Below are positions 1-64,000 of a DNA stretch of 64,000 nt, one piece after another. The DNA lies in the IMG/VR virus record IMGVR_UViG_3300021962_000041, positions 32,001-96,000 of that record; one strand, 5' to 3'. The stretch comes from a virus. A program made the position numbers and the translations under genes. How positions within the stretch are numbered: the first letter of the stretch is position 1; the number at the start of each line of letters is the position of its first letter. The notes under the pieces are model-generated. The model was given only the letters and a program-made list of their open reading frames with translations. It was not told the origin of the DNA and ran no database searches.

Positions 1-3000
1 CCACCTGCACCGACAACAGCACTAATAGATCCAGAATTACCAGTTGGAGATGTAATTGCAATAGAAACTGGACCACCATAGTAACCAGATCCATAATTAT
101 AATCTTTCCATTCAATACCAACAGAACATGATCCAAGTCCAGTGTAAGTATGTGGAATTGAAGAAATGCCACCATTAACAACAATTGTTGTTCCACTAGT
201 TCCAGCTAAAGATCTAAATATACCTCCTTCTGGTCCTGCCCCAGGATATGGGAAGATATTTGTTGTAACACCTACCGTTGCAGTTCCTCCAGAAACATAA
301 GTATGGTTTACTGTCGAAACACCTACATTCAAAACAATAGTAGTTCCAGCTGTACCAGCAATAACTCTATAAACATCAAAAGTTCCTTGGAGAGTATTTT
401 TACTACTTTGTGGGTAAGCATTACCTAAAGTTCCAATTCCAGCAGGATATGGGAACCTTGTTGTTGAATAACCTATTGGATTTCCTGGACAAGAAAGAAT
501 AATATTTGCTAATCTTACATATTTTCCTGCTTTTAACCCATGATTTCCATTAACTGTAATAGTTACTATTCCAGCATTTCTATCATAAACAAGTCCATTT
601 ACATTAAATGTTGAAATTCCAGTCCATGAATTACAAGAAAATCTTAATCCAGAAAGTCCAAGTGGATCACCAACTCTCAGATTATGGGTACCATTCAACA
701 CAAAAGTTGCAATTCCAGTTGCATTATCATAAGTTCCTGTAACTATTCCAAGAACTTTTGTTGGTGCAGAATATGTGCCAATAGCAACAATAGTTGATAT
801 TCCACCTGAAGCGTTTGTGACAATTCCAATTTGAGCTGGATAAAGAGGTGCAAATCCAAGACCTTGTGTAGATCCGATTGAAATTATGACTCCACCTCTA
901 GGAAGTTGATTTTGATTTACATCATCTGTGGAAATGATATTTTGTCCATTTGAAGAAGTAATACCGGAGAAAATAATACTACTAATCCCAATAGTACTAG
1001 AAAAATATGATGATGTATTATAACCAACTGCATATTGACTATAATCTTGAACTACATTATCATATGGTAATAATTCGCTATTTGGAACATATGATACTGG
1101 GGAATCAAATTGTTTAAAGGTATAAACATTATCTGGATTATTTGCCGTAGTTGGAGTCTGGAATATACCATTTAAGAATAAGAAAGCACTTCCAGTTTGT
1201 ATTCCTGTTGTATTAAGTCCAGAAACTGTTGTTGTATAAGTTCTTCCTACACCAGTTAAAGATGTTGAAATGTCATCAAATATTCTGTTTTTTGAGTAAT
1301 CTTTTCTGAGATAAACTCTTCCACCAAAAACTGCTCTAGGATATGGAACATTATTTGAATTTTTCTCAAGAGTTCCTTTTCCTGTCGGTGCAGATGTGAA
1401 GTAAATAATACTATTAGACCCTATATTGTAATTTCCACTATAAACTCTTACAGTACTACCAATTCCATGTGAAGTGCTAATAGATCCAAGATATGCTCTT
1501 GTAACTTCAATATTGGTATATGTGCCAAAACCAGTTACTTCAGCACCAGAAGTAGTTGCAAAACCAACATTAACAATTCTCATAATTTCATCATCAACTT
1601 TTATTGTTGAATCTGGAATAAAATCTCTAATGGTTCCAAGAGAGAGAATTGATGTAGAATCTCCAATCCCAGCTTGTAAGGTTGTGTTTACTGGAGTGAA
1701 TGCTAATGGATACTGAACTACCCCGTCAATTGTTATAAGAGTTTTTTCAAGTTTTGTGCTCATTTGAAGTTCATGAGCATTTCCAGATCCGAGACTTGTA
1801 AAAGTAACATAAATTCCAGCTAACGCATCAGATTGTCTAGTCGCTAATCTAAACCTATCTTCATCAATTCTAATTGCATACACTTCTGATGGTAAAATAT
1901 CAGTGCTAATTCCTGATTGAGTCAATGAAGTATTAATTCCAACCGCTGTAGATCCAATTCCTATAAAAGTTGATCCAGGGGTGTAAATTAATTTTTCGCC
2001 AGTGTTAAAGAAATGTCTTTCAATTGTAATTATTCCTGTACCTGGATTGAGGAAAGTTGTGCTAGATGGTGAAAACTTTTTACTAAAAATGGAAACACCA
2101 TCAGAAGTTAATTTAAATGTCGTTTTATTTGATCTTGAACCGTTGACTGCATTGTAAAAAAGTAATTCCATACTTTCTCTTAATTTACCATATTCTAGTG
2201 ATGGATAATTATTAGCAAAGTCACTTTCACTATAAATGACCTCATTGAAAGAACTGATTTGTAAAGTTGCAGTAATTCCAGGATCTCTATAGAATCTCAA
2301 TTCTGCTGGTGATGTTGAATAATCTACACCAAAAGTTCCAATACCAGATGTTGATCCAATTGAGACGAATGGATATTGTGTCATTACACAATTTCCATTA
2401 TTGTTTGCAACAAGAACTTGATGCAATGCACTTGTATTACCGTAAGATACTCTTACTAATGATTTTATAGTCGATACTTCAGTTTTATCAAATTTAAATA
2501 TTGAAGTGCTGGCGATAGAGACTTTTCTATAATCCGATTCAAATTTAAATGATCTCTCAGTGCCTTCAATTTGACCATTTAAAATAGATCTATAAGTTCC
2601 TACACCCACTGCTGTAGTACCAAAACCAACTACTCTACTTCTAACTACAACTTCTCCATTGTAAGTTGGATTTTCATAAGTTAAACTAAAAGTTCCAGCA
2701 TTTAAAGATGCCCTAAATGTACCTATTGGATTATATGAATTATTATCTACATTAATAGTATCAAAGAAATAATCAGATTGATAAGTATTTGTTCCATCAT
2801 GAGTTATATAAAGTTCAACAATATTTTTTATCTGCTCATTATTTTTAGCATAGACTTCGGCAGTCACATACATGGACTCTAATTTATTTGATTGAGCAGA
2901 AATAATCTCTGTTGTAATACCAATAGTTGCAGAATCCACTGATCCCGAAAGATTAATAAATCCAACATTAATTGTACCAATGCCAGTAGTATCAGCACCA

Positions 3001-6000
3001 AAATAAGTTTTTAAAATTTTGATATCATAATCAATATCGGTATAATTGGTTGGATAGAATCTAAGAGTTCTATCGCCAAATTCATTTACATATCCTTCAA
3101 TATCAACTGGTTGATCAGTTGTTGTAAAAATTGAAGATTTTTCAAATGTTATTAAATCAGTTGAACGCCCCTTAACAAGAATTACTTCTGTTGCCTGAAT
3201 GTTAGTTGATGCTGGATCAATGATTTGAATCAAAAATCTAGCAAACGAATCTTCAAAAATAGTTTCTATGTAAGGATTTAATGAAGATCTAGAATTTGAA
3301 AATTGTGGACTAATATCATCAATTTTAAGAACATTGTTTGTTCTACATTCAATGTATCCAGCTAATTTTCTATTTTTGAGTTTTATATCCTTAGTTCTAC
3401 CTTGGATAACATTATTATCAACACCCAAATCAAATCCATATATTGTATCTACACGATCTTCATTAATAAAATCAAATGTAGTTATTGACTCAACTGGTGT
3501 TACAGTTACTCCTGCTCCAGCAACATCTTTAACTTCAGTATCTGAGAAATTTTTTAATCCAACGGTGTGTAATAAAGAATTGACTGGGTTGATTAATTTT
3601 TCAAATTCTATTGGACTCTTTATTGTATATGATAAAGACTGATAATAATCATTATCTGGTAGAACTTGATAATCTTCGTTTAATTTGCCAATATTGTCCA
3701 ACCACCCAAGATCTTGCCTTGCAGAATAATTAATTTCAAAACGAGCATTATTATTAATAAAACTATCAACTCTTGCTCTAGTACCACTGAAAGTACCAAT
3801 AATTAAATCACCAATTTCTAATTCATATCTTCCAACAGATTTAATAAATGTTGTCCTATCCTCAGTAACAACTAAGTCAGTTTCAATATATTCTCCATTT
3901 GTAAAGACTAGCAACTTCTCACCAAGACTAAATTTTGTCGATCCAGTAATGACATCAAATCTAGGATAATCTTCATATCTAACAAAAGATGCAAATGTAG
4001 GGGTAGTAACTGCTATTCCAGCATTTGTTGTTATACCAGTTAGGTTAAATTCTAATTCTGCTGGGTTCGTATTTCTATATGCAGTGATATCATAAAATTT
4101 AAATTTGTTGTCAATTGCATTAAATCCATTTCCACTAGTTCCATATTTTTCAACACCTTCTACAAAAATCTTATCTCCAACATTTACAATATTTTGACTA
4201 TATCCAGCAATAGGTGTTTGAATAGTGCAAGTTACTATTCCTGTTGGTTGATCGTAGTCAACTTTACTAATAGTAAACCCATTAGTATTATTAACAGCAA
4301 ATAAAGTATGCTTAGAAGAATCCAAACCATTTGGAGCTTCAATAATATTAATTTTTCCTATACCAGAACCACCTACAGATGGTGTAATAATTCCATTATC
4401 TATTGCAATACCTTCAGAATTTGCCAGGATAAGATCTGGTGCTGATTGATAGTATCTACCTCCATATGTTATATCAATAGATTTTACAATATTTGTATCA
4501 AGTACAAAAAATGTTGATGGAACTAGTGCTTGTGGACGTAAAGTTACATCAGATGGATACTCAAATCCTGGATCAACAATTCTTACCTGATCAATTTTTC
4601 CTATCGTGTTAGATGTTGTATATACTTGAGCTCCTGTGCCATTTAGAGATTCAAATCCACTAATTACAGGTAGTTTCTTATAACTAACTCCACCCGATGT
4701 CAATGATAATCTACCAATCCCCCCACTAGCAGTTTTGGAAAATGTTGTATATGAACAACTCTCACATTGAGTACTTGAATATGAAGTTGATTCTGGAATT
4801 TTTGTTAAAGAAATTTTAAATTTATCATTAGTAACATCAAATACGGAATATCTACCATTATACAAACTATCAATATAACTTATCTTTGATGCATTGGTAA
4901 CATCTAAATCCGAAGTTGATATAAATCCAGATTTTTCTAATGCATAGAAAAATACCTGGGGCATTCCTGCATCATATCTGAGAGTTATTTTTGCATCGCT
5001 ACTAATTCCAATAGTTCCAACACCAGAAACTACAAAATTAGCAGTATTTCCAACGGATATAAATTCATTCTTAAATTGAGAATCATAATAGAATTTTAAA
5101 TTATATCCACTTAATGTAGAATCTTTTACATCAAATACAATATCATTATTTCTTACAATATTCAATTGTGGATTTATTAAAGATATTGTATGAGAAGTTC
5201 CACCAACAGAATTTATATTTACAATTGAAGGTGGATAAATTTTGTTATCGTATAAAGTTTCAGTAAGATTAAATGTATTTTCGTCTAAAACATAAACATA
5301 ATAATCACCAGTTTGTAATCCAGAAGCTACTGTGGTAACTGGTTTATAGTAAATTTTATCACCATTAGAAAATCCATGTCTTGCAATAGTAATACTATCC
5401 TTTGCAGTATTGATTCCCGATGAACTAAATGTGATCTGATTTACAAGTATTCTTTGACCTATCGTATCATACTTAAGTCTAATTGAACCAGATGTACCAA
5501 CACCAACAGATTGATTTGATTTAATATCTAAATTGATAATATCTCCATTTTTCAAACCATGGCTAGTTGATAAAGAAACCAAAGTTGTAACTCGATTTAC
5601 ATCAGATGTTACTTGAGTAAAGTCTGATCTAATTGCATAACCAAAATTATTTGACCCAAAACTAGCAAAAAATAGACCTTTAGTTGATGTTGTTAATCCT
5701 ACCTGGGTTACAATTCCAATATGATCATCAGATTGTTTTACAACGTAAAATGGTTCCCAATCTCCAGAACTTAAAATTGGAGTAGGACTATCAGCGGGAG
5801 TTTTTTGTACGAATAATGATGCTTCCCCTAGTGGTTTTTTAATTAAAACTTTTTGATTTGTTTGGAATGGGTGATTTGGGAGTCTAATACTTTGAATTGG
5901 AATTGAAGTAGTTCCTGTTAATTCGCCTATTCCAATAGTATAAGTAACAGATGTACTAAATCCAACTGAAGTACCAACACCTACAGATTCGGATGGATTG

Positions 6001-9000
6001 AAATAAACAATATCATTTACCTTTGATTCAAATTTTGGAGTTGATATTGGTAATGAGAAATAAGTTGGGACAAGTTCAACTTTTGCGGATAAAGTATGAG
6101 CATATCCAGATGTGTTACGAGTAACTCTTAAGATTTTTCGATCATCAAATTTATTGATAATCGTCATTGTCTCAGTTCCACTAACTTTTACAACATCACC
6201 AACATTCATATTTTCTGGAATACTAGAAACGTAAATATCAGTAATGACACCAACAATAGTTGTTGATGGAATTGCTTTATATAAAAATGTTTCTGATGTA
6301 GTAATTCCTACTTTATAATTTCTACCAAGAACATTCTTTAATGATGTGCTTATTCCACTTAAATATACGTTGTCAGATTGATTAAAACTATGTGTTGTTG
6401 AAATATAACCTTGAATTTCATTTTCACTTTTCCAGATTAAGATAACACCCTGATATTTCAATGTACTAGTTTCTACACTAGTTATTTCTCTTCCATTTAT
6501 CAAAGAAACTTGTGCCGAAGCTCCAGATCCGCCCGTATTATTATTATTAAAAATCGCAGCATCTCCAATTTTATAATTATCTCCAGCAGTAATAATATCT
6601 AATCTATCTACTGATCCTCTTAATACAGATTCTACAATTGATGTTTGGTTAATGAGTTCATTTGATTCAACAATAAAGTCACTACCAGAATATTGGTCAG
6701 ATGTATTGTATGGTAATGTATTTCTAATTATTTCAGTTCCTTTAAAATCATAATCTTGGTTAATAATATAAGTTTCGTCTAACAAATTAGACCTAAAAGA
6801 ATCACCAAGAAAATATGGAAATACTGGTTCAATTGTATTTGTTGTTGCATTTACTTTTAATGTCGTAAAGTATGCATATGTTCCTAATGGAAATTCTGGT
6901 GTCTTACAAAATCTTCCATTTGATTCATCTAGATCTCCAGAATCGTTATATGCATAATCTTCTATAAAAAATCCACTTGAAAAATCTGAAGGTCTATTAA
7001 TTATATTATTTGTATTCAATACATAACTAGAAGATAATAATTTTACAGGAGAATCATTCACTTGTGGATCTTCATAACCATATGGACCATAAATTGGATT
7101 GCCGTCCAACGCCCAACCAATTATAGGTGAGTGATCACTTCCATCATCATCAAAATATTGTGATCCTATATTTGTAGAATAACCAACAACACAATATTTT
7201 AAATTTGTTATAGATTTCTTTAAAATGTCTGCTCCATATCTGGCAAAAGTATTAACCCTAAGACTTCTAACAATAGGGTCTAGTGAAAGTTCAGATCCAG
7301 CTGATTTAACTGTTATACTAGTAGTATCTTGAACATAGTTCACACCAGGATTTATTACTATAACTTGTGAAATCGCATTGTTAACAATAACAGCTCTTAA
7401 TTTTGCACCAGTTCCTTCACCACTAACAACAAGATCTGGCGTAGAATAGTATTCTCTACCACCACTAAGGACTTGTACGGAATCAATTTTTCCATTTTTA
7501 ATATATGTCTTTAATTGTGCATCTTTACCTGTTTTTACTGTAATTAATGGTTTTTTATGTAAATTTAAAATACTAGAACCATAATTAGTTCCTGCCTGAT
7601 ATAAGTAAATATCATTTACAACCCCACGAATAATTGGAGTGGCAGTTATAATACCAGATATACCATCACGATATTTTACATTAACACTAATACTGATGGG
7701 TGGATATTCAAAAACTTGATATCCAGTACCTTTTGATTGAAACTTAATATAATTTTTTCGTTCATAATTTGAAGTTATTGTTCCACCGATTCCAGCATCA
7801 GCAAGTCTAAACTTATTATTAGTTATCTTAATAACTTGATATTGTTTAGAAGTAGATAATCCTGAAATTATAGTTGGAAGAGTTGAACCTACACCAACTG
7901 CTGCAGAATAAACAATTTTTTCACCATCATTGAACCCATGATTTACAAAGTTAATTGTATTATCACTAGTGGATATACCCGATGGAGAAACTCTTAATTT
8001 TCTATTTGAATATCCTTCTCCAGAGGATAAAACATCAATACGAGTTACAGTATTTGCAGATTCTAGAAGTCTGAATTTTTGGAATCCAATATTACTTGCT
8101 GTAGTAAATCCAATTGTGTTAATTCCAGAATTGAAATCCTTTTGGGTTCTATAAAGACGTATTGTTTTTGGACCTGTTGTTTGTGCATAATATACAGATC
8201 CATTTTCTAAGTATTCAGTCTTTATTCCAGTAGTATCATTAGATCCTCTAAATGTTCCGATACTTATTGGTGGACTACCATTTTTATCATAAACTAGTGC
8301 TTGACCAGATTTAATATTATGATCTTTCAAGAAACTTAAATCATCTAATGTTACATCCAATCCACCACCTTGTGTTGATGGTAAAGCACTAAAATCTAAT
8401 TCTCTATATCTTTTTGATGTTATTGGTTTTAAAATACACCCAGATCCATTTCCACCAGTTATTGTCACTGATACAGCATCATCAATATCAAAATCTTGAG
8501 GATCAACAAATACTTCTTTTACCGATCCAGTAACGACTGGTTGTACGAGTGCAGTAGTTCCAATTCCAGGAGAAGAAACCTCAATAAGTGGTGGGTTAAT
8601 AACATCATAATTTGAACCAGTATTTAAAATATTGACATCTTCTAAAGGTCCAAAATAAATTCTATCATTTGATTTATATGAATTTATTTCTACACCATTA
8701 ATTAATATACCAACAGTTTCAGCTTCCGTTTTTGTTCTAGTTGAACGTTGAATGTCTGGAAATAAAGGAAACTTTTTAAGACTTTTTTGTGGACCAATTT
8801 TTAAGTTATTTTGGAAAGATAATGTAAATGTATGGTTTCCAGTTCCCGTATCTAAAGTGCTAAATTCAATATAGTCGTCAGATGGGATGAAAGATCTTGA
8901 AGTATAAAGTTTGATTTTATTAGACTCTGCTAAAACTCTGACGTAATATAGACCTTCATCTAAACCAGGGATAGATTGATTTTCTGGTTTATAATAAACC

Positions 9001-10838
9001 TCATCACCAGTTATAAATGGAACACTAGTTTGGAATGATAATACAGAGTACTTTAATGTCGATGGATCATAATTTTGAACTCGATCACCATTTGCTTCTC
9101 CTAGTGAAATTGCAGATAAATTAGTTGTTATTGGGTATGATGGTAATGAATTTGAAGCAACATACATGTATTCATCATTTTCATTATATACATTTTGAAC
9201 GTCGGAAGTAATGACATTATTACCATATTGTATTTCCGCACCAGAACTTGTTGCTTTATTTAAATTTCTACGAATATCATACTCTTTAAGAGGATCTACA
9301 ATAAATCCAGATAGATTATTGAGAAGAATTTCTTTTGTTGACTTATTAATATTAGATACTATGGCGCCAGCATATTCAACAATTTGAGTATTTCTTCTCA
9401 AAATTTCAATTGTATCACCAACTTTGAGAGAAGATTTATCTATGTCAGAATAGAGTAAAAATGTACTACCAGAAATTCCTTTTACTTGATATCTAACCGA
9501 AGTATTGTATATCCATGTATTGGAGAAAATTTGCTTTTTAGTTTTAAATTGGTCAGGATTTTTTATTATTTCACCGAGATTTTTAACATAGATTACCTCT
9601 CCTTCATCGGTAAATGAAATATCTGATACTGGAACAAACTTTGATAGTACACCTGTTATTCTTACTTCTACTTTTTTTGTAAGGTCGCCATCTTCATAAC
9701 CATACATTACCTCATCAAATCTAATATCTTCTGCGGGTGATATTGCTGACGTTATACCACTACATCCTAAAAATTGATTAATTGTTTTATCAGTGTAAGT
9801 AATTGTATTTCCGCCACAAAATACCGTTCCTGATTTTGGAAACTCAACAGTAGAATCAACACTAATAACTTCTGATCCTACAGGAATATTTCCAATCACC
9901 CTTGTTTTTCCTGGAACAGTGAAAGTTCCTTCAATAAGAGCATTTTCACTAAATCCTACAAATAATGATAATTTGTAATATACTAGATTATTTTTTGATA
10001 TAATCTCAACCTCAGAAACAGATGCTTTTGTTGCAGGATCTGTTGATTTTCTAATGGTTTGTCCAACTAATTTTAATGGGTCTCCAGAAATTCTTTCTAC
10101 AAGAAGAGTTTCTCTTCTAATGTATTCTGCAGACGATGGTTTAATTAGATATTTTTCTAAATCTACTATTCTTGGAGTTACTCCATACAATATATTAAAA
10201 AGAATTCTAAAAGATTCTTTAGTTCCTTTAGATGCGTAAAAAGATCTAGCTTCCTTTATAAAATTACTAACATCTAAATTTTCAACAAAAGTTAATTCTT
10301 CTAGTCCAGGAGTAAGAGAATATTTTACTTTTTTATAAAACTCTTGTAAAAAGAGAGCACTGAGATTTTTTACATCAGAACCAGATTCGTGTGAAGATGC
10401 TTCAGATGTAGAAAAAACTAAATCATTTCTTTCTAATTCTTCGTAATAAGTTGTTATACCACTAAAACCACGTACACATCCAGTAAATGTATTGGTCGTG
10501 ATTCCAGAGTATGTAATAATTTCATCATCAATTTTTAATAGACCCCAATTTAATGGGAATCCTTTTGTGCTTTCTACAACGATTACATCAGATTCGCTTG
10601 TTACAGAACTTTCTAACGTTGTTTCACCACTTACTACTTCTGGAGTTAAATTATCCAGTTTTAAATATTGGTCTAAATTCTCTACAATATCAATTGATCC
10701 CCCAGGAATTTCCTGAGAAATGTAATATTGCTTTAAGAACTCAGCAGCTTTTGGAGATTCTGAAAGAATAAATTCTGGAAGTTGATTTTCTACAATTTGG
10801 TGAATTTTTACTCTCGTTTCAAATCCCGTTTTTATCAT
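1..10838 (-). CDS. gp7: Giant baseplate wedge initiator / virion structural protein (gp7-like), 3' end runs off the window (>3600 aa here)
   Basis: ATG at 10838, immediately after the gp6 stop, reads MIKTGFETRVKIHQIVENQLPEFILSESPKAAEFLKQYY. Gly/Ser/Thr/Val-rich beta-type sequence in the stretches I translated (not checked codon by codon). Gene order gp25-gp6-gp7 matches T4-like cyanophages. Probably absent from the ORF track because there is no stop in the window. Confidence 0.8.
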   Translation of the reverse strand, partial: MIKTGFETRVKIHQIVENQLPEFILSESPKAAEFLKQYYISQEIPGGSIDIVENLDQYLKLDNLTPEVVSGETTLESSVTSESDVIVVESTKGFPLNWGLLKIDDEIITYSGITTNTFTGCVRGFSGITTYYEELERNDLVFSTSEASSHESGSDVKNLSALFLQEFYKKVKYSLTPGLEELTFVENLDVSNFIKEARSFYASKGTKESFRILFNILYGVTPRIVDLEKYLIKPSSAEYIRRETLLVERISGDPLKLVGQTIRKSTDPATKASVSEVEIISKNNLVYYKLSLFVGFSENALIEGTFTVPGKTRVIGNIPVGSEVISVDSTVEFPKSGTVFCGGNTITYTDKTINQFLGCSGITSAISPAEDIRFDEVMYGYEDGDLTKKVEVRITGVLSKFVPVSDISFTDEGEVIYVKNLGEIIKNPDQFKTKKQIFSNTWIYNTSVRYQVKGISGSTFLLYSDIDKSSLKVGDTIEILRRNTQIVEYAGAIVSNINKSTKEILLNNLSGFIVDPLKEYDIRRNLNKATSSGAEIQYGNNVITSDVQNVYNENDEYMYVASNSLPSYPITTNLSAISLGEANGDRVQNYDPSTLKYSVLSFQTSVPFITGDEVYYKPENQSIPGLDEGLYYVRVLAESNKIKLYTSRSFIPSDDYIEFSTLDTGTGNHTFTLSFQNNLKIGPQKSLKKFPLFPDIQRSTRTKTEAETVGILINGVEINSYKSNDRIYFGPLEDVNILNTGSNYDVINPPLIEVSSPGIGTTALVQPVVTGSVKEVFVDPQDFDIDDAVSVTITGGNGSGCILKPITSKRYRELDFSALPSTQGGGLDVTLDDLSFLKDHNIKSGQALVYDKNGSPPISIGTFRGSNDTTGIKTEYLENGSVYYAQTTGPKTIRLYRTQKDFNSGINTIGFTTASNIGFQKFRLLESANTVTRIDVLSSGEGYSNRKLRVSPSGISTSDNTINFVNHGFNDGEKIVYSAAVGVGSTLPTIISGLSTSKQYQVIKITNNKFRLADAGIGGTITSNYERKNYIKFQSKGTGYQVFEYPPISISVNVKYRDGISGIITATPIIRGVVNDIYLYQAGTNYGSSILNLHKKPLITVKTGKDAQLKTYIKNGKIDSVQVLSGGREYYSTPDLVVSGEGTGAKLRAVIVNNAISQVIVINPGVNYVQDTTSITVKSAGSELSLDPIVRSLRVNTFARYGADILKKSITNLKYCVVGYSTNIGSQYFDDDGSDHSPIIGWALDGNPIYGPYGYEDPQVNDSPVKLLSSSYVLNTNNIINRPSDFSSGFFIEDYAYNDSGDLDESNGRFCKTPEFPLGTYAYFTTLKVNATTNTIEPVFPYFLGDSFRSNLLDETYIINQDYDFKGTEIIRNTLPYNTSDQYSGSDFIVESNELINQTSIVESVLRGSVDRLDIITAGDNYKIGDAAIFNNNNTGGSGASAQVSLINGREITSVETSTLKYQGVILIWKSENEIQGYISTTHSFNQSDNVYLSGISTSLKNVLGRNYKVGITTSETFLYKAIPSTTIVGVITDIYVSSIPENMNVGDVVKVSGTETMTIINKFDDRKILRVTRNTSGYAHTLSAKVELVPTYFSLPISTPKFESKVNDIVYFNPSESVGVGTSVGFSTSVTYTIGIGELTGTTSIPIQSIRLPNHPFQTNQKVLIKKPLGEASLFVQKTPADSPTPILSSGDWEPFYVVKQSDDHIGIVTQVGLTTSTKGLFFASFGSNNFGYAIRSDFTQVTSDVNRVTTLVSLSTSHGLKNGDIINLDIKSNQSVGVGTSGSIRLKYDTIGQRILVNQITFSSSGINTAKDSITIARHGFSNGDKIYYKPVTTVASGLQTGDYYVYVLDENTFNLTETLYDNKIYPPSIVNINSVGGTSHTISLINPQLNIVRNNDIVFDVKDSTLSGYNLKFYYDSQFKNEFISVGNTANFVVSGVGTIGISSDAKITLRYDAGMPQVFFYALEKSGFISTSDLDVTNASKISYIDSLYNGRYSVFDVTNDKFKISLTKIPESTSYSSTQCESCSYTTFSKTASGGIGRLSLTSGGVSYKKLPVISGFESLNGTGAQVYTTSNTIGKIDQVRIVDPGFEYPSDVTLRPQALVPSTFFVLDTNIVKSIDITYGGRYYQSAPDLILANSEGIAIDNGIITPSVGGSGIGKINIIEAPNGLDSSKHTLFAVNNTNGFTISKVDYDQPTGIVTCTIQTPIAGYSQNIVNVGDKIFVEGVEKYGTSGNGFNAIDNKFKFYDITAYRNTNPAELEFNLTGITTNAGIAVTTPTFASFVRYEDYPRFDVITGSTKFSLGEKLLVFTNGEYIETDLVVTEDRTTFIKSVGRYELEIGDLIIGTFSGTRARVDSFINNNARFEINYSARQDLGWLDNIGKLNEDYQVLPDNDYYQSLSYTIKSPIEFEKLINPVNSLLHTVGLKNFSDTEVKDVAGAGVTVTPVESITTFDFINEDRVDTIYGFDLGVDNNVIQGRTKDIKLKNRKLAGYIECRTNNVLKIDDISPQFSNSRSSLNPYIETIFEDSFARFLIQIIDPASTNIQATEVILVKGRSTDLITFEKSSIFTTTDQPVDIEGYVNEFGDRTLRFYPTNYTDIDYDIKILKTYFGADTTGIGTINVGFINLSGSVDSATIGITTEIISAQSNKLESMYVTAEVYAKNNEQIKNIVELYITHDGTNTYQSDYFFDTINVDNNSYNPIGTFRASLNAGTFSLTYENPTYNGEVVVRSRVVGFGTTAVGVGTYRSILNGQIEGTERSFKFESDYRKVSIASTSIFKFDKTEVSTIKSLVRVSYGNTSALHQVLVANNNGNCVMTQYPFVSIGSTSGIGTFGVDYSTSPAELRFYRDPGITATLQISSFNEVIYSESDFANNYPSLEYGKLRESMELLFYNAVNGSRSNKTTFKLTSDGVSIFSKKFSPSSTTFLNPGTGIITIERHFFNTGEKLIYTPGSTFIGIGSTAVGINTSLTQSGISTDILPSEVYAIRIDEDRFRLATRQSDALAGIYVTFTSLGSGNAHELQMSTKLEKTLITIDGVVQYPLAFTPVNTTLQAGIGDSTSILSLGTIRDFIPDSTIKVDDEIMRIVNVGFATTSGAEVTGFGTYTNIEVTRAYLGSISTSHGIGSTVRVYSGNYNIGSNSIIYFTSAPTGKGTLEKNSNNVPYPRAVFGGRVYLRKDYSKNRIFDDISTSLTGVGRTYTTTVSGLNTTGIQTGSAFLFLNGIFQTPTTANNPDNVYTFKQFDSPVSYVPNSELLPYDNVVQDYSQYAVGYNTSSYFSSTIGISSIIFSGITSSNGQNIISTDDVNQNQLPRGGVIISIGSTQGLGFAPLYPAQIGIVTNASGGISTIVAIGTYSAPTKVLGIVTGTYDNATGIATFVLNGTHNLRVGDPLGLSGLRFSCNSWTGISTFNVNGLVYDRNAGIVTITVNGNHGLKAGKYVRLANIILSCPGNPIGYSTTRFPYPAGIGTLGNAYPQSSKNTLQGTFDVYRVIAGTAGTTIVLNVGVSTVNHTYVSGGTATVGVTTNIFPYPGAGPEGGIFRSLAGTSGTTIVVNGGISSIPHTYTGLGSCSVGIEWKDYNYGSGYYGGPVSIAITSPTGNSGSISAVVGAG

Positions 10839-10839
10839 T

Positions 10840-12747
10840 TTATCCCCTCTTTAGATCTCCGTTTGAATAGCTTGAAGTGACCTTAAATCCAACACCAGAT
10901 ATTTGTTCACCAGATGTGATTGTATCCTTAACCATATTTATGGTGGAATTGTCGATGTTAAAACTTAGATATAGATCCTTTAATCCAATAACATCATTAG
11001 ACTCTGGATATGCCTGAACTTCAACTACATTATTTGCCTCAATGGTAGAAGAGATATTCAAAGTATTTAATAGAATTTCACCCTTTATGTAATCTACAGA
11101 TCCTGCAGATTTAACCACAACTACAGGAGATCCAACATCTTCAGATTCTTTGACGATTGAAATGATACCTTTTCCACTGCCATCTGGGTTACCAGATGCA
11201 TCTTTATTAGGAATATCTGTAAGATATACTATGTCAGAAGATCCAATGATTGTAAACCCAGTACTTTTAATATTATATCCTTTTGGATCAATATGGAATT
11301 GATTTCCAAAGCACAACTCATATTGTGCATATTGATTTATCGATGCTCTTAGATTTCTTCTTACCTTAACTTTTGTAATATTCGAAGTTATTGCTTCGTC
11401 TACTGTGTCTATAAGTTTTACAACTTTACTATATCTAAATCTACCACCAAATTTATTTACATCTGATGATTGTGAGTATAAAGTAATCGAATTTAAAATA
11501 TTTGATTTTAAATTATCAATGCTTGATACTTTTGATGGATTATAATAAACATAAGAGTCAATCTCAACGAATAGAACTTGAAGATCTACAATAGATTGAT
11601 TAATTCCTGATAAACTATAATTTTTTAATTTAGAAAGAATTTGCCTCTTGTCAAAATCAGAGATAAAATCTCCATTTTTTGGTTTAATACTAATGATTAC
11701 ATTTCCATATTGAGGAGGATCTAATTCTTCTCCACCAACTATAGAAACTGATTCTGTATTTGGATATATTTCACGAATAATGGACTCATAATCTCTAGAT
11801 GTAACAGCACGATAATTTGAAGAGTATAATCTAGGTGCAAAATACTTGATAGAATCTACACTTTCAATATCACCACCATTGATCGATGGTTGAGTTGTTG
11901 TAACATTTATTGAAGTTGATGGTAAAATAACTTCATTTGATGATCCAAGAAGTCTACCAGAAAAATCAAAACTTCTTGCACCATTCCCATCAGCACCATC
12001 AGTAACGATATATGATGCAGTAATTACAGCGTTGTTTTCTAGTTTTTTACCGAAGATACCATCTCCAAATAACAATTGATATCTTTCATCTTTAATTTCT
12101 TGAATCAAATAAGTTTCAGATGTTGAATTAATATTTAAAATACTTGATGTTAAAGAATATTCTCTACCTTTTCCCAAATCTGCAACGGACTTTACATAAA
12201 CATTAATTGTTGATGTATCAATGTACGCATTATCCAATACAAATTTTTGATCTAAAGACCCATCAACTAGGAATTGATTGACCAAGTATGATCCCTGATA
12301 AATTGTGATGTCTTGAAATGTTGCAACACCATTATTAATGGTTGTTGTTATTGATTCTGGAATCGAAAACAGATACGTTGTATCATTAATACTTCCTACA
12401 CACACCAGACCCGCCTCTAGGGTGCATGTTGGAGATGTGCTTGATGTTTGTACCTGAAATGAAACGATTGCCTTAGAAGCAGTTCTAGAGCGAGGTACGT
12501 ACCCAATATTTCTTGCTAGTGCAACTACATTTTCTCTGAGAGTTGCAGAATCCAGGAAGGATTCGTTCACAATCATATTAGAGTTAAAAGCAGTTACGTA
12601 TGTGTTATACGCAAGAATATCAATCAGTACAGAAAGATTAGATCCATCAAAGTCAAAGTCAGTAAAATTTGAATTTGCTCTAATATAATCTTTGATGGAC
12701 TTCTTTATATTGTCATAATCTAGATTTGTAAATTGTGTAAAAGGCAT
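10840..12747 (-). CDS. gp6: Baseplate wedge subunit gp6
   Basis: N-term LDYDNIKKSIKDY..FTDFDFDGSNLSVLIDILAYNTY..NESFLDSATLRENVV and RAVTSRDY motif; adjacent to gp25. Confidence 0.93.
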   Translation of the reverse strand: MPFTQFTNLDYDNIKKSIKDYIRANSNFTDFDFDGSNLSVLIDILAYNTYVTAFNSNMIVNESFLDSATLRENVVALARNIGYVPRSRTASKAIVSFQVQTSSTSPTCTLEAGLVCVGSINDTTYLFSIPESITTTINNGVATFQDITIYQGSYLVNQFLVDGSLDQKFVLDNAYIDTSTINVYVKSVADLGKGREYSLTSSILNINSTSETYLIQEIKDERYQLLFGDGIFGKKLENNAVITASYIVTDGADGNGARSFDFSGRLLGSSNEVILPSTSINVTTTQPSINGGDIESVDSIKYFAPRLYSSNYRAVTSRDYESIIREIYPNTESVSIVGGEELDPPQYGNVIISIKPKNGDFISDFDKRQILSKLKNYSLSGINQSIVDLQVLFVEIDSYVYYNPSKVSSIDNLKSNILNSITLYSQSSDVNKFGGRFRYSKVVKLIDTVDEAITSNITKVKVRRNLRASINQYAQYELCFGNQFHIDPKGYNIKSTGFTIIGSSDIVYLTDIPNKDASGNPDGSGKGIISIVKESEDVGSPVVVVKSAGSVDYIKGEILLNTLNISSTIEANNVVEVQAYPESNDVIGLKDLYLSFNIDNSTINMVKDTITSGEQISGVGFKVTSSYSNGDLKRG

Positions 12748-12748
12748 T

Positions 12749-13150
12749 TTACCTTGTGCTTTCTAAGATGAACCTAAATTGTTGCTGTGGAAAATCTTGC
12801 CCAATAATGTCATATTGAATTGAAATTTCAAAGGTATTTTCATCAGGAGATGGTGTCACATATACCTTAACATTTTCAATTCTTTCTTCATATGTCCTCA
12901 AAGATGTTTTAATTTCCTCTTCAATCAGCAATGCTGAACCAACATCGACAAAATCAAAAAGTAATTCATTAACTCTTGAACCAAAATTTGGGTTAAAGAA
13001 TTTTTCAGATGGAATGGTTTCAATAATATTTCTCACAGAACGCTTTATTGCAGATTCATTCTTCAAGATCTGTAAATCTTTAGTGACAGGATGAGGTTCA
13101 AAAGATAAACTAATATCCTTAAATGTTCTTGATATTCTCTCTACTGCCAT
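12749..13150 (-). CDS. gp25: Baseplate wedge subunit gp25
   Basis: FKDISLSF..HPVT..AIKRSVRNI..EKFFNPNFGS..YEERI pattern; 133 aa. Confidence 0.92.
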   Translation of the reverse strand: MAVERISRTFKDISLSFEPHPVTKDLQILKNESAIKRSVRNIIETIPSEKFFNPNFGSRVNELLFDFVDVGSALLIEEEIKTSLRTYEERIENVKVYVTPSPDENTFEISIQYDIIGQDFPQQQFRFILESTR

Positions 13151-13182
13151 TGGAGACTAAGATTTTCTTCATTTATTTAGGA

Positions 13183-13425
13183 TCATTTCCATGGAGATCC
13201 GTATGTTGGCTCAGTTCCATAGGTCCAATCATCATAGTCTTCATCGTTACGAATTTTTTCGTGTAGATCAGTTTGTTTCTTTAAATCATGCTTTGGTGCA
13301 GAATCGTGCATGACTTCCTGAATGATTCTTTTTGGTGGTGCCGAATCGTAATCAGTAATCAATTTTGTGGTTCCCCACATCTCTCTCATGTAATTTGAAT
13401 CTCTATCTGTAGGTAGATTTGACAT
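13183..13425 (-). CDS. Hypothetical protein (80 aa)
   Basis: ORF with AGGAG RBS just upstream. Confidence 0.75.
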   Translation of the reverse strand: MSNLPTDRDSNYMREMWGTTKLITDYDSAPPKRIIQEVMHDSAPKHDLKKQTDLHEKIRNDEDYDDWTYGTEPTYGSPWK

Positions 13426-13494
13426 TTTAGCTCCTGTTTTAGTGAATAAAACAGAACTTTTATGAAGGAGGTTGCTATCTCCTTAAGTATTTAA

Positions 13495-13836
13495 CTACCG
13501 ATCAACTTCTCTAAGTCGATAGTTATCAGAATTAAGATATTTTAGCATTTCTAAGGCAATGAGTCTTGGGTTTCCTTCCCCGCAAGTGTACACATCAATT
13601 GCCAAACACCCATTTTCTGGCCAAGTATGGCAAGAAACATGACTTTCTGAGAGTGCAATAACAACTGTGCATCCTTGTGGAACAAAACAATGGGCAAAAA
13701 TGTTAAGAATTGTCATTTTTGCACGTTTAATACCACTCTCCATCGCTGCTTGGAGTGATATTGCATCATTTAAAAGAGCAAAATCTACGTCATACACCTC
13801 TAAGAGCAGGTGTTTACCCATTGAAAAGTATTCCAA
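13495..13836 (-). CDS. speD: S-adenosylmethionine decarboxylase proenzyme (likely start ATG 13821)
   Basis: GKHLLLE N-term, ESHVSCHTWPE pyruvoyl self-cleavage motif, DVYTCG. Confidence 0.92.
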   Translation of the reverse strand: MEYFSMGKHLLLEVYDVDFALLNDAISLQAAMESGIKRAKMTILNIFAHCFVPQGCTVVIALSESHVSCHTWPENGCLAIDVYTCGEGNPRLIALEMLKYLNSDNYRLREVDR

Positions 13837-13857
13837 CTCAGTTTTTTCGCAAAAAAT

Positions 13858-14313
13858 CTATTTATTTCTTATTTTTTGGACCATCTCATAATCTTTTTCT
13901 AAAATTTTCTTCAAATATTCATCATCCCACAAGTCATAATAACTTGTCTTTGCCAAAATTTGTCTCATTTTGGTTAAAAATTGAGAATCTTGATATAAAA
14001 CTAAGTTATACTTGGCATTATTGGTTTGTACACCATTAATAAAACTATCTTCATCACGAAAATCATCAAAAAATTTGTATTTCGGGTACTTTTGATTTAA
14101 TTCTTCTATTTTTTGATATCCATAATCAATGTCTAGGTCATCTTCAACTACAAAAATAACGACACCAAACTCTTCATCGAGAGGTTTGATGTCGTTTATC
14201 GAGCAATTTACGATTTTATAAGTATTTGCTTTTGCAAATGGACAAATAGAATGACCTTTTAGATCTGGATGAGATTTTTTAATAATATCAATCCAGTTCT
14301 CTAGGTCTTCCAT
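13858..14313 (-). CDS. Hypothetical protein with CPFAK motif (DUF1415-like)
   Basis: 151-aa ORF; W..CPFA pattern. Confidence 0.65.
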   Translation of the reverse strand: MEDLENWIDIIKKSHPDLKGHSICPFAKANTYKIVNCSINDIKPLDEEFGVVIFVVEDDLDIDYGYQKIEELNQKYPKYKFFDDFRDEDSFINGVQTNNAKYNLVLYQDSQFLTKMRQILAKTSYYDLWDDEYLKKILEKDYEMVQKIRNK

Positions 14314-14316
14314 ATA

Positions 14317-14463
14317 TTATTTTCCTTGCCCTCTATACTTTTTACGAGCCGAGTTACGCGAGGTAGCGGCATATTTAGTTCCACCACCATCTCCTTGCCG
14401 AGACTTTTTCGGCGGACCAGGAATATAAGAGCTTTTATTCAGACCTACCTTTGACTTTGCCAT
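14317..14463 (-). CDS. Small basic protein (48 aa, not in track)
   Basis: Manual translation MAKSKVGLNKSSYIPGPPKKSRQGDGGGTKYAATSRNSARKKYRGQGK; fills the gap between neighbours. Confidence 0.75.
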   Translation of the reverse strand: MAKSKVGLNKSSYIPGPPKKSRQGDGGGTKYAATSRNSARKKYRGQGK

Positions 14464-14656
14464 TGTTTATAAGACTCCAGTGTTTTCCAATAATTTCAGT
14501 TTCTACTTCGTCAGGGTGTGGAGTACCTGTCTGATAATATTGAATTGACAGGTCCTCCATGATTTCGAAGTACTCTTCCTCTGTAAGATGAGTATAAATT
14601 TTACGCCCATTACAGAGGATATTATATTTTGTATCAGATAATTCTTGTTTTTTCAT
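14435..14656 (-). CDS. Hypothetical protein
   Basis: C-terminal part of track ORF 14435-14785; start at MKKQELSD avoids a long overlap. Confidence 0.65.
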   Translation of the reverse strand: MKKQELSDTKYNILCNGRKIYTHLTEEEYFEIMEDLSIQYYQTGTPHPDEVETEIIGKHWSLINNGKVKGRSE

Positions 14657-15386
14657 GACCAACACGAATGCGAGGATCGCACCAGATTTCGAAACCTGCT
14701 TCTTTTGCATCAAGGCAGAAAGAAACGTCTTCGCCACACATATCCTGAACTTCGCCACTTTCAAAGACTTGCATCTTAGGAGCAAACCAGGGATACTTCA
14801 TCTCAGGATGCTCAAAGACACCTTTCTTAATCAGAAGCCAACCAAATCCAGTGTAGTCAACAGTAAATGGTTTGCGACGCTTTGAGATACTTTCAGTCGT
14901 TTCATGATTCATTACACCACCATTACTACGGAAATCATCTTCTTCTAACCAGTGAGCAACAGATGTGGTCACACCATCTTCCGTTGCATACCAACCAGCA
15001 GCAATATCCTTTTCCATCAGAACAAGTTGCCAGAACTTATCAGTATTGAAAACAATATCACTATCAATCCAAAGTTGCCAATCATAAGGCAGTTTTCCAT
15101 CCCAGGGAACTTGATCTGGTCCACGGAGAACGTTTGCGCCAAGACACTTACAACGTGCAAAATTAACCATCGAGGAATAATCTTGCGAAATTTGGATGCT
15201 AGCGCCAGCTTGTACCAAGTCAAAGCACATCTGCACGAAGCTTTTTAAGTAAGTGTAAGAAACACCACGCCCAGGGAGACAAAACACAATGGTCTTACCT
15301 CTTACCAATTCTCTGGCTTTATCATAGTCCCACTCTTGTTCTGTTGTCTGCGGGGCTTTTGCTTTTACAGTAAATCCTTTAGCCAT
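14634..15386 (-). CDS. GT-A-fold glycosyltransferase-like protein
   Basis: LWIDSDIVF (DxD), GFGWLLIK, GEDVSFC, RVGHEK motifs. Confidence 0.7.
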   Translation of the reverse strand: MAKGFTVKAKAPQTTEQEWDYDKARELVRGKTIVFCLPGRGVSYTYLKSFVQMCFDLVQAGASIQISQDYSSMVNFARCKCLGANVLRGPDQVPWDGKLPYDWQLWIDSDIVFNTDKFWQLVLMEKDIAAGWYATEDGVTTSVAHWLEEDDFRSNGGVMNHETTESISKRRKPFTVDYTGFGWLLIKKGVFEHPEMKYPWFAPKMQVFESGEVQDMCGEDVSFCLDAKEAGFEIWCDPRIRVGHEKTRII

Positions 15387-15405
15387 AATAGAATGCGTTT
15401 ACTTC

Positions 15406-15437
15406 AGTATCATACAATATTATGTAGTGGTTGTCAA
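15406..15437 (-). promoter_or_regulatory. sigma70-type promoter
   Basis: TTGACA-N17-TATGAT on the minus strand, upstream of 15386. Confidence 0.7.
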
Positions 15438-15607
15438 TTACTCCGTTCTGTAATGATAACCTCATTACCTTCTAGGGCAATCCGAACTTCCGTGTCTTCG
15501 TACCACTCTAGTTCATTGATTATCTCTTCAGGTATTGTTATAAAATACTCCCCCGTTATTGGATCGACTTGTACGGGCACAAATTTATCTCCGGAATTTT
15601 TTCTCAT
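15434..15607 (-). CDS. AbrB/MazE/SpoVT-like small DNA-binding protein
   Basis: YFITIPEEIINELEW..DTEV.I.LEGNEVII pattern; 57 aa from ATG 15607. Confidence 0.7.
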   Translation of the reverse strand: MRKNSGDKFVPVQVDPITGEYFITIPEEIINELEWYEDTEVRIALEGNEVIITERSN

Positions 15608-15782
15608 ACTATGAAACTTATTTTTAATCTTATATATGGGGAAAAAATTTTTAAGTCGGGTGGAACATTTTGATCGCTTTCGTAACACTTTGTAGGTTAG
15701 GGGGACCCATCGATTTTATACGGGGGCGCCCCGCCCGAACCAACGGGACGGGGGCGCTGCTGCTGCACGAACGAAGGGGGCG

Positions 15783-16921
15783 TCACCCCTGCTGCGTGAC
15801 CCACCCGCTCACGGGGCAGCCCTTATAATCGCCAGCGTGTGCCTGGCGGAAAGTCTCAGTCCAAATGGTAGCGGGGTGACCCACGGGGGCGGTGATGGCG
15901 TTAAAGTTGCTGCCGTCGTTGCGGTAGGCGACCCACTCAAGGGAGCGGGTGGAGAGGCGGGAAGCGGGGGAGAGGCGCATCGGGTCAGGTCGTTTGATCT
16001 GAAAGAATTCTACAGGCAACCCCCCACCGAATCGGCAGGGGGTGTGCGGTTGTCAGAGTGTCACCAGATCACGGGGTTGCCCTGAAGATCGGTTACATTG
16101 CCCTGCTGATCATCTTGGGCAATTGATTCAAGAATCCGCAGGATTTGCTCTCCGTTGTTACCTTGCTTCAGGAGAGAGATTGCCAGGGATTGAGTCATGA
16201 TGAAAAAGGAAAGTGTACGGGTGGCAGTCTTTAAAGGCGCTGCCGTTCCTGTTAATCAGTTCAGACGCATTCCAGAAAAGAAAGGAATTGTGCCATAATC
16301 TTTAGAGCAGAAGAACCACTGAAAGTTCTTCTGAAAGATACCTTCACCAGGGCAACCATGCTCAGAAAGAATAGCATTCAAACGGGATTTGGTAGTGTTA
16401 GAACGCCACCCACCATCGAACAATTCGATCCAGGTTTCACCAATTCGGGCGATCAGATTGCCGTGCAGGTAAACATCAGAAACGTTGGAGCAGTTGATAA
16501 CTTCGGTGTTTGCCATCTTGAAATCTTTGCCAGCGGTGATGGCAGCATTCATCAGACGTTCGATCTTACGCATGGGAGGGGGGTGTCGTATGAACTGAAA
16601 GAAGTCTACAGGGTCAGTCCCTGATGATGTCGGCGGTGAGTGCCAGTGCGTCAGCTGTCACATGGCGGAGCGGTTGCAGGGGGTGCCAGAATATTGTCAC
16701 CAGTGCCACCGCTAGGATTGCTTTCCCTAAGGTCACAGAATGACGGGGGCAAAGGGTTTGTGAAGGATGCCATAATCTTCGATGGATTGATCTAAGATAG
16801 CATCGATTGCTTCATTGATACGCTTCCAGGAATTAATCGGAGCGACAACATCCTGACAGGTTTTCTTCCAGGATCCGTTAACTTTAACCACAACAGACTT
16901 GGTGAGAGTTTGTTTGATCAT
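15783..16921 (-). other. Small early genes: 15783-15980, 16061-16198, 16256-16573, 16733-16921 (hypothetical)
   Basis: Short minus-strand ORFs placed directly downstream of palindrome/-10 promoter elements. Confidence 0.7.
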
Positions 16922-17063
16922 GGTTTGTGAAGTAATGGGGTGAGGGGTGCCCTTAGTTCCCCCGTTGTGGCAGTTGTGCCACTTCCTAGAGCAAGTGAAG
17001 GATCTTCCCCAGGGACCTGTCCGATGGCGGGTGGTTTCTCTGGGAGGGTTCGCTTCTGAAGTA

Positions 17064-17121
17064 ATTATAGGGGGTCAGGGAGGCAGATCAACGGGGTGTG
17101 TGCCACCTCTTCAACTGGCAC
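17064..17121 (-). promoter_or_regulatory. Early promoter element (type copy): palindrome plus -10
   Basis: GTGCCA-N10-TGGCAC at 17100-17121, 30 bp from TATAAT (17064-17069). Confidence 0.8.
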
Positions 17122-18028
17122 ACTGAAAGCGTCCGTTGTTGAAGTTAGCATTAGAAAAGACCTCACGATTGACCAGTTTGAACATACCAAACTCATTGGT
17201 CATCACATAACCTTCGGCGTCGATTCTGTTGCCGTAAAGGTATGCTGCAGGACCATCATTGCGGCAGAGGTACAAACAATCATCTTTGATTGACTTCACC
17301 AATGCCCACAAACGCAGCAGGTTAGCATCACAATCAAAGTCATCAGGGTTGATCTCTTCACCAGCACGAATGCAGGCATTAATCTGCTGTTTGATCTTTG
17401 CCGCTTCCTTATCAGTTACGAACTCACAGGCAGTAGACATTTGACGGGCAAAGTCGCACACTTCCTTAACATCATCAAAGCAGCAGGGATTGCCACTCCG
17501 ACTCCAAGGATCGTGCTGAATGTATGCTTGGGGTTTGACAAATTTCACATAAGGTGTATCCGTGATGATAAAGTTCATCGGATACGCTACAGCATCACGA
17601 AGATCATTCTCTGCAATGTAGTAAGTATGAGGAGCAACAATAATCTTCTCAGAAACTACCTCAGGGAACTGATAAGTGAGCGTGTTAGGAGTATACTCAG
17701 TATCGCCACCAAAACCAATAAAATCGCCTTGAAAGATACCGTTTGAATGAGGCAACCAATCAAAACAAGCGTGCAGAATGTTTGCAACCTGCCCTGCATG
17801 ATTTTGATCGATTTCATCATGAGAATGATTGATCTTGATTTTAACTTTGTTGAACACAGATTTGGTGCCAACGAAGAACTTACCATTGGCGGGATTGATA
17901 CCCCAGACGATGGCAGGTGCGCCGTCAATCTTAACACTCATGGTGCCAGGATTCACGAACCAATCCAGAACAGAAAGATCACCCGTCAGGATGGTATCTT
18001 CAGGGTGTTCGAGGTGTGTGTTTTTCAT
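17111..18028 (-). CDS. ATP-dependent ligase-like nucleotidyltransferase (DUF6267-like)
   Basis: HLEHPED N-term; VKIDGAP (motif I KxDG), FQGDFIG, EGYV, FKLVNR motifs. Confidence 0.7.
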   Translation of the reverse strand: MKNTHLEHPEDTILTGDLSVLDWFVNPGTMSVKIDGAPAIVWGINPANGKFFVGTKSVFNKVKIKINHSHDEIDQNHAGQVANILHACFDWLPHSNGIFQGDFIGFGGDTEYTPNTLTYQFPEVVSEKIIVAPHTYYIAENDLRDAVAYPMNFIITDTPYVKFVKPQAYIQHDPWSRSGNPCCFDDVKEVCDFARQMSTACEFVTDKEAAKIKQQINACIRAGEEINPDDFDCDANLLRLWALVKSIKDDCLYLCRNDGPAAYLYGNRIDAEGYVMTNEFGMFKLVNREVFSNANFNNGRFQCAS

Positions 18029-18034
18029 GCTGTT

Positions 18035-18093
18035 AGTATGGCACGGAATCAGGCGGAGCACAAGGGGGTGTGTGCCACCTTGTCAACTGTCAC
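18035..18093 (-). promoter_or_regulatory. Early promoter element
   Basis: GTGCCA-N10-TGTCAC 18072-18093, 31 bp from CATACT. Confidence 0.75.
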
Positions 18094-20071
18094 AGGAAGG
18101 TGGAAGGATCCCCGTAGTCTCCGACAATGTTACCGAAGCAGTCACGGATCTCAGCGTATCCGAACTCCTCAGAGAGGTCCAGGCAAATCAGCATGGCACG
18201 ATCCAGATCGGTCGTGGTCTCATTCTGCTCAGGGGCAGAGGGGCAAAGGATTTCGTAAGTCATGCAGACATTATAGGCACGGGGTCGGACGCTTTGGGGG
18301 CAGCAGTGGACACTCCGCCAACTGGCACAGCGAAGCGGCCGCCCTGGGTATAATTAATCCTCCAGAAGATGCGGGTAGTATTCTTCTACCTCTGCGATCA
18401 ATTCTTTATCCGAATAGTTATCATAACTCTCACTCATAGAATCATACAAACACGCCATCATGGTTTTGATGTCCATATCATCCAGGATTTGCTGAATGAG
18501 TTGATCTTGGAGTTCAGAACGATTCATGTTAGTTGTTGTTGAAAAGTGCGGTGATCTTGTCTGCGATAGAGTAGTAATCCTCTACAGGATCCTGTTCTTC
18601 ATCTTCACAAAATTGAACATTGTTAGAAACAAGATTGAAGATCAAATCCCATTCAGATTGTGTAAAGAACTCTTTGACTGCGTGCTTACCAACAGCGTCA
18701 TTCATGATGGTTTCAGTAATCGTAGTTGGAGTTGATGTAAGATTCTACATTGAACTTCTCATCTTTCTCCCATTCTTCTTTATACTCAATCACGTCGAAG
18801 ATCTCACCAGGAGCATCAGCAATCTCAGACCAGAGTTCATCAAACATGGTGTGTCTCTCAGGAACAAAGTTAGTATGGCACGAACTGGGGGGCATCGCAA
18901 CCCCCCTTGTACCAGTTCAGAGATCGTCCATCATCTCATTGATCTCAATCCCATCAATCTTAGGATCATCCCAACGGCAACCATCTGGGGTCTCTTTGCT
19001 ACCACAATCACGAAGCAATTGCACTAATTCTTGATAGTTACTGCAGGTCTTGGCAGCATCATACAAACCCTCATCATTTCCGATCCAGAGTGCAACATTC
19101 CACGTTTCCCAGTTTGCCCAACCGTTGTAAGTTGCAGTGCTCATCGGTGTCCTTCAGGTGAACGAATGTAATGTAGAACGGATCAGGGAGAATGTCTAGG
19201 GGGTGTGTGCCAGTTCTCAGATTGGCACAAGCGAATATTGATTAATCATAATGTCACGTACATTTTCACGATCGAAGCTATCGCCAGCAAAATCTGCACC
19301 CGAATTAATATACTGAATGGTGGCTTCGATGATCATAACATCCGTGGCACCCATGTCGTAGATACCACCAGGACCATAGAAAGATCTCACGTACTGAACG
19401 AAATTCATTACACAAACTCCGCAAGGTAGTAATCAAGGGGCAGCTCAAGTTCTGCTGCTTTCTGTTCCCATTCATCCCATTCTTCAGGGGACGCATCATT
19501 CAGGAAATCTTCCCGAGTATACTCAAATGCAGGACCACACATAATCAGATCACCGAAACGTTGACTTCTTTGATGTTCAAACCACAGAGTTGGTTGTATA
19601 CTCGCTTGCTGATAATGTCGCAAGCATTCTTGAGTTTTGAACGCTCATACCAAATTGTACACAAACCATCGTAGGTTTCGACACGAATTCGAATGTCTTT
19701 CACGAAGCAATTCCCGACGACGAATGTAGAATATCCCATCAGGTGGGCAATTGCAACTAGTCTTGTGACAGTTCAAAAAGTGGCACAAGATCGGTTGAAT
19801 TCCGATGATCTTCGTGCTAATAGGGAATTATATCATTATCAATAAGATCTTGTTATTGAGAATCAATAAGGACTAGTAATTGAGAATAAGATCCAATGTT
19901 CGAACTGTCACATCAGAAGATATCGCTGTAATCTTTGATGCTAACATTGACATCCTCATCACCTTCTAGGTGTAGGAGTTCACGCCAATTAATACCTTCT
20001 AGTTCTAGATCTTCATAACACATAAGATCTAGTGTAACTCGTACCATGCGCTTTGCGTGTGTGGTAGGCAT
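18090..20071 (-). other. Small, mostly acidic early genes: 18090-18263, 18354-18527, 18529-18705, 18713-18847, 18917-19144, 19217-19408, 19408-19542, 19545-~19703, 19913-20071
   Basis: Tightly packed minus-strand ORFs (several translated manually), interleaved with promoter elements. Confidence 0.7.
19170..19228 (-). promoter_or_regulatory. Early promoter element
   Basis: GTGCCA-N10-TGGCAC 19207-19228, 31 bp from TACATT. Confidence 0.75.
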
Positions 20072-20101
20072 AAGAATCTCGTGTATGTGTACTAGATTAT
20101 A

Positions 20102-20251
20102 TCATGCATAATGACGATATGCAAGCGTTTCGTAATCTTGCCCATCTCGTGCATAATCCTCGTCGAGATCTGCATCTTGTGCATAATACTCGTCGAGATC
20201 GTATGTGTAATCTGATGCGTATGTATAGTCGAGATCGTAGTCGTCGTACAT
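20102..20251 (-). CDS. Asp/Tyr-rich acidic peptide (49 aa)
   Basis: MYDDYDLDYTYASDYTYDLDEYYAQDADLDEDYARDGQDYETLAYRHYA; lies downstream of TTGCAA-N18-TACAAT. Confidence 0.6.
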   Translation of the reverse strand: MYDDYDLDYTYASDYTYDLDEYYAQDADLDEDYARDGQDYETLAYRHYA

Positions 20252-20410
20252 AATGCTCGTCGAGATTTGTGTGATGCTTATGTATTGTAGCATAAAGCTC
20301 GACGAGATTGCAAGCCCTTATGATGCACACGTCTCGTCGAGATTCATGATAGTATATATACACTCTTGTCGAGATTTATGTGCTTCTCGTAACATAAGTC
20401 TCGTCGAGAT
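20159..20410. repeat. Array of 8 palindromic repeats, core CTCGWCGAGAT
   Basis: Copies start at 20159, 20189, 20225 (degenerate), 20256, 20298, 20333, 20365 (one mismatch) and 20400. Confidence 0.9.
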
Positions 20411-20437
20411 TCTAGCACGAACTTATAAGAATGTCAA
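20409..20437 (-). promoter_or_regulatory. Near-consensus sigma70 promoter reading into the repeat array
   Basis: TTGACA-N17-TAGAAT. Confidence 0.75.
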
Positions 20438-20467
20438 GGTCTGGGAATTTCTGGGCGTCCCCGGGGG

Positions 20468-20496
20468 TTGACAAACTGCGCGTCTTATGATACGCT
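20468..20496 (+). promoter_or_regulatory. Divergent sigma70 promoter
   Basis: TTGACA-N17-TACGCT with extended TG. Confidence 0.65.
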
Positions 20497-20676
20497 GGCA
20501 AAGGTTGCAATAAGAACCAGTATTTTCTTACTATTCTCAATAAAACCTTTTATTTATTCTCATTTACAAAACGCTTATTGAGAATCACCAAATATTTAAT
20601 CTCACAATAACAATCATAACTATCTAAAATAACATATAAGATATATACAATAATTAAAGTGTTATCTAAAATATAA

Positions 20677-21486
20677 ATGTCCCAAGGAATCATCTACCTC
20701 ATCATCAACAAACAAAACGGACACAAATACGTTGGACAAACCACCCAAGGAATGAATAAAAGGTGGCAACAACATATACAAGAAGCATTGCGAATGAGTG
20801 ATAAACCACTACATCGTGCTATGCGTAAGTATGGCAATCACAACTTTATGATTAAAGAAATAGATGAGTGTGATGAAAGTTTATTAGATGAAAAAGAACA
20901 ATATTGGATAGAACAATATAATACCTTTGAAAGTGCAGAAGGTTATAATGCAACAAGTGGTGGAAGTCGTCCAATCTTTAGTAATGAAACAAAACAAAAA
21001 TTAAGTGAAATAGCATCTAATAGAGAAAGAACAGAAGAAGAAGTTGCTAATATAAAAACTGCTTTAACTGAAAAAGCAAAAGAAAGAAATTGGGGATTCT
21101 TAACTGATGAGAACAGAGGTAATGGTAAACACTCTGGCATCAAGATACAAGGACTGAATATCGAAACAGGTGAAATAAGAGAATGGGATAATGCCCGTGA
21201 TGCTGCAGAAGAAGTTGCTGGTGATCGTAATAAGAACAGCAATATCTTATTAAGTGCTAAGAAAGGATATAAGTGTTATGGTTATAGATGGAAACTACTT
21301 GAACAAAAGAGTAAGAAAAAAGCAGTCAAAGCAGTTAATAAAATAACATGGCAGGAACATCATTTTGAAAGTATTGCCGATGCGATTAGAAAAGTTGGTG
21401 GTAATAGCAGGGGGACTGGACTAATTAAATCATTAAGAAGTAATGGACGTTATACTTGGAAAGGATTTATGTGGTTTTATATTTAA
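20677..21486 (+). CDS. GIY-YIG homing endonuclease (Seg-like) with C-terminal NUMOD-type DNA-binding repeats
   Basis: GIIYLI..NGHKYVGQT..RWQQH, EQYWI, GYN motifs; C-terminal FESIADA..YTWKGFMW. Confidence 0.9.
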   Translation: MSQGIIYLIINKQNGHKYVGQTTQGMNKRWQQHIQEALRMSDKPLHRAMRKYGNHNFMIKEIDECDESLLDEKEQYWIEQYNTFESAEGYNATSGGSRPIFSNETKQKLSEIASNRERTEEEVANIKTALTEKAKERNWGFLTDENRGNGKHSGIKIQGLNIETGEIREWDNARDAAEEVAGDRNKNSNILLSAKKGYKCYGYRWKLLEQKSKKKAVKAVNKITWQEHHFESIADAIRKVGGNSRGTGLIKSLRSNGRYTWKGFMWFYI

Positions 21487-21489
21487 ATT

Positions 21490-21514
21490 AAAAAACCTCC
21501 TAAAAAGGAGGTTC
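21490..21514 (-). terminator. Intrinsic terminator between convergent genes
   Basis: AACCTCC-TAAAAA-GGAGGTT hairpin followed by a T-run on the minus strand. Confidence 0.75.
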
Positions 21515-21520
21515 TGATGA

Positions 21521-22327
21521 TTATGATGTTTTCTTTGGTCTACCTCTCTTCTTTGGTTTTGGTTGCTCTTCTTCTACCTCTTCATGAACAGTTTCAAGAG
21601 TATTCAATGCAATCTCATCAATAATAGAATCAATCAATTGTGCTGTTTCTGTATCCTCTTCAGTCTGTGATGATTCTTCTTCCTCTAATGTATCTGGGTC
21701 AATACCTTGTGCAATTAGACGCTCTCTTTCCATCTTTCTCCACATTACTAATTCGGGAGAATCATCCTGTAGAGCAACATGATCAACAAAACCTACACTT
21801 TGCATTTCCTGTTCTGCAACCATTTGACGATGTGCTAATACCTCTTCCTCAGTATAATTGGGTTCTTCAGGTGTTGGATCAAACTCCCACATTGAACCAT
21901 TCCAATACCAATACAATGTACGACTATCAGGTTCTGGCATTGTCCATTTATACTTTGTTCCTAATTCCTTTTGATGTGGGAATCGTGGGCGATCAATTTC
22001 TGGATCTGGATTCAGAACCTTTTCCTTAACTTGTTCAAATCCAGATTCTAACCAATCCTGTTCACTAATTGTCCATTTCTCAATAGGACATGATTCTAAT
22101 GAGAACCTTACCTTATAAGCAAGGAAACATCCACAATGTCTACAACGTCCTTGTTTACCATCAAAGTAAGGACATTCTCTACAAATATCTAAACGTTGAT
22201 TTTGAATCTCTTGACTCACAAACAACTTTTCATGTCCATTGGCAAATGCTTCTTTAATCACTTCAAATGTGAACTTTGCCAGATTCTTACCTTGTTCTCC
22301 TAATGAAGGATATTCCTGTTCAGCCAT
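21521..22327 (-). CDS. Hypothetical protein with Cys-rich N-terminal domain and acidic tail
   Basis: RLDICRECPY..CRHCGCFL..K..ESCPIEKW. Confidence 0.75.
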   Translation of the reverse strand: MAEQEYPSLGEQGKNLAKFTFEVIKEAFANGHEKLFVSQEIQNQRLDICRECPYFDGKQGRCRHCGCFLAYKVRFSLESCPIEKWTISEQDWLESGFEQVKEKVLNPDPEIDRPRFPHQKELGTKYKWTMPEPDSRTLYWYWNGSMWEFDPTPEEPNYTEEEVLAHRQMVAEQEMQSVGFVDHVALQDDSPELVMWRKMERERLIAQGIDPDTLEEEESSQTEEDTETAQLIDSIIDEIALNTLETVHEEVEEEQPKPKKRGRPKKTS

Positions 22328-22369
22328 GTTGTTTGAATAAAAAATGCACGTATACTAATTATAACACAA

Positions 22370-23494
22370 TTATTGATAAAGTCCTTTGATATTCGTCGTT
22401 GATCCACTGACGGTGTAGTTACCACCTGTGATTGCTCTTCCTGCAGTTCCACCATTAAATGCTCCAGTACCATTAGAATTATTACCCCAGTCTGCACCAT
22501 TGGATCCTCTTTCACCATCAAATCCATTTCCACCATAAGTTGGGCAACCACCTGGGGATCCTGAAGTTGGTCCTTCTGATTGTCCTAATGTTGCAGAATC
22601 AGTTCTTGTTAAAGTATAACCCTGACCATTTCCTCCTCCACCACCAGCACCACCAGGGGCACCAGGAACTGAAAAGACTTGTGCATATTGGCATTGACGA
22701 TAATACCAGTAATAAGTCGGTCCTTTGAAATACTGGGCACAAACACCATTATTAATACAACCATAGTCTGCAGTGGCACCTGCATTACATCCAGGACAAT
22801 TGTTACAACTCTGTCCAGTGTTCTGATTATAATAGGTCGTACATTGTCCAGATGTTCCTGTTGATCCTGCGGCACCTCTGGATCCACCAGCACCACCAGA
22901 CCAGATTCTGGCAGATCCTCCTACAACAATTTCAACTGGTCCACCAGATGGTGAATTCACATATAATGCAGGTCCGCCATTATTACCAGTTCCACCACCA
23001 CTGCTCTTTAATGCACCAGTTCCTCCCTGACCATAGATAAATCCATTCACCAGAATTTGTAAATTATAGGCAGTCGCATTGAATGATGCGGCATAGGCAC
23101 CCGTCGAAACATTACCACAAGTACCTTCAATGAAGATTCTTTTTTTAATGTTCTTTGCCAGATTGTTATTCCAATATGTTGATGCCTCTAAATTAATACC
23201 ATTCGCAGATGGTGTGGATACACTATTCGCATCCGTTCCACTTTGAATAATATCATAACGCTTAATCGAATAACGGAATTGTTGCGTCTTCCAGTTTGTC
23301 TGTGTTGATGTAATGGCTTCGTTTTCAGTGCAGTTCGGTACAACAGGATTCGTATTATTAGTTGAAAGTATTCTCAATAATTCTGATGCAGAAATCGGAC
23401 CAGGATTAACTGGTTGTTGGAAATCAGTTCTTAATGATGAAAAACTAATTGGACCAGATGAATATAATGGTGTTGTTGATATGGCAACTGACAT
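22370..23494 (-). CDS. Glycine-rich tail-tip adhesin-like protein (T2 gp38-like Gly motifs)
   Basis: IYGQGGTG, NGGPAL, IWSGGAGG, GGAGGGGG, GGTAGRAI motifs; TAAATA late-type promoter at about 23520. Confidence 0.6.
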   Translation of the reverse strand: MSVAISTTPLYSSGPISFSSLRTDFQQPVNPGPISASELLRILSTNNTNPVVPNCTENEAITSTQTNWKTQQFRYSIKRYDIIQSGTDANSVSTPSANGINLEASTYWNNNLAKNIKKRIFIEGTCGNVSTGAYAASFNATAYNLQILVNGFIYGQGGTGALKSSGGGTGNNGGPALYVNSPSGGPVEIVVGGSARIWSGGAGGSRGAAGSTGTSGQCTTYYNQNTGQSCNNCPGCNAGATADYGCINNGVCAQYFKGPTYYWYYRQCQYAQVFSVPGAPGGAGGGGGNGQGYTLTRTDSATLGQSEGPTSGSPGGCPTYGGNGFDGERGSNGADWGNNSNGTGAFNGGTAGRAITGGNYTVSGSTTNIKGLYQ

Positions 23495-23518
23495 CGAAAT
23501 AGAAGAAGATTCTTTTTG

Positions 23519-26500
23519 TTATTTAGAGTCTGTCTTCTTCAATTCAGTATAAGGTACACGTCCAGTCTCATGATACATTACCATGTCATACTTGAACTTA
23601 CATTCTAATGGTTTCTGATTACACATCTTCAATGTTTGATTGATGGTGCTTTCGGTATAGGCATTCGATCCTAATGCGAATCCTACAATACCAACTAGAA
23701 CCAGTGCAGGATAATACACCAGTTTGCTTTTCACTGAAACACTGGTACGATTTCCGAGTTCAGGTAACCCAACTTCTGTACGTGTTGTTCCCATAATGAT
23801 GCGTCCTCAATGTTGTAAAAGATTGCGGTTTGTTTTGTTTGTTTGTTTCGTTTGTTCTTGTAGTAGATAACCTGGTACTTCATAATGATCATTCCAATGT
23901 CTTACGACCCCTGCGATAATAAAACAATTAGTAAGAAGATAAGAAAGGAATATAAAAGTCCGTACACCAGCAATGTGGTCTGCCTCTCTGTCATTTTTCG
24001 TTGCCTTCTCCCCAAGTGCTTTCGCCCATAATCTCCACATATTTTTTCTCTTCTTCATGGACAGATTCTCTTGATTTTACATAGGTCAATTCATTCCATT
24101 GATTATGATAACACAGCACCATCAAACGATCATTGCGATGAATGGAACATGCCTCATAGTTTTCTTCATTTTTTGGTTTGACTCCAATCTCAATTGTAAT
24201 GTACTTCTTATCCTTGAAATACACCCATCCTTCAATATGAGGTTTCCACTTTACATAATGATTGACTTCGGGAGTATAACTCATACAAATGCAGACTCAA
24301 GTGGCGTTTGCTTTGGTATCATAGCAGAATATGGAGTTGTTTGTGCTATACTAACAGCGTTCCCGACCTTGCTGGAATTAATTGGGGCATAATAGGTTCG
24401 GGTCTTGGTGTTGTAGAACCCCCAAATAGAACGGACAGGATTGCCCCCATTATAATCAAAATGAGTGCAGTTCCAAATCCAAATAGAAATGACATTTCGT
24501 TTGAACTCTTCATACTCATAACGATAACCTTCGGGTGCTTGATGTGGGAATTCAATAGTCATCACCATATTCTAAACCAGATTCGGCATTCATCAATTCG
24601 ACAGTTGTTTGATACCCTTTGGCAATGGTCAGTTCATGAGTCTTTCCGATGTCTTCCAGTGCTTCAACATCGAACTCTGGTGCAGTGATCCAACTAAAAC
24701 CTTTGCCAAAAGTGTTATCGGGATTGACCACATACCAATGGCAAGCAGTATCAGGAACGAAAACAGAACATTTCTTCCAGTCATTGTCCCATTGTGGTAC
24801 TTGTACAAATGATAGTGCGGCAAATAGAAAACCGAAAAGACTCAGAAACATCATTCACAAAGATAAACTTTTAGATACTCTGGATTGATACCACCAGCAA
24901 GCAATGTATTTAGAATTTCATCGCATTGTTCTTTGGTGACACCATCGGCAACTGCTTCCCAACCTCCAGTATAATTCTGAAGGATTTTGTAACGTGGTTC
25001 TTCTGTCATGATCAGGTCAGGAAGATGTCAATGACTCGGGACTCTTCATCCTCGGCAAGTGCAAACTTAGGTGCCTTGACAATGTTAGGCATCACGCGAT
25101 CTTCATATTGTGGATCAAATGGATTGGTTTCACCTTCATCAAAATTAGTCAGAAGATCAAAACACTCCTGATCATTTTCGGCAATGACACTAATCATTCC
25201 ACCATACTCGGAGGAAGGAAACGGAACCCAATAATCAACAAGATAAATGTACTTCATTTGTTTTTCTAAATTACTCCTCAATTTTAGATGAATGAGTCAG
25301 ATTTGTCAACTGACGTTGTAGTTCAACTTTTACCGAAACCAGATGACCATACATAAACTTTTGATACTCATTATCCTCAATCAAAGAGATAATGTTATCA
25401 ATCTGCATCAGTGCAAGAATGAGTTTTGTCTGTTCACTCATACAAACTCTGAAATGTAGTAATCAACAGTTACCTCAAGTTCTGCTGCCTTGGTCTCAAA
25501 ATAACTTTGAGTGTACTTACGTGCAGCCTCACGTCGTACATAGTTTTGGACTTCAACATCAGCATGTTTCATAAAGTCCTCAAAAGCAGTCATAAACTGC
25601 TTGATGTCTTCATCGTTCATTTGCACATCCAATGGTTTGACAATAATAGGACTCAAACATACGATTGTCACGTTGAATTAACCAATAGTTATAACTCAAC
25701 ATGCCAATCGCAATCAATGCACCATAAAACACATACTTCCGTGTCATCAGCAAGCACCTGCCATAGGATTGACATTCTTGACTTCAGTGTTGAAACCAGT
25801 CACTTCCCAACCCATACCAATACGCTCATCCATTTCACGCTCAAACTCACGCTTGGTGATGCACTTGTAAGACATAGCATCAACACCACGGAACTTGAGC
25901 ACCTTGAACATGTGACGGGTGCTATCTTTGACAGGATAGTAATCCACAGTCATGGAGGGTTTGCCGTCGATCTTGGAGAAGGTGGAGAGTTGCATGGGGT
26001 GTTCCCTTGACTACCTTAGTATTATAGGTCAGAAGGACGGCACCACGTCGTTCCGTAGACCAGTTTGCGAACTGTCCATCTGCTCGAACATGGTGTAAAG
26101 TTTGTTATACAATGCTGGCACACTTCCATATTCCCGTGCAATTTGATTTTCCTCACGGAGATTCAGTAACTGCAGTGCAGATAGAATTACACCAATTTCA
26201 TGAACATTCAGTTGTACATTTGTTTCTGTCATTGTTTTCAATCCCAACTAACATTTTGAACAAGAAAACCAGGCATTACATAAGTCCATGCTCCAGTTTC
26301 ATTACTACCACCAACTTTATACTCCCACTTGTACTCAAACTTATTGTGACTATCCCATGTCACATATCCTTTCTCCTTGTCAAATCGTCCTTTGATCGTC
26401 AAACCATGTTTGTTAGAGAAAATGTTACGAGTGCGAAGCGCACCACCAGTCTCACGGGTTTCTACAACTTTACAGGTGTCGGGATACGTTTGAAGTCCTG

Positions 26501-26627
26501 CTTCAAGCAGACAAGGAGTTTCATATACAAATGGACGATACACCTTGGGTTTAACTGGTGCAGGTGCAGTTTGTGCAAATGCTGGTGATACCAATAGCAA
26601 CGATGCGATTAGAAAAAACTTTTTCAT
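23519..26627 (-). other. Run of small hypothetical genes (23519-23794, 23991-24284, 24281-24568, 24552-24854, 25012-~25257, 25438-~25620, 25747-25995, 26029-~26232, 26238-~26627); two or three have signal-peptide/TM-like N-termini
   Basis: Abutting or overlapping minus-strand ORFs in the track. Confidence 0.7.
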
Positions 26628-26959
26628 CCAACTACCCTCCAACATACGGTCGCGTTTCCTTGTTTTGTAGAGGCAATGTGAGTAAATGCAGAATAACTCA
26701 AGTCAAGATCAGCATGAGAATAAGGACCGCGATCATTGATTCTTACGATTACCTGTTTGAGATTGTCTTGGTTTGTAACTCTAATTTTAGTTCCCATAGG
26801 TAGGTAAGGGTGAGCAGCAGTCCAACGATAAGCATCAAATCGTTCTCCATTTGCGGTAGTTTGTCCATGAAATCCATCACCAATTCCATAGAATGTGGCA
26901 ACTCCGCAAGTAAGACCAGCAATCAGTGTTTCAATCATTGTTTGATCTTGAGTTCCCAA
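26624..26959 (-). CDS. rlpA: RlpA-like lytic transglycosylase (double-psi beta-barrel)
   Basis: ATFYG..FHGQTTANGERFD..TAAH..LPMGT..VTN..VIVRINDRGPY..DLS. Confidence 0.9.
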   Translation of the reverse strand: MGTQDQTMIETLIAGLTCGVATFYGIGDGFHGQTTANGERFDAYRWTAAHPYLPMGTKIRVTNQDNLKQVIVRINDRGPYSHADLDLSYSAFTHIASTKQGNATVCWRVVG

Positions 26960-27617
26960 ACATCACGACTCAGAGATTGAATGGCAGAATTGATACTACC
27001 ATCCAGAGAGTGAACTTTATACTCAAGTTCACCCAGTTGGCGATACAGGTTGAGACACATCAGAGTATTGGCGGCAATACCAACAATGATGGACCAACCA
27101 ACAACTTTCTCAAGATTTACATCACTCATTTTCATCAGGGGCAAAAGCAAGTTCAAGATAATTATAACCGATTACCTTTCGTCCTTGATGCGAATCGGTA
27201 TCGATCTTTACACCTTCGCTTTGAAGTTTATCAAGGCGACGTGCAGTTGATTCATTCAGTTTTGCAGTCCAATAGTAACTCATGAGATTCCTCCTGTTTT
27301 GTTATATTCTATCATAGAACGCCGTGCAGCGTAAGCCTCAAATTCAGATGGGAATGATGCAATGGTCCGACCATTATCTGCCCAGTACAGATACCAACGT
27401 CTGGCAAACTGTTTGATAAGAATTGGTTTGTTCATCAGTCCTCAGGATAAAGTTTCCAACCATCGGGATAAAGTCCCATCTCTTCACAACGCACCTCATA
27501 AGCAATACGCTGTAAGCAAAGCAGATCCATCGATTCAACTGCTTTCATGATAGAGCGGCGAATCTGCTTGTCTTGAATGGTGTCGGTGACCATTGCGGTT
27601 CCCTTGACTACCTTTGT

Positions 27618-27675
27618 ATTATAGGGCAAAAGAAAGGGGTCTCAACGACCCCTGTGCCACTTGTTCAACTGTCCA
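27618..27675 (-). promoter_or_regulatory. Early promoter element with internal stem-loop
   Basis: GTGCCA-N10-TGTCCA 27654-27675, 30 bp from TATAAT; GGGGTC..GACCCC hairpin in the spacer. Confidence 0.75.
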
Positions 27676-28567
27676 CCTTCACGATCAGGATCTCATGGGA
27701 TTCTTTAGTATTGCCCCCACCAGACAGGATTCGATTGTCACCAATACGTGTCTCTCCTAATTGATAGGAATAGTGCCATTCTGGGAAATACTGATCAAAA
27801 TCTTTGTAGTATTCACGGATCGTCTCACAATTGTTATAAGACAGGATAAAACTGCCTTTGTGATTGTGCAGCAGATCTCTCAGTGTTTCATGATCAAAAC
27901 CAGTATGATGCACGTCAATGTTGCAGTTGGGATACATTCCCTTCAGCATTTTGTTATCAGAATCCTTATCCAAATAGTATGGTGGATCCAGATACAGGAG
28001 ATCACCAGAATGTTCTGGGATTACATCAACAAACGATGCCTTCTCTACGTGCAGATCCTTATTGGTATATGCTCTGATGTTGTGGACCATCTTATCCCAT
28101 TTAGTCTGACTTTCATAGATCTTACTCATCCAACCCAGATACATCGGTCCATAGGACAGGTTATGGTTGAAGTAATAGTATGCTGCAGCAGTCAGATCAT
28201 CCAGTTGGATTGAATCACGCTTATAATAATCAGTGTGCCAATCTTTCAGCATATCCTGAGTATACTGCCACTGCAACAGCAACTCTTTGATTTCAGCATA
28301 TTTTTCCTTGGTAGGAGTCAACTCCTGAAGTTTATCTGCCAACTCATTAGGAGAAGACAGAAGAACATTCCAGAAGTTGACCAGAGCATCAAAGATGTCG
28401 AACCCATAGACAGGAATGCCAAGTTCAGATGCCCATTTTGATTCTAAACTACCTCCACCAACAAATGGTGAGATGATACGCTGGGGATATGGAAGTCTAG
28501 GAATATATTGAGTGATAAGTTTGTATGCCTTTGACTTACCACCAGCATAACGGAGAGGTGTTTTCAT
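27665..28567 (-). CDS. dam: N6-adenine DNA methyltransferase (Dam/D12 class)
   Basis: LRYAGGKS, SPFVGGGS (motif I), YLDPPY (motif IV), FILSYN. Confidence 0.9.
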   Translation of the reverse strand: MKTPLRYAGGKSKAYKLITQYIPRLPYPQRIISPFVGGGSLESKWASELGIPVYGFDIFDALVNFWNVLLSSPNELADKLQELTPTKEKYAEIKELLLQWQYTQDMLKDWHTDYYKRDSIQLDDLTAAAYYYFNHNLSYGPMYLGWMSKIYESQTKWDKMVHNIRAYTNKDLHVEKASFVDVIPEHSGDLLYLDPPYYLDKDSDNKMLKGMYPNCNIDVHHTGFDHETLRDLLHNHKGSFILSYNNCETIREYYKDFDQYFPEWHYSYQLGETRIGDNRILSGGGNTKESHEILIVKVDS

Positions 28568-29529
28568 AGACGGGGATCTGAGAACTTACTTGAAATCTTG
28601 ACTGCATCAGCAATAGTTTCTTTGCCAATGCGATAAGCAGAGGCAAAGTTTTGTGCTTCACAATATTCTGCATATTTTTCTAGAATAAAGTATAGCACAT
28701 AACGATTAGATTTCCTATCAGTAAATGGTTTCACCAAACCATCTTGTGAGATAACCATAGGAAGAACTTTAGTCACATAATCATAAAACTTTAGTTTTTT
28801 TCCATTTGTGAGAGTGTCAATAAATTCTTGAAGTAGAACCATTGAACGAAGTGTAGTACCATTTACGTGTTCGGCATTGGGAAATAATTTTTTCCAGAGT
28901 CTAAACCCCTTCAAAATTTTATCAAAATTGTCACTGCTATAATCAACAGTCATAAACCAAAATTGATAAAATCCTTTTAATTCCAGTGCATCGTCTTCAG
29001 TAGAACCAAAAGATCCATCCACAATAAGATTCAAAGATAAAAGAACTTCCTGAACCCAAATTGCTTCTGGTTCTTTCCAAATAACACCTGCACGAATTTC
29101 TTCCAGTTTTGAAAGTTTTTTCCTGAAAGTATTGAGTTCGGTAAAGACCTTTGCTTCTGCCTCTTCACATTGTTGAAGATCATAATTTTCAGGGTGCCTA
29201 ATAATACAGCACATATATGGATCTTCAACTTCACTTTGAAGATACTTGATTCCTTTATGTTGTCCATCAATGATTCTTGAACCACGTTCCGATTCAGGCA
29301 GAGAATCTGGACGAATGGCAATCACCATCGGAAGAAGTAGTGACCAATTCATTTGTCCCTGCTTTTTTAACGAAGATGCAGAGATCAATCTTTGGTATTT
29401 TTCGTCTGGTATAAGTGACAGCACCTCAGTGCGTGTTAATTCTTTATATTCTAACTTGGCACCTATCGCACCAATTGGTACGTTCAAATAGGAGAATTTT
29501 TGGGCAAGTTGCCCTAAAGTGCTAGACAT
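28564..29529 (-). CDS. ParB/Srx-like protein with DGQH motif
   Basis: IIDGQHK and EAKVFTELN motifs; 4-bp overlap with the methylase; TTGACA/TATAAT promoter at about 29588-29617. Confidence 0.6.
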   Translation of the reverse strand: MSSTLGQLAQKFSYLNVPIGAIGAKLEYKELTRTEVLSLIPDEKYQRLISASSLKKQGQMNWSLLLPMVIAIRPDSLPESERGSRIIDGQHKGIKYLQSEVEDPYMCCIIRHPENYDLQQCEEAEAKVFTELNTFRKKLSKLEEIRAGVIWKEPEAIWVQEVLLSLNLIVDGSFGSTEDDALELKGFYQFWFMTVDYSSDNFDKILKGFRLWKKLFPNAEHVNGTTLRSMVLLQEFIDTLTNGKKLKFYDYVTKVLPMVISQDGLVKPFTDRKSNRYVLYFILEKYAEYCEAQNFASAYRIGKETIADAVKISSKFSDPRL

Positions 29530-29613
29530 AATCGATGCCTCCTTGGCATAGTTTTGTGTTTGTATGCACTACTTTGTGCATACAGATATTATATATGAAA
29601 TTTTTCCTATTTG

Positions 29614-30321
29614 TCAAGCAGGAACAACATCATATGGCAGGTTTTCCTGCAGGAAGGGATACAATCCCTTAGAACGCACACCATGATTCATAGAACCACA
29701 GTGCTTGCCACCACGAACCTCAAGATAAAAGATCTCTTTGTCTTCTGCACGAACAACAACCTTAGCACCCTTTGTCACATACACTTCGTAGTCTGAATTG
29801 ACATACAGATTGATAACATCTTTCATATCATAGACCAAAGCATCAGAAGTGTTGCTCTTCAGTACAACCAACTTGTTAGCATCATAGTTATCGGTAAAGA
29901 CTTTCTCCAGAACCACACGGAAATTGTCTTTATTCCGCAACCATTCGGCAGCATTCAATGCACCAGCATAAAATGCATCAAACAGGTTAGTATCAATCAT
30001 GTTCTTGTTGTCACGCTTGAATGATTTGTGAGCGTGAGCAGCAAATTGATACTGATAAAGAGGATTATTGGTGCCATAAACAAGCGCAGAACGCTCAAGT
30101 CTAGAGAGCAAAAGTTGAATATTATTCGCAGCGCCCTTGACAGAATAACGATTATCTTCACAGATAACATCAGGTTTCTGTGTGCCACGGACAACATATT
30201 CAATGCTGCCAAGACGTTCTGCAAAGACTTCTTCTTTTTTATGTCCACGCTTTTTCACATGGGATGCAACCTCATGCGTGGGAGCGTGGCGGGAACCATC
30301 GTAACCTTGAATGATTGTCAT
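29614..30321 (-). CDS. Putative PD-(D/E)XK-type endonuclease
   Basis: GHKKEE..KPDV..YSVKG spacing resembles E..PD..SxK restriction-enzyme active sites. Confidence 0.45.
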   Translation of the reverse strand: MTIIQGYDGSRHAPTHEVASHVKKRGHKKEEVFAERLGSIEYVVRGTQKPDVICEDNRYSVKGAANNIQLLLSRLERSALVYGTNNPLYQYQFAAHAHKSFKRDNKNMIDTNLFDAFYAGALNAAEWLRNKDNFRVVLEKVFTDNYDANKLVVLKSNTSDALVYDMKDVINLYVNSDYEVYVTKGAKVVVRAEDKEIFYLEVRGGKHCGSMNHGVRSKGLYPFLQENLPYDVVPA

Positions 30322-30356
30322 AGTAAGTACGGATTCGTAACTTTGTTTACCTTGTT

Positions 30357-30414
30357 ATTATACTGCCTGCATCAGACGATTGGGGAAGCAATGTGACACT
30401 TGTTGAACTGGCAC
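30357..30414 (-). promoter_or_regulatory. Early promoter element inside the 3' end of the upstream gene
   Basis: GTGACA-N10-TGGCAC 30393-30414, 30 bp from TATAAT. Confidence 0.78.
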
Positions 30415-30834
30415 ATTCAATTCGTCAAACAAATACTCCAGATATAGTGTTTCTTCTTGCTCCCGTGCCTCTATTTCGTGTGCTTGATGCCAATAGTCCA
30501 CATTTTCCATGCATTCTTTACCATAATACATTTTTCCGCTTCGCAACCGCAGTGAACCGACTACCCACTGCCGTAGATGGGTCAGTTCATGTAAAAGAGT
30601 TTTTATATACAACTCCTCCTCCATATGGGTGTTCAGTTCAATCAGGAAGTGACGGGGGCGATAGGTTTCACCCACAACGTCACAATACCCATAGACACAC
30701 TCACGATTCAGACCACGATGCACAATATCCACCGTGATCTTGTGGCGGGGAAAGAACTTATTCAGAAACCAAGTGGTAACATCCTCGCAGACCCGCTTGC
30801 GATAACCATATCCAGAATGCGTGATGTAAGACAT
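30358..30834 (-). CDS. HExxH zinc metallopeptidase-like protein
   Basis: TLLHELTHLRQ plus downstream EIEA. Confidence 0.75.
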   Translation of the reverse strand: MSYITHSGYGYRKRVCEDVTTWFLNKFFPRHKITVDIVHRGLNRECVYGYCDVVGETYRPRHFLIELNTHMEEELYIKTLLHELTHLRQWVVGSLRLRSGKMYYGKECMENVDYWHQAHEIEAREQEETLYLEYLFDELNVPVQQVSHCFPNRLMQAV

Positions 30835-30898
30835 TGACCCCAGTGCAGAAACCAAATGAACGAAGAAACAAACAGGAGTTTTTCTTTAGTAGTCATGA

Positions 30899-31354
30899 TC
30901 AGCGAGCGTACAAATAACCACCTGCCCAATCAGCATTCTCAAGCAACCATTCACGATCACAGATCAGGCGCAGATCGTAGCGAACACCCTTCGCAGGAGA
31001 CTTCCAAGATGCAGACTTATACACTTGACCAGTCTTTTTATCTACAAAAGCATGGACAGAGCGGGAACCATTAGCAACCATAATGATTTTGTGGTACTTA
31101 CGACCTGTTTCAGGATAGAACTCATAACCACAATTGCCGTTCTTCAGGTCTTGAATGCAATCCTTGTGATAGGCAATACCAGTTTCAGTGTTGCCTTCCA
31201 GGCGCTTCAGAGCACTTTCGTGCATCTTGATGCTGTAATCAATGAAGTTCTGGCGGAGTGCCTCACAAAGGGCATAGGTGTGCCCCAGAACTGCCTCTGC
31301 GATGTTCTTCCGTGCCTCTGCTTGGGCGGAATACTCAGCGAAGGTGGTCGTCAT
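30899..31354 (-). CDS. Conserved phage hypothetical protein
   Basis: GRKYHKI..SVHAFVD..G.VYK.ASWK.PAKGVR..DWAGGYLY. Confidence 0.75.
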   Translation of the reverse strand: MTTTFAEYSAQAEARKNIAEAVLGHTYALCEALRQNFIDYSIKMHESALKRLEGNTETGIAYHKDCIQDLKNGNCGYEFYPETGRKYHKIIMVANGSRSVHAFVDKKTGQVYKSASWKSPAKGVRYDLRLICDREWLLENADWAGGYLYAR

Positions 31355-31568
31355 TGCTTGGTTGCGTATGTGCTTATTATAGCGGCACCTAGGCACCGCT
31401 GGGAGGGTCAGTATGCCAGTTCAGAATCTGGCACCCAGTAGTCGTCAGACTCCAGGTATCCCATCCAATCTTTAGGATCGGAATCATACAGGGCAATTTC
31501 CCGCAGTTCATCAATCAGTTCAGACAGATCCATGAGAAGTTCCTCAACTACTTGATTATTATAGCAGA

Positions 31569-31982
31569 TCAAACTGCTAATGCGCCAGAGGGGATTTCAA
31601 CAACTTCAGGAAGTTTTTCCACAAATGTATTCATGTTGTAGCATACCCATTCACCATTGCGGAAGATATAGTGATACTCTTCACCATTATCAGGGAGAAG
31701 ATACTCACACAGGTCAGCATCAAGACGAGGAGGGCATTCATCACCACGCTGAGAATAGTATTGAGGACCATAAACACCCTTCACATCAGTATCATCCCAA
31801 CGTTCATCAGTCCAGCAGCAGGACATATCACCACCATCAATCAGTTCGGCAGCAAGAGAACGAGAGTTGTAATGCGTGGTCAGAATGCGACCCAACCACT
31901 CAGGGTAACCATCCCAGTGGTGATACACAGAAAGCACAGAACCATCTTTGAGTTCAATACCAATGCGAGAGCGGGTTGCCAT
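31569..31982 (-). CDS. Conserved phage hypothetical protein
   Basis: MATRSRIG..VYHHWDGYPE motif; early promoter element at 32008-32066. Confidence 0.78.
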   Translation of the reverse strand: MATRSRIGIELKDGSVLSVYHHWDGYPEWLGRILTTHYNSRSLAAELIDGGDMSCCWTDERWDDTDVKGVYGPQYYSQRGDECPPRLDADLCEYLLPDNGEEYHYIFRNGEWVCYNMNTFVEKLPEVVEIPSGALAV

Positions 31983-32065
31983 TGGGGCGTCTGTCGATTA
32001 CCCACATATTATAAGGGGTCCCCAGTGCCCTGAGAACCCCCTGTGTGCCAGTTTAGAAAATGTCC

Positions 32066-32278
32066 TCAATCGTCGTAGATTTTACACTCTGCTGCATCAG
32101 GATGGGCGTCACAATACAACTCAAGTGGTGTGGGATCATGTAAATCTTCAGGATGATTTGCTTTATATGTCTTAAGTGCTTCTAATTCTTCTTCTGTGTG
32201 TCTCCGTGCCTGTGGAGAAATTGTAGGGTCACTCAGAAGATCCTCATCCTTCTGAATGTGTTGGTCGATGTTTTCCAT
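32066..32278 (-). CDS. cp12: CP12 Calvin-cycle inhibitor
   Basis: C-terminal PLELYCDAHPDAAECKIYDD; 70 aa; ATAAATA late-type promoter upstream. Confidence 0.92.
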   Translation of the reverse strand: MENIDQHIQKDEDLLSDPTISPQARRHTEEELEALKTYKANHPEDLHDPTPLELYCDAHPDAAECKIYDD

Positions 32279-32308
32279 AGTTTTGTATCGGGTTGATATA
32301 TTTATTTC

Positions 32309-32515
32309 TCACTCACTCAAAGAATTACCACGCCAGTTCTTCGGTGGGGGAGGATCACATTTTCCTTCAAGGGAGCGAACCATTAATTCAGTAAACTTTT
32401 CCATTTTTTCTGCAGAAACTGTTTGTGGAGACCAAGTAATTGCTTGCTTGAGGGCAATAAGTTCGTTCCATTCTTCCTGAGTAAGATTTTCAGTACCAGT
32501 TTTTGCAAGAGTCAT
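32309..32515 (-). CDS. Hypothetical protein
   Basis: 68-aa ORF with RBS-like GGA. Confidence 0.65.
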   Translation of the reverse strand: MTLAKTGTENLTQEEWNELIALKQAITWSPQTVSAEKMEKFTELMVRSLEGKCDPPPPKNWRGNSLSE

Positions 32516-32603
32516 AGTTCCTTTGCGATGTAACCCAATGTTAGCATTCCAATATAATACTATCTAGAAACTTAATGTTTTCTTTGGGATCACGTTACAC
32601 TAC

Positions 32604-33230
32604 TTAATAATGTAACTCTGCGACATATCTTTTAAGGTAATCAATCTTGACATCAACAGATAAAATGATTCTTTCTTTTGTTCCACCATGAACAACAGAA
32701 TGCTTAAGAGGTCCACCATCTTTGAATGCAAGAATCTTACCATCTTCCCAAGTTTTTGTTTGATCTCCAACTGTAATTCTACAACCAGGATCACATGAAA
32801 TTCCAAGATGCATTCTCATATAGTTATCAGTCCATCCAGTATGGGGATTAATAACAGAACCAGGAACTAATCGACTAATAAAAGAATTATGGAGTACATC
32901 TAGTTCTTCTTCATACTTTCTGAGTATTCCAGTTGTTACTGGACATTTTTTTCTAGAGTTTTCAATAATAACTTTTAAGAATGCCATCTCTTGCTCACTA
33001 GCATAAGATGACATAAATTCACCTTCAAACTTTGTTAAGGGCGCTGCTTTCCAGTAATGTTCATACAAATTTCTACCATCAATTTGATATCGTGGATAAT
33101 CAAATAATGATAATGGTGCCTCACAAAAGTTAAGAATTTCTTCTTTAATTACTGGATAGTTCTCAATCAGTTCATTATATACTGGAACATCTTCAAAATA
33201 AGATTCCCAAAATGCTATTTTCTTGCTCAT
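32604..33230 (-). CDS. Asp/Asn beta-hydroxylase (AspH/LpxO)-like 2OG-Fe(II) dioxygenase
   Basis: SRLVPG..PHTG..RMHLG..W.DGK...HSVVH..R. Confidence 0.88.
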   Translation of the reverse strand: MSKKIAFWESYFEDVPVYNELIENYPVIKEEILNFCEAPLSLFDYPRYQIDGRNLYEHYWKAAPLTKFEGEFMSSYASEQEMAFLKVIIENSRKKCPVTTGILRKYEEELDVLHNSFISRLVPGSVINPHTGWTDNYMRMHLGISCDPGCRITVGDQTKTWEDGKILAFKDGGPLKHSVVHGGTKERIILSVDVKIDYLKRYVAELHY

Positions 33231-33895
33231 TTTAAATACTTCTCTAGGTAACTTAACTTAAGATCAAAGGACATAACATATCTATCTTTCTTTCCATTAT
33301 GGACTACACTATGATAGTATGGACCGCCATCTTTAAATGCTAATATTTTACCATTTTTCCACGTTTTTGTCACGTTTCCTACAGTTATCTGGCATCCAGG
33401 ATCTTCCACAAGACACAAATGCACTCTCATATAATCTTTAGAGTATCCTTGATGAGGTCTAATAATTGTACCAGGAGATACCATACTTAAGAACATATTG
33501 GCGAGTATTCCCTCTTTCTCTGGTTTTTTAATAATGTTATGAATTACAGGTGTAAGGATCCATCGATATTGATCAATCAACATATCGAGATCCTTTCCAC
33601 CCTGTAACTTCTTCACGATCATATTCACTTCGTGATGGTATGATTCGCTAAATCTAGAAAGAGCTAGAACATCCCATGTATTATCATACATTTTCACCTT
33701 TTTACCACTCTCGGGGTCGGTAATCTTATACTTTGGATAAGGATTCATCCATTTATAAGAAGATCCACCAACCTTTGGAAATAGTTTGGATTTGATAATG
33801 AGTTCCCACTTAATAAACCTCCAATACCGCATAAATGTGCGGCATATGGGTTCATCCATTAAATAATCTTCCCAAAACTCTGGTTCCTGTATCAT
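33227..33895 (-). CDS. AspH/LpxO-like 2OG-Fe(II) dioxygenase
   Basis: SPGT.IRPHQG..RVHL..HSVVH..DR. Confidence 0.88.
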   Translation of the reverse strand: MIQEPEFWEDYLMDEPICRTFMRYWRFIKWELIIKSKLFPKVGGSSYKWMNPYPKYKITDPESGKKVKMYDNTWDVLALSRFSESYHHEVNMIVKKLQGGKDLDMLIDQYRWILTPVIHNIIKKPEKEGILANMFLSMVSPGTIIRPHQGYSKDYMRVHLCLVEDPGCQITVGNVTKTWKNGKILAFKDGGPYYHSVVHNGKKDRYVMSFDLKLSYLEKYLK

Positions 33896-34566
33896 TCGAT
33901 ATCAATATATTCTTTCAGATAATCTACGCTCAAGTCAAACGAAAGATAGAGTCGATCTTGATCCTTACTCTCGTTCTTCATGCTGATAAAGTATGGACCT
34001 TGATCTCTGAATGCCAGAATATCTCCATCACTCCAGGTTCGAGTCTCATCACCAACATTGATTGTGGCAGCATCATCATCCCAGGCAAGTCCTAGATGCA
34101 CTCGTACATACTCTTTTGTCCAACCTTTGTGGCGATTAACCACACAACCAGGATAAAGTGTTCCCAGGAAAGCATTTGCCAATTTCTTATCTCGTTCTGC
34201 TCTCCAGATCAGATTATGAAGCACAGGTAGACCACGCTTACGCAGTTTCCTGATGGTATCATCAAGACTCAGATCCAGTTTCTTCTCTTGTTCTGCCTTA
34301 AATTCAAGGAACTCTGGACTTACAGACTTCTCCTCATCAACATAACCAACAGGAAGAGTTGTCCAGTTGCCAGTATATAATGGATTCTGATCTCCAGTAT
34401 CAGGATCAACAACCAAAGGATTGAAATAAGGAAGCGACCAATGTGATGCCATTGCAGCAAAATGAGTCAGTTCAATATAAAGTTTATCAAAGTTCTCAAT
34501 CAACGAAGCACAAATAGGTTCTTTCCCTTGCTTCAGTTTAAAATCCCAAAATGCAGGTTCTGTCAT
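33892..34566 (-). CDS. AspH/LpxO-like paralogue lacking the distal His
   Basis: YPG..RHKG..RVHLGL; PYFISM aligns with PYYHSV of its neighbour. Confidence 0.8.
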   Translation of the reverse strand: MTEPAFWDFKLKQGKEPICASLIENFDKLYIELTHFAAMASHWSLPYFNPLVVDPDTGDQNPLYTGNWTTLPVGYVDEEKSVSPEFLEFKAEQEKKLDLSLDDTIRKLRKRGLPVLHNLIWRAERDKKLANAFLGTLYPGCVVNRHKGWTKEYVRVHLGLAWDDDAATINVGDETRTWSDGDILAFRDQGPYFISMKNESKDQDRLYLSFDLSVDYLKEYIDIE

Positions 34567-34593
34567 ACTTAAATCTCCACTTGTAGTATTATA

Positions 34594-35784
34594 TCACACT
34601 TCGATGACTTGACTGATACACTTACCACCAAAGGCAAATGAGTTGTTGAGAGTCCGAAGTGTTCTGTTTGGTAGTTCTAGATTCTCCTTGACAAGACATT
34701 CTTTTCTGTCAAGTGAACATTTATTTAGATTCTGGATGTGAGGGATGACTCTGTTCTTCATCGACTCAATCGCATAGATTGTTTCAAGAATACTAGCAGC
34801 ACCGATTGTATGTCCAATCTTACTCTTTGGTGCATAGATTGGAGTCTTGTCAAGAACATCTGTGATTGCCATGTATTCAATTGGATCACCGATAAATGTA
34901 GAGGTTGCATGGCCCGACACAGCATCAATAATCATGGGCATGGGACTATGCATGTCAGCGTTCTTCAGCGCCTTTGTAATCGCTATCTTGGCGCCTCTGG
35001 CGTCAGGTGCTGGAGCAGTCATGTCCAGGGCGTCAGATGCCATTCCAGAGGGGTACAGGGTGGCGTGGATGGTGCTACCATACTCCTTTGCCTTCTGACT
35101 GGATTGTAGGATCAGGCATCCAGCACCATCACCCATCATGAAACCTTCACGCTTGTCATCAAATGGGCAGTTATAGTTTCCAAGGGCACCAAGTGCCTGA
35201 AAATATAACATCAGTTCCACGTTCACATTATAGTCAGACGATCCAACCACAACATATTCATATTCATCACACAGGCGTTGAGCATACTCCATGGTAAACA
35301 GTGAGGTTGCACATGATGCCAACATGGAAACAGATGCTCCCATGAATCCATAATGTCCACACAGGTGAGATGGAATCATATCAGGCAGAATGTTTACCAG
35401 TTTCCGCAGATTAATTCTCTTCCGATCATACAAATCATTTACAATCTTGTTACCTGCCTCATAGGAATTAGAAGCAGATGAGAAGATCACTGCAACTTCC
35501 TGCTGTGGTTTCAGACCAGACATTTTAAGTGCCTGCTCTACAACATGGAATGCAAGAAGTTGTGATCTTGTGTAGGTTCGCATCAATTTGGGATCAAGAT
35601 CTGGCAGTTGTAGAGTTTCATAGTCTACCATCAGACCCCTGGTAATCTTTTCACCCCGTTCAATCATGGGATGAAAGTCCACAGAATAATCTACATCATC
35701 TAAAAACCTTGGAAAACAATCGCTAGGATTGTTACCCAAGGCGTCAATCATTCCATAACCAACAACATGGACTGGATTAACCAT
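34594..35784 (-). CDS. fabF: Beta-ketoacyl-ACP synthase (FabF/FabB family)
   Basis: ASCATS (Cys), GHATST (His), KSKIGHT (His), PFD..REGF.MGDGAG, NNSFAFGG. Confidence 0.9.
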   Translation of the reverse strand: MVNPVHVVGYGMIDALGNNPSDCFPRFLDDVDYSVDFHPMIERGEKITRGLMVDYETLQLPDLDPKLMRTYTRSQLLAFHVVEQALKMSGLKPQQEVAVIFSSASNSYEAGNKIVNDLYDRKRINLRKLVNILPDMIPSHLCGHYGFMGASVSMLASCATSLFTMEYAQRLCDEYEYVVVGSSDYNVNVELMLYFQALGALGNYNCPFDDKREGFMMGDGAGCLILQSSQKAKEYGSTIHATLYPSGMASDALDMTAPAPDARGAKIAITKALKNADMHSPMPMIIDAVSGHATSTFIGDPIEYMAITDVLDKTPIYAPKSKIGHTIGAASILETIYAIESMKNRVIPHIQNLNKCSLDRKECLVKENLELPNRTLRTLNNSFAFGGKCISQVIEV

Positions 35785-38187
35785 TACTCGTCATCTCCAC
35801 GATTAAAAAATGTACCAAAGAAACCAGAATCACCTGGTTTTCGGTTTTCGAGTTTGTCAAGCAAGGAATCTGTAGTCTGTAGAGATTCAATACGACTGAT
35901 TAGATCAGCGATCACACTACAAACCATCGGACGCTCTTGACGTGCAGCATATGCTAGCGCATTTCGCAGAGATTGCTCTGCTTCCTTTAACGATTCTTCA
36001 ACAGATTGTGATAGTGCCATACTTCAGGGTTCTCCAGGTCTTTACAACGGGGGTAGAAGATGCCGTCACGATAACAGGCATGTTCTGGATTTGGTTTATC
36101 ATATTTTACCACATTTGGGGGATAATCTCTAACATTACAGAGTTCTCCTTGTTTTAACATAAAGTTTTCAAAACACAGACCAGCAACAAATGGGGCAAGA
36201 AATTGAAGAGTATACATCAACAATCATCCATTCCAAGTGGTTTGGTAACCTTACGAAGAAGGTAAGATCCATCGCCACTATCTACCCATTCGATTGTATC
36301 ACCTTCTTTCAGTTTTGCTGCTTCTAGGAGATCATCTGGGAAAGATACAAAATATTCTGTTTTGTCAGTATCAACGTCTTTTACTTCTTCAACAGGAAGA
36401 ACCCATTTCTTTTTAGAAACCTCAGGTGTCCATTCATATCCACCTTCTTGGCGGATTCTTTCTACTTCGGCATCAAGTTCCGCCTTATTACACATTGCAT
36501 TCAGTTCTTCTTCAGTATATTGAACACTACTCACAGTTGAACCTTTATACTCTTCTGGATAATAATTCTCTTCCCAGAAACTATTCCAGGCATTCTTACA
36601 TTCTGGTGAAGAATCATCCTTGTCGCAGACAAATTTTTCACCAGTTGCAGTATAGTCAAACTTATCATCATTCCGCAAGTCACCTACAGTTGCTTGCCAG
36701 GCAAGTTTGAACTTATCATCAAACTCTTGCAGATAATACTCAAGAAACTCATAAGCAGCAGACATCAAAAGTTCTGCTTTATCATATTCGTGTCCTTGAA
36801 TTTTATCTACTGCATTATCAATAATCTCACGGGCAGAACAAATCTTGGATGTGACCATTTCAAGGTCATTCATTGTTCGCCAAACTTTATCATAATTAAC
36901 ATTCATTGAGGTGGTCCTTGATTGCTTGTTCCACTATAACTGAGATCTCTTTGGAAGTCAACCCATTGAGCCACTTCCAGTTTGGATCTTCTGGATCCCA
37001 GTCCATGGTGAAAGACCCATCTTCATTCTGTGTTATCTTAAGACTATCAGCACTCATCGCAGTCAGTATCTTTATAGTGTTTACGAACCTTTTTAAGTTG
37101 TTTGAGTTCTTCCTTGATCATTTTATAGGCAGCATCACTATCAATCTTATCACCCATTTCAAGGGCAATAATAATGTCTACACGGGTTCCAAAGTGTGCT
37201 AGTGCTTTCTCAAAACAATCTAAGTCATACATTATCATTACTCCACTTTTCTATGGTCAGAATATCTATGCGGGCATCAACTGCATCAATAGAATTCATC
37301 AATTCATACAAACAATTAGATGTTTCCACATTTTCTGCTTCAAGTGCAATAATTCGTTCTTGAAGTTCAATCAACTTTGAATATATGTCAATTTCCTCAA
37401 CGATTGGTTTTTGTGATGGTGCAACGAACCAATCAACAAATTGTTTAATCATCATAATACACCTACAGATTTTAGATAGTTACGATAACCCATGTATCGT
37501 CTTATACTTGGTTGATCCTTTACGCCCAATTGATGACAGATCTCACAATAACATAACCACTCATACCAAGGAGTAGTGGGATCTAAAACATGGTATGGAT
37601 ATTCAGAGTTTTCCACCTACTTCCCCGTTATAAGTTTTGGTTTCAGAGAAACCTTCCTGCCGTCCTTTAAGATAAAAACGGGTGCCTGATATACATGACT
37701 CTTCAGTGAGAGCTGAGACCAATCCGTTACCTTCTTTGTCATAACTATCCCAGAGAAATTTTCCCTTTACAACATAAAAACAATCGTCAATTAGTTTCTT
37801 ATCTGGAATATCAAGTGGATTGCGTTTCGTCATTCTTTTTATTGAATCCAAAGGGTTGGTTTTCTGCTTCTTTTTCTACACGCAGTTTCTGCGCTAAAGT
37901 ACAGACATTCTCGGCAACTTTAAGAATATCCTCTACTTTTGCATCATCAGGCATCCGACTTTTGATACATTCGTAGATAGGAAAGAAGATATCTGCTGCT
38001 TCAGTTACTTCTTCAATTGTCAGTGGCTTTGTATTCATTTGGTTTCTTTAAATCAGGGTGGGGGGCATAGAGAGGTCCAGGATAATTACCAGCAAATTTA
38101 TGATACTCTTTGAGTGCCGCAATTACTTCTGGTGTTTCTTCCCAATTCCATTCATTACCATTCTTGTCAGTAAAAGTTCTTAGAGTC
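35784..38187 (-). other. Run of hypothetical genes (35784-36020, 35987-36223, 37047-37238, 37225-37455, 37603-~37851, 37811-38038 and other short ORFs)
   Basis: Abutting minus-strand ORFs. Confidence 0.65.
36217..36906 (-). CDS. Hypothetical protein with C-terminal AbrB-like domain
   Basis: YFVSFPDDLLEAAKLKEGDTIEW..GDGSYLLRK. Confidence 0.7.
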   Translation of the reverse strand: MNVNYDKVWRTMNDLEMVTSKICSAREIIDNAVDKIQGHEYDKAELLMSAAYEFLEYYLQEFDDKFKLAWQATVGDLRNDDKFDYTATGEKFVCDKDDSSPECKNAWNSFWEENYYPEEYKGSTVSSVQYTEEELNAMCNKAELDAEVERIRQEGGYEWTPEVSKKKWVLPVEEVKDVDTDKTEYFVSFPDDLLEAAKLKEGDTIEWVDSGDGSYLLRKVTKPLGMDDC

Positions 38188-39214
38188 ATAGGGTAATCCA
38201 GCGATTGTTTTCAAGAGTCCATTGAGTAACTTCTGCGATACGTTCTCTAACTGTTTTAGAAGGAACCCATCCCAGTTGCTTCATTTTATCACCATCAAGG
38301 GCATAACGCAAGTCATGTCCAGGGCGAGAAGAATGGAAATCTACAAGATCATATTTCAGTTCTTTTCCTTGGGTTTCGGCAATGATTTGTGCAAGTTCCA
38401 AGTTATTGAGCTCTTCCGCTCCGACAATGTTAAACTTAGGACACTTAGCATTACCCCAAGTAGGTTCGAACTTACCCTCATAATTCAACAGAAATAGAAC
38501 AGCAGATGCAACATCTTCGGCATGAATATAATGGCGAGAACCAGGAATCGTTCTGGTGGAATCACTATGAATCGTCACATTTTCACCATCACGAATCCGT
38601 TTGATGCACATAGGAATGTACTTCTCGGGATGTTGACGTTCACCAAACACATTCATTGTGTGAGTAATGTAAATGGGAAGACCATAAGTATTCTCATAAG
38701 CAACCGCAAGTTCTTCACCACCTGCCTTAGTTGCACTATAAGGATTGGTAGAATTATACCGATCATTCTCCTTATATTTGATTCCATTCGGAGCAGGACC
38801 AAAAACTTCATCAGTACCGAAGTAAATAAACCTTTCCAGATTATCCTTTTGAACTCTTGCAAACTCAAGGATATTACAGGTTGCAACAACATTATCCATG
38901 ACAAATTCCATGGGATAAAGAATGCTACGATCTACATGAGACCCTGCAGCAAGATGAAGAATGTAATCTACATTACCAATTTCAGAACGAACCAAAGGGT
39001 TAAGTTCTGCCTTCAAATCATGGTGAACAATCTTTACACGTTTACGAACTTCAGGATCAAATGAAAGCATCAAATCATGAAGACGATTTAGATTGCCACT
39101 GTAATCAAGACGATCAAGTGTAATCACTTCCCAATCAGTGGTCTTAAGAATTTGTCCAATTAGATGGTGTGCAATGAATCCTGCGCCGCCAGTAATAAGT
39201 GCTCTTTTAGTCAT
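38186..39214 (-). CDS. rmlB: NAD-dependent nucleotide-sugar dehydratase (dTDP-glucose 4,6-dehydratase/RmlB-like)
   Basis: ITGGAGFI, HLAAGSHVDRSI, TDEVFG, YSATK, QHPEK, RPGHDLRY. Confidence 0.88.
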   Translation of the reverse strand: MTKRALITGGAGFIAHHLIGQILKTTDWEVITLDRLDYSGNLNRLHDLMLSFDPEVRKRVKIVHHDLKAELNPLVRSEIGNVDYILHLAAGSHVDRSILYPMEFVMDNVVATCNILEFARVQKDNLERFIYFGTDEVFGPAPNGIKYKENDRYNSTNPYSATKAGGEELAVAYENTYGLPIYITHTMNVFGERQHPEKYIPMCIKRIRDGENVTIHSDSTRTIPGSRHYIHAEDVASAVLFLLNYEGKFEPTWGNAKCPKFNIVGAEELNNLELAQIIAETQGKELKYDLVDFHSSRPGHDLRYALDGDKMKQLGWVPSKTVRERIAEVTQWTLENNRWITL

Positions 39215-39550
39215 AATTATTCTTCAAATTTGTAACTGAGTTTAATATCTTTCTTTTTAAGTTTGTAACGATCAATGTGCTTTTGACGGTGTGCTTCCGA
39301 CTCAAAGAAACATTTGCGAGTTTCATTCCCTTCCTTATACACAAGTTTCCAAGGGAATCCGTCAAAGGGGAATTCTTCAGTGTGTTCCATTAGGTTGGTT
39401 GTTCTCTCCGTTGAGTATACACGAGATCAAAGAGTTCGTCAAGCACCTCTCCACACTCATGATATTGTTGACTGTCGAGAATGCATTTCTCAACTTGATA
39501 GCGACGAACCGCAGTGTAAATGAGTCTATATTGTTCGGGTGTAAAGTTCA

Positions 39551-40324
39551 TTAGAAAAAAATCCTCCAAATACCATCACAAAGTAATCCATGTCCTTGCA
39601 TTGTAATTCTCCTTTCATTTTCTTCAAGAGATATGAAAGGTGCAATCTGGTGAAGCAAAACTCCCTTAAAGAAAAAAGCTTCTCCAAGATTATATGATAC
39701 CACACTATCTGGTGGTCTATGATTTAGATATTCTTGATAGTGACTTAAACCCCTGACATAATCAGATAGTTCTTTATTCGTATCATATTGTTTTAGTACG
39801 GATTCATCCCATATCGCTAATCCACTACCACATTTAGGAGATTCGAGAAGTAATGTCCAGGTTAATGAATTATGAATTGTTACATCTTTAAATTTTGCCC
39901 ATACCATCCTTGCTTTTTGATGTGCATATGGTCTATCCTCATGAATTTTAAATAAAGGTTTTTGACTCAATTTCATCGTGAGTTTATTATTTAATTGTCC
40001 AGGAGGATGACCAAGTACATGAAACCCAGGATGGCCAAGATCATCTATGATTTCACATGGTCCTATCTGTTCGGTAAGTTTTTCAATAACAAGATCATAA
40101 ACCCATTCAAAATTCTTTTTCAAGATTGGATTCATTTTATTCATTTGAGCAGTATATCTTTCAGAATGAGTCATTCCTTCCTGATAACTGGTAGATCCTA
40201 TGGTGTAAAAATCCCAGGGTTCTGGTTCTCTCCTGACCCAATATTCATAGAGATCATCAACAATACCTACGGCAGTTTTACATTGTTCTTCACTGAGAAC
40301 TTTTATAAATCCATGTCTTTTCAT
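39551..40324 (-). CDS. 2OG-Fe(II) oxygenase-like protein
   Basis: IHED..HQIAP..RITMQGH (HxD..H..R). Confidence 0.72.
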   Translation of the reverse strand: MKRHGFIKVLSEEQCKTAVGIVDDLYEYWVRREPEPWDFYTIGSTSYQEGMTHSERYTAQMNKMNPILKKNFEWVYDLVIEKLTEQIGPCEIIDDLGHPGFHVLGHPPGQLNNKLTMKLSQKPLFKIHEDRPYAHQKARMVWAKFKDVTIHNSLTWTLLLESPKCGSGLAIWDESVLKQYDTNKELSDYVRGLSHYQEYLNHRPPDSVVSYNLGEAFFFKGVLLHQIAPFISLEENERRITMQGHGLLCDGIWRIFF

Positions 40325-40719
40325 CGACCAGTAACATCTGCATAGTCTTGTAGTTTACCATATCGAAAATGTAATCTCAAGCGGGGCCAATCTTCCCATT
40401 TACCTTTCCATTCAGCAGGATAGATCTCCACATATTTGGTGATCTCATGGGGTTTAAATCTACCATGCTCACCAGTAGGAATCCATTCAAAGTTTAAAAA
40501 CTTACGCTTTACATCGTATCGTTCATCATCCTTTGAGATTTCCTCAAAGGTATGTGTACCGACATAGCTGGGATACCATAACTGACCCGCTGGATCTAAC
40601 CAGTAGTCAGTCATTGTACCACCAATACCTTCTTCAATGTCTTTAGTTTGGCAGGTTACATTAGTAAACTGCTCGCCCAAATCATACGATGAGTGAAAAT
40701 AATCAAACATTCCCATCAC
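40321..40719 (-). CDS. Conserved phage hypothetical protein
   Basis: MGMFDY..CQTKD motif. Confidence 0.72.
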   Translation of the reverse strand: MMGMFDYFHSSYDLGEQFTNVTCQTKDIEEGIGGTMTDYWLDPAGQLWYPSYVGTHTFEEISKDDERYDVKRKFLNFEWIPTGEHGRFKPHEITKYVEIYPAEWKGKWEDWPRLRLHFRYGKLQDYADVTGR

Positions 40720-41192
40720 ATTTCTCCAAGTGTATGAATGACTGGTTTTTCGTGTGCTAGGATGCGATACAGGTCTTCATTCTGTGCTGCTGATACAGGA
40801 ATAAACTCAGTCTTATCATTAAACTCATCATCACGAATCGCTTGGTTAATCACTATTGATCCTTCTTCTCCTGACCAGGATCTATGGTAAGTTCTTTGAG
40901 GAATCACAAGAGCTCCAGAAGAACGATTAAGATGCACAATATGATATGGATATCTCCATTCAGGATTGACTAACTCAAATGTGCGAATACCCTGCAGAAC
41001 ACGATTGTGATCTACCTGGTGATAATGAATATAAAACTGCTTTGCTCCTACAATATCATCAGGAGGACTAATAGCAGGACCTTCGTGAACCACGAGGTCT
41101 GATGCATTAGATCCCTCCACAGAAATATCATAAAAGATAACTGATTGAGTTTCACGGAATACTCTGTGCTTCTTAAAAGTTACTTCGCTCAT
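40716..41192 (-). CDS. Cupin-fold protein (RmlC-like superfamily)
   Basis: FYIHYHQVD..VLQG..L.IP..TYHRS. Confidence 0.65.
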   Translation of the reverse strand: MSEVTFKKHRVFRETQSVIFYDISVEGSNASDLVVHEGPAISPPDDIVGAKQFYIHYHQVDHNRVLQGIRTFELVNPEWRYPYHIVHLNRSSGALVIPQRTYHRSWSGEEGSIVINQAIRDDEFNDKTEFIPVSAAQNEDLYRILAHEKPVIHTLGEM

Positions 41193-44100
41193 TAGTCGTA
41201 GACGTTTTGCTCCTGTTGCAATCTATCTAGGTAGTGATAGATGGTTTCTTGTGAGTACTTAAACTCTTTAAAACGATGAGGATTATTCTTTTGCATTTTA
41301 TGCAACATATTGATCCAGTCGTAGCGTTTATCTACAACCCAACCATATCGTTGCTCATCATGCATAATATCGTAGATAGAAATCATTGGAATCCTTTTGT
41401 TTTCTTTTTCTTTTGTGGAATGTCAAGAACTTCAACGTGACTTAAAAACTGGTCTGGTGTTTGAAACCAATGTGCCTGAACATCCATATAGTCCTCTAAA
41501 ACAATGGACTTACCATTGCTATACACCAACTTATAGTGATGCCTGTCGTAAGGTTTATCGCAGGTTTGTTTGAATGTTTCAGTCATTTTGGTCATCATCA
41601 AAAAAACTTTTTGCAGGTGGTTGAATCAAACAATCAAGAATACTACCAATGATTAAAAAGGCAATAAAGGTTATCATTGTTCTTTCACAACACAAGACGA
41701 AGTGCATTTAAGATCACCAGAAGACCCAGACACCGTAGAAGTATGCTGGGGTGTTCTCTCTGGTGTTAGATTATAAGATACAATAGCAGAAAAGAAAAAC
41801 GCAAGTGTGGGAATCACAACATATTGAAGATAAGTTTTACTACTCACAAGTCTCATCACTCCAATAGTACCTCAGTTTATCACCATCCGCAGAAATATTC
41901 AAGTGATAGATTTTATCATCTTCGGTATAAACACCAATCCAAAGTGTGCGTTCATTCATACTTTCGAGGTGAAACATTTGAATGTCTTGGAGAACAATTT
42001 CGTCGGGGTTTTCAGTAAAGCGACTCATTTCAGAATCTCATCAACATCAACTTTATCACAACCAGGCAAACCTGCTTGACCAAGTAGTTCTAACACATAA
42101 CCCTCAAAATCTGTGGCATCACTCTCATAGACATAATGCCCACCATTATTGTCACTCTCAGTGTAGTTGTTGAGATAATCAGCAAAGGTAACAAAGATTG
42201 CCATAGCACGGGCTTTATCATGTTGCGTGAGTGTTTTATGTGGATGTGCCACGATACACATAATCGTGTTGAATAGTTCAGCAGGAGTATAAGAAAATAC
42301 TGCTGCTTCTTCGTTTAGTTTCAGTGGGTTACTCATTGTCCTAGTCGTAGTTTGCGTTCAGGTGAGATAGTGAGATTAAAAGGATCATCATATGGAAAAA
42401 TGTATTCTTGCATCCAACCATTTGAGAGTGATTCCCAAAAATCATCAGGGAAGTGCTCAATAGTGTCGTAACTGTCCAAAGCATACCAGAAGTTATGAAA
42501 CCCGTCAAGGAAGAGTTCCCACTTTGTTGGTTCTTGGAATCTCATTTCACATCCTCAAAGAAAATTGTATGATACTCACCTTCTACTTCTTCAAAGGTAA
42601 AGTTTTCGTGCCAGGCATAAGGTAGCATCTCTTTGACTGTTAGAATTTGGTTTGTCTCAAATTTATCTTTGTATGGACCAAAACCAGTGTATCTAACTTT
42701 GTATGTCATTTCAATCTTTCTAATACACTACGAATGTGAGATATTGAAAGATAAAACTCACGAGTGTTTTGTCCCCCCATTACGATTGCGTTGAGTTCTT
42801 CAAGTGCTTCGTTGATGAGTTCTCTGCGTTCAATCACAGAAAGTTGTTGAAGTGCATCACCATTCTCATCATAGAGTTTATCCAATGCTTCCAATGCTTT
42901 GTTCTCTGCTTCTCGTTGTGCAGCAACAGCAAGCATTTCTTCGTGAGTCATAAGTTCTCGGATTTTCTGTTTGCCGTATTCTGTGAGTTCTTGTTTCTTG
43001 GTGCGGAGTTGTTGGATTTCTTCTGGTGTGAGATCTACCCAGGGCATATCATCATTCATAATCACTCCATATATTCGTGTTGATGTGCTTGCCACCGTAG
43101 AAGAGTTGGAATAGAAGATGGTTGAATGCCCATATCTTCTAATACAATCTCAAACCAATCTGCTGTAGCATCAATTACTGCTTGTGCTTCTGCTTCCTCA
43201 TTAGGTGGTGCTGTTTCAAGGGCACTTTCAACCATCTTGAGTAGTTTTGTTTTGTCAGTCATTCTTCATCTTCCTCATAAGGGAACATTTCATCATACTC
43301 TTCATCAGTCAGAGTAAGATACTGAACATTAGCATTCTTGTGTTCTTCAGCATACACTAACTGGTAGTGTGCGAAAGAAGAAGGGTCTGAACTAGCAAAT
43401 TCTAGCAGACCATCAACAAAACAAAGGTAGTTCATAGCACTTCCCATTCAGTTTCCCAATGACAATCGTTGCTTACATTAACCCAAAAGAAGTATTTCTG
43501 GTTCTCTGATGCGAGAAACAGCATACCATCACCTTTGTCCTGCTCAACAATACAGACAGGATTTCCTCCCATCATATTAGCAAGTCTGTTTTTGGATTTG
43601 CTACTCTTCGGTTTGACGGTTACTCTTCGCATTGTTCTTTCTCATCAGTCAGGACAGTTCCCATCGGACCTTTTTTAAGGCGTTCCCACTCTGCGTCTGC
43701 TTGTTGCATATCATCAAACTTCTTCCTCAGGTCTTCACCCAAAGTCAGTTCAAACTCATCAGCAACCTTACGCATATCCTCTTCTCTGCGGTCTTCACCA
43801 AATGCGAGAGCACAAGCACCTTTCATAATGTTGATGTCATCGTGTCCCATTGCACGGGCAACAGTTGCGAAAAAGCGAAACAATTGATAAGTGTTAAGGT
43901 CTTCGGCAGGAACCTGAAAAGTATAATGCTCTTCAGGGAGCATCATATCATCAAAACCACTGCTGTAATGGGTGGAAGTCCACTCAGTATCAAACTGAAC
44001 CTTGAGGGTTGCCTTGTAAGTCATTGGTCCTGTTTTGAATATACTCATTATAGGGGTAGTTTCACCAATTTCAGGGGTAGGTGTGCCAGTTCGTCAAGTG

Positions 44101-45106
44101 TCCTCATCATCTTCATCATCTTCATCAAATAAATCTACATCAACACCATCTGTAAGATCTTTCAATCGTTCAAAGAAATCTTCACCTAATGGAATGAGTT
44201 TCTCTTCTCCACGATCAATCCTATCACACATTTCTATCAGATACTCAAGAAACTCTTTTGGATAAGTTTCATCTAGGTTGATACTCGTCCAGAACCATTG
44301 ATAACACTCTTCATAAGGATCGTCATCTGATAGTAGACCATAATTCTCATAGTTTCCACTAATGAGGTCTCTCCACATCTTGAAGTTATTCCACATTTCC
44401 CTCCAACCAGTTTGGAAGCAGTGTCCAAAATAATACTCAAACCAGTTAAGTTTTTTCATTTGGTTGGACATAGAATAACTCATCACGCCAGTTACGACCA
44501 GCAATATCAAAACTAAAACCTAATTTACCAATAGAGAATAAGAAAGAAAATAACCTACCATATCCCATAGAGATTTGAAGATAAGGCCACTCAATCCATT
44601 TACCATACTCACCAAAATCAAAAGCAAGTTGAAGAAGTGAGTATTGTCTTCCAGTACAAAGAGTCATATAATACTCTTTTCCATAATCGTCTCTTACACC
44701 AAATTGAATGAGTTTCATTCTTCTAGTTCCTCTGCTAGTTGTAGCATATCATTCTTATCCAAAACGATTCTACCATCTTGAGCAGTATAATACTGAACAT
44801 TTTCTGCAGTAATACGAAGAACCGCAGCGATCAGTTTTTCTTCTGTATCAGCACCAGCATTTCGTGCTTCCCAAATTCTATTCGTTAAGTCTTGTGATCT
44901 TTCAGTCAATGTAATTTCCTCTATTTTAAATAATGATGTTTTTCAGAATCAAAGATTGTCCATTTTGCTATTTTAAGACACATTAGCACAGTTTGGTGTT
45001 CTCGCTGATACAAGTCCCAATCTTCTTTAAGTTTTGCAGCGTATCTTCTACGATAGGCACAAGTCCATACATTCTTGTAGATTTGTGCCTTTTCAGTTAA
45101 AGTCAT
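41192..45106 (-). other. Run of about 16 small hypothetical genes (e.g. 41192-41386, 41383-41601, 41840-42028, 42025-42336, 42333-42545, 42706-~43059, 43062-43262, 43432-43632, 43620-~44024, 44094-~44460, 44446-44718, 44715-44909, 44921-45106)
   Basis: Chain of ATGA-overlapping minus-strand ORFs; early promoter element at 44047-44104. Confidence 0.7.
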
Positions 45107-45813
45107 CCTAAACTTCTCAAAAAATCTTTGTCAATTTCCTGATCGAAACACAAGCAATATCTTGGTGTAGATAATTCATTCTCCACCTTATGACGAATTC
45201 TACCCCAGAAAAACATATGCTGATTATTTACAAATAATTTCTTCTCTGCTTTTTCTCTGTTGTTACCAAACATTAGATAACATTCTTTACCTTCTTCCTG
45301 ACGAACATCAAGTCCCCAGAGACCACGAATAATTGCTAGATTATCACGTTCTGGATCTGGATCAAGATGCCAACCAATACCTTTACCAGGACCAACCATA
45401 CTAATACCAAATCTTCTCTTAATTCCAGCCTCTCTCATTGTTGATGTGAGAATAGGAAGCAATTCAGAATTTTCTCTATGATATCCAATCTTTTCTTCTT
45501 TGACAAAAATTGGATCTCCAAAATTTTTACCAATAATTGTGGGTGCTATTTTAACAAATGCGTCCCATTCATCATCAGTAATTAGTTTTGCACTAAAGGG
45601 ATCTCTACACTCCATAAAGATGGGAGCAATTTGCCATCCTTGATACGCAATAGCAGTATGTCCAGAATATCCAGTATCATATCCCCAATTACACCAATAA
45701 ATCTTGTCAAAATTATCAAGAAATTCTTTTTGAATCTCTTCAAATCTTTCTTCAACTAGTTTAAGTTTTGGATTTAACTCCTCAAGAGTAAAGAATCGAT
45801 CTAGTTTGTTCAT
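45103..45813 (-). CDS. AspH-like 2OG-Fe(II) dioxygenase
   Basis: GPG..IGWHLD..RHKVEN..PR (HxD..H..R). Confidence 0.8.
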   Translation of the reverse strand: MNKLDRFFTLEELNPKLKLVEERFEEIQKEFLDNFDKIYWCNWGYDTGYSGHTAIAYQGWQIAPIFMECRDPFSAKLITDDEWDAFVKIAPTIIGKNFGDPIFVKEEKIGYHRENSELLPILTSTMREAGIKRRFGISMVGPGKGIGWHLDPDPERDNLAIIRGLWGLDVRQEEGKECYLMFGNNREKAEKKLFVNNQHMFFWGRIRHKVENELSTPRYCLCFDQEIDKDFLRSLG

Positions 45814-46472
45814 AGCATACTTCTAAAAAATACATTTGGTTTATTATTAATGTGGGCAAGGCTTTTAGATGCAAAAACATCCATTGCTATCACTGTTCTT
45901 GGTTGAGACATCATATTCTCAACACGATGAGTAGTATTTGAGTCAAAAGTATAAAACTTATTATTCCCAAACACTTGGGTTTCTACATTACCAGACTCAT
46001 CCTTCATTTGAAAGATTGAACATTTATCTTTTTCTACAGGAACATCAATACCCCACAAAACACGATAAGTATTCAATCCACCACCACCATAATCCTTATC
46101 ACAATGCCAATCTAATGAAGATCCTGGATGTAATACATTGATTCCTGCAACTAATACTGCTTTAATGGAAGAAAGTGTTTGACATAATATAGGAAGATAC
46201 ATTGCATTGCATGGATGAAAAACTCCATGATAACTCAATGCCCCCATATGCCACCCAACATCAGTATTAGTTTGTTTGGCATCCAAATAACTATTGAATT
46301 GAATTGGATAACCTCTCTTATTTTTTGTAATATAATCTTTTTGTTGATCTGTAAAATCTCTAATTTCTAAATTTTCTCTATTTGCAATAAACTCAGCGTG
46401 AATTGCATCAAAATTATCGGACAATACCTGCAACTCTGGTAGAATCTCTGTATAGTCTAAGAAAAGAGACAT
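45810..46472 (-). CDS. AspH-like 2OG-Fe(II) dioxygenase
   Basis: LHPGS.LDWHCD..FDS..THRVEN..PR. Confidence 0.82.
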   Translation of the reverse strand: MSLFLDYTEILPELQVLSDNFDAIHAEFIANRENLEIRDFTDQQKDYITKNKRGYPIQFNSYLDAKQTNTDVGWHMGALSYHGVFHPCNAMYLPILCQTLSSIKAVLVAGINVLHPGSSLDWHCDKDYGGGGLNTYRVLWGIDVPVEKDKCSIFQMKDESGNVETQVFGNNKFYTFDSNTTHRVENMMSQPRTVIAMDVFASKSLAHINNKPNVFFRSML

Positions 46473-46473
46473 C

Positions 46474-46986
46474 TTACAACCAATTAAAGTTTATATTTGC
46501 TCTATATTTAGAATCAGAAGTTGTACTTGAATTATGCTCATCATGAGCATCAAATAAAATTAATCTATTTGCAACACTATCAACTTTTGTACCATCAGAC
46601 ATTCGTGTAAATCCATCACAAGTATTCAGAGAAAATATTGCTGCTTTATGTGAAAAATCATAATCAGAATGTTTGGTATGTTCTTTTATGGTTTCAGTAT
46701 TGGGATACAGATTTGCTTTAATTCTTAACCAGGATCTCAATGAATTTTCTTTATCAAGTTTTGGAGCAAAAATTTGATTTAAAAACTGAAAATGTCTACT
46801 GTTAGGAACACTAGAAATATAAAAAACATGCACAAAATATGTTGACCATATTTCTGACTCTGCTTTTACATGTGTAACACCATCACTAAAGAACCACTCA
46901 AACCCCTCTTCATTATCAAGTATCAAATTAGAAATCTGTTTAAACTCAGACTTATCTAAAAAATTATCAATTACTTTATAAGTCAT
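46474..46986 (-). CDS. 2OG-Fe(II) oxygenase (cyanophage type)
   Basis: VIDNFL, RIKANLY, HSD, NRLILFD..H.S..R.NINFN. Confidence 0.82.
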   Translation of the reverse strand: MTYKVIDNFLDKSEFKQISNLILDNEEGFEWFFSDGVTHVKAESEIWSTYFVHVFYISSVPNSRHFQFLNQIFAPKLDKENSLRSWLRIKANLYPNTETIKEHTKHSDYDFSHKAAIFSLNTCDGFTRMSDGTKVDSVANRLILFDAHDEHNSSTTSDSKYRANINFNWL

Positions 46987-48892
46987 ACAAATTTTAAACC
47001 ATCAAGGACTTGTTGAAACTTTTCAGCACGGGTCTTATGTTCAATAACATTTTCTCCAAGCACATCCACAATATCATCCAAGATTACATCTACTGGAGCA
47101 TCAGTATCAAAGTATTGTTGGATTGCTTCGGCAAGATACCTCCGCCGTGTCCACTCTACACTATAAGGTTTGTAGTCCATAATCAAATAGTTATATGCTG
47201 CTATTATAAGGTATCTAGTCTTGATTGTCAATCTCTTTCAAATAATCAATCCACCACTGTGGGTCTTGCTGCATTTTCCAATTGGGAACTTCAAGACCAC
47301 GCTCAAAATACCACTGCCAGATTGCTTCTTCAATTATTTCTTTAGTCTCAATAATCTTTGCCTTCCTCATCAGAGTCTCCATATGGGTCTTCCACATAAG
47401 GTCCGTGTGGTCGTTTGGCATCTTCTCTGACATAAGTTTGCTCTTCGTTGACAGCAGCAATCCACAATGAGAGTTTCATCACTAACCATATTGTAACAAG
47501 AGGTAAAAAACAAGCAATAAGAATTAAAGCTTTCATTCTTCAATCTCCCAGCATTTTTGGAACTTATCTCTCAACTCATTGATTTTAACATTGTGTTGAA
47601 ACTCCATAATGTGGTCTTTTATTTCCTTCTCCTCATCAGTGAACTCCATACGATATTTGAGTTTAGTATCAACAAGACGCACCATTTCCATATAGAACTC
47701 GGTGCCTTTGTGAATAAACTCGTCGTATGTCAATCTCTGGTCCTCCAATCGGTTTCATCCTCATCACGTTTGAACCAATCGTGTAAATCATCTGGATTAT
47801 CAAAACCACGACGACCAAATCGTTCATGACCCAAACCACCAATATCCAACTGATTCATAAAATCATCTAAGTCACCCTCAACCATATCAGGGTTTTCTGC
47901 TCTTCTTCTTGCTTGGCGGAGCATTGTGCCAGCAGAGCGGTTTGCCTTGGCAAGTTTTTCGGCCCAGATCATATCTTCAAGACTCACTTCCTCGTGCAGA
48001 ACAATCTTTTCGCAGATTGCTTCAAGACGAAGACGATACTGTGTAGAAAGCATATCGTTCTCCAGATATAACTTATTTATTTTTAGATTGTAACTCATCC
48101 ATCAACTCTTTGGCAAGTTGATTTGAGCGTCTCCACATTAAATATTTTGCCCAGGGGGTTCTCGGATTATTCTTCAACCACCAGATTTGTCTTATGATCC
48201 TATTCTTGACAATATCAAAAACATAAACAAAAGCATCAGCAACATTTCTGTCGCTGATGATGATGTATGCAATAATTGCAAATATAGTTAACCAAGCATA
48301 GTAAGTCATCGTCTTAGAAGTTTCAGATACTCTAGGACGTGCTCACGAACTGCCATCAATTCATTGTAGCACTTTTGATTGTGGGCACATTGACGAAGTT
48401 CGTGATCTGGTTTATGTACACTTTCAATAAACAGATCCAGTCCTCGGTTCCATTTAACGTCTGGGGCTTCGTCCATAATGTGTATCGTAGTTGTACTATT
48501 TAACTGAAAAATTGTTCAACTGTTGAAGTCTTTTTCTTTGATGCTTTAACTTGTTTCAAAATGTAAGATTTAGCAGTTGAATAATTGTTTGCTAGATGGA
48601 CTTGCTGCCCATTATGAATAATAATGAACTTTTTACCATAAGGGACAGCAGCCCACATTCCATCCTTGGTTACATAACCTTCTGGATCTTTTGGTTTTGG
48701 ATCAAGAACACCAGGACGAGGGATAAATGGTTTGAGAAAATTTTCACTCATCCGAATATAGCAGTTACACTGACAACTTTAGCAGTCGGATTTCGTGCCA
48801 GAGCAGTACGCTTAGCATCTTCATAATTTGCTGCTTCGACAATTTCATCGAAGGTACGACCAGCAACGTAGAGTTGGACTTTGCAGCGCATT
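46983..48892 (-). other. Run of small hypothetical genes (46983-~47180, 47348-47536, 47533-47748, 47730-~48053, 48073-48309, 48500-48751 and others)
   Basis: Abutting minus-strand ORFs; TTGACA/TATAAT promoter at about 47203-47231. Confidence 0.65.
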
Positions 48893-48933
48893 GGGGGGAT
48901 TCCTCCTTGTGTGTGAGTATTATAGCAGAAAAA

Positions 48934-50115
48934 TCAGCGCCTGACAACGCTGATGGCAGGTTGACCCTGCTGAAATACGGTATCTACAACCGCCTGAACG
49001 CTCTTGGCGGTGCTGATGCCCACCTTGTCATAGACAGGCACACAGACCAGTCCAAACGTCTTCTGGGCGCCTCCCAGGCGGATCACACGCCCAATGGACT
49101 GACTGATCCCAATGTAGTCCATGTTCCGCATGAACAGAACTGCCTCCAGACCAGACACATTGATGCCCTCGGACAGAATGCTGTGGTGCAGGACCACAAA
49201 CTTCTTGGAAGAGTCTTTGCCCCAAGCATTCAGAGTGTCGAAAAATACCTCACGATTGACCTTCTGACCATCAATCACAGCACCAGTCTTGGAAGTAATA
49301 TACATCCAAGAATAACCACGCTCTTTGAGGTCAGAGCAAAAGTCAGATTGAGAAACAAGGTTGATGATCTGTTTGGTAGAACGAGCACAGATCAGGATCT
49401 TATCCAGACCATTATCGTCAATGGTTTCCAACAGGTTAGCAGAGTCACGATCAGCAATCATCTGCTTGTCCTGAACCATCTCAAGTTGCTTCACGACAAC
49501 TTTAGGGGGCAATATGTAGCCTTGATCCACCAGTTCAGGTGCAGGAACGTTGCAGATCACGTTGCCATAAACCTCAGGCATATTCATGCCAGGTTTGGAA
49601 ATCGTAGCAGAATGCTTAGGAGTAGCAGTGAAGAAATAGCAGCGGTCAGCAACAGAAGAGAAGTGCTCCGTAGCAGGGAAAAAGTTACGTTGAACTGAGT
49701 TGTGCGCTTCATCAAAATAAATGGTATCGACGTTAATATCTGCCTGTTGCAGACGCTGCAGAGAATTATAAGTGGTGAAGATCAGCTTGTGACCTTGAGT
49801 TGCCTCAACCCAAGTGCGGATCACATTAGGACGAGTGCTGCTGAAGTGGTGCGTCTCACCGCTGTGGACATGTATCACTTGAGCATTCGTGATAAACTCA
49901 AGGAACTCGCTAGACAATTGCTCCGCCAGGAGGATGCGGGGGCAGCACACTACAATGGTCTGAGGAATATCTTTCAGAAACTGACGGATGGCATCAAAGA
50001 TCATCGTGGGGGTCTTGCCCGCACCAGTCGGCATGATCAGTTGACCCAGTTGATACCGCTCCATGGCATCAAGACCACGTTGCTGGTGAGGTCGGAGTTC
50101 AAACACAGGTCTCAT
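48934..50115 (-). CDS. Superfamily II DNA helicase (DEAH; type III restriction Res-like)
   Basis: LRPHQ Q-motif, MPTGAGKT, FDEAH, TATP, LSEGIN, QSIGRVIR. Confidence 0.9.
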   Translation of the reverse strand: MRPVFELRPHQQRGLDAMERYQLGQLIMPTGAGKTPTMIFDAIRQFLKDIPQTIVVCCPRILLAEQLSSEFLEFITNAQVIHVHSGETHHFSSTRPNVIRTWVEATQGHKLIFTTYNSLQRLQQADINVDTIYFDEAHNSVQRNFFPATEHFSSVADRCYFFTATPKHSATISKPGMNMPEVYGNVICNVPAPELVDQGYILPPKVVVKQLEMVQDKQMIADRDSANLLETIDDNGLDKILICARSTKQIINLVSQSDFCSDLKERGYSWMYITSKTGAVIDGQKVNREVFFDTLNAWGKDSSKKFVVLHHSILSEGINVSGLEAVLFMRNMDYIGISQSIGRVIRLGGAQKTFGLVCVPVYDKVGISTAKSVQAVVDTVFQQGQPAISVVRR

Positions 50116-50128
50116 CGCGTATGAAACT

Positions 50129-50185
50129 ATTATAGCAGAAAGGGGTCCCCGAAGGAACCCCCTGTACCAGTTATGAAAGTGTCCT
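50129..50185 (-). promoter_or_regulatory. Early promoter element with stem-loop, opening the accessory region
   Basis: GTACCA-N10-TGTCCT 50164-50185, 29 bp from TATAAT; GGGGTCC..GGAACCCC hairpin. Confidence 0.72.
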
Positions 50186-53178
50186 TACGTGACTCCCGAT
50201 CCTTGTACAACGAATGTATTTGTTCCTACACATAAAAGTCTAGCAACTGTTCTTTGAGCTAGAGTTCTATTTCCTGTAGTTGCAGTACCACTAAGATACA
50301 TTGTAACACCTGCACCCTGAGATAATGTTTGAGATAATGCAGTGTTATTATAAATTAACACTTCATCACCAATAGAAAAGACTCCAGATGGAACTGTAGC
50401 AATTCCTGCAGAAGTTGAGAACGAAATATGCTTACCAGCATCACTAGCAACAAGAACATAACCACCTAAAGAAGATTGAGCATTTTGAGGATAACTCCTT
50501 ACATTTCCAATAGAGTCACTAATTGTACCTGTAGATGTAATATTATCTTGAACATCTAAGGTACCACCAGCAGAATCAAGAACGAGATTTCCAGAAGCAG
50601 TATCAATTTCATTAACTGCTGTTGTACCGACTCGAATATTTTGATGATGTGATCCAGAGGCAAATGTAGAAACTCCAGTTGACTGATAAATTGCTCCACT
50701 AACTGTGAGTTTTGCATTTGTTAATGTTGTTGTCCCAACTCCAAGATTAAATTGGCTGTTACCAACCAACCAATATTCACAAGCATTAGAAGCATTGACA
50801 CCAATTGCCAATACTTTGTTACCTGCGAATGGTGGGGCAAAGAATCCATTAGCAACACTTGTGCTCAATCCAGCTGGAGTTGTTCCTGGGCGCCCAGCAA
50901 ATATGTCACCATTACTACCAGCAGTGTTTGTTCCTACACCAATGACAACATTATGAGAAACGTTTAAGTGACCTTGAGCAGAAGCTCTTCCTGCTTTATA
51001 TCCAAGACAAAGATTATTGTCACCTGCAATATCAAATCCAGAGCGATCTCCAAGGAAAGTATTATATCTTGCAATTGATGTCAAACCAGAACCAACTCTG
51101 GTTCCAATCAAAACATTACTCGTTGCACCTAAACTTACATAGTTTCCAGTAATATATCCTTGCTGAGGAGATCCAGCAGTTCTATCATGAGTGCTGTTTG
51201 AATCATATTCAACACCAAGAACAACGTTTGGCCAAACAATGTATCCTGCAGGTTGCCATAAACTATCTTGATGAAAATATTCTGGTCTACGAGAACTTCT
51301 TTCCTGAATAAACGCTCCACTACCCAAATCAACATTATAAACAAGAGCTTCTCTTTCGACTCTATTTAATTGAGGTGCATAGAAAACTGCTCTTCTCGTT
51401 GCGTTATAATTAGCACATCTTAAGTCAACAGCACCAAAAGGAGAATTAGTACCAACTCCAATAAATCCATTTATTTTTGGATTAGCATTATTTCCAACGA
51501 GAATAACGTCTGAGTTTACAGCAACAATATCTCTTCCAAAAACTGATAAACCAGTCGCATCCACAAAAGTATTATCTGGTCCTGGAATACTATCCAGATT
51601 GGTTGTAGAACCTATTGAAACTCTATCTAGGAATAATGCTGTACTTCCATTTACAAAAGCAGCAGCTGCTGATGATGCTGTTGCGATTCCAACATTGGCA
51701 AAGTGAGCACTAATAGTCTTACCATCTAGTCCAAGACCAGCTGCTGGAAGAGTTGTTCCTATTCCCAATATTGCGTCATTGGTTAGATATAACCTATTAA
51801 GAGAACTGATTCCTGTGGTAACATTAAGATTTGCAGGTATAGCAGGAGGATTTCCACCGCCACCGAGAGTAAATCTTGAGGATCCAGACCCAAAGGTTAA
51901 TGTTCCAGCAGCAATAAAATTACCAGCAACCGTTAAATCGGAAGTAATAGTTCCTGTGCCAACAACATGTAAATTATAACTTGGGTTTGTAAGTCCAACT
52001 CCCAGTCTTCTAGAATCTATTGATGAACCAGCAGTTAATGTTAAAGCGGCAGAATTATCTTGTCCATAAAGCCATTGGAAAGTCCCTGTACCAACGCCTG
52101 CCTGGCCAGCATGTAAAACTGAAATAATGGAGCCAGTTCCTCTATTAATAATTTCAAGGGTTCCTCTTGTCGCACCATATCTTAAATATCCAGTACTATT
52201 TCCAAGACCTACTGAATTTCCTAATGAAATTCTAGATTCTCCGCTTGGATTAACAACTTCAATAGTTGGATTAGCAGAAAGTCCGTTTTTAAAAATCTGA
52301 AGTTCTACAGTTGGGAGTGCAGTTCCTACACCGATTCTTCCAGACTCTACAGCAGCAACGGCGGTTCCACCAACACCCACTCTAAATGTGGTTAAAATAG
52401 TGGCAACTCCAACAGTTGCAAATGGACTATTTAAAGCAGTTGCAGTTACAATTCCAACATTAATGCTTGGTTGTCCAGCTAATGAAAGTGCAGAATCTGC
52501 ACTAATAGAATTACCAGTAATATCACCAAAGAAACTTCCATAAAAATTAGTTGCTGTAATACTTCCAGCAATACTAATAGGAGAAGGTAATTTGTCGTTA
52601 GGAATTGTTGGTAAAACTGATGTGCCAATAACACCATTCGTAATATTTTGTCCTGTAAGTGCTGTAATTCCAGCTCCACTTCCAACAAAAGACGCAGCAC
52701 TGACAATGCCAGATGCTCTCATGTCACCTACAGTATTAAATCCAACGCCAAGTTGTCCTACAAATGGATTTCCACCAATTTGGAAAGTATTTCTTGGATC
52801 GATTGTTGCAATTCCAACGAATCCAGCAGCATAAATGCTGGTAAATCCTAAACCAACATCAACGTCAACCCACTGAGATGTTGGTAGGTTAGATAATGTA
52901 GCACCATTTCCATAAAAAGAAGTAGCAGTAATTGATCCGCTACTTCCAACAACTCTAACTGTTGATCCGACTCTAAGAGTATTATTAACTGTTGCGATGC
53001 CACTTACAAAGGCATCAGTAGCAGTCATTAATCCAACTACTCTAGCATTTCCTCTTACATCTAAACGTTCGGTTGGAACTGTCGTACCAATTCCAACCAA
53101 AGTACCACGTACTACTAGATCTTTATCATCGACCTGAACACCATCACGAAAATTAAAGGACTTCCTGATATTCGCCAT
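50185..53178 (-). CDS. Tail fibre-like structural protein (997 aa)
   Basis: Repeated VGIGTT.P motifs, G/T/S-rich; ATAAATA late promoter at 53196-53202. Confidence 0.8.
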   Translation of the reverse strand: MANIRKSFNFRDGVQVDDKDLVVRGTLVGIGTTVPTERLDVRGNARVVGLMTATDAFVSGIATVNNTLRVGSTVRVVGSSGSITATSFYGNGATLSNLPTSQWVDVDVGLGFTSIYAAGFVGIATIDPRNTFQIGGNPFVGQLGVGFNTVGDMRASGIVSAASFVGSGAGITALTGQNITNGVIGTSVLPTIPNDKLPSPISIAGSITATNFYGSFFGDITGNSISADSALSLAGQPSINVGIVTATALNSPFATVGVATILTTFRVGVGGTAVAAVESGRIGVGTALPTVELQIFKNGLSANPTIEVVNPSGESRISLGNSVGLGNSTGYLRYGATRGTLEIINRGTGSIISVLHAGQAGVGTGTFQWLYGQDNSAALTLTAGSSIDSRRLGVGLTNPSYNLHVVGTGTITSDLTVAGNFIAAGTLTFGSGSSRFTLGGGGNPPAIPANLNVTTGISSLNRLYLTNDAILGIGTTLPAAGLGLDGKTISAHFANVGIATASSAAAAFVNGSTALFLDRVSIGSTTNLDSIPGPDNTFVDATGLSVFGRDIVAVNSDVILVGNNANPKINGFIGVGTNSPFGAVDLRCANYNATRRAVFYAPQLNRVEREALVYNVDLGSGAFIQERSSRRPEYFHQDSLWQPAGYIVWPNVVLGVEYDSNSTHDRTAGSPQQGYITGNYVSLGATSNVLIGTRVGSGLTSIARYNTFLGDRSGFDIAGDNNLCLGYKAGRASAQGHLNVSHNVVIGVGTNTAGSNGDIFAGRPGTTPAGLSTSVANGFFAPPFAGNKVLAIGVNASNACEYWLVGNSQFNLGVGTTTLTNAKLTVSGAIYQSTGVSTFASGSHHQNIRVGTTAVNEIDTASGNLVLDSAGGTLDVQDNITSTGTISDSIGNVRSYPQNAQSSLGGYVLVASDAGKHISFSTSAGIATVPSGVFSIGDEVLIYNNTALSQTLSQGAGVTMYLSGTATTGNRTLAQRTVARLLCVGTNTFVVQGSGVT

Positions 53179-53201
53179 CTTAAAATGTTTTTAGTTATTT
53201 A

Positions 53202-56200
53202 TCAATCTGATAATAAACCCCTTTCTCTGGCAATATTTTCTAGTCTTTCAACTTTATGGGTCAGTTCCTTAATTGATTCAATTAGAAGTGGAGTTATCTT
53301 GTGATAATCAACACCGAGATACCCATTATCTCTTTCTTTGACTGCCTCTGGAAGTACTTTTTGAACTTCTTGTGCAATCACACCAATATCAAGACCCTCT
53401 TTACCAGACTTTTCATTCCAAGTATAAGTATTACCACTCAGTGCATTAACTTTTTCAAGAGAATTAGAGATTGGAGTAATATTGTCCTTTAATCTTTCAT
53501 CAGAAGTAAAGAATGCAGTGATATCCCCAGATACTGTTAAAGCACCGGTAATAGCAACTCCACCAGTTTGAGTTTCAAGTTTTTTAGCATCATCATAATA
53601 AAGTTCTACTGCTCCATTTGCTAGTGCTCTAACTCCACTTTCTGTACCATTTGGTCTTATAAAAACATTTGTACCAGTTAAATATAAGTCACCAGTTCCA
53701 CTTTCACTAACATAACTATTTGCCCCATCATGATAGATTTGTAAATCATTTGCGTCACCAAGATTGATGATGCCATTATCTTTGAGATATAAGTCCGAAC
53801 TAGATTCAATTCTTAAATCACCACCAATGTATAACTTCTTCTTAATTGCAACACCACCAGTAAAGATAACAGATGCTGTATCAGTCGGTGTTACACCAGT
53901 TGCTTCCGTTACATTTGTATACAGAGATAGACCAGTTACCTTATGAACACCATTAGTCGTTGTATTACTATTGAATTTCAGTTCCTTATTAAAGCTAACT
54001 GGACCATCAAATTGAGATAGAACTGTACCAGAAGAACCACCTTCAACAATAATTCTTTCCTTGGCAACAATTTCATCAAAGACAACACTTAATCTAGATG
54101 AATCTTGTCCTGCAGTTGTTGGAATTGGAATATCAAAAGTCTTCTGAGTTCCAGATGAAGATGCATATTTGGTATTTCCTACAAAGAAGTCACCATTACC
54201 ATTCATTCCTGTGTAGGCAACATTACCACAAGACCTTTCTTGTGATTGTACCAAGAAGTCTTCTCTTTCACTTAGAGTTTTAACCTGAACCTGTGGTAAA
54301 CCGGTTGAATAGTTACCAGGACCATAACCAAGATATTCAAATGTATGTCCAGAAGCACGAATAATTGAAGGTCTACGAGTTTCAATTGCAATTGGTTTAA
54401 TCTTTCTAAGAATTTGACCTGTAGAATGATTTTCTCTAGGAGTTCCTAAAGCACCACGGATAACACTAATTTCATCCAATCCAGAACCTGTTAAAGCACT
54501 GGATGTAATTCTCATGATCTCATTTCCAGATTGAATATAAGATCCCATTGGAAATCTAGTGACCGTACCAATACCAGAACTCTTAGTTTGTACTTTAAGA
54601 ATTGATTCTGTAGTTATACCAGCCTTAAGAATTAAATCATCACCAGCATAGAAAGATAATCCCCTTGCACCAAGATTCTCAAAAGAACTATCAGAAGTTA
54701 CGGCACCAGCAACTAGACCAAGATGGAAAACATAAGTTGGAGATACTGATGCATTTGTTACTGCATTAAATGTATTGACTCCAACCCTTTCTCTAACAAT
54801 ATAATCACCAATAACATTATTAGTGGATCCAACTAATCTAAATTCTTCTCCAGCAACCAATCCATGAGAGAATGCACATGTAAATGTTGTTATTCCACTT
54901 GCAGAATCGTATACATTTGAAGATACATTAACTGCTGGACCAACATTAATTGTATATTGACCAGAAATAATCTTTGGATCTGATGATGTGATTGGGAAAG
55001 AAAGTTGATTCTTGGCAGGAACCGACGTAATTCTAAAGAATCCATCAGAGGTAGTGCCAATACCAGTCACATGTAGAACATCACCAATATTTGTGTTAAT
55101 ACCAGCAGTTGTAATCGTTATTTTTGCGCCAGTTCCACCACCTAAAGCAGTGCTATCAAAATCTAGAGTTTCTCCATTTGTATATTGAGATCCACCATGA
55201 GTAATAGTTGCGGCAGTAACAACTCCAGAAGCAACTGTAACTCTTGCGAGAGCACCATCCCAGTTTAAAGTTGTTGTATTATAAAGTTTTACATTATGAT
55301 AAGTGCCACTTTGGGTATATCCAGATCCTGGTATTAGTGTACTATAAGTTGCAATACCACCATATCCGTGGTTTCTATCAAGAGTAATCGTTGCAACACC
55401 AGCAGTTGCAGTTGTAAAGAATGTTGTTAATCCAACAATTTTTAATCCTACACCCAAATCTTTCAGAGTTTTGTCAATACTTTCTCTTGTAATACTCTTC
55501 GAGATATCATTTGTAACAACTTCACCTAAAGGACTTCTCTTGGCATAACTTTGAGTCGATTGTGGATTATCATCAATATTATCCTTATCACTTTGTGGAT
55601 ATAAATCAGTAATATTTTGATTATACTTCAGATTGGTGAATTCAGTCTCGATAGCGTTTGATGAGTTAAGAACATATAGATGATAAATGCCATCCTGAAT
55701 GTCTTGAATATATGGTTTAATAACTTCACTTCTATAAACATAGAGATTTGACTTTAGATCATTTCTTTCAAATCTAGGTAAAGCGGTTGTTCTAGAATTA
55801 ATGTTGCTGTTAAAAGTTCCAACACCATGAACAACTCCCAGAACATCGGTAGTTGTATATCGGAACTGCATGTCATCAACGAGTTCTGTGACTGCAAAAG
55901 TTCCATTAAATCCAATATTATTTGTTGCTTGTGGGTTTGTAGTACTAGCAACGTTTTTGATATTTACAATGTCACCTACATTTAAATTATGAGGTAAATC
56001 ACAAACAACAGTGATAGTATTGGAAGCAACTGTACATGTTGTAATGAATCTTGGATTTCTATTATATCCATAATCATTTTGTCCAATAGTTGCCAAAGAG
56101 AAATCTGTATTTCTTCTTGCACCAGTGTTACTAGATTCTTGAATTACATAACCATCTGTTGGGTCTTTAGCATTAACGGATTCTTTAGGAATGACGAGAC

Positions 56201-58592
56201 GAACTTTATAAAGTTTTTCATCAAGACTTCTATCATCATCAATTCTCTTGATATATGAAATATCGGTTCTTTCAGTTAAACCAGCAACTCCTTGTGTGTT
56301 AATCTCACTGAAAATTGAATTACCAGACGCTGAAACATGAACAAACCAATTCTTTTGAATTGGGTCAAACTGAACTGGAGATCCAAGATCTCCACTATTC
56401 TTATCATTTACTCTACTTTCAATTCTAAGTTGCTTACCACCATAAATTGTCAGAGAAGTTCCATTGTCAGCGTTTGTTTTTGATGAAGCAATTTTGATCT
56501 TTTCATTATCAACTTTAATCGCATAATATAAAGTATTTTCTACAATGTTTTGTGGAAGATCTCCATTATCACTGAAAATTCTAATTGATTCACCAGTTTG
56601 TAACTTATGTGGTTGTTGAGGTGTTCCAATGGTTAAAACACTATTAACAATATCTGATATGACTCGATAAATTTTTCTATTTGTAGTTTGTCCAAAAGCA
56701 ACTGTTGCTCCAACAGCTACCGTATTATCCATCATGCAAATCGTTGCATTTCTGATAACACCCTGACCAATATCTAGATAAAGTTGATCATTTGTTTTTG
56801 CACCAACTCTATATCCTTGAAGGATAATAGGTGGTTTTGCATCAATATCAGTATATCCATAAAGATAAAGATGACTAGAAAGACCAACATTTTTAGTTAG
56901 TGCTACATCTAAAGATGTCCAGTCAACATTGAATTGTGGATTTGTAATTGCTCTTGGTCTAATAACCGAAGTAATATAACCATGGTTATCTTTAGCAAAT
57001 GCCTCTTTCTTAAATCCTTCTGCAGAAAGGGAAATTTGTCCAAAGTTGGAGTTAGAGTTGGTAATCGATCCATCACCACCAGATAAAGAATCAAAGTGCT
57101 TGTTGAATCCGATTGCGAATACAGAAACGATCTGAACGAACGCATCGTTCGACATCTTAATGTGACTAGTTTCCCAACCTGGTCTGTAGATAGAATCTGA
57201 ATCTAGGTGATAAACAGTTGCTGGATTGGTTGATGATGAACCAGATGAAAGTTCTGCACCTTTTACAGGAGTAATCGTCAAAGATTCATAAAGTCTAGAG
57301 GTAGAATTATATCTTGCAAATGCTCTATCGTCTTTTTGAAGTGAAATAGCAGTAAACTGGGCAACAACCATCGAACGGAAACCAGCCGCCTTGCTTCCAT
57401 CGGCGTGCATACCCTGCATACCCCAAACAGATCTCAACGATACGTTGAAAACATATGGAGATGCACCAGATACTGTATCAGTTTCAACTGTAACTGTTGA
57501 TCCAGAAATAGTAGGAGTAGCAGGTAAGTTAACTCTTACAAATGGTAAGAGATAAGTAAAGGTTGTTGCATTAAGTACCGATTGTACTTTAGTAGAAATA
57601 TTATAATCAACTGGGTCAACACCATCAATCTTAATTGGTGTTCCAGAAGTAAGATTATGAGGAACCGCTGTTGAAACAGTTACGATTGTACCAGGAGTAA
57701 ATCCATCTCCTGAATATACTTCAGTAATATTGAGTGGATCTGATGCAAAGGCACCAACAATTTCATATTCTGGACGTTGCTTTGCAAAACCTAGTGGTTC
57801 TGTTGGATATTTCTGATCAATATCTCTACCAGATGCAGCATTAAATGCATTTGATAGTTTGCTATAATACATGTCAAGATCAGTGAGAGCATAACCAGAA
57901 GGAATGGTTACACCATCAGCATACTCAAAACAAGTTAGTTTGTGGTGAGAGAATGTTGGTTTTGACTGATTATTCGCAGAGAAATCAACAGGATCTGTAT
58001 AAACAAGACCAGAATCATCACCATCAAACATGGAGAATTGCCAGAAATAGCAAGCACCAGTAATTCTGAACAGTGCAGAAGATTTTACAGCAGGGTCTGT
58101 AGGATTAGGAACATATTTTGCACGAATCTTGGTTTTTCTTAGGTCAAGTCCAACAATAGAGGTACCACGAGGAACAATAACACCACCATAGATACTATTA
58201 AACTTATAAAGAATATTATCTCTTTGAGTAAGGTCAAAGTTGGATGATAAATTTAGGGTTAAAGTTTCTTGTGCCGATGTTTCTGCACCAGAAGTAGAAA
58301 CAGCAGTTGCAGTTCCATTTACATCTTTGATTGCAAAACCAGGTCTGTTATCGAGAACATGCTCACCTGGGAAAAGTAGAATGGTGGTTTTTTCTACTAA
58401 ATCATTATTTCCACCTCTCACATATGAGAATCTTGCGGATTCGAGAAGTGCTCTTTGAATTGTTTTAAATGGTTTGCTCAGAGAATTACCTTGATTCTCT
58501 ATAGCATCAGTAGCATCAATGTCGTTGGGGTTGACATATAGTATTCTACCTTCCGTATTCTTAACGAAATTCTCTAACTTATTGAGAGGCAT
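53202..58592 (-). CDS. Large tail fibre/spike protein with C-terminal intramolecular chaperone (peptidase S74)
   Basis: N-term YVNP..G.S..KPFKTIQRAL; C-term SDERLKDNI..IGVIAQEVQKVLPEAV..VDY; ATAAATA at 58622-58628. Confidence 0.85.
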   Translation of the reverse strand: MPLNKLENFVKNTEGRILYVNPNDIDATDAIENQGNSLSKPFKTIQRALLESARFSYVRGGNNDLVEKTTILLFPGEHVLDNRPGFAIKDVNGTATAVSTSGAETSAQETLTLNLSSNFDLTQRDNILYKFNSIYGGVIVPRGTSIVGLDLRKTKIRAKYVPNPTDPAVKSSALFRITGACYFWQFSMFDGDDSGLVYTDPVDFSANNQSKPTFSHHKLTCFEYADGVTIPSGYALTDLDMYYSKLSNAFNAASGRDIDQKYPTEPLGFAKQRPEYEIVGAFASDPLNITEVYSGDGFTPGTIVTVSTAVPHNLTSGTPIKIDGVDPVDYNISTKVQSVLNATTFTYLLPFVRVNLPATPTISGSTVTVETDTVSGASPYVFNVSLRSVWGMQGMHADGSKAAGFRSMVVAQFTAISLQKDDRAFARYNSTSRLYESLTITPVKGAELSSGSSSTNPATVYHLDSDSIYRPGWETSHIKMSNDAFVQIVSVFAIGFNKHFDSLSGGDGSITNSNSNFGQISLSAEGFKKEAFAKDNHGYITSVIRPRAITNPQFNVDWTSLDVALTKNVGLSSHLYLYGYTDIDAKPPIILQGYRVGAKTNDQLYLDIGQGVIRNATICMMDNTVAVGATVAFGQTTNRKIYRVISDIVNSVLTIGTPQQPHKLQTGESIRIFSDNGDLPQNIVENTLYYAIKVDNEKIKIASSKTNADNGTSLTIYGGKQLRIESRVNDKNSGDLGSPVQFDPIQKNWFVHVSASGNSIFSEINTQGVAGLTERTDISYIKRIDDDRSLDEKLYKVRLVIPKESVNAKDPTDGYVIQESSNTGARRNTDFSLATIGQNDYGYNRNPRFITTCTVASNTITVVCDLPHNLNVGDIVNIKNVASTTNPQATNNIGFNGTFAVTELVDDMQFRYTTTDVLGVVHGVGTFNSNINSRTTALPRFERNDLKSNLYVYRSEVIKPYIQDIQDGIYHLYVLNSSNAIETEFTNLKYNQNITDLYPQSDKDNIDDNPQSTQSYAKRSPLGEVVTNDISKSITRESIDKTLKDLGVGLKIVGLTTFFTTATAGVATITLDRNHGYGGIATYSTLIPGSGYTQSGTYHNVKLYNTTTLNWDGALARVTVASGVVTAATITHGGSQYTNGETLDFDSTALGGGTGAKITITTAGINTNIGDVLHVTGIGTTSDGFFRITSVPAKNQLSFPITSSDPKIISGQYTINVGPAVNVSSNVYDSASGITTFTCAFSHGLVAGEEFRLVGSTNNVIGDYIVRERVGVNTFNAVTNASVSPTYVFHLGLVAGAVTSDSSFENLGARGLSFYAGDDLILKAGITTESILKVQTKSSGIGTVTRFPMGSYIQSGNEIMRITSSALTGSGLDEISVIRGALGTPRENHSTGQILRKIKPIAIETRRPSIIRASGHTFEYLGYGPGNYSTGLPQVQVKTLSEREDFLVQSQERSCGNVAYTGMNGNGDFFVGNTKYASSSGTQKTFDIPIPTTAGQDSSRLSVVFDEIVAKERIIVEGGSSGTVLSQFDGPVSFNKELKFNSNTTTNGVHKVTGLSLYTNVTEATGVTPTDTASVIFTGGVAIKKKLYIGGDLRIESSSDLYLKDNGIINLGDANDLQIYHDGANSYVSESGTGDLYLTGTNVFIRPNGTESGVRALANGAVELYYDDAKKLETQTGGVAITGALTVSGDITAFFTSDERLKDNITPISNSLEKVNALSGNTYTWNEKSGKEGLDIGVIAQEVQKVLPEAVKERDNGYLGVDYHKITPLLIESIKELTHKVERLENIARERGLLSD

Positions 58593-58624
58593 CTGCTTAT
58601 TTTCAAAATATTTCTATGATTTAT

Positions 58625-58945
58625 TTATCCCATTAAATCTTCCTCATCATACTCAAATTCAATATCATCTGGCATATCTTCAGGGTTCTCTAACTCAACT
58701 GGAAAAAAACAAGGATGCACTTCTTCGTCAATTAAGTAAAAAGAGTTTCTATATAAGTCTTCTGGTTCGAAAGATCTATTCTGATCTGCTGCTCTACAAA
58801 GATCCTGATCGTATAAATGTCCATCTGGCATTTCATCAAACGTAAAAGGTATATGATTGATGAAATACATTTTCACAATCATACTACCATTATTGTACCA
58901 GCAGTATGCGTGATCGATACGATAAGACATAGGAAAAATTCCCAT
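58625..58945 (-). CDS. Hypothetical protein (acidic)
   Basis: 106-aa ORF with ATAAATA upstream (58952-58958). Confidence 0.75.
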   Translation of the reverse strand: MGIFPMSYRIDHAYCWYNNGSMIVKMYFINHIPFTFDEMPDGHLYDQDLCRAADQNRSFEPEDLYRNSFYLIDEEVHPCFFPVELENPEDMPDDIEFEYDEEDLMG

Positions 58946-58962
58946 ATCTTATATTTATTTTA

Positions 58963-59035
58963 TACCCGTGGTCGGATTCGAACCGACACTGGAAGGATTT
59001 TAAGTCCTCTGTCTCTGCCGTTGGACTACACGGGC
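58963..59035 (-). tRNA. trnL: tRNA-Leu(UAA), short variable loop
   Basis: GCCCGTG/CACGGGT acceptor stem, anticodon arm GAGGA-CTTAAAA-TCCTT, TTCGAAT T-loop; no encoded CCA. Confidence 0.9.
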
Positions 59036-59040
59036 TTAGG

Positions 59041-59113
59041 TGCTCCTTGCGTGGATCGAACACGCCTCAGGCGAATTATGAGTTCGCTGCATTCACCAGA
59101 TTGCTAAAGGAGC
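59041..59113 (-). tRNA. tRNA with CAU anticodon (Ile2-type or Met)
   Basis: GCTCCTT/AAGGAGC acceptor, GCGAA-CTCATAA-TTCGC anticodon arm. Confidence 0.88.
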
Positions 59114-59115
59114 AA

Positions 59116-59188
59116 TAGGAGTGCTGGGAATTGAACCCAGACTACCCCGTTATAAGCAGGGCGCTCTGACCGATTAAGCTACACTCCC
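59116..59188 (-). tRNA. trnI: tRNA-Ile(UAU)
   Basis: GGGAGTG/CACTCCT acceptor, CCCTG-CTTATAA-CGGGG anticodon arm, TTCAATT T-loop. Confidence 0.88.
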
Positions 59189-59362
59189 TCAAGGGGCTTC
59201 GTTGTTTAACTCAGTGTGTATTCGTATCAGTTCGTCATCAGCGGGCATCATCATTGCTGCCTGCCCGTATTTGTTGACAATGCCTAAACTTTCTCCATTC
59301 TCAACTCGTTCCATAAGTTCATCGAACCTCTCTTGAAACTCTTCCACTGTGAAAACTTCCAT
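59189..59362 (-). CDS. Phd/YefM antitoxin-like small protein (57 aa, not in track)
   Basis: Manual translation MEVFTVEEFQERFDELMERVENGESLGIVNKYGQAAMMMPADDE... Confidence 0.65.
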   Translation of the reverse strand: MEVFTVEEFQERFDELMERVENGESLGIVNKYGQAAMMMPADDELIRIHTELNNEAP

Positions 59363-59374
59363 TTTGACTTTTAT

Positions 59375-59584
59375 TTAGTTGTTGTCCTGACCATAGATGG
59401 CAAGATCAGCATACTCAATCTGTTCAGGTTGAAGTTGACTAGTTACAACATCCAGGACGTTCATGAACTCCTGAACGGTCTCACACTCAACCAGACGCTC
59501 ACTTCCTTGATCACTGAGAAGAAGGAAAGAGCGGGTGCATACATCAATCACAATACCCTGTACGGTTTCTTGTGCGGTGCTCAT
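59375..59584 (-). CDS. Hypothetical protein
   Basis: 69-aa ORF; TTGACA/TATAAT promoter at about 59610-59638. Confidence 0.75.
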   Translation of the reverse strand: MSTAQETVQGIVIDVCTRSFLLLSDQGSERLVECETVQEFMNVLDVVTSQLQPEQIEYADLAIYGQDNN

Positions 59585-59643
59585 GTGGTGTTCCGTTGAT
59601 TACCCTCATATTATAGGGTATCCTGGATCAGGTGTCAAGCGTT

Positions 59644-60621
59644 TTAAGAAAGACTATTGATTGCGGAGATGACCGATGCCTTAGCAGTTGTCTGAGAAGC
59701 GATCTTTCTTTCATGGTTTATAAGGCCCCATGCCTGCAAATCTTTATTTGATTTTTCATCTTTAACGATATTTAAATCAGATCGTAAAGCATCTCTTTGA
59801 GATCGTAAAGATGTAATCTCACTTTGTAATGCAGTAATTGAACTTGCAATAGCAACACATCTTGAAGCAGTAACACTTGTATTTGATGCATAAGGGGCAA
59901 CTCCTGCACCAAAATAATAACGATATGGAATGGCAGCTGAAATAGTTCTAGGATTATGATTTGATTGTGTTGCCGAAATATCTAATCTTGCAATTCCAAC
60001 AGATGTTCCACCATTATCATCTTTTGTATTAACTCGTCCATATCCAGAATATGCAGAAGTTAATTCCTGACTCACATCTGGATTGAATGGATTTACTGCA
60101 TCATAATTTGGCGAAAGTCCTTCAATATTGGTGTAAATTGACAATAAATCTCGATCTTGTTTAAAAGTTGTTTGAGTTGAATAATCTTGATTGAAATTAG
60201 GGGTTGAAAGAGTTGTTCCACCAGACGTTGTTACACTAGCAGCAATGCCTGGCCAACAATTTCCGTTTGTTGCTTCTAAAGATAAGGTAACAATCTGCTG
60301 TTTAATAAAATTAATTCTAGCATTAAACGATAAGATCTTATCATCTACTGTTTTACAAAATTGACGAAATGTTTCTGGTTTTGATTTTGCCTCAGCAAAA
60401 GCATCTTGCTCTGGATCTGTGCGAGAAATTGGTGGAGGTGCTTCATTTTGCTGAACAACCCATTCTCCACTAGCAGATTCTTGTGTTGCTGTTGTGGCAG
60501 TAATAGTTGATGGTATTTCTACACTCGCAGTGTCCTTTTCTCGCTGAGACTTGGCATTAGAATATTGCGATTGTTCTTTTGTTAAAATATCAATAGTACT
60601 TTGTGCTGCACCATCTGGCAT
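59644..60621 (-). CDS. Hypothetical, probably structural protein with coiled coil
   Basis: 325 aa; lies in the late module. Confidence 0.7.
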   Translation of the reverse strand: MPDGAAQSTIDILTKEQSQYSNAKSQREKDTASVEIPSTITATTATQESASGEWVVQQNEAPPPISRTDPEQDAFAEAKSKPETFRQFCKTVDDKILSFNARINFIKQQIVTLSLEATNGNCWPGIAASVTTSGGTTLSTPNFNQDYSTQTTFKQDRDLLSIYTNIEGLSPNYDAVNPFNPDVSQELTSAYSGYGRVNTKDDNGGTSVGIARLDISATQSNHNPRTISAAIPYRYYFGAGVAPYASNTSVTASRCVAIASSITALQSEITSLRSQRDALRSDLNIVKDEKSNKDLQAWGLINHERKIASQTTAKASVISAINSLS

Positions 60622-60648
60622 TTTTTACACCTACAAAATCAATTATTT

Positions 60649-61548
60649 TTATTTAGTTTGCTCTAGATCAGCAATTCTTTTCTTTAAATCTTCAATCTGT
60701 TGCTGCTGCTCCTTCATACCCTCAATTAAAAGTGCCACGAGATTTTCATACTTAACACCTTTGATCATCATTTTTTGAGTTTTTGTTGCTAGATCAGGAT
60801 CATCAAAAACTGGAGCATTTGGTATGATTTCAAATTCTCTCACAACTTCTGGTACAACTTTTTCCACATCTTGTGCAATAACACCAATTTCTCCATTTGG
60901 ATTTTCTTGTGCTTTTTCTGGCCAAAGATCTTCTTTCCAATTAAAAGAAACTCCTTGCAACTGAAGAATCTTATCTAGAGCATTTTCTAATGGTTCAATA
61001 TCTTTTTTTAAATTAAAATCAGAAGATGGGCAAGGAGCACAAATAGGAGCACCATTATAAGTCCAAGTTCCAGTTAATGCTCCTGTTGCAGTATTAATAG
61101 TAATTCCGGATGCACCTCCACCAATTTCAACCAATCCACCATTAAGGTCTATTCTTGCTGCATTTACTGTATAGTTTGGAGTACAAGTATTATCTTCGGG
61201 AACTGCTTTTCCTCTAAATGCATTCAATCCCTGCATAACAGCAGAAAGAGAAATATCAGATGCTCCAATAACAGTATGACTTCCAATTGTTATATTTGAT
61301 CCAACTGTACAATGAGTTCCTGTGAATAATCCTAACCCTAGGAAATTAGTTGTTAAAGGTTTATCTAAGCAAGGTCCTGCAGCAAGAGCTGCTGTTCCAT
61401 ATAATGCAGTTGATCCACTTCCAAAATATCCAGCATAAATTGAAGCTGTACCAGGTACTAAACTGCGAAGAAACTTTGGAAGAACTACAGCAGTGTCAAA
61501 TAATGGATGAGTGACACTAAAACTAAAAACGTCTAAATCGTCGAACAT
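60649..61548 (-). CDS. Spike/fibre-like protein with C-terminal S74 intramolecular chaperone
   Basis: SDFNLKKDI..GVSFNW..IGVIAQDVEKVVPEVV..VKYENL. Confidence 0.8.
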   Translation of the reverse strand: MFDDLDVFSFSVTHPLFDTAVVLPKFLRSLVPGTASIYAGYFGSGSTALYGTAALAAGPCLDKPLTTNFLGLGLFTGTHCTVGSNITIGSHTVIGASDISLSAVMQGLNAFRGKAVPEDNTCTPNYTVNAARIDLNGGLVEIGGGASGITINTATGALTGTWTYNGAPICAPCPSSDFNLKKDIEPLENALDKILQLQGVSFNWKEDLWPEKAQENPNGEIGVIAQDVEKVVPEVVREFEIIPNAPVFDDPDLATKTQKMMIKGVKYENLVALLIEGMKEQQQQIEDLKKRIADLEQTK

Positions 61549-61553
61549 AATTT

Positions 61554-62147
61554 TTACTTACAACTTTCTGTTACACCAGCAATAACATCGGCAAAAGGAA
61601 TGCCAAGACTTTTTAATAGTGTAGATAATGGAGATCCACCTTTTTGAACTTCACCAACAATATTAATAAAATGATCGGTTACAATATTAACTTCAGCAGT
61701 TCCCTTGATACAAACTTTAGTTCCAGTTAAAGTTAATTGTTCTCCACTATGAACAACAACTGCTCCATTTGAAGACAACATGAAGCATCCGTTGGTTTTC
61801 TTTTCACCTTGAGTTTCAATGTACATATTTTTACAAAGAAACTTGATATTTCCACCTTGAGCATTAAAAACTAGATCTCCAGTTTTAGCATTCAAAGAAA
61901 ATGCAATATCTTCTTTAGATGGTTTATCTCTGTTTTTCTGTAAATTATGTCCACAAGTGATGTGATATGGACCTTGAACGTGCTCCATTTTGGAGCCATC
62001 AGTCTTATATTTAAAGGTTGAATTAGATGCAACAGCTAAACGAAATTGCGTTCCATCATCAGCTTCTTTTGGTCCACCTGGTCCAAAAAACATAATCCCA
62101 TGGGGATTATCAGTAACAATATATTCTGGGGGTCTATTTGATGCCAT
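61554..62147 (-). CDS. Baseplate hub/spike-associated protein (gp5 C-terminal-like)
   Basis: Beta-strand periodicity; directly downstream of the gp5-like gene. Confidence 0.55.
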   Translation of the reverse strand: MASNRPPEYIVTDNPHGIMFFGPGGPKEADDGTQFRLAVASNSTFKYKTDGSKMEHVQGPYHITCGHNLQKNRDKPSKEDIAFSLNAKTGDLVFNAQGGNIKFLCKNMYIETQGEKKTNGCFMLSSNGAVVVHSGEQLTLTGTKVCIKGTAEVNIVTDHFINIVGEVQKGGSPLSTLLKSLGIPFADVIAGVTESCK

Positions 62148-64000
62148 TACTTAAGAACACACTGAGTAACTTTAATTAATTGTGCTTCATTAAAATCTGG
62201 TCTATTATTGTTTGTAAGGAGATAATCGTTCTTTTCTGTAAATGCAATAATAGGTCTTACTTCTAAACCAGCGCCTGTTTTACTATTTATTGTGATTGTT
62301 GGAACCTCTGTAACTCCACAACCTGGAGTTTCAACAACCATTGCCACAATTTGCCCCACATCTGTCATTTGTATTTTTACCTGCAAACCAGGTATATCTG
62401 GTGTTATTGATACACTATCATTTACAGTATATCCAATTCCAGTGCTCAATATTTCAATCTCTTCGAGACAACCAACGTACTCTCTAACATCATTTTCTAC
62501 TACTTCATCTTCTACTCTTTCTTGGAATTCATCTAGTCCAGTTGGAGCGTTTACATATCCCCTTCCAGTATTAACCATAATAACCTTGATAACCTCACCA
62601 ACATTATTTGTAATCGTATATGCAGATGCAAAATTTCCCTGCCCACAATTATCATTGAAAGTCACAAATGGTGGAGAAGTATATCCCTGACCACCATATC
62701 TTAAATTAACTCCCAATACTTCCCCTACATTATTAACGATTGCATCCCCAACTGCTCCAGATCCACCACCACCAAAGAATTCAACCTGTGGTGGTCCACA
62801 TCTCCATGCACCAGTATTACACCTCAATTGACTCTCATATCTTCCAGGTAAACTTTGATTCAAATTTGTAAAATCTTTACCAAAAACTGTTGCTCCAGTA
62901 AGAATATTGTTTTTATCTAAGAAACCACCAACCTTATCTAAAACCCATTTTTCAGCTTCAGCAGCATCTGGTATCGGTATCATTTTATCAAATGCTTCTT
63001 TCATTGAATTTGTAGATCCACTACCAATTTTGAAAGATTTAATTTCTGGACAATCTGGTTTAGCACATAAGAATGCCTCAAATCCTAAGATATAATCAAC
63101 TGCTTGGAAGACAGATCCTGCAATTTTAGCAACCCCACCCAACACATCATTGATTTTATTCAGAATTGGTTTTAATGTCTTATCAATTGCTGCAGATAAG
63201 TTGTTTAGTAAAGCATTTGTAAATTGCTCAACGGCACAAAATGCTGCATTAATAACATTACCAATAAGAGAGAATAGAAAATCAGTAACTAACTGAGTTA
63301 ATCCATCAATGATTTTATCAAAAGCACAAAGTATTGAATCAATAATAACTTTGATAACAGTATTTTTTAGTGCCTTTGTCAGCGAAGTCATTATTTTATT
63401 AATGATCTTTTCAATCAATTTGCGGATCAAATTAAGAATATAATTTCTCATTCTTTGAATCAATAGTTTCAAAACAGCACTAATGATTACAGCAGTATTG
63501 CCAATAATAGCAGTTATATTTCTAATCTTATTAATCGTCCCCTTAACGTAAACATTATAAAACTTTTTAGCTTCCTTCAAAAAATTGAAGAACTTTAATA
63601 GTGCATTATTAATTCCTGCAAGAGTACTTTTACCACAAGGGTCTGCCATACTATTAACTTCTTCTTCAATCTCTTCCTCCATTGCTCTCAGTTGACTATA
63701 ATTAAATCCGTCCTTACATTTTTTATCAGGTGCAGACCAACCATTGTTTGCATCACTAACTGGACGGCACTCTGCAACTCTCTTCTTAATCTCATCAAGA
63801 ATTGCTTGTTTACGTTGACGTAAACTAAGATAATTGTCTATTTGTGATCCAAATTTATCTCGTAGTTCTTGTGTAATTCCTGTCCCACCATTTGCAGTCA
63901 ATCTGTCATACAAAGTTTCTTTTCCAGCATCACCAGGAAGTGTTGGATCTATTAAAGTATTCTGTAGAGTGGCAACAGAATCATGCAAGAATCCATCGAC
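62147..64000 (-). CDS. gp5: Baseplate hub gp5-like protein, C-terminal part (start lies beyond the window)
   Basis: Frame open to the window edge (VDGFLHDS..); helical region, then CGPP.V.FFGGGGSGA and GxGY repeats as in cyanophage gp5. Confidence 0.65.
   Translation of the reverse strand, partial: VDGFLHDSVATLQNTLIDPTLPGDAGKETLYDRLTANGGTGITQELRDKFGSQIDNYLSLRQRKQAILDEIKKRVAECRPVSDANNGWSAPDKKCKDGFNYSQLRAMEEEIEEEVNSMADPCGKSTLAGINNALLKFFNFLKEAKKFYNVYVKGTINKIRNITAIIGNTAVIISAVLKLLIQRMRNYILNLIRKLIEKIINKIMTSLTKALKNTVIKVIIDSILCAFDKIIDGLTQLVTDFLFSLIGNVINAAFCAVEQFTNALLNNLSAAIDKTLKPILNKINDVLGGVAKIAGSVFQAVDYILGFEAFLCAKPDCPEIKSFKIGSGSTNSMKEAFDKMIPIPDAAEAEKWVLDKVGGFLDKNNILTGATVFGKDFTNLNQSLPGRYESQLRCNTGAWRCGPPQVEFFGGGGSGAVGDAIVNNVGEVLGVNLRYGGQGYTSPPFVTFNDNCGQGNFASAYTITNNVGEVIKVIMVNTGRGYVNAPTGLDEFQERVEDEVVENDVREYVGCLEEIEILSTGIGYTVNDSVSITPDIPGLQVKIQMTDVGQIVAMVVETPGCGVTEVPTITINSKTGAGLEVRPIIAFTEKNDYLLTNNNRPDFNEAQLIKVTQCVLK

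Follow-up and report, generated by a model that had tools for sequence, protein, structure and literature searches.

The question raised by this locus is what purpose is served by eight copies of a short palindrome that are lined up beside a divergent promoter and an AT-rich tract in a viral genome. A first-pass annotation of the sequence regarded the region as a nucleoprotein platform, either an origin, a partition or packaging site, or a master early switch, and gave a transcribed repeat-spacer RNA as a less likely reading. The early switch has gained support, because the copies are clustered, conserved and located on core promoter elements; for the array itself, an origin or partition role has not. 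Our preferred reading, to which we assign a probability of roughly 0.55, is that the array consists of operators through which a putative regulator, most likely a repressor, would control immediate-early promoters.

The window, i.e., the whole stretch of 64,000 nucleotides that was analyzed, corresponds to bases 32001-96000 of a 114,868-bp IMG/VR record with a CheckV completeness of 53%. Because baseplate gp6 and gp25 domains are present in the window and its DUF6267 matches 465 cyanophage records, the virus has been assigned to the T4-like cyanomyoviruses (Kyanoviridae). The best-matching Synechococcus phages are S-SRM01, S-SM2, and S-SKS1, and the nearest named relative is S-SRM01. Nearly all genes of the window are carried by the minus strand, and among the plus-strand ORFs scanned against PHROGs, a family match was obtained only for a GIY-YIG gene; the proposal that the array locus is the only divergent transcription point of the window is plausible. 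Downstream of the array, at about 18.3-20.1 kb, there is a string of small minus-strand genes belonging to PHROG families that lack an assigned function, which is a typical early-region layout. The G+C content is 42-49% at 15000-20000, where the small genes lie, compared with 29-36% in adjacent structural genes. Several other features of the window are recorded here: an ORF of more than 3,612 aa at 3-10838 (-), which runs off the window end and lies directly downstream of the gp6-like and gp25-like baseplate genes, two more giant ORFs of 1,796 and 997 aa at 50185-58592, and a cluster of three tRNA genes at 58963-59188 (-) for Leu-TAA, Met-CAT, and Ile-TAT.

When the whole window was searched for CTCGWCGAGAT with up to one mismatch, 12 matches were found against 0.85 expected, and none of 100 shuffled sequences reached 12; ten of the 12 matches fall within 20159-20410. 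The eight copies and their start-to-start distances of 30, 36, 31, 42, 35, 32, and 35 bp were reproduced, with the 9-bp core CTCGWCGAG exact in six copies and degenerate in two (Table 1). Further exact copies of this core were absent from the remainder of the 114,868-bp record. On the minus strand, which is the coding strand, the copies read ATCTCGACGAG, and the sole T-centered one is site 4. The copies had also been thought to extend into a 23-bp palindrome. CATAA is indeed found at the left of five copies, but a logo of 563 sites from relatives has no conserved flank beyond ATCTCGWCGAGAT, and therefore the extended palindrome is local, not family-wide.

Four promoters of the module are predicted to be of sigma70 type (host type). 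Three of them had been listed in the first-pass annotation and are present as described: P1, the start point of which is covered by site 1, the acidic-gene promoter, and the divergent promoter P_div. The fourth, the p52 promoter, was absent from that list. P1 is conserved in seven of 14 aligned modules, with the window counted among the 14. When transcription starts are inferred from the promoter hexamers, the site centers are located at about -2 relative to P1, at -127, -92, -60, -25, and +17 relative to the acidic-gene promoter, and at -74 and -104 relative to the p52 promoter. TTATGCACA at 20178-20186 (-), 2 nt after site 7, agrees at every position with the E. coli-type DnaA-box consensus TTATNCACA, and an 8/9 match follows site 8; since the consensus occurs 17 times in the genome, the match at 20178-20186 may be due to chance.

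Table 1. Positions of the predicted features of the array locus in the window.
Feature	Position	Strand	Description
p52	19913..20071	-	52 aa, acidic; phrog_12516, function not assigned
p52 promoter, TTGCAT-17-TATAAT	20096..20124	-	TG-extended; overlaps last codons and stop of acidic gene
Small acidic gene	20102..20251	-	49 aa, Asp/Tyr-rich; starts MYDDYDLDY, ends LAYRHYA
Site 8	20159..20169	-	Exact; within acidic gene, codes DLDE; about -74 from p52 promoter start
Site 7	20189..20199	-	Exact; within acidic gene, codes DLDE
Site 6	20225..20235	-	Degenerate, 2 mismatches; within acidic gene, codes DLD
Site 5	20256..20266	-	Exact; in 5' leader, ends 4 nt before acidic-gene ATG, about +17
Acidic-gene promoter, TTGCAA-18-TACAAT	20284..20313	-	Palindrome within spacer
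Site 4	20298..20308	-	Exact, T-centered on sense strand; in -35/-10 spacer of acidic-gene promoter
Site 3	20333..20343	-	Exact; about -60 from acidic-gene promoter start
Site 2	20365..20375	-	1 mismatch, plus strand CTTGTCGAG; kept in relatives
Site 1	20400..20410	-	Exact; abuts P1 -10; center about -2 from inferred P1 start
Promoter P1, TTGACA-17-TAGAAT	20409..20437	-	11/12 consensus positions, TG-extended
P_div, TTGACA-17-TACGCT	20468..20496	+	Spacer conserved; preceded by G/C tract 20455-20467
Second motif family, ATTCTCAATAA/TTATTGAGAAT arms	20533..20587		Within AT-rich tract, downstream of P_div
Endonuclease-gene leader	20590..20676	+	85% A+T; inserted cassette, outside conserved module
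GIY-YIG homing endonuclease gene	20677..21486	+	The divergent gene

Translation of the ORFs agreed with the statement that three of the sites lie inside a peptide ORF. Because both termini of the encoded acidic protein are conserved and its length variation in relatives (45-65 aa) is in frame, this ORF is a real gene; 84 distinct intact versions were found in 97 loci among the motif matches listed. Its neighbor p52 has relatives encoded by at least 496 viral contigs, as detected with a p52 protein profile. Both proteins are strongly acidic, and neither a DNA-binding fold nor a DNA-binding family was found for either of them. The AF2 model of the acidic protein is of low confidence (pLDDT 61), and that of p52 (pLDDT 83) has almost no regular secondary structure, gives no fold match above Z 2.5, and is accompanied by no hit of the p52 family in Pfam, a PDB profile search or Atlas. 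p52 was considered as the binder of the palindromes, since its N-terminus resembles a ribbon-helix-helix or AbrB strand, and was rejected because of the near-unstructured model, the best fold score of Z 2.5 and the lack of a family.

The codons used for the sites within the acidic gene are informative. In the loci retrieved with p52, 56 of the 80 Leu-Asp-Glu/Asp triplets of the acidic gene are written CTC GAC GAG, and the commoner codons in the adjacent p52 are CTA for Leu, GAT for Asp, and GAA for Glu. At identical residues, the codon identity amounts to 0.71 for the acidic gene and 0.56 for p52. As judged from this codon choice, the in-gene sites are under selection at the DNA level as well as under protein constraint. 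DLDE is retained with other codons in the lineages L168, L189, and P-SSM2, where CTAG half-site variants are present, and lineages without the DNA motif likewise retain DLDE or DLEE in other codons; therefore, the protein motif is selected in its own right too. On the opposite strand, a basic ORF rich in Arg and His (pI about 10) is located at 20104-20253 (+) and stays open in 63 of the 94 loci. It probably results as a by-product from the codons used on the sense strand, each palindrome being read as RRD.

That the motif should occur in related phages was proposed as a check, and the array is conserved in hundreds of relatives. When IMG/VR was scanned for pairs of motif copies separated by 15-40 nt, at least 120 contigs were obtained. 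The bias inherent in a motif search was removed by retrieving loci through the p52 protein profile alone. Of the 56 distinct loci retrieved in this way and having enough flank, all 56 contain the acidic gene together with one or more exact sites, and 53 contain at least two sites. The same 56 loci carry 232 exact sites in 29 kb of upstream region and 10 in 130 kb elsewhere, i.e., the site density upstream is about 100 times that of the flanks. The module conserved among relatives consists of P_div, the G/C tract, palindromes over sigma70-type promoters, the acidic gene, a promoter buried in its end, and p52. The acidic-gene promoter has a palindrome within its spacer of 17-19 bp in 112 of 125 distinct modules, and a site ending 1-5 nt before the acidic-gene ATG is likewise present in 112; a TTGCRN-N16-18-TAnnnT promoter over the acidic-gene stop was found in 103 of the 125. 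A divergent TTGACW-17-TAnnnT promoter is present in 94 of the 119 modules with enough flank, 56 of which have the TACGCT version. Additional sites lie upstream at intervals of about 32-42 bp. In an alignment of 14 genomes, the palindromes, the promoter hexamers and the P_div block with its spacer are the best-conserved non-coding columns. The array exists as described, is non-random, and is deeply conserved.

Homologous regions are found in the isolates S-SRM01, S-T4, and P-SSM2, which share with the window the P_div block, a palindrome in a TTGACA/TATAAT-type spacer and the acidic gene. S-SRM01 differs from the window in lacking the endonuclease gene and having two further arrays. P-SSM2 has mostly CTAG half-site variants and no recognizable p52, and its array lies upstream of and inside PSSM2_098, which is its acidic gene. 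The annotation of the region in these three phages consists of hypothetical-protein calls only (QPX48137.1, PSSM2_098), and QPX48137.1 of S-SRM01 covers p52 and the end of the acidic gene. A literature search with motif strings, cyanophage early promoters and origins, and P-SSM2 expression found no published description of the array.

The complete genomes of relatives carry two to three arrays each, at different early promoters; there are two in S-T4 and three, within 5.5 kb of small early genes, in S-SRM01. Among the matches listed, 31 secondary arrays were found in the motif-found loci. Many secondary arrays flank another type of promoter, in which a 24-bp dyad, TGTGNCAS-N8-STGNCACA, lies about 28-30 nt upstream of the -10 element. 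The fetched loci contain 344 distinct promoter-like sites with this dyad. Palindromes accompany 38 of them at preferred positions, which are immediately upstream or downstream of the dyad, close to the -10, and close to the start. Arrays at several early promoters behave like a regulon-wide operator, which argues against a single origin-specific set of iterons. The window itself contains four copies of the dyad, at 17099, 18071, 19764, and 30392, and TATAAT is found about 28-29 nt downstream of those at 17099 and 30392 (-). A 62-aa gene follows the secondary palindrome arrays in many relatives and was considered as an autoregulator; this was rejected, because its homolog in the window, at 43447-43632 (-), is inside an operon without an array.

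From these observations, we infer that a protein binds the sites and that the effect of binding would be repressive. One sequence-specific and probably dimeric DNA-binding protein would recognize the repeated core ATCTCGWCGAGAT at sites that overlie the immediate-early promoters presumed to drive a conserved cassette of two genes, those for the acidic protein and p52. Since sites are located on the P1 start, in the promoter spacer and at about +17, their occupancy should block RNA polymerase and thereby shut the promoters off, probably in a cooperative manner along the array. The array would thus supply the early shut-off that T4 reaches by other means. The spacers of the acidic-gene promoter are 17-19 bp and mostly 17 bp long, and therefore a MerR-like mode of action is not indicated. 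As to the binder, clustering of all flank ORFs of 94 loci brought out no further family that accompanies the module constantly, and the protein could be of host origin. In a scan of genome contigs for the motif, the matches listed were mostly from high-GC bacteria and archaea and included no cyanobacterium; judging from their titles, we read the bacterial and archaeal matches as coding noise.

Several points stand against the operator reading. Neither of the two adjacent acidic products, for which DNA-binding folds and families were sought and not found, qualifies as the binder. The spacings between sites peak across modules at about 21, 30-33, 39-43, and 60-67 bp, with a mean phase near 0 at a period of 10.5 bp, but this preference for one helical phase is weak (R = 0.36, with similar values at periods of 9.5-11), shared ancestry is a confounding factor, and three of the seven spacings in the window break the phase. 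The central base is A on the sense strand in 74% of non-coding sites, a bias that a symmetric dimer does not require. CTAG half-site variants are abundant in some lineages, including P-SSM2.

Operator arrays are known from the early promoters of other phages, such as OR and OL of lambda, which are bound by CI and Cro, and the Arc and Mnt sites of P22; the tandem met boxes of MetJ are a non-phage parallel. As in these systems, short dyad sites are repeated here over the spacer and start point of strong sigma70-type promoters, and cooperative repression of the first-expressed genes would be possible. Unlike lambda and P22, however, the window has eight sites instead of two or three, these reach into a protein-coding gene, the array has no adjacent repressor gene, and the phage is a strictly lytic one of T4 type. 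Another comparison is offered by PeSLs, the promoter-early stem-loop cassettes of T4-type phages, each of which consists of a single promoter and a terminator-like hairpin and has been proposed as a driver of recombination; the papers describing them leave cyanophages uncovered (PMC2839356, PMC4122927). Both are repeated regulatory elements with early promoters among small variable genes of plastic regions, but the module of the window is made of arrays of a 13-bp palindrome without a stable hairpin.

On the divergent side of the locus, the AT-rich tract at 20520-20676 was confirmed, with 80% A+T compared with 62% for the window. It contains a second motif family, TCAATAA-N7-TTATTGA with ATTCTCAATAA/TTATTGAGAAT arms, which forms one cluster there and another at 19835-19889 and occurs also at 23370; two tandem 24-bp units of it stand directly before TATAAT at 19832-19827 (-). 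The motif is rare elsewhere in the genome and is found also in S-SRM01 and many loci. Homologs of the GIY-YIG endonuclease, with identities of 25-74%, occupy this position with unchanged orientation in about 38 of 122 motif-found loci (among the matches listed) and in 21 of 58 p52-found loci. In the near-identical relative L164, the DUF6171 neighbor of which is 97% identical, the endonuclease gene is absent, and the comparison places the insertion in an AT-rich block between an upstream terminator at 21492-21515 and the ATTCTCAATAA arms; because of this insertion point, 20590-20676 is regarded as the endonuclease leader. Relatives free of the endonuclease retain P_div, the G/C tract, the ATTCTCAATAA/TTATTGAGAAT arms, and the AT-rich block, and in some lineages DnaA-box-like TTTTCCACA repeats replace the ATTCTCAATAA arms. 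The endonuclease is probably expressed from P_div, and its recurrence at this intergenic position in about one-third of relatives suggests long-term site-specific homing beside a conserved control region. When the 44-nt P_div block was compared with phage isolates by BLAST, only noise was obtained. Downstream of P_div, L043, L101, L103, L038, and others have variable tandem repeats; the repeated unit measures about 22-30 bp and includes CATTTATAAG. The complement of this unit includes TATAAAT, which resembles a T4 late promoter and points toward the array, and the window has one degenerate copy of the unit at about 20505-20530.

The main alternative, although unlikely, is that the locus is a replication origin, with the palindromes serving as initiator iterons, or with the region working like oriF or oriG of T4, in which case P_div would prime an R-loop and the palindromes would gate it. 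The region is gene-poor and highly conserved, P_div and the AT-rich block downstream of it are kept even in relatives without the endonuclease gene, and it is where the window has ATTCTCAATAA arms that some relatives carry the DnaA-box-like repeats. In T4, oriF(uvsY) and oriG(34) consist of a promoter and a downstream unwinding element, oriE has 12-nt iterons to which no role has been assigned, and active origins lie close to where transcription diverges (Kreuzer and Brister, 2010, PMC3016281). The order of promoter and unwinding element is matched here by geometry alone, in that P_div is directed into an AT-rich tract that melts easily, transcription diverges locally at this locus, and a cluster of short repeats close by recalls oriE; but P_div is of sigma70 type and not MotA-dependent, and in place of 12-nt direct repeats there are palindromes, which lie on other promoters. 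An iteron origin would have its initiator gene in cis and would be the only one in the replicon, but the neighbors encode proteins of 49 and 52 aa, no initiator-like gene was found nearby, and several arrays per genome lie at different early promoters. Iteron sites would be direct repeats at regular spacing beside an AT-rich unwinding region; the copies here are in one orientation, but their spacing is irregular (30-42 bp), they sit on promoter cores, and more than 110 bp, including P_div, separate them from the AT-rich tract. No cluster of DnaA boxes was found in the window, and the cumulative GC skew, proposed as a check, has no inflection or turning point at the array. The origin or partition role that had been suggested is consequently not upheld for the array itself. 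Since P_div and the AT-rich block are kept without the endonuclease, a T4-type origin keeps some probability for the wider region, and the two functions may be combined. Under this version, which we rate as quite improbable, the module of 0.6-0.9 kb would be both an early control center and a replication origin, and one palindrome-binding protein would couple promoter shut-off to origin firing; P_div would fire into the AT-rich tract and prime DNA synthesis as at oriF and oriG, and the acidic product, the gene for which contains three of its own operators, could exert feedback on the palindrome-binder. For parS or pac sites, which would call for a partner gene (ParB or terminase recognition), the presence of several arrays per genome instead of a single locus is again relevant, and no ParB-like family was found among the neighboring ORFs scanned. 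Packaging in T4-type phages is of the sequence-independent headful type.

The remaining explanations take the repeats to be something other than binding sites for a regulator. They might be a by-product of coding and duplication, the motif being the codons for DLDE and the upstream copies being what is left of gene starts that were duplicated. In favor of this, DLDE is needed by the acidic gene, a real one, and is written in other codons by motif-less lineages, and nnTTATG follows three upstream copies as it does at the true start; we nevertheless regard this as very unlikely, because non-coding copies are fixed in position across more than 100 distinct modules, mutually out of frame and on promoter elements, arrays of the motif occur also far from any acidic gene, and the codon choice is far from local usage. 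It is also highly improbable that the repeats are RNA-level signals, acting in the transcript from P1 and the acidic-gene promoter as hairpins that pair A-centered with T-centered copies or as sites for an RNA-binding protein or RNase. All eight copies are downstream of the P1 start in a single orientation, the bias of the central base toward A is on the sense strand, and the 331-nt transcript folds somewhat better than shuffled sequences (z = -2.3), with site 3 paired to site 4; a single repeat, however, gives a stem of only 3-4 bp, paired centers do not covary (43 A/T plus T/A combinations observed against about 46 expected under independence), and in relatives without P1 the upstream and promoter-spacer sites would be untranscribed. 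The repeat-spacer RNA can be rejected, since the "spacers" are conserved between phages and are partly protein-coding, and the site centers lack compensatory pairing. CRISPR repeats are at least about 24 nt long with uniform spacers of variable, foreign sequence, and here the repeats are 11-13 nt and the "spacers" 19-31 nt. Finally, the array could be the target or landing pad of the neighboring endonuclease, given that so conserved a sequence suits homing and that homologs recur there in about one-third of loci. This is extremely unlikely, because the two-thirds of modules without the endonuclease gene retain their arrays, the insertion point is about 200-270 bp from the array in the AT-rich block beside the upstream terminator, and arrays also occur at other places in genomes, with no such gene.

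T4-like cyanophages rank with the most abundant viruses of oceans and lakes. To our knowledge, they lack MotA and AsiA, the proteins of the early-to-middle switch of T4, and we know of no T4-like cyanophage in which replication origins have been mapped. The retention of putative operators within a coding gene is a clear case of dual constraint on DNA and protein. The module is also one of few candidate loci for the start of replication in T4-like cyanophages. If the operator reading is correct, the conserved array together with two universal tiny genes would provide a testable handle on the timing of the first genes expressed by these phages.
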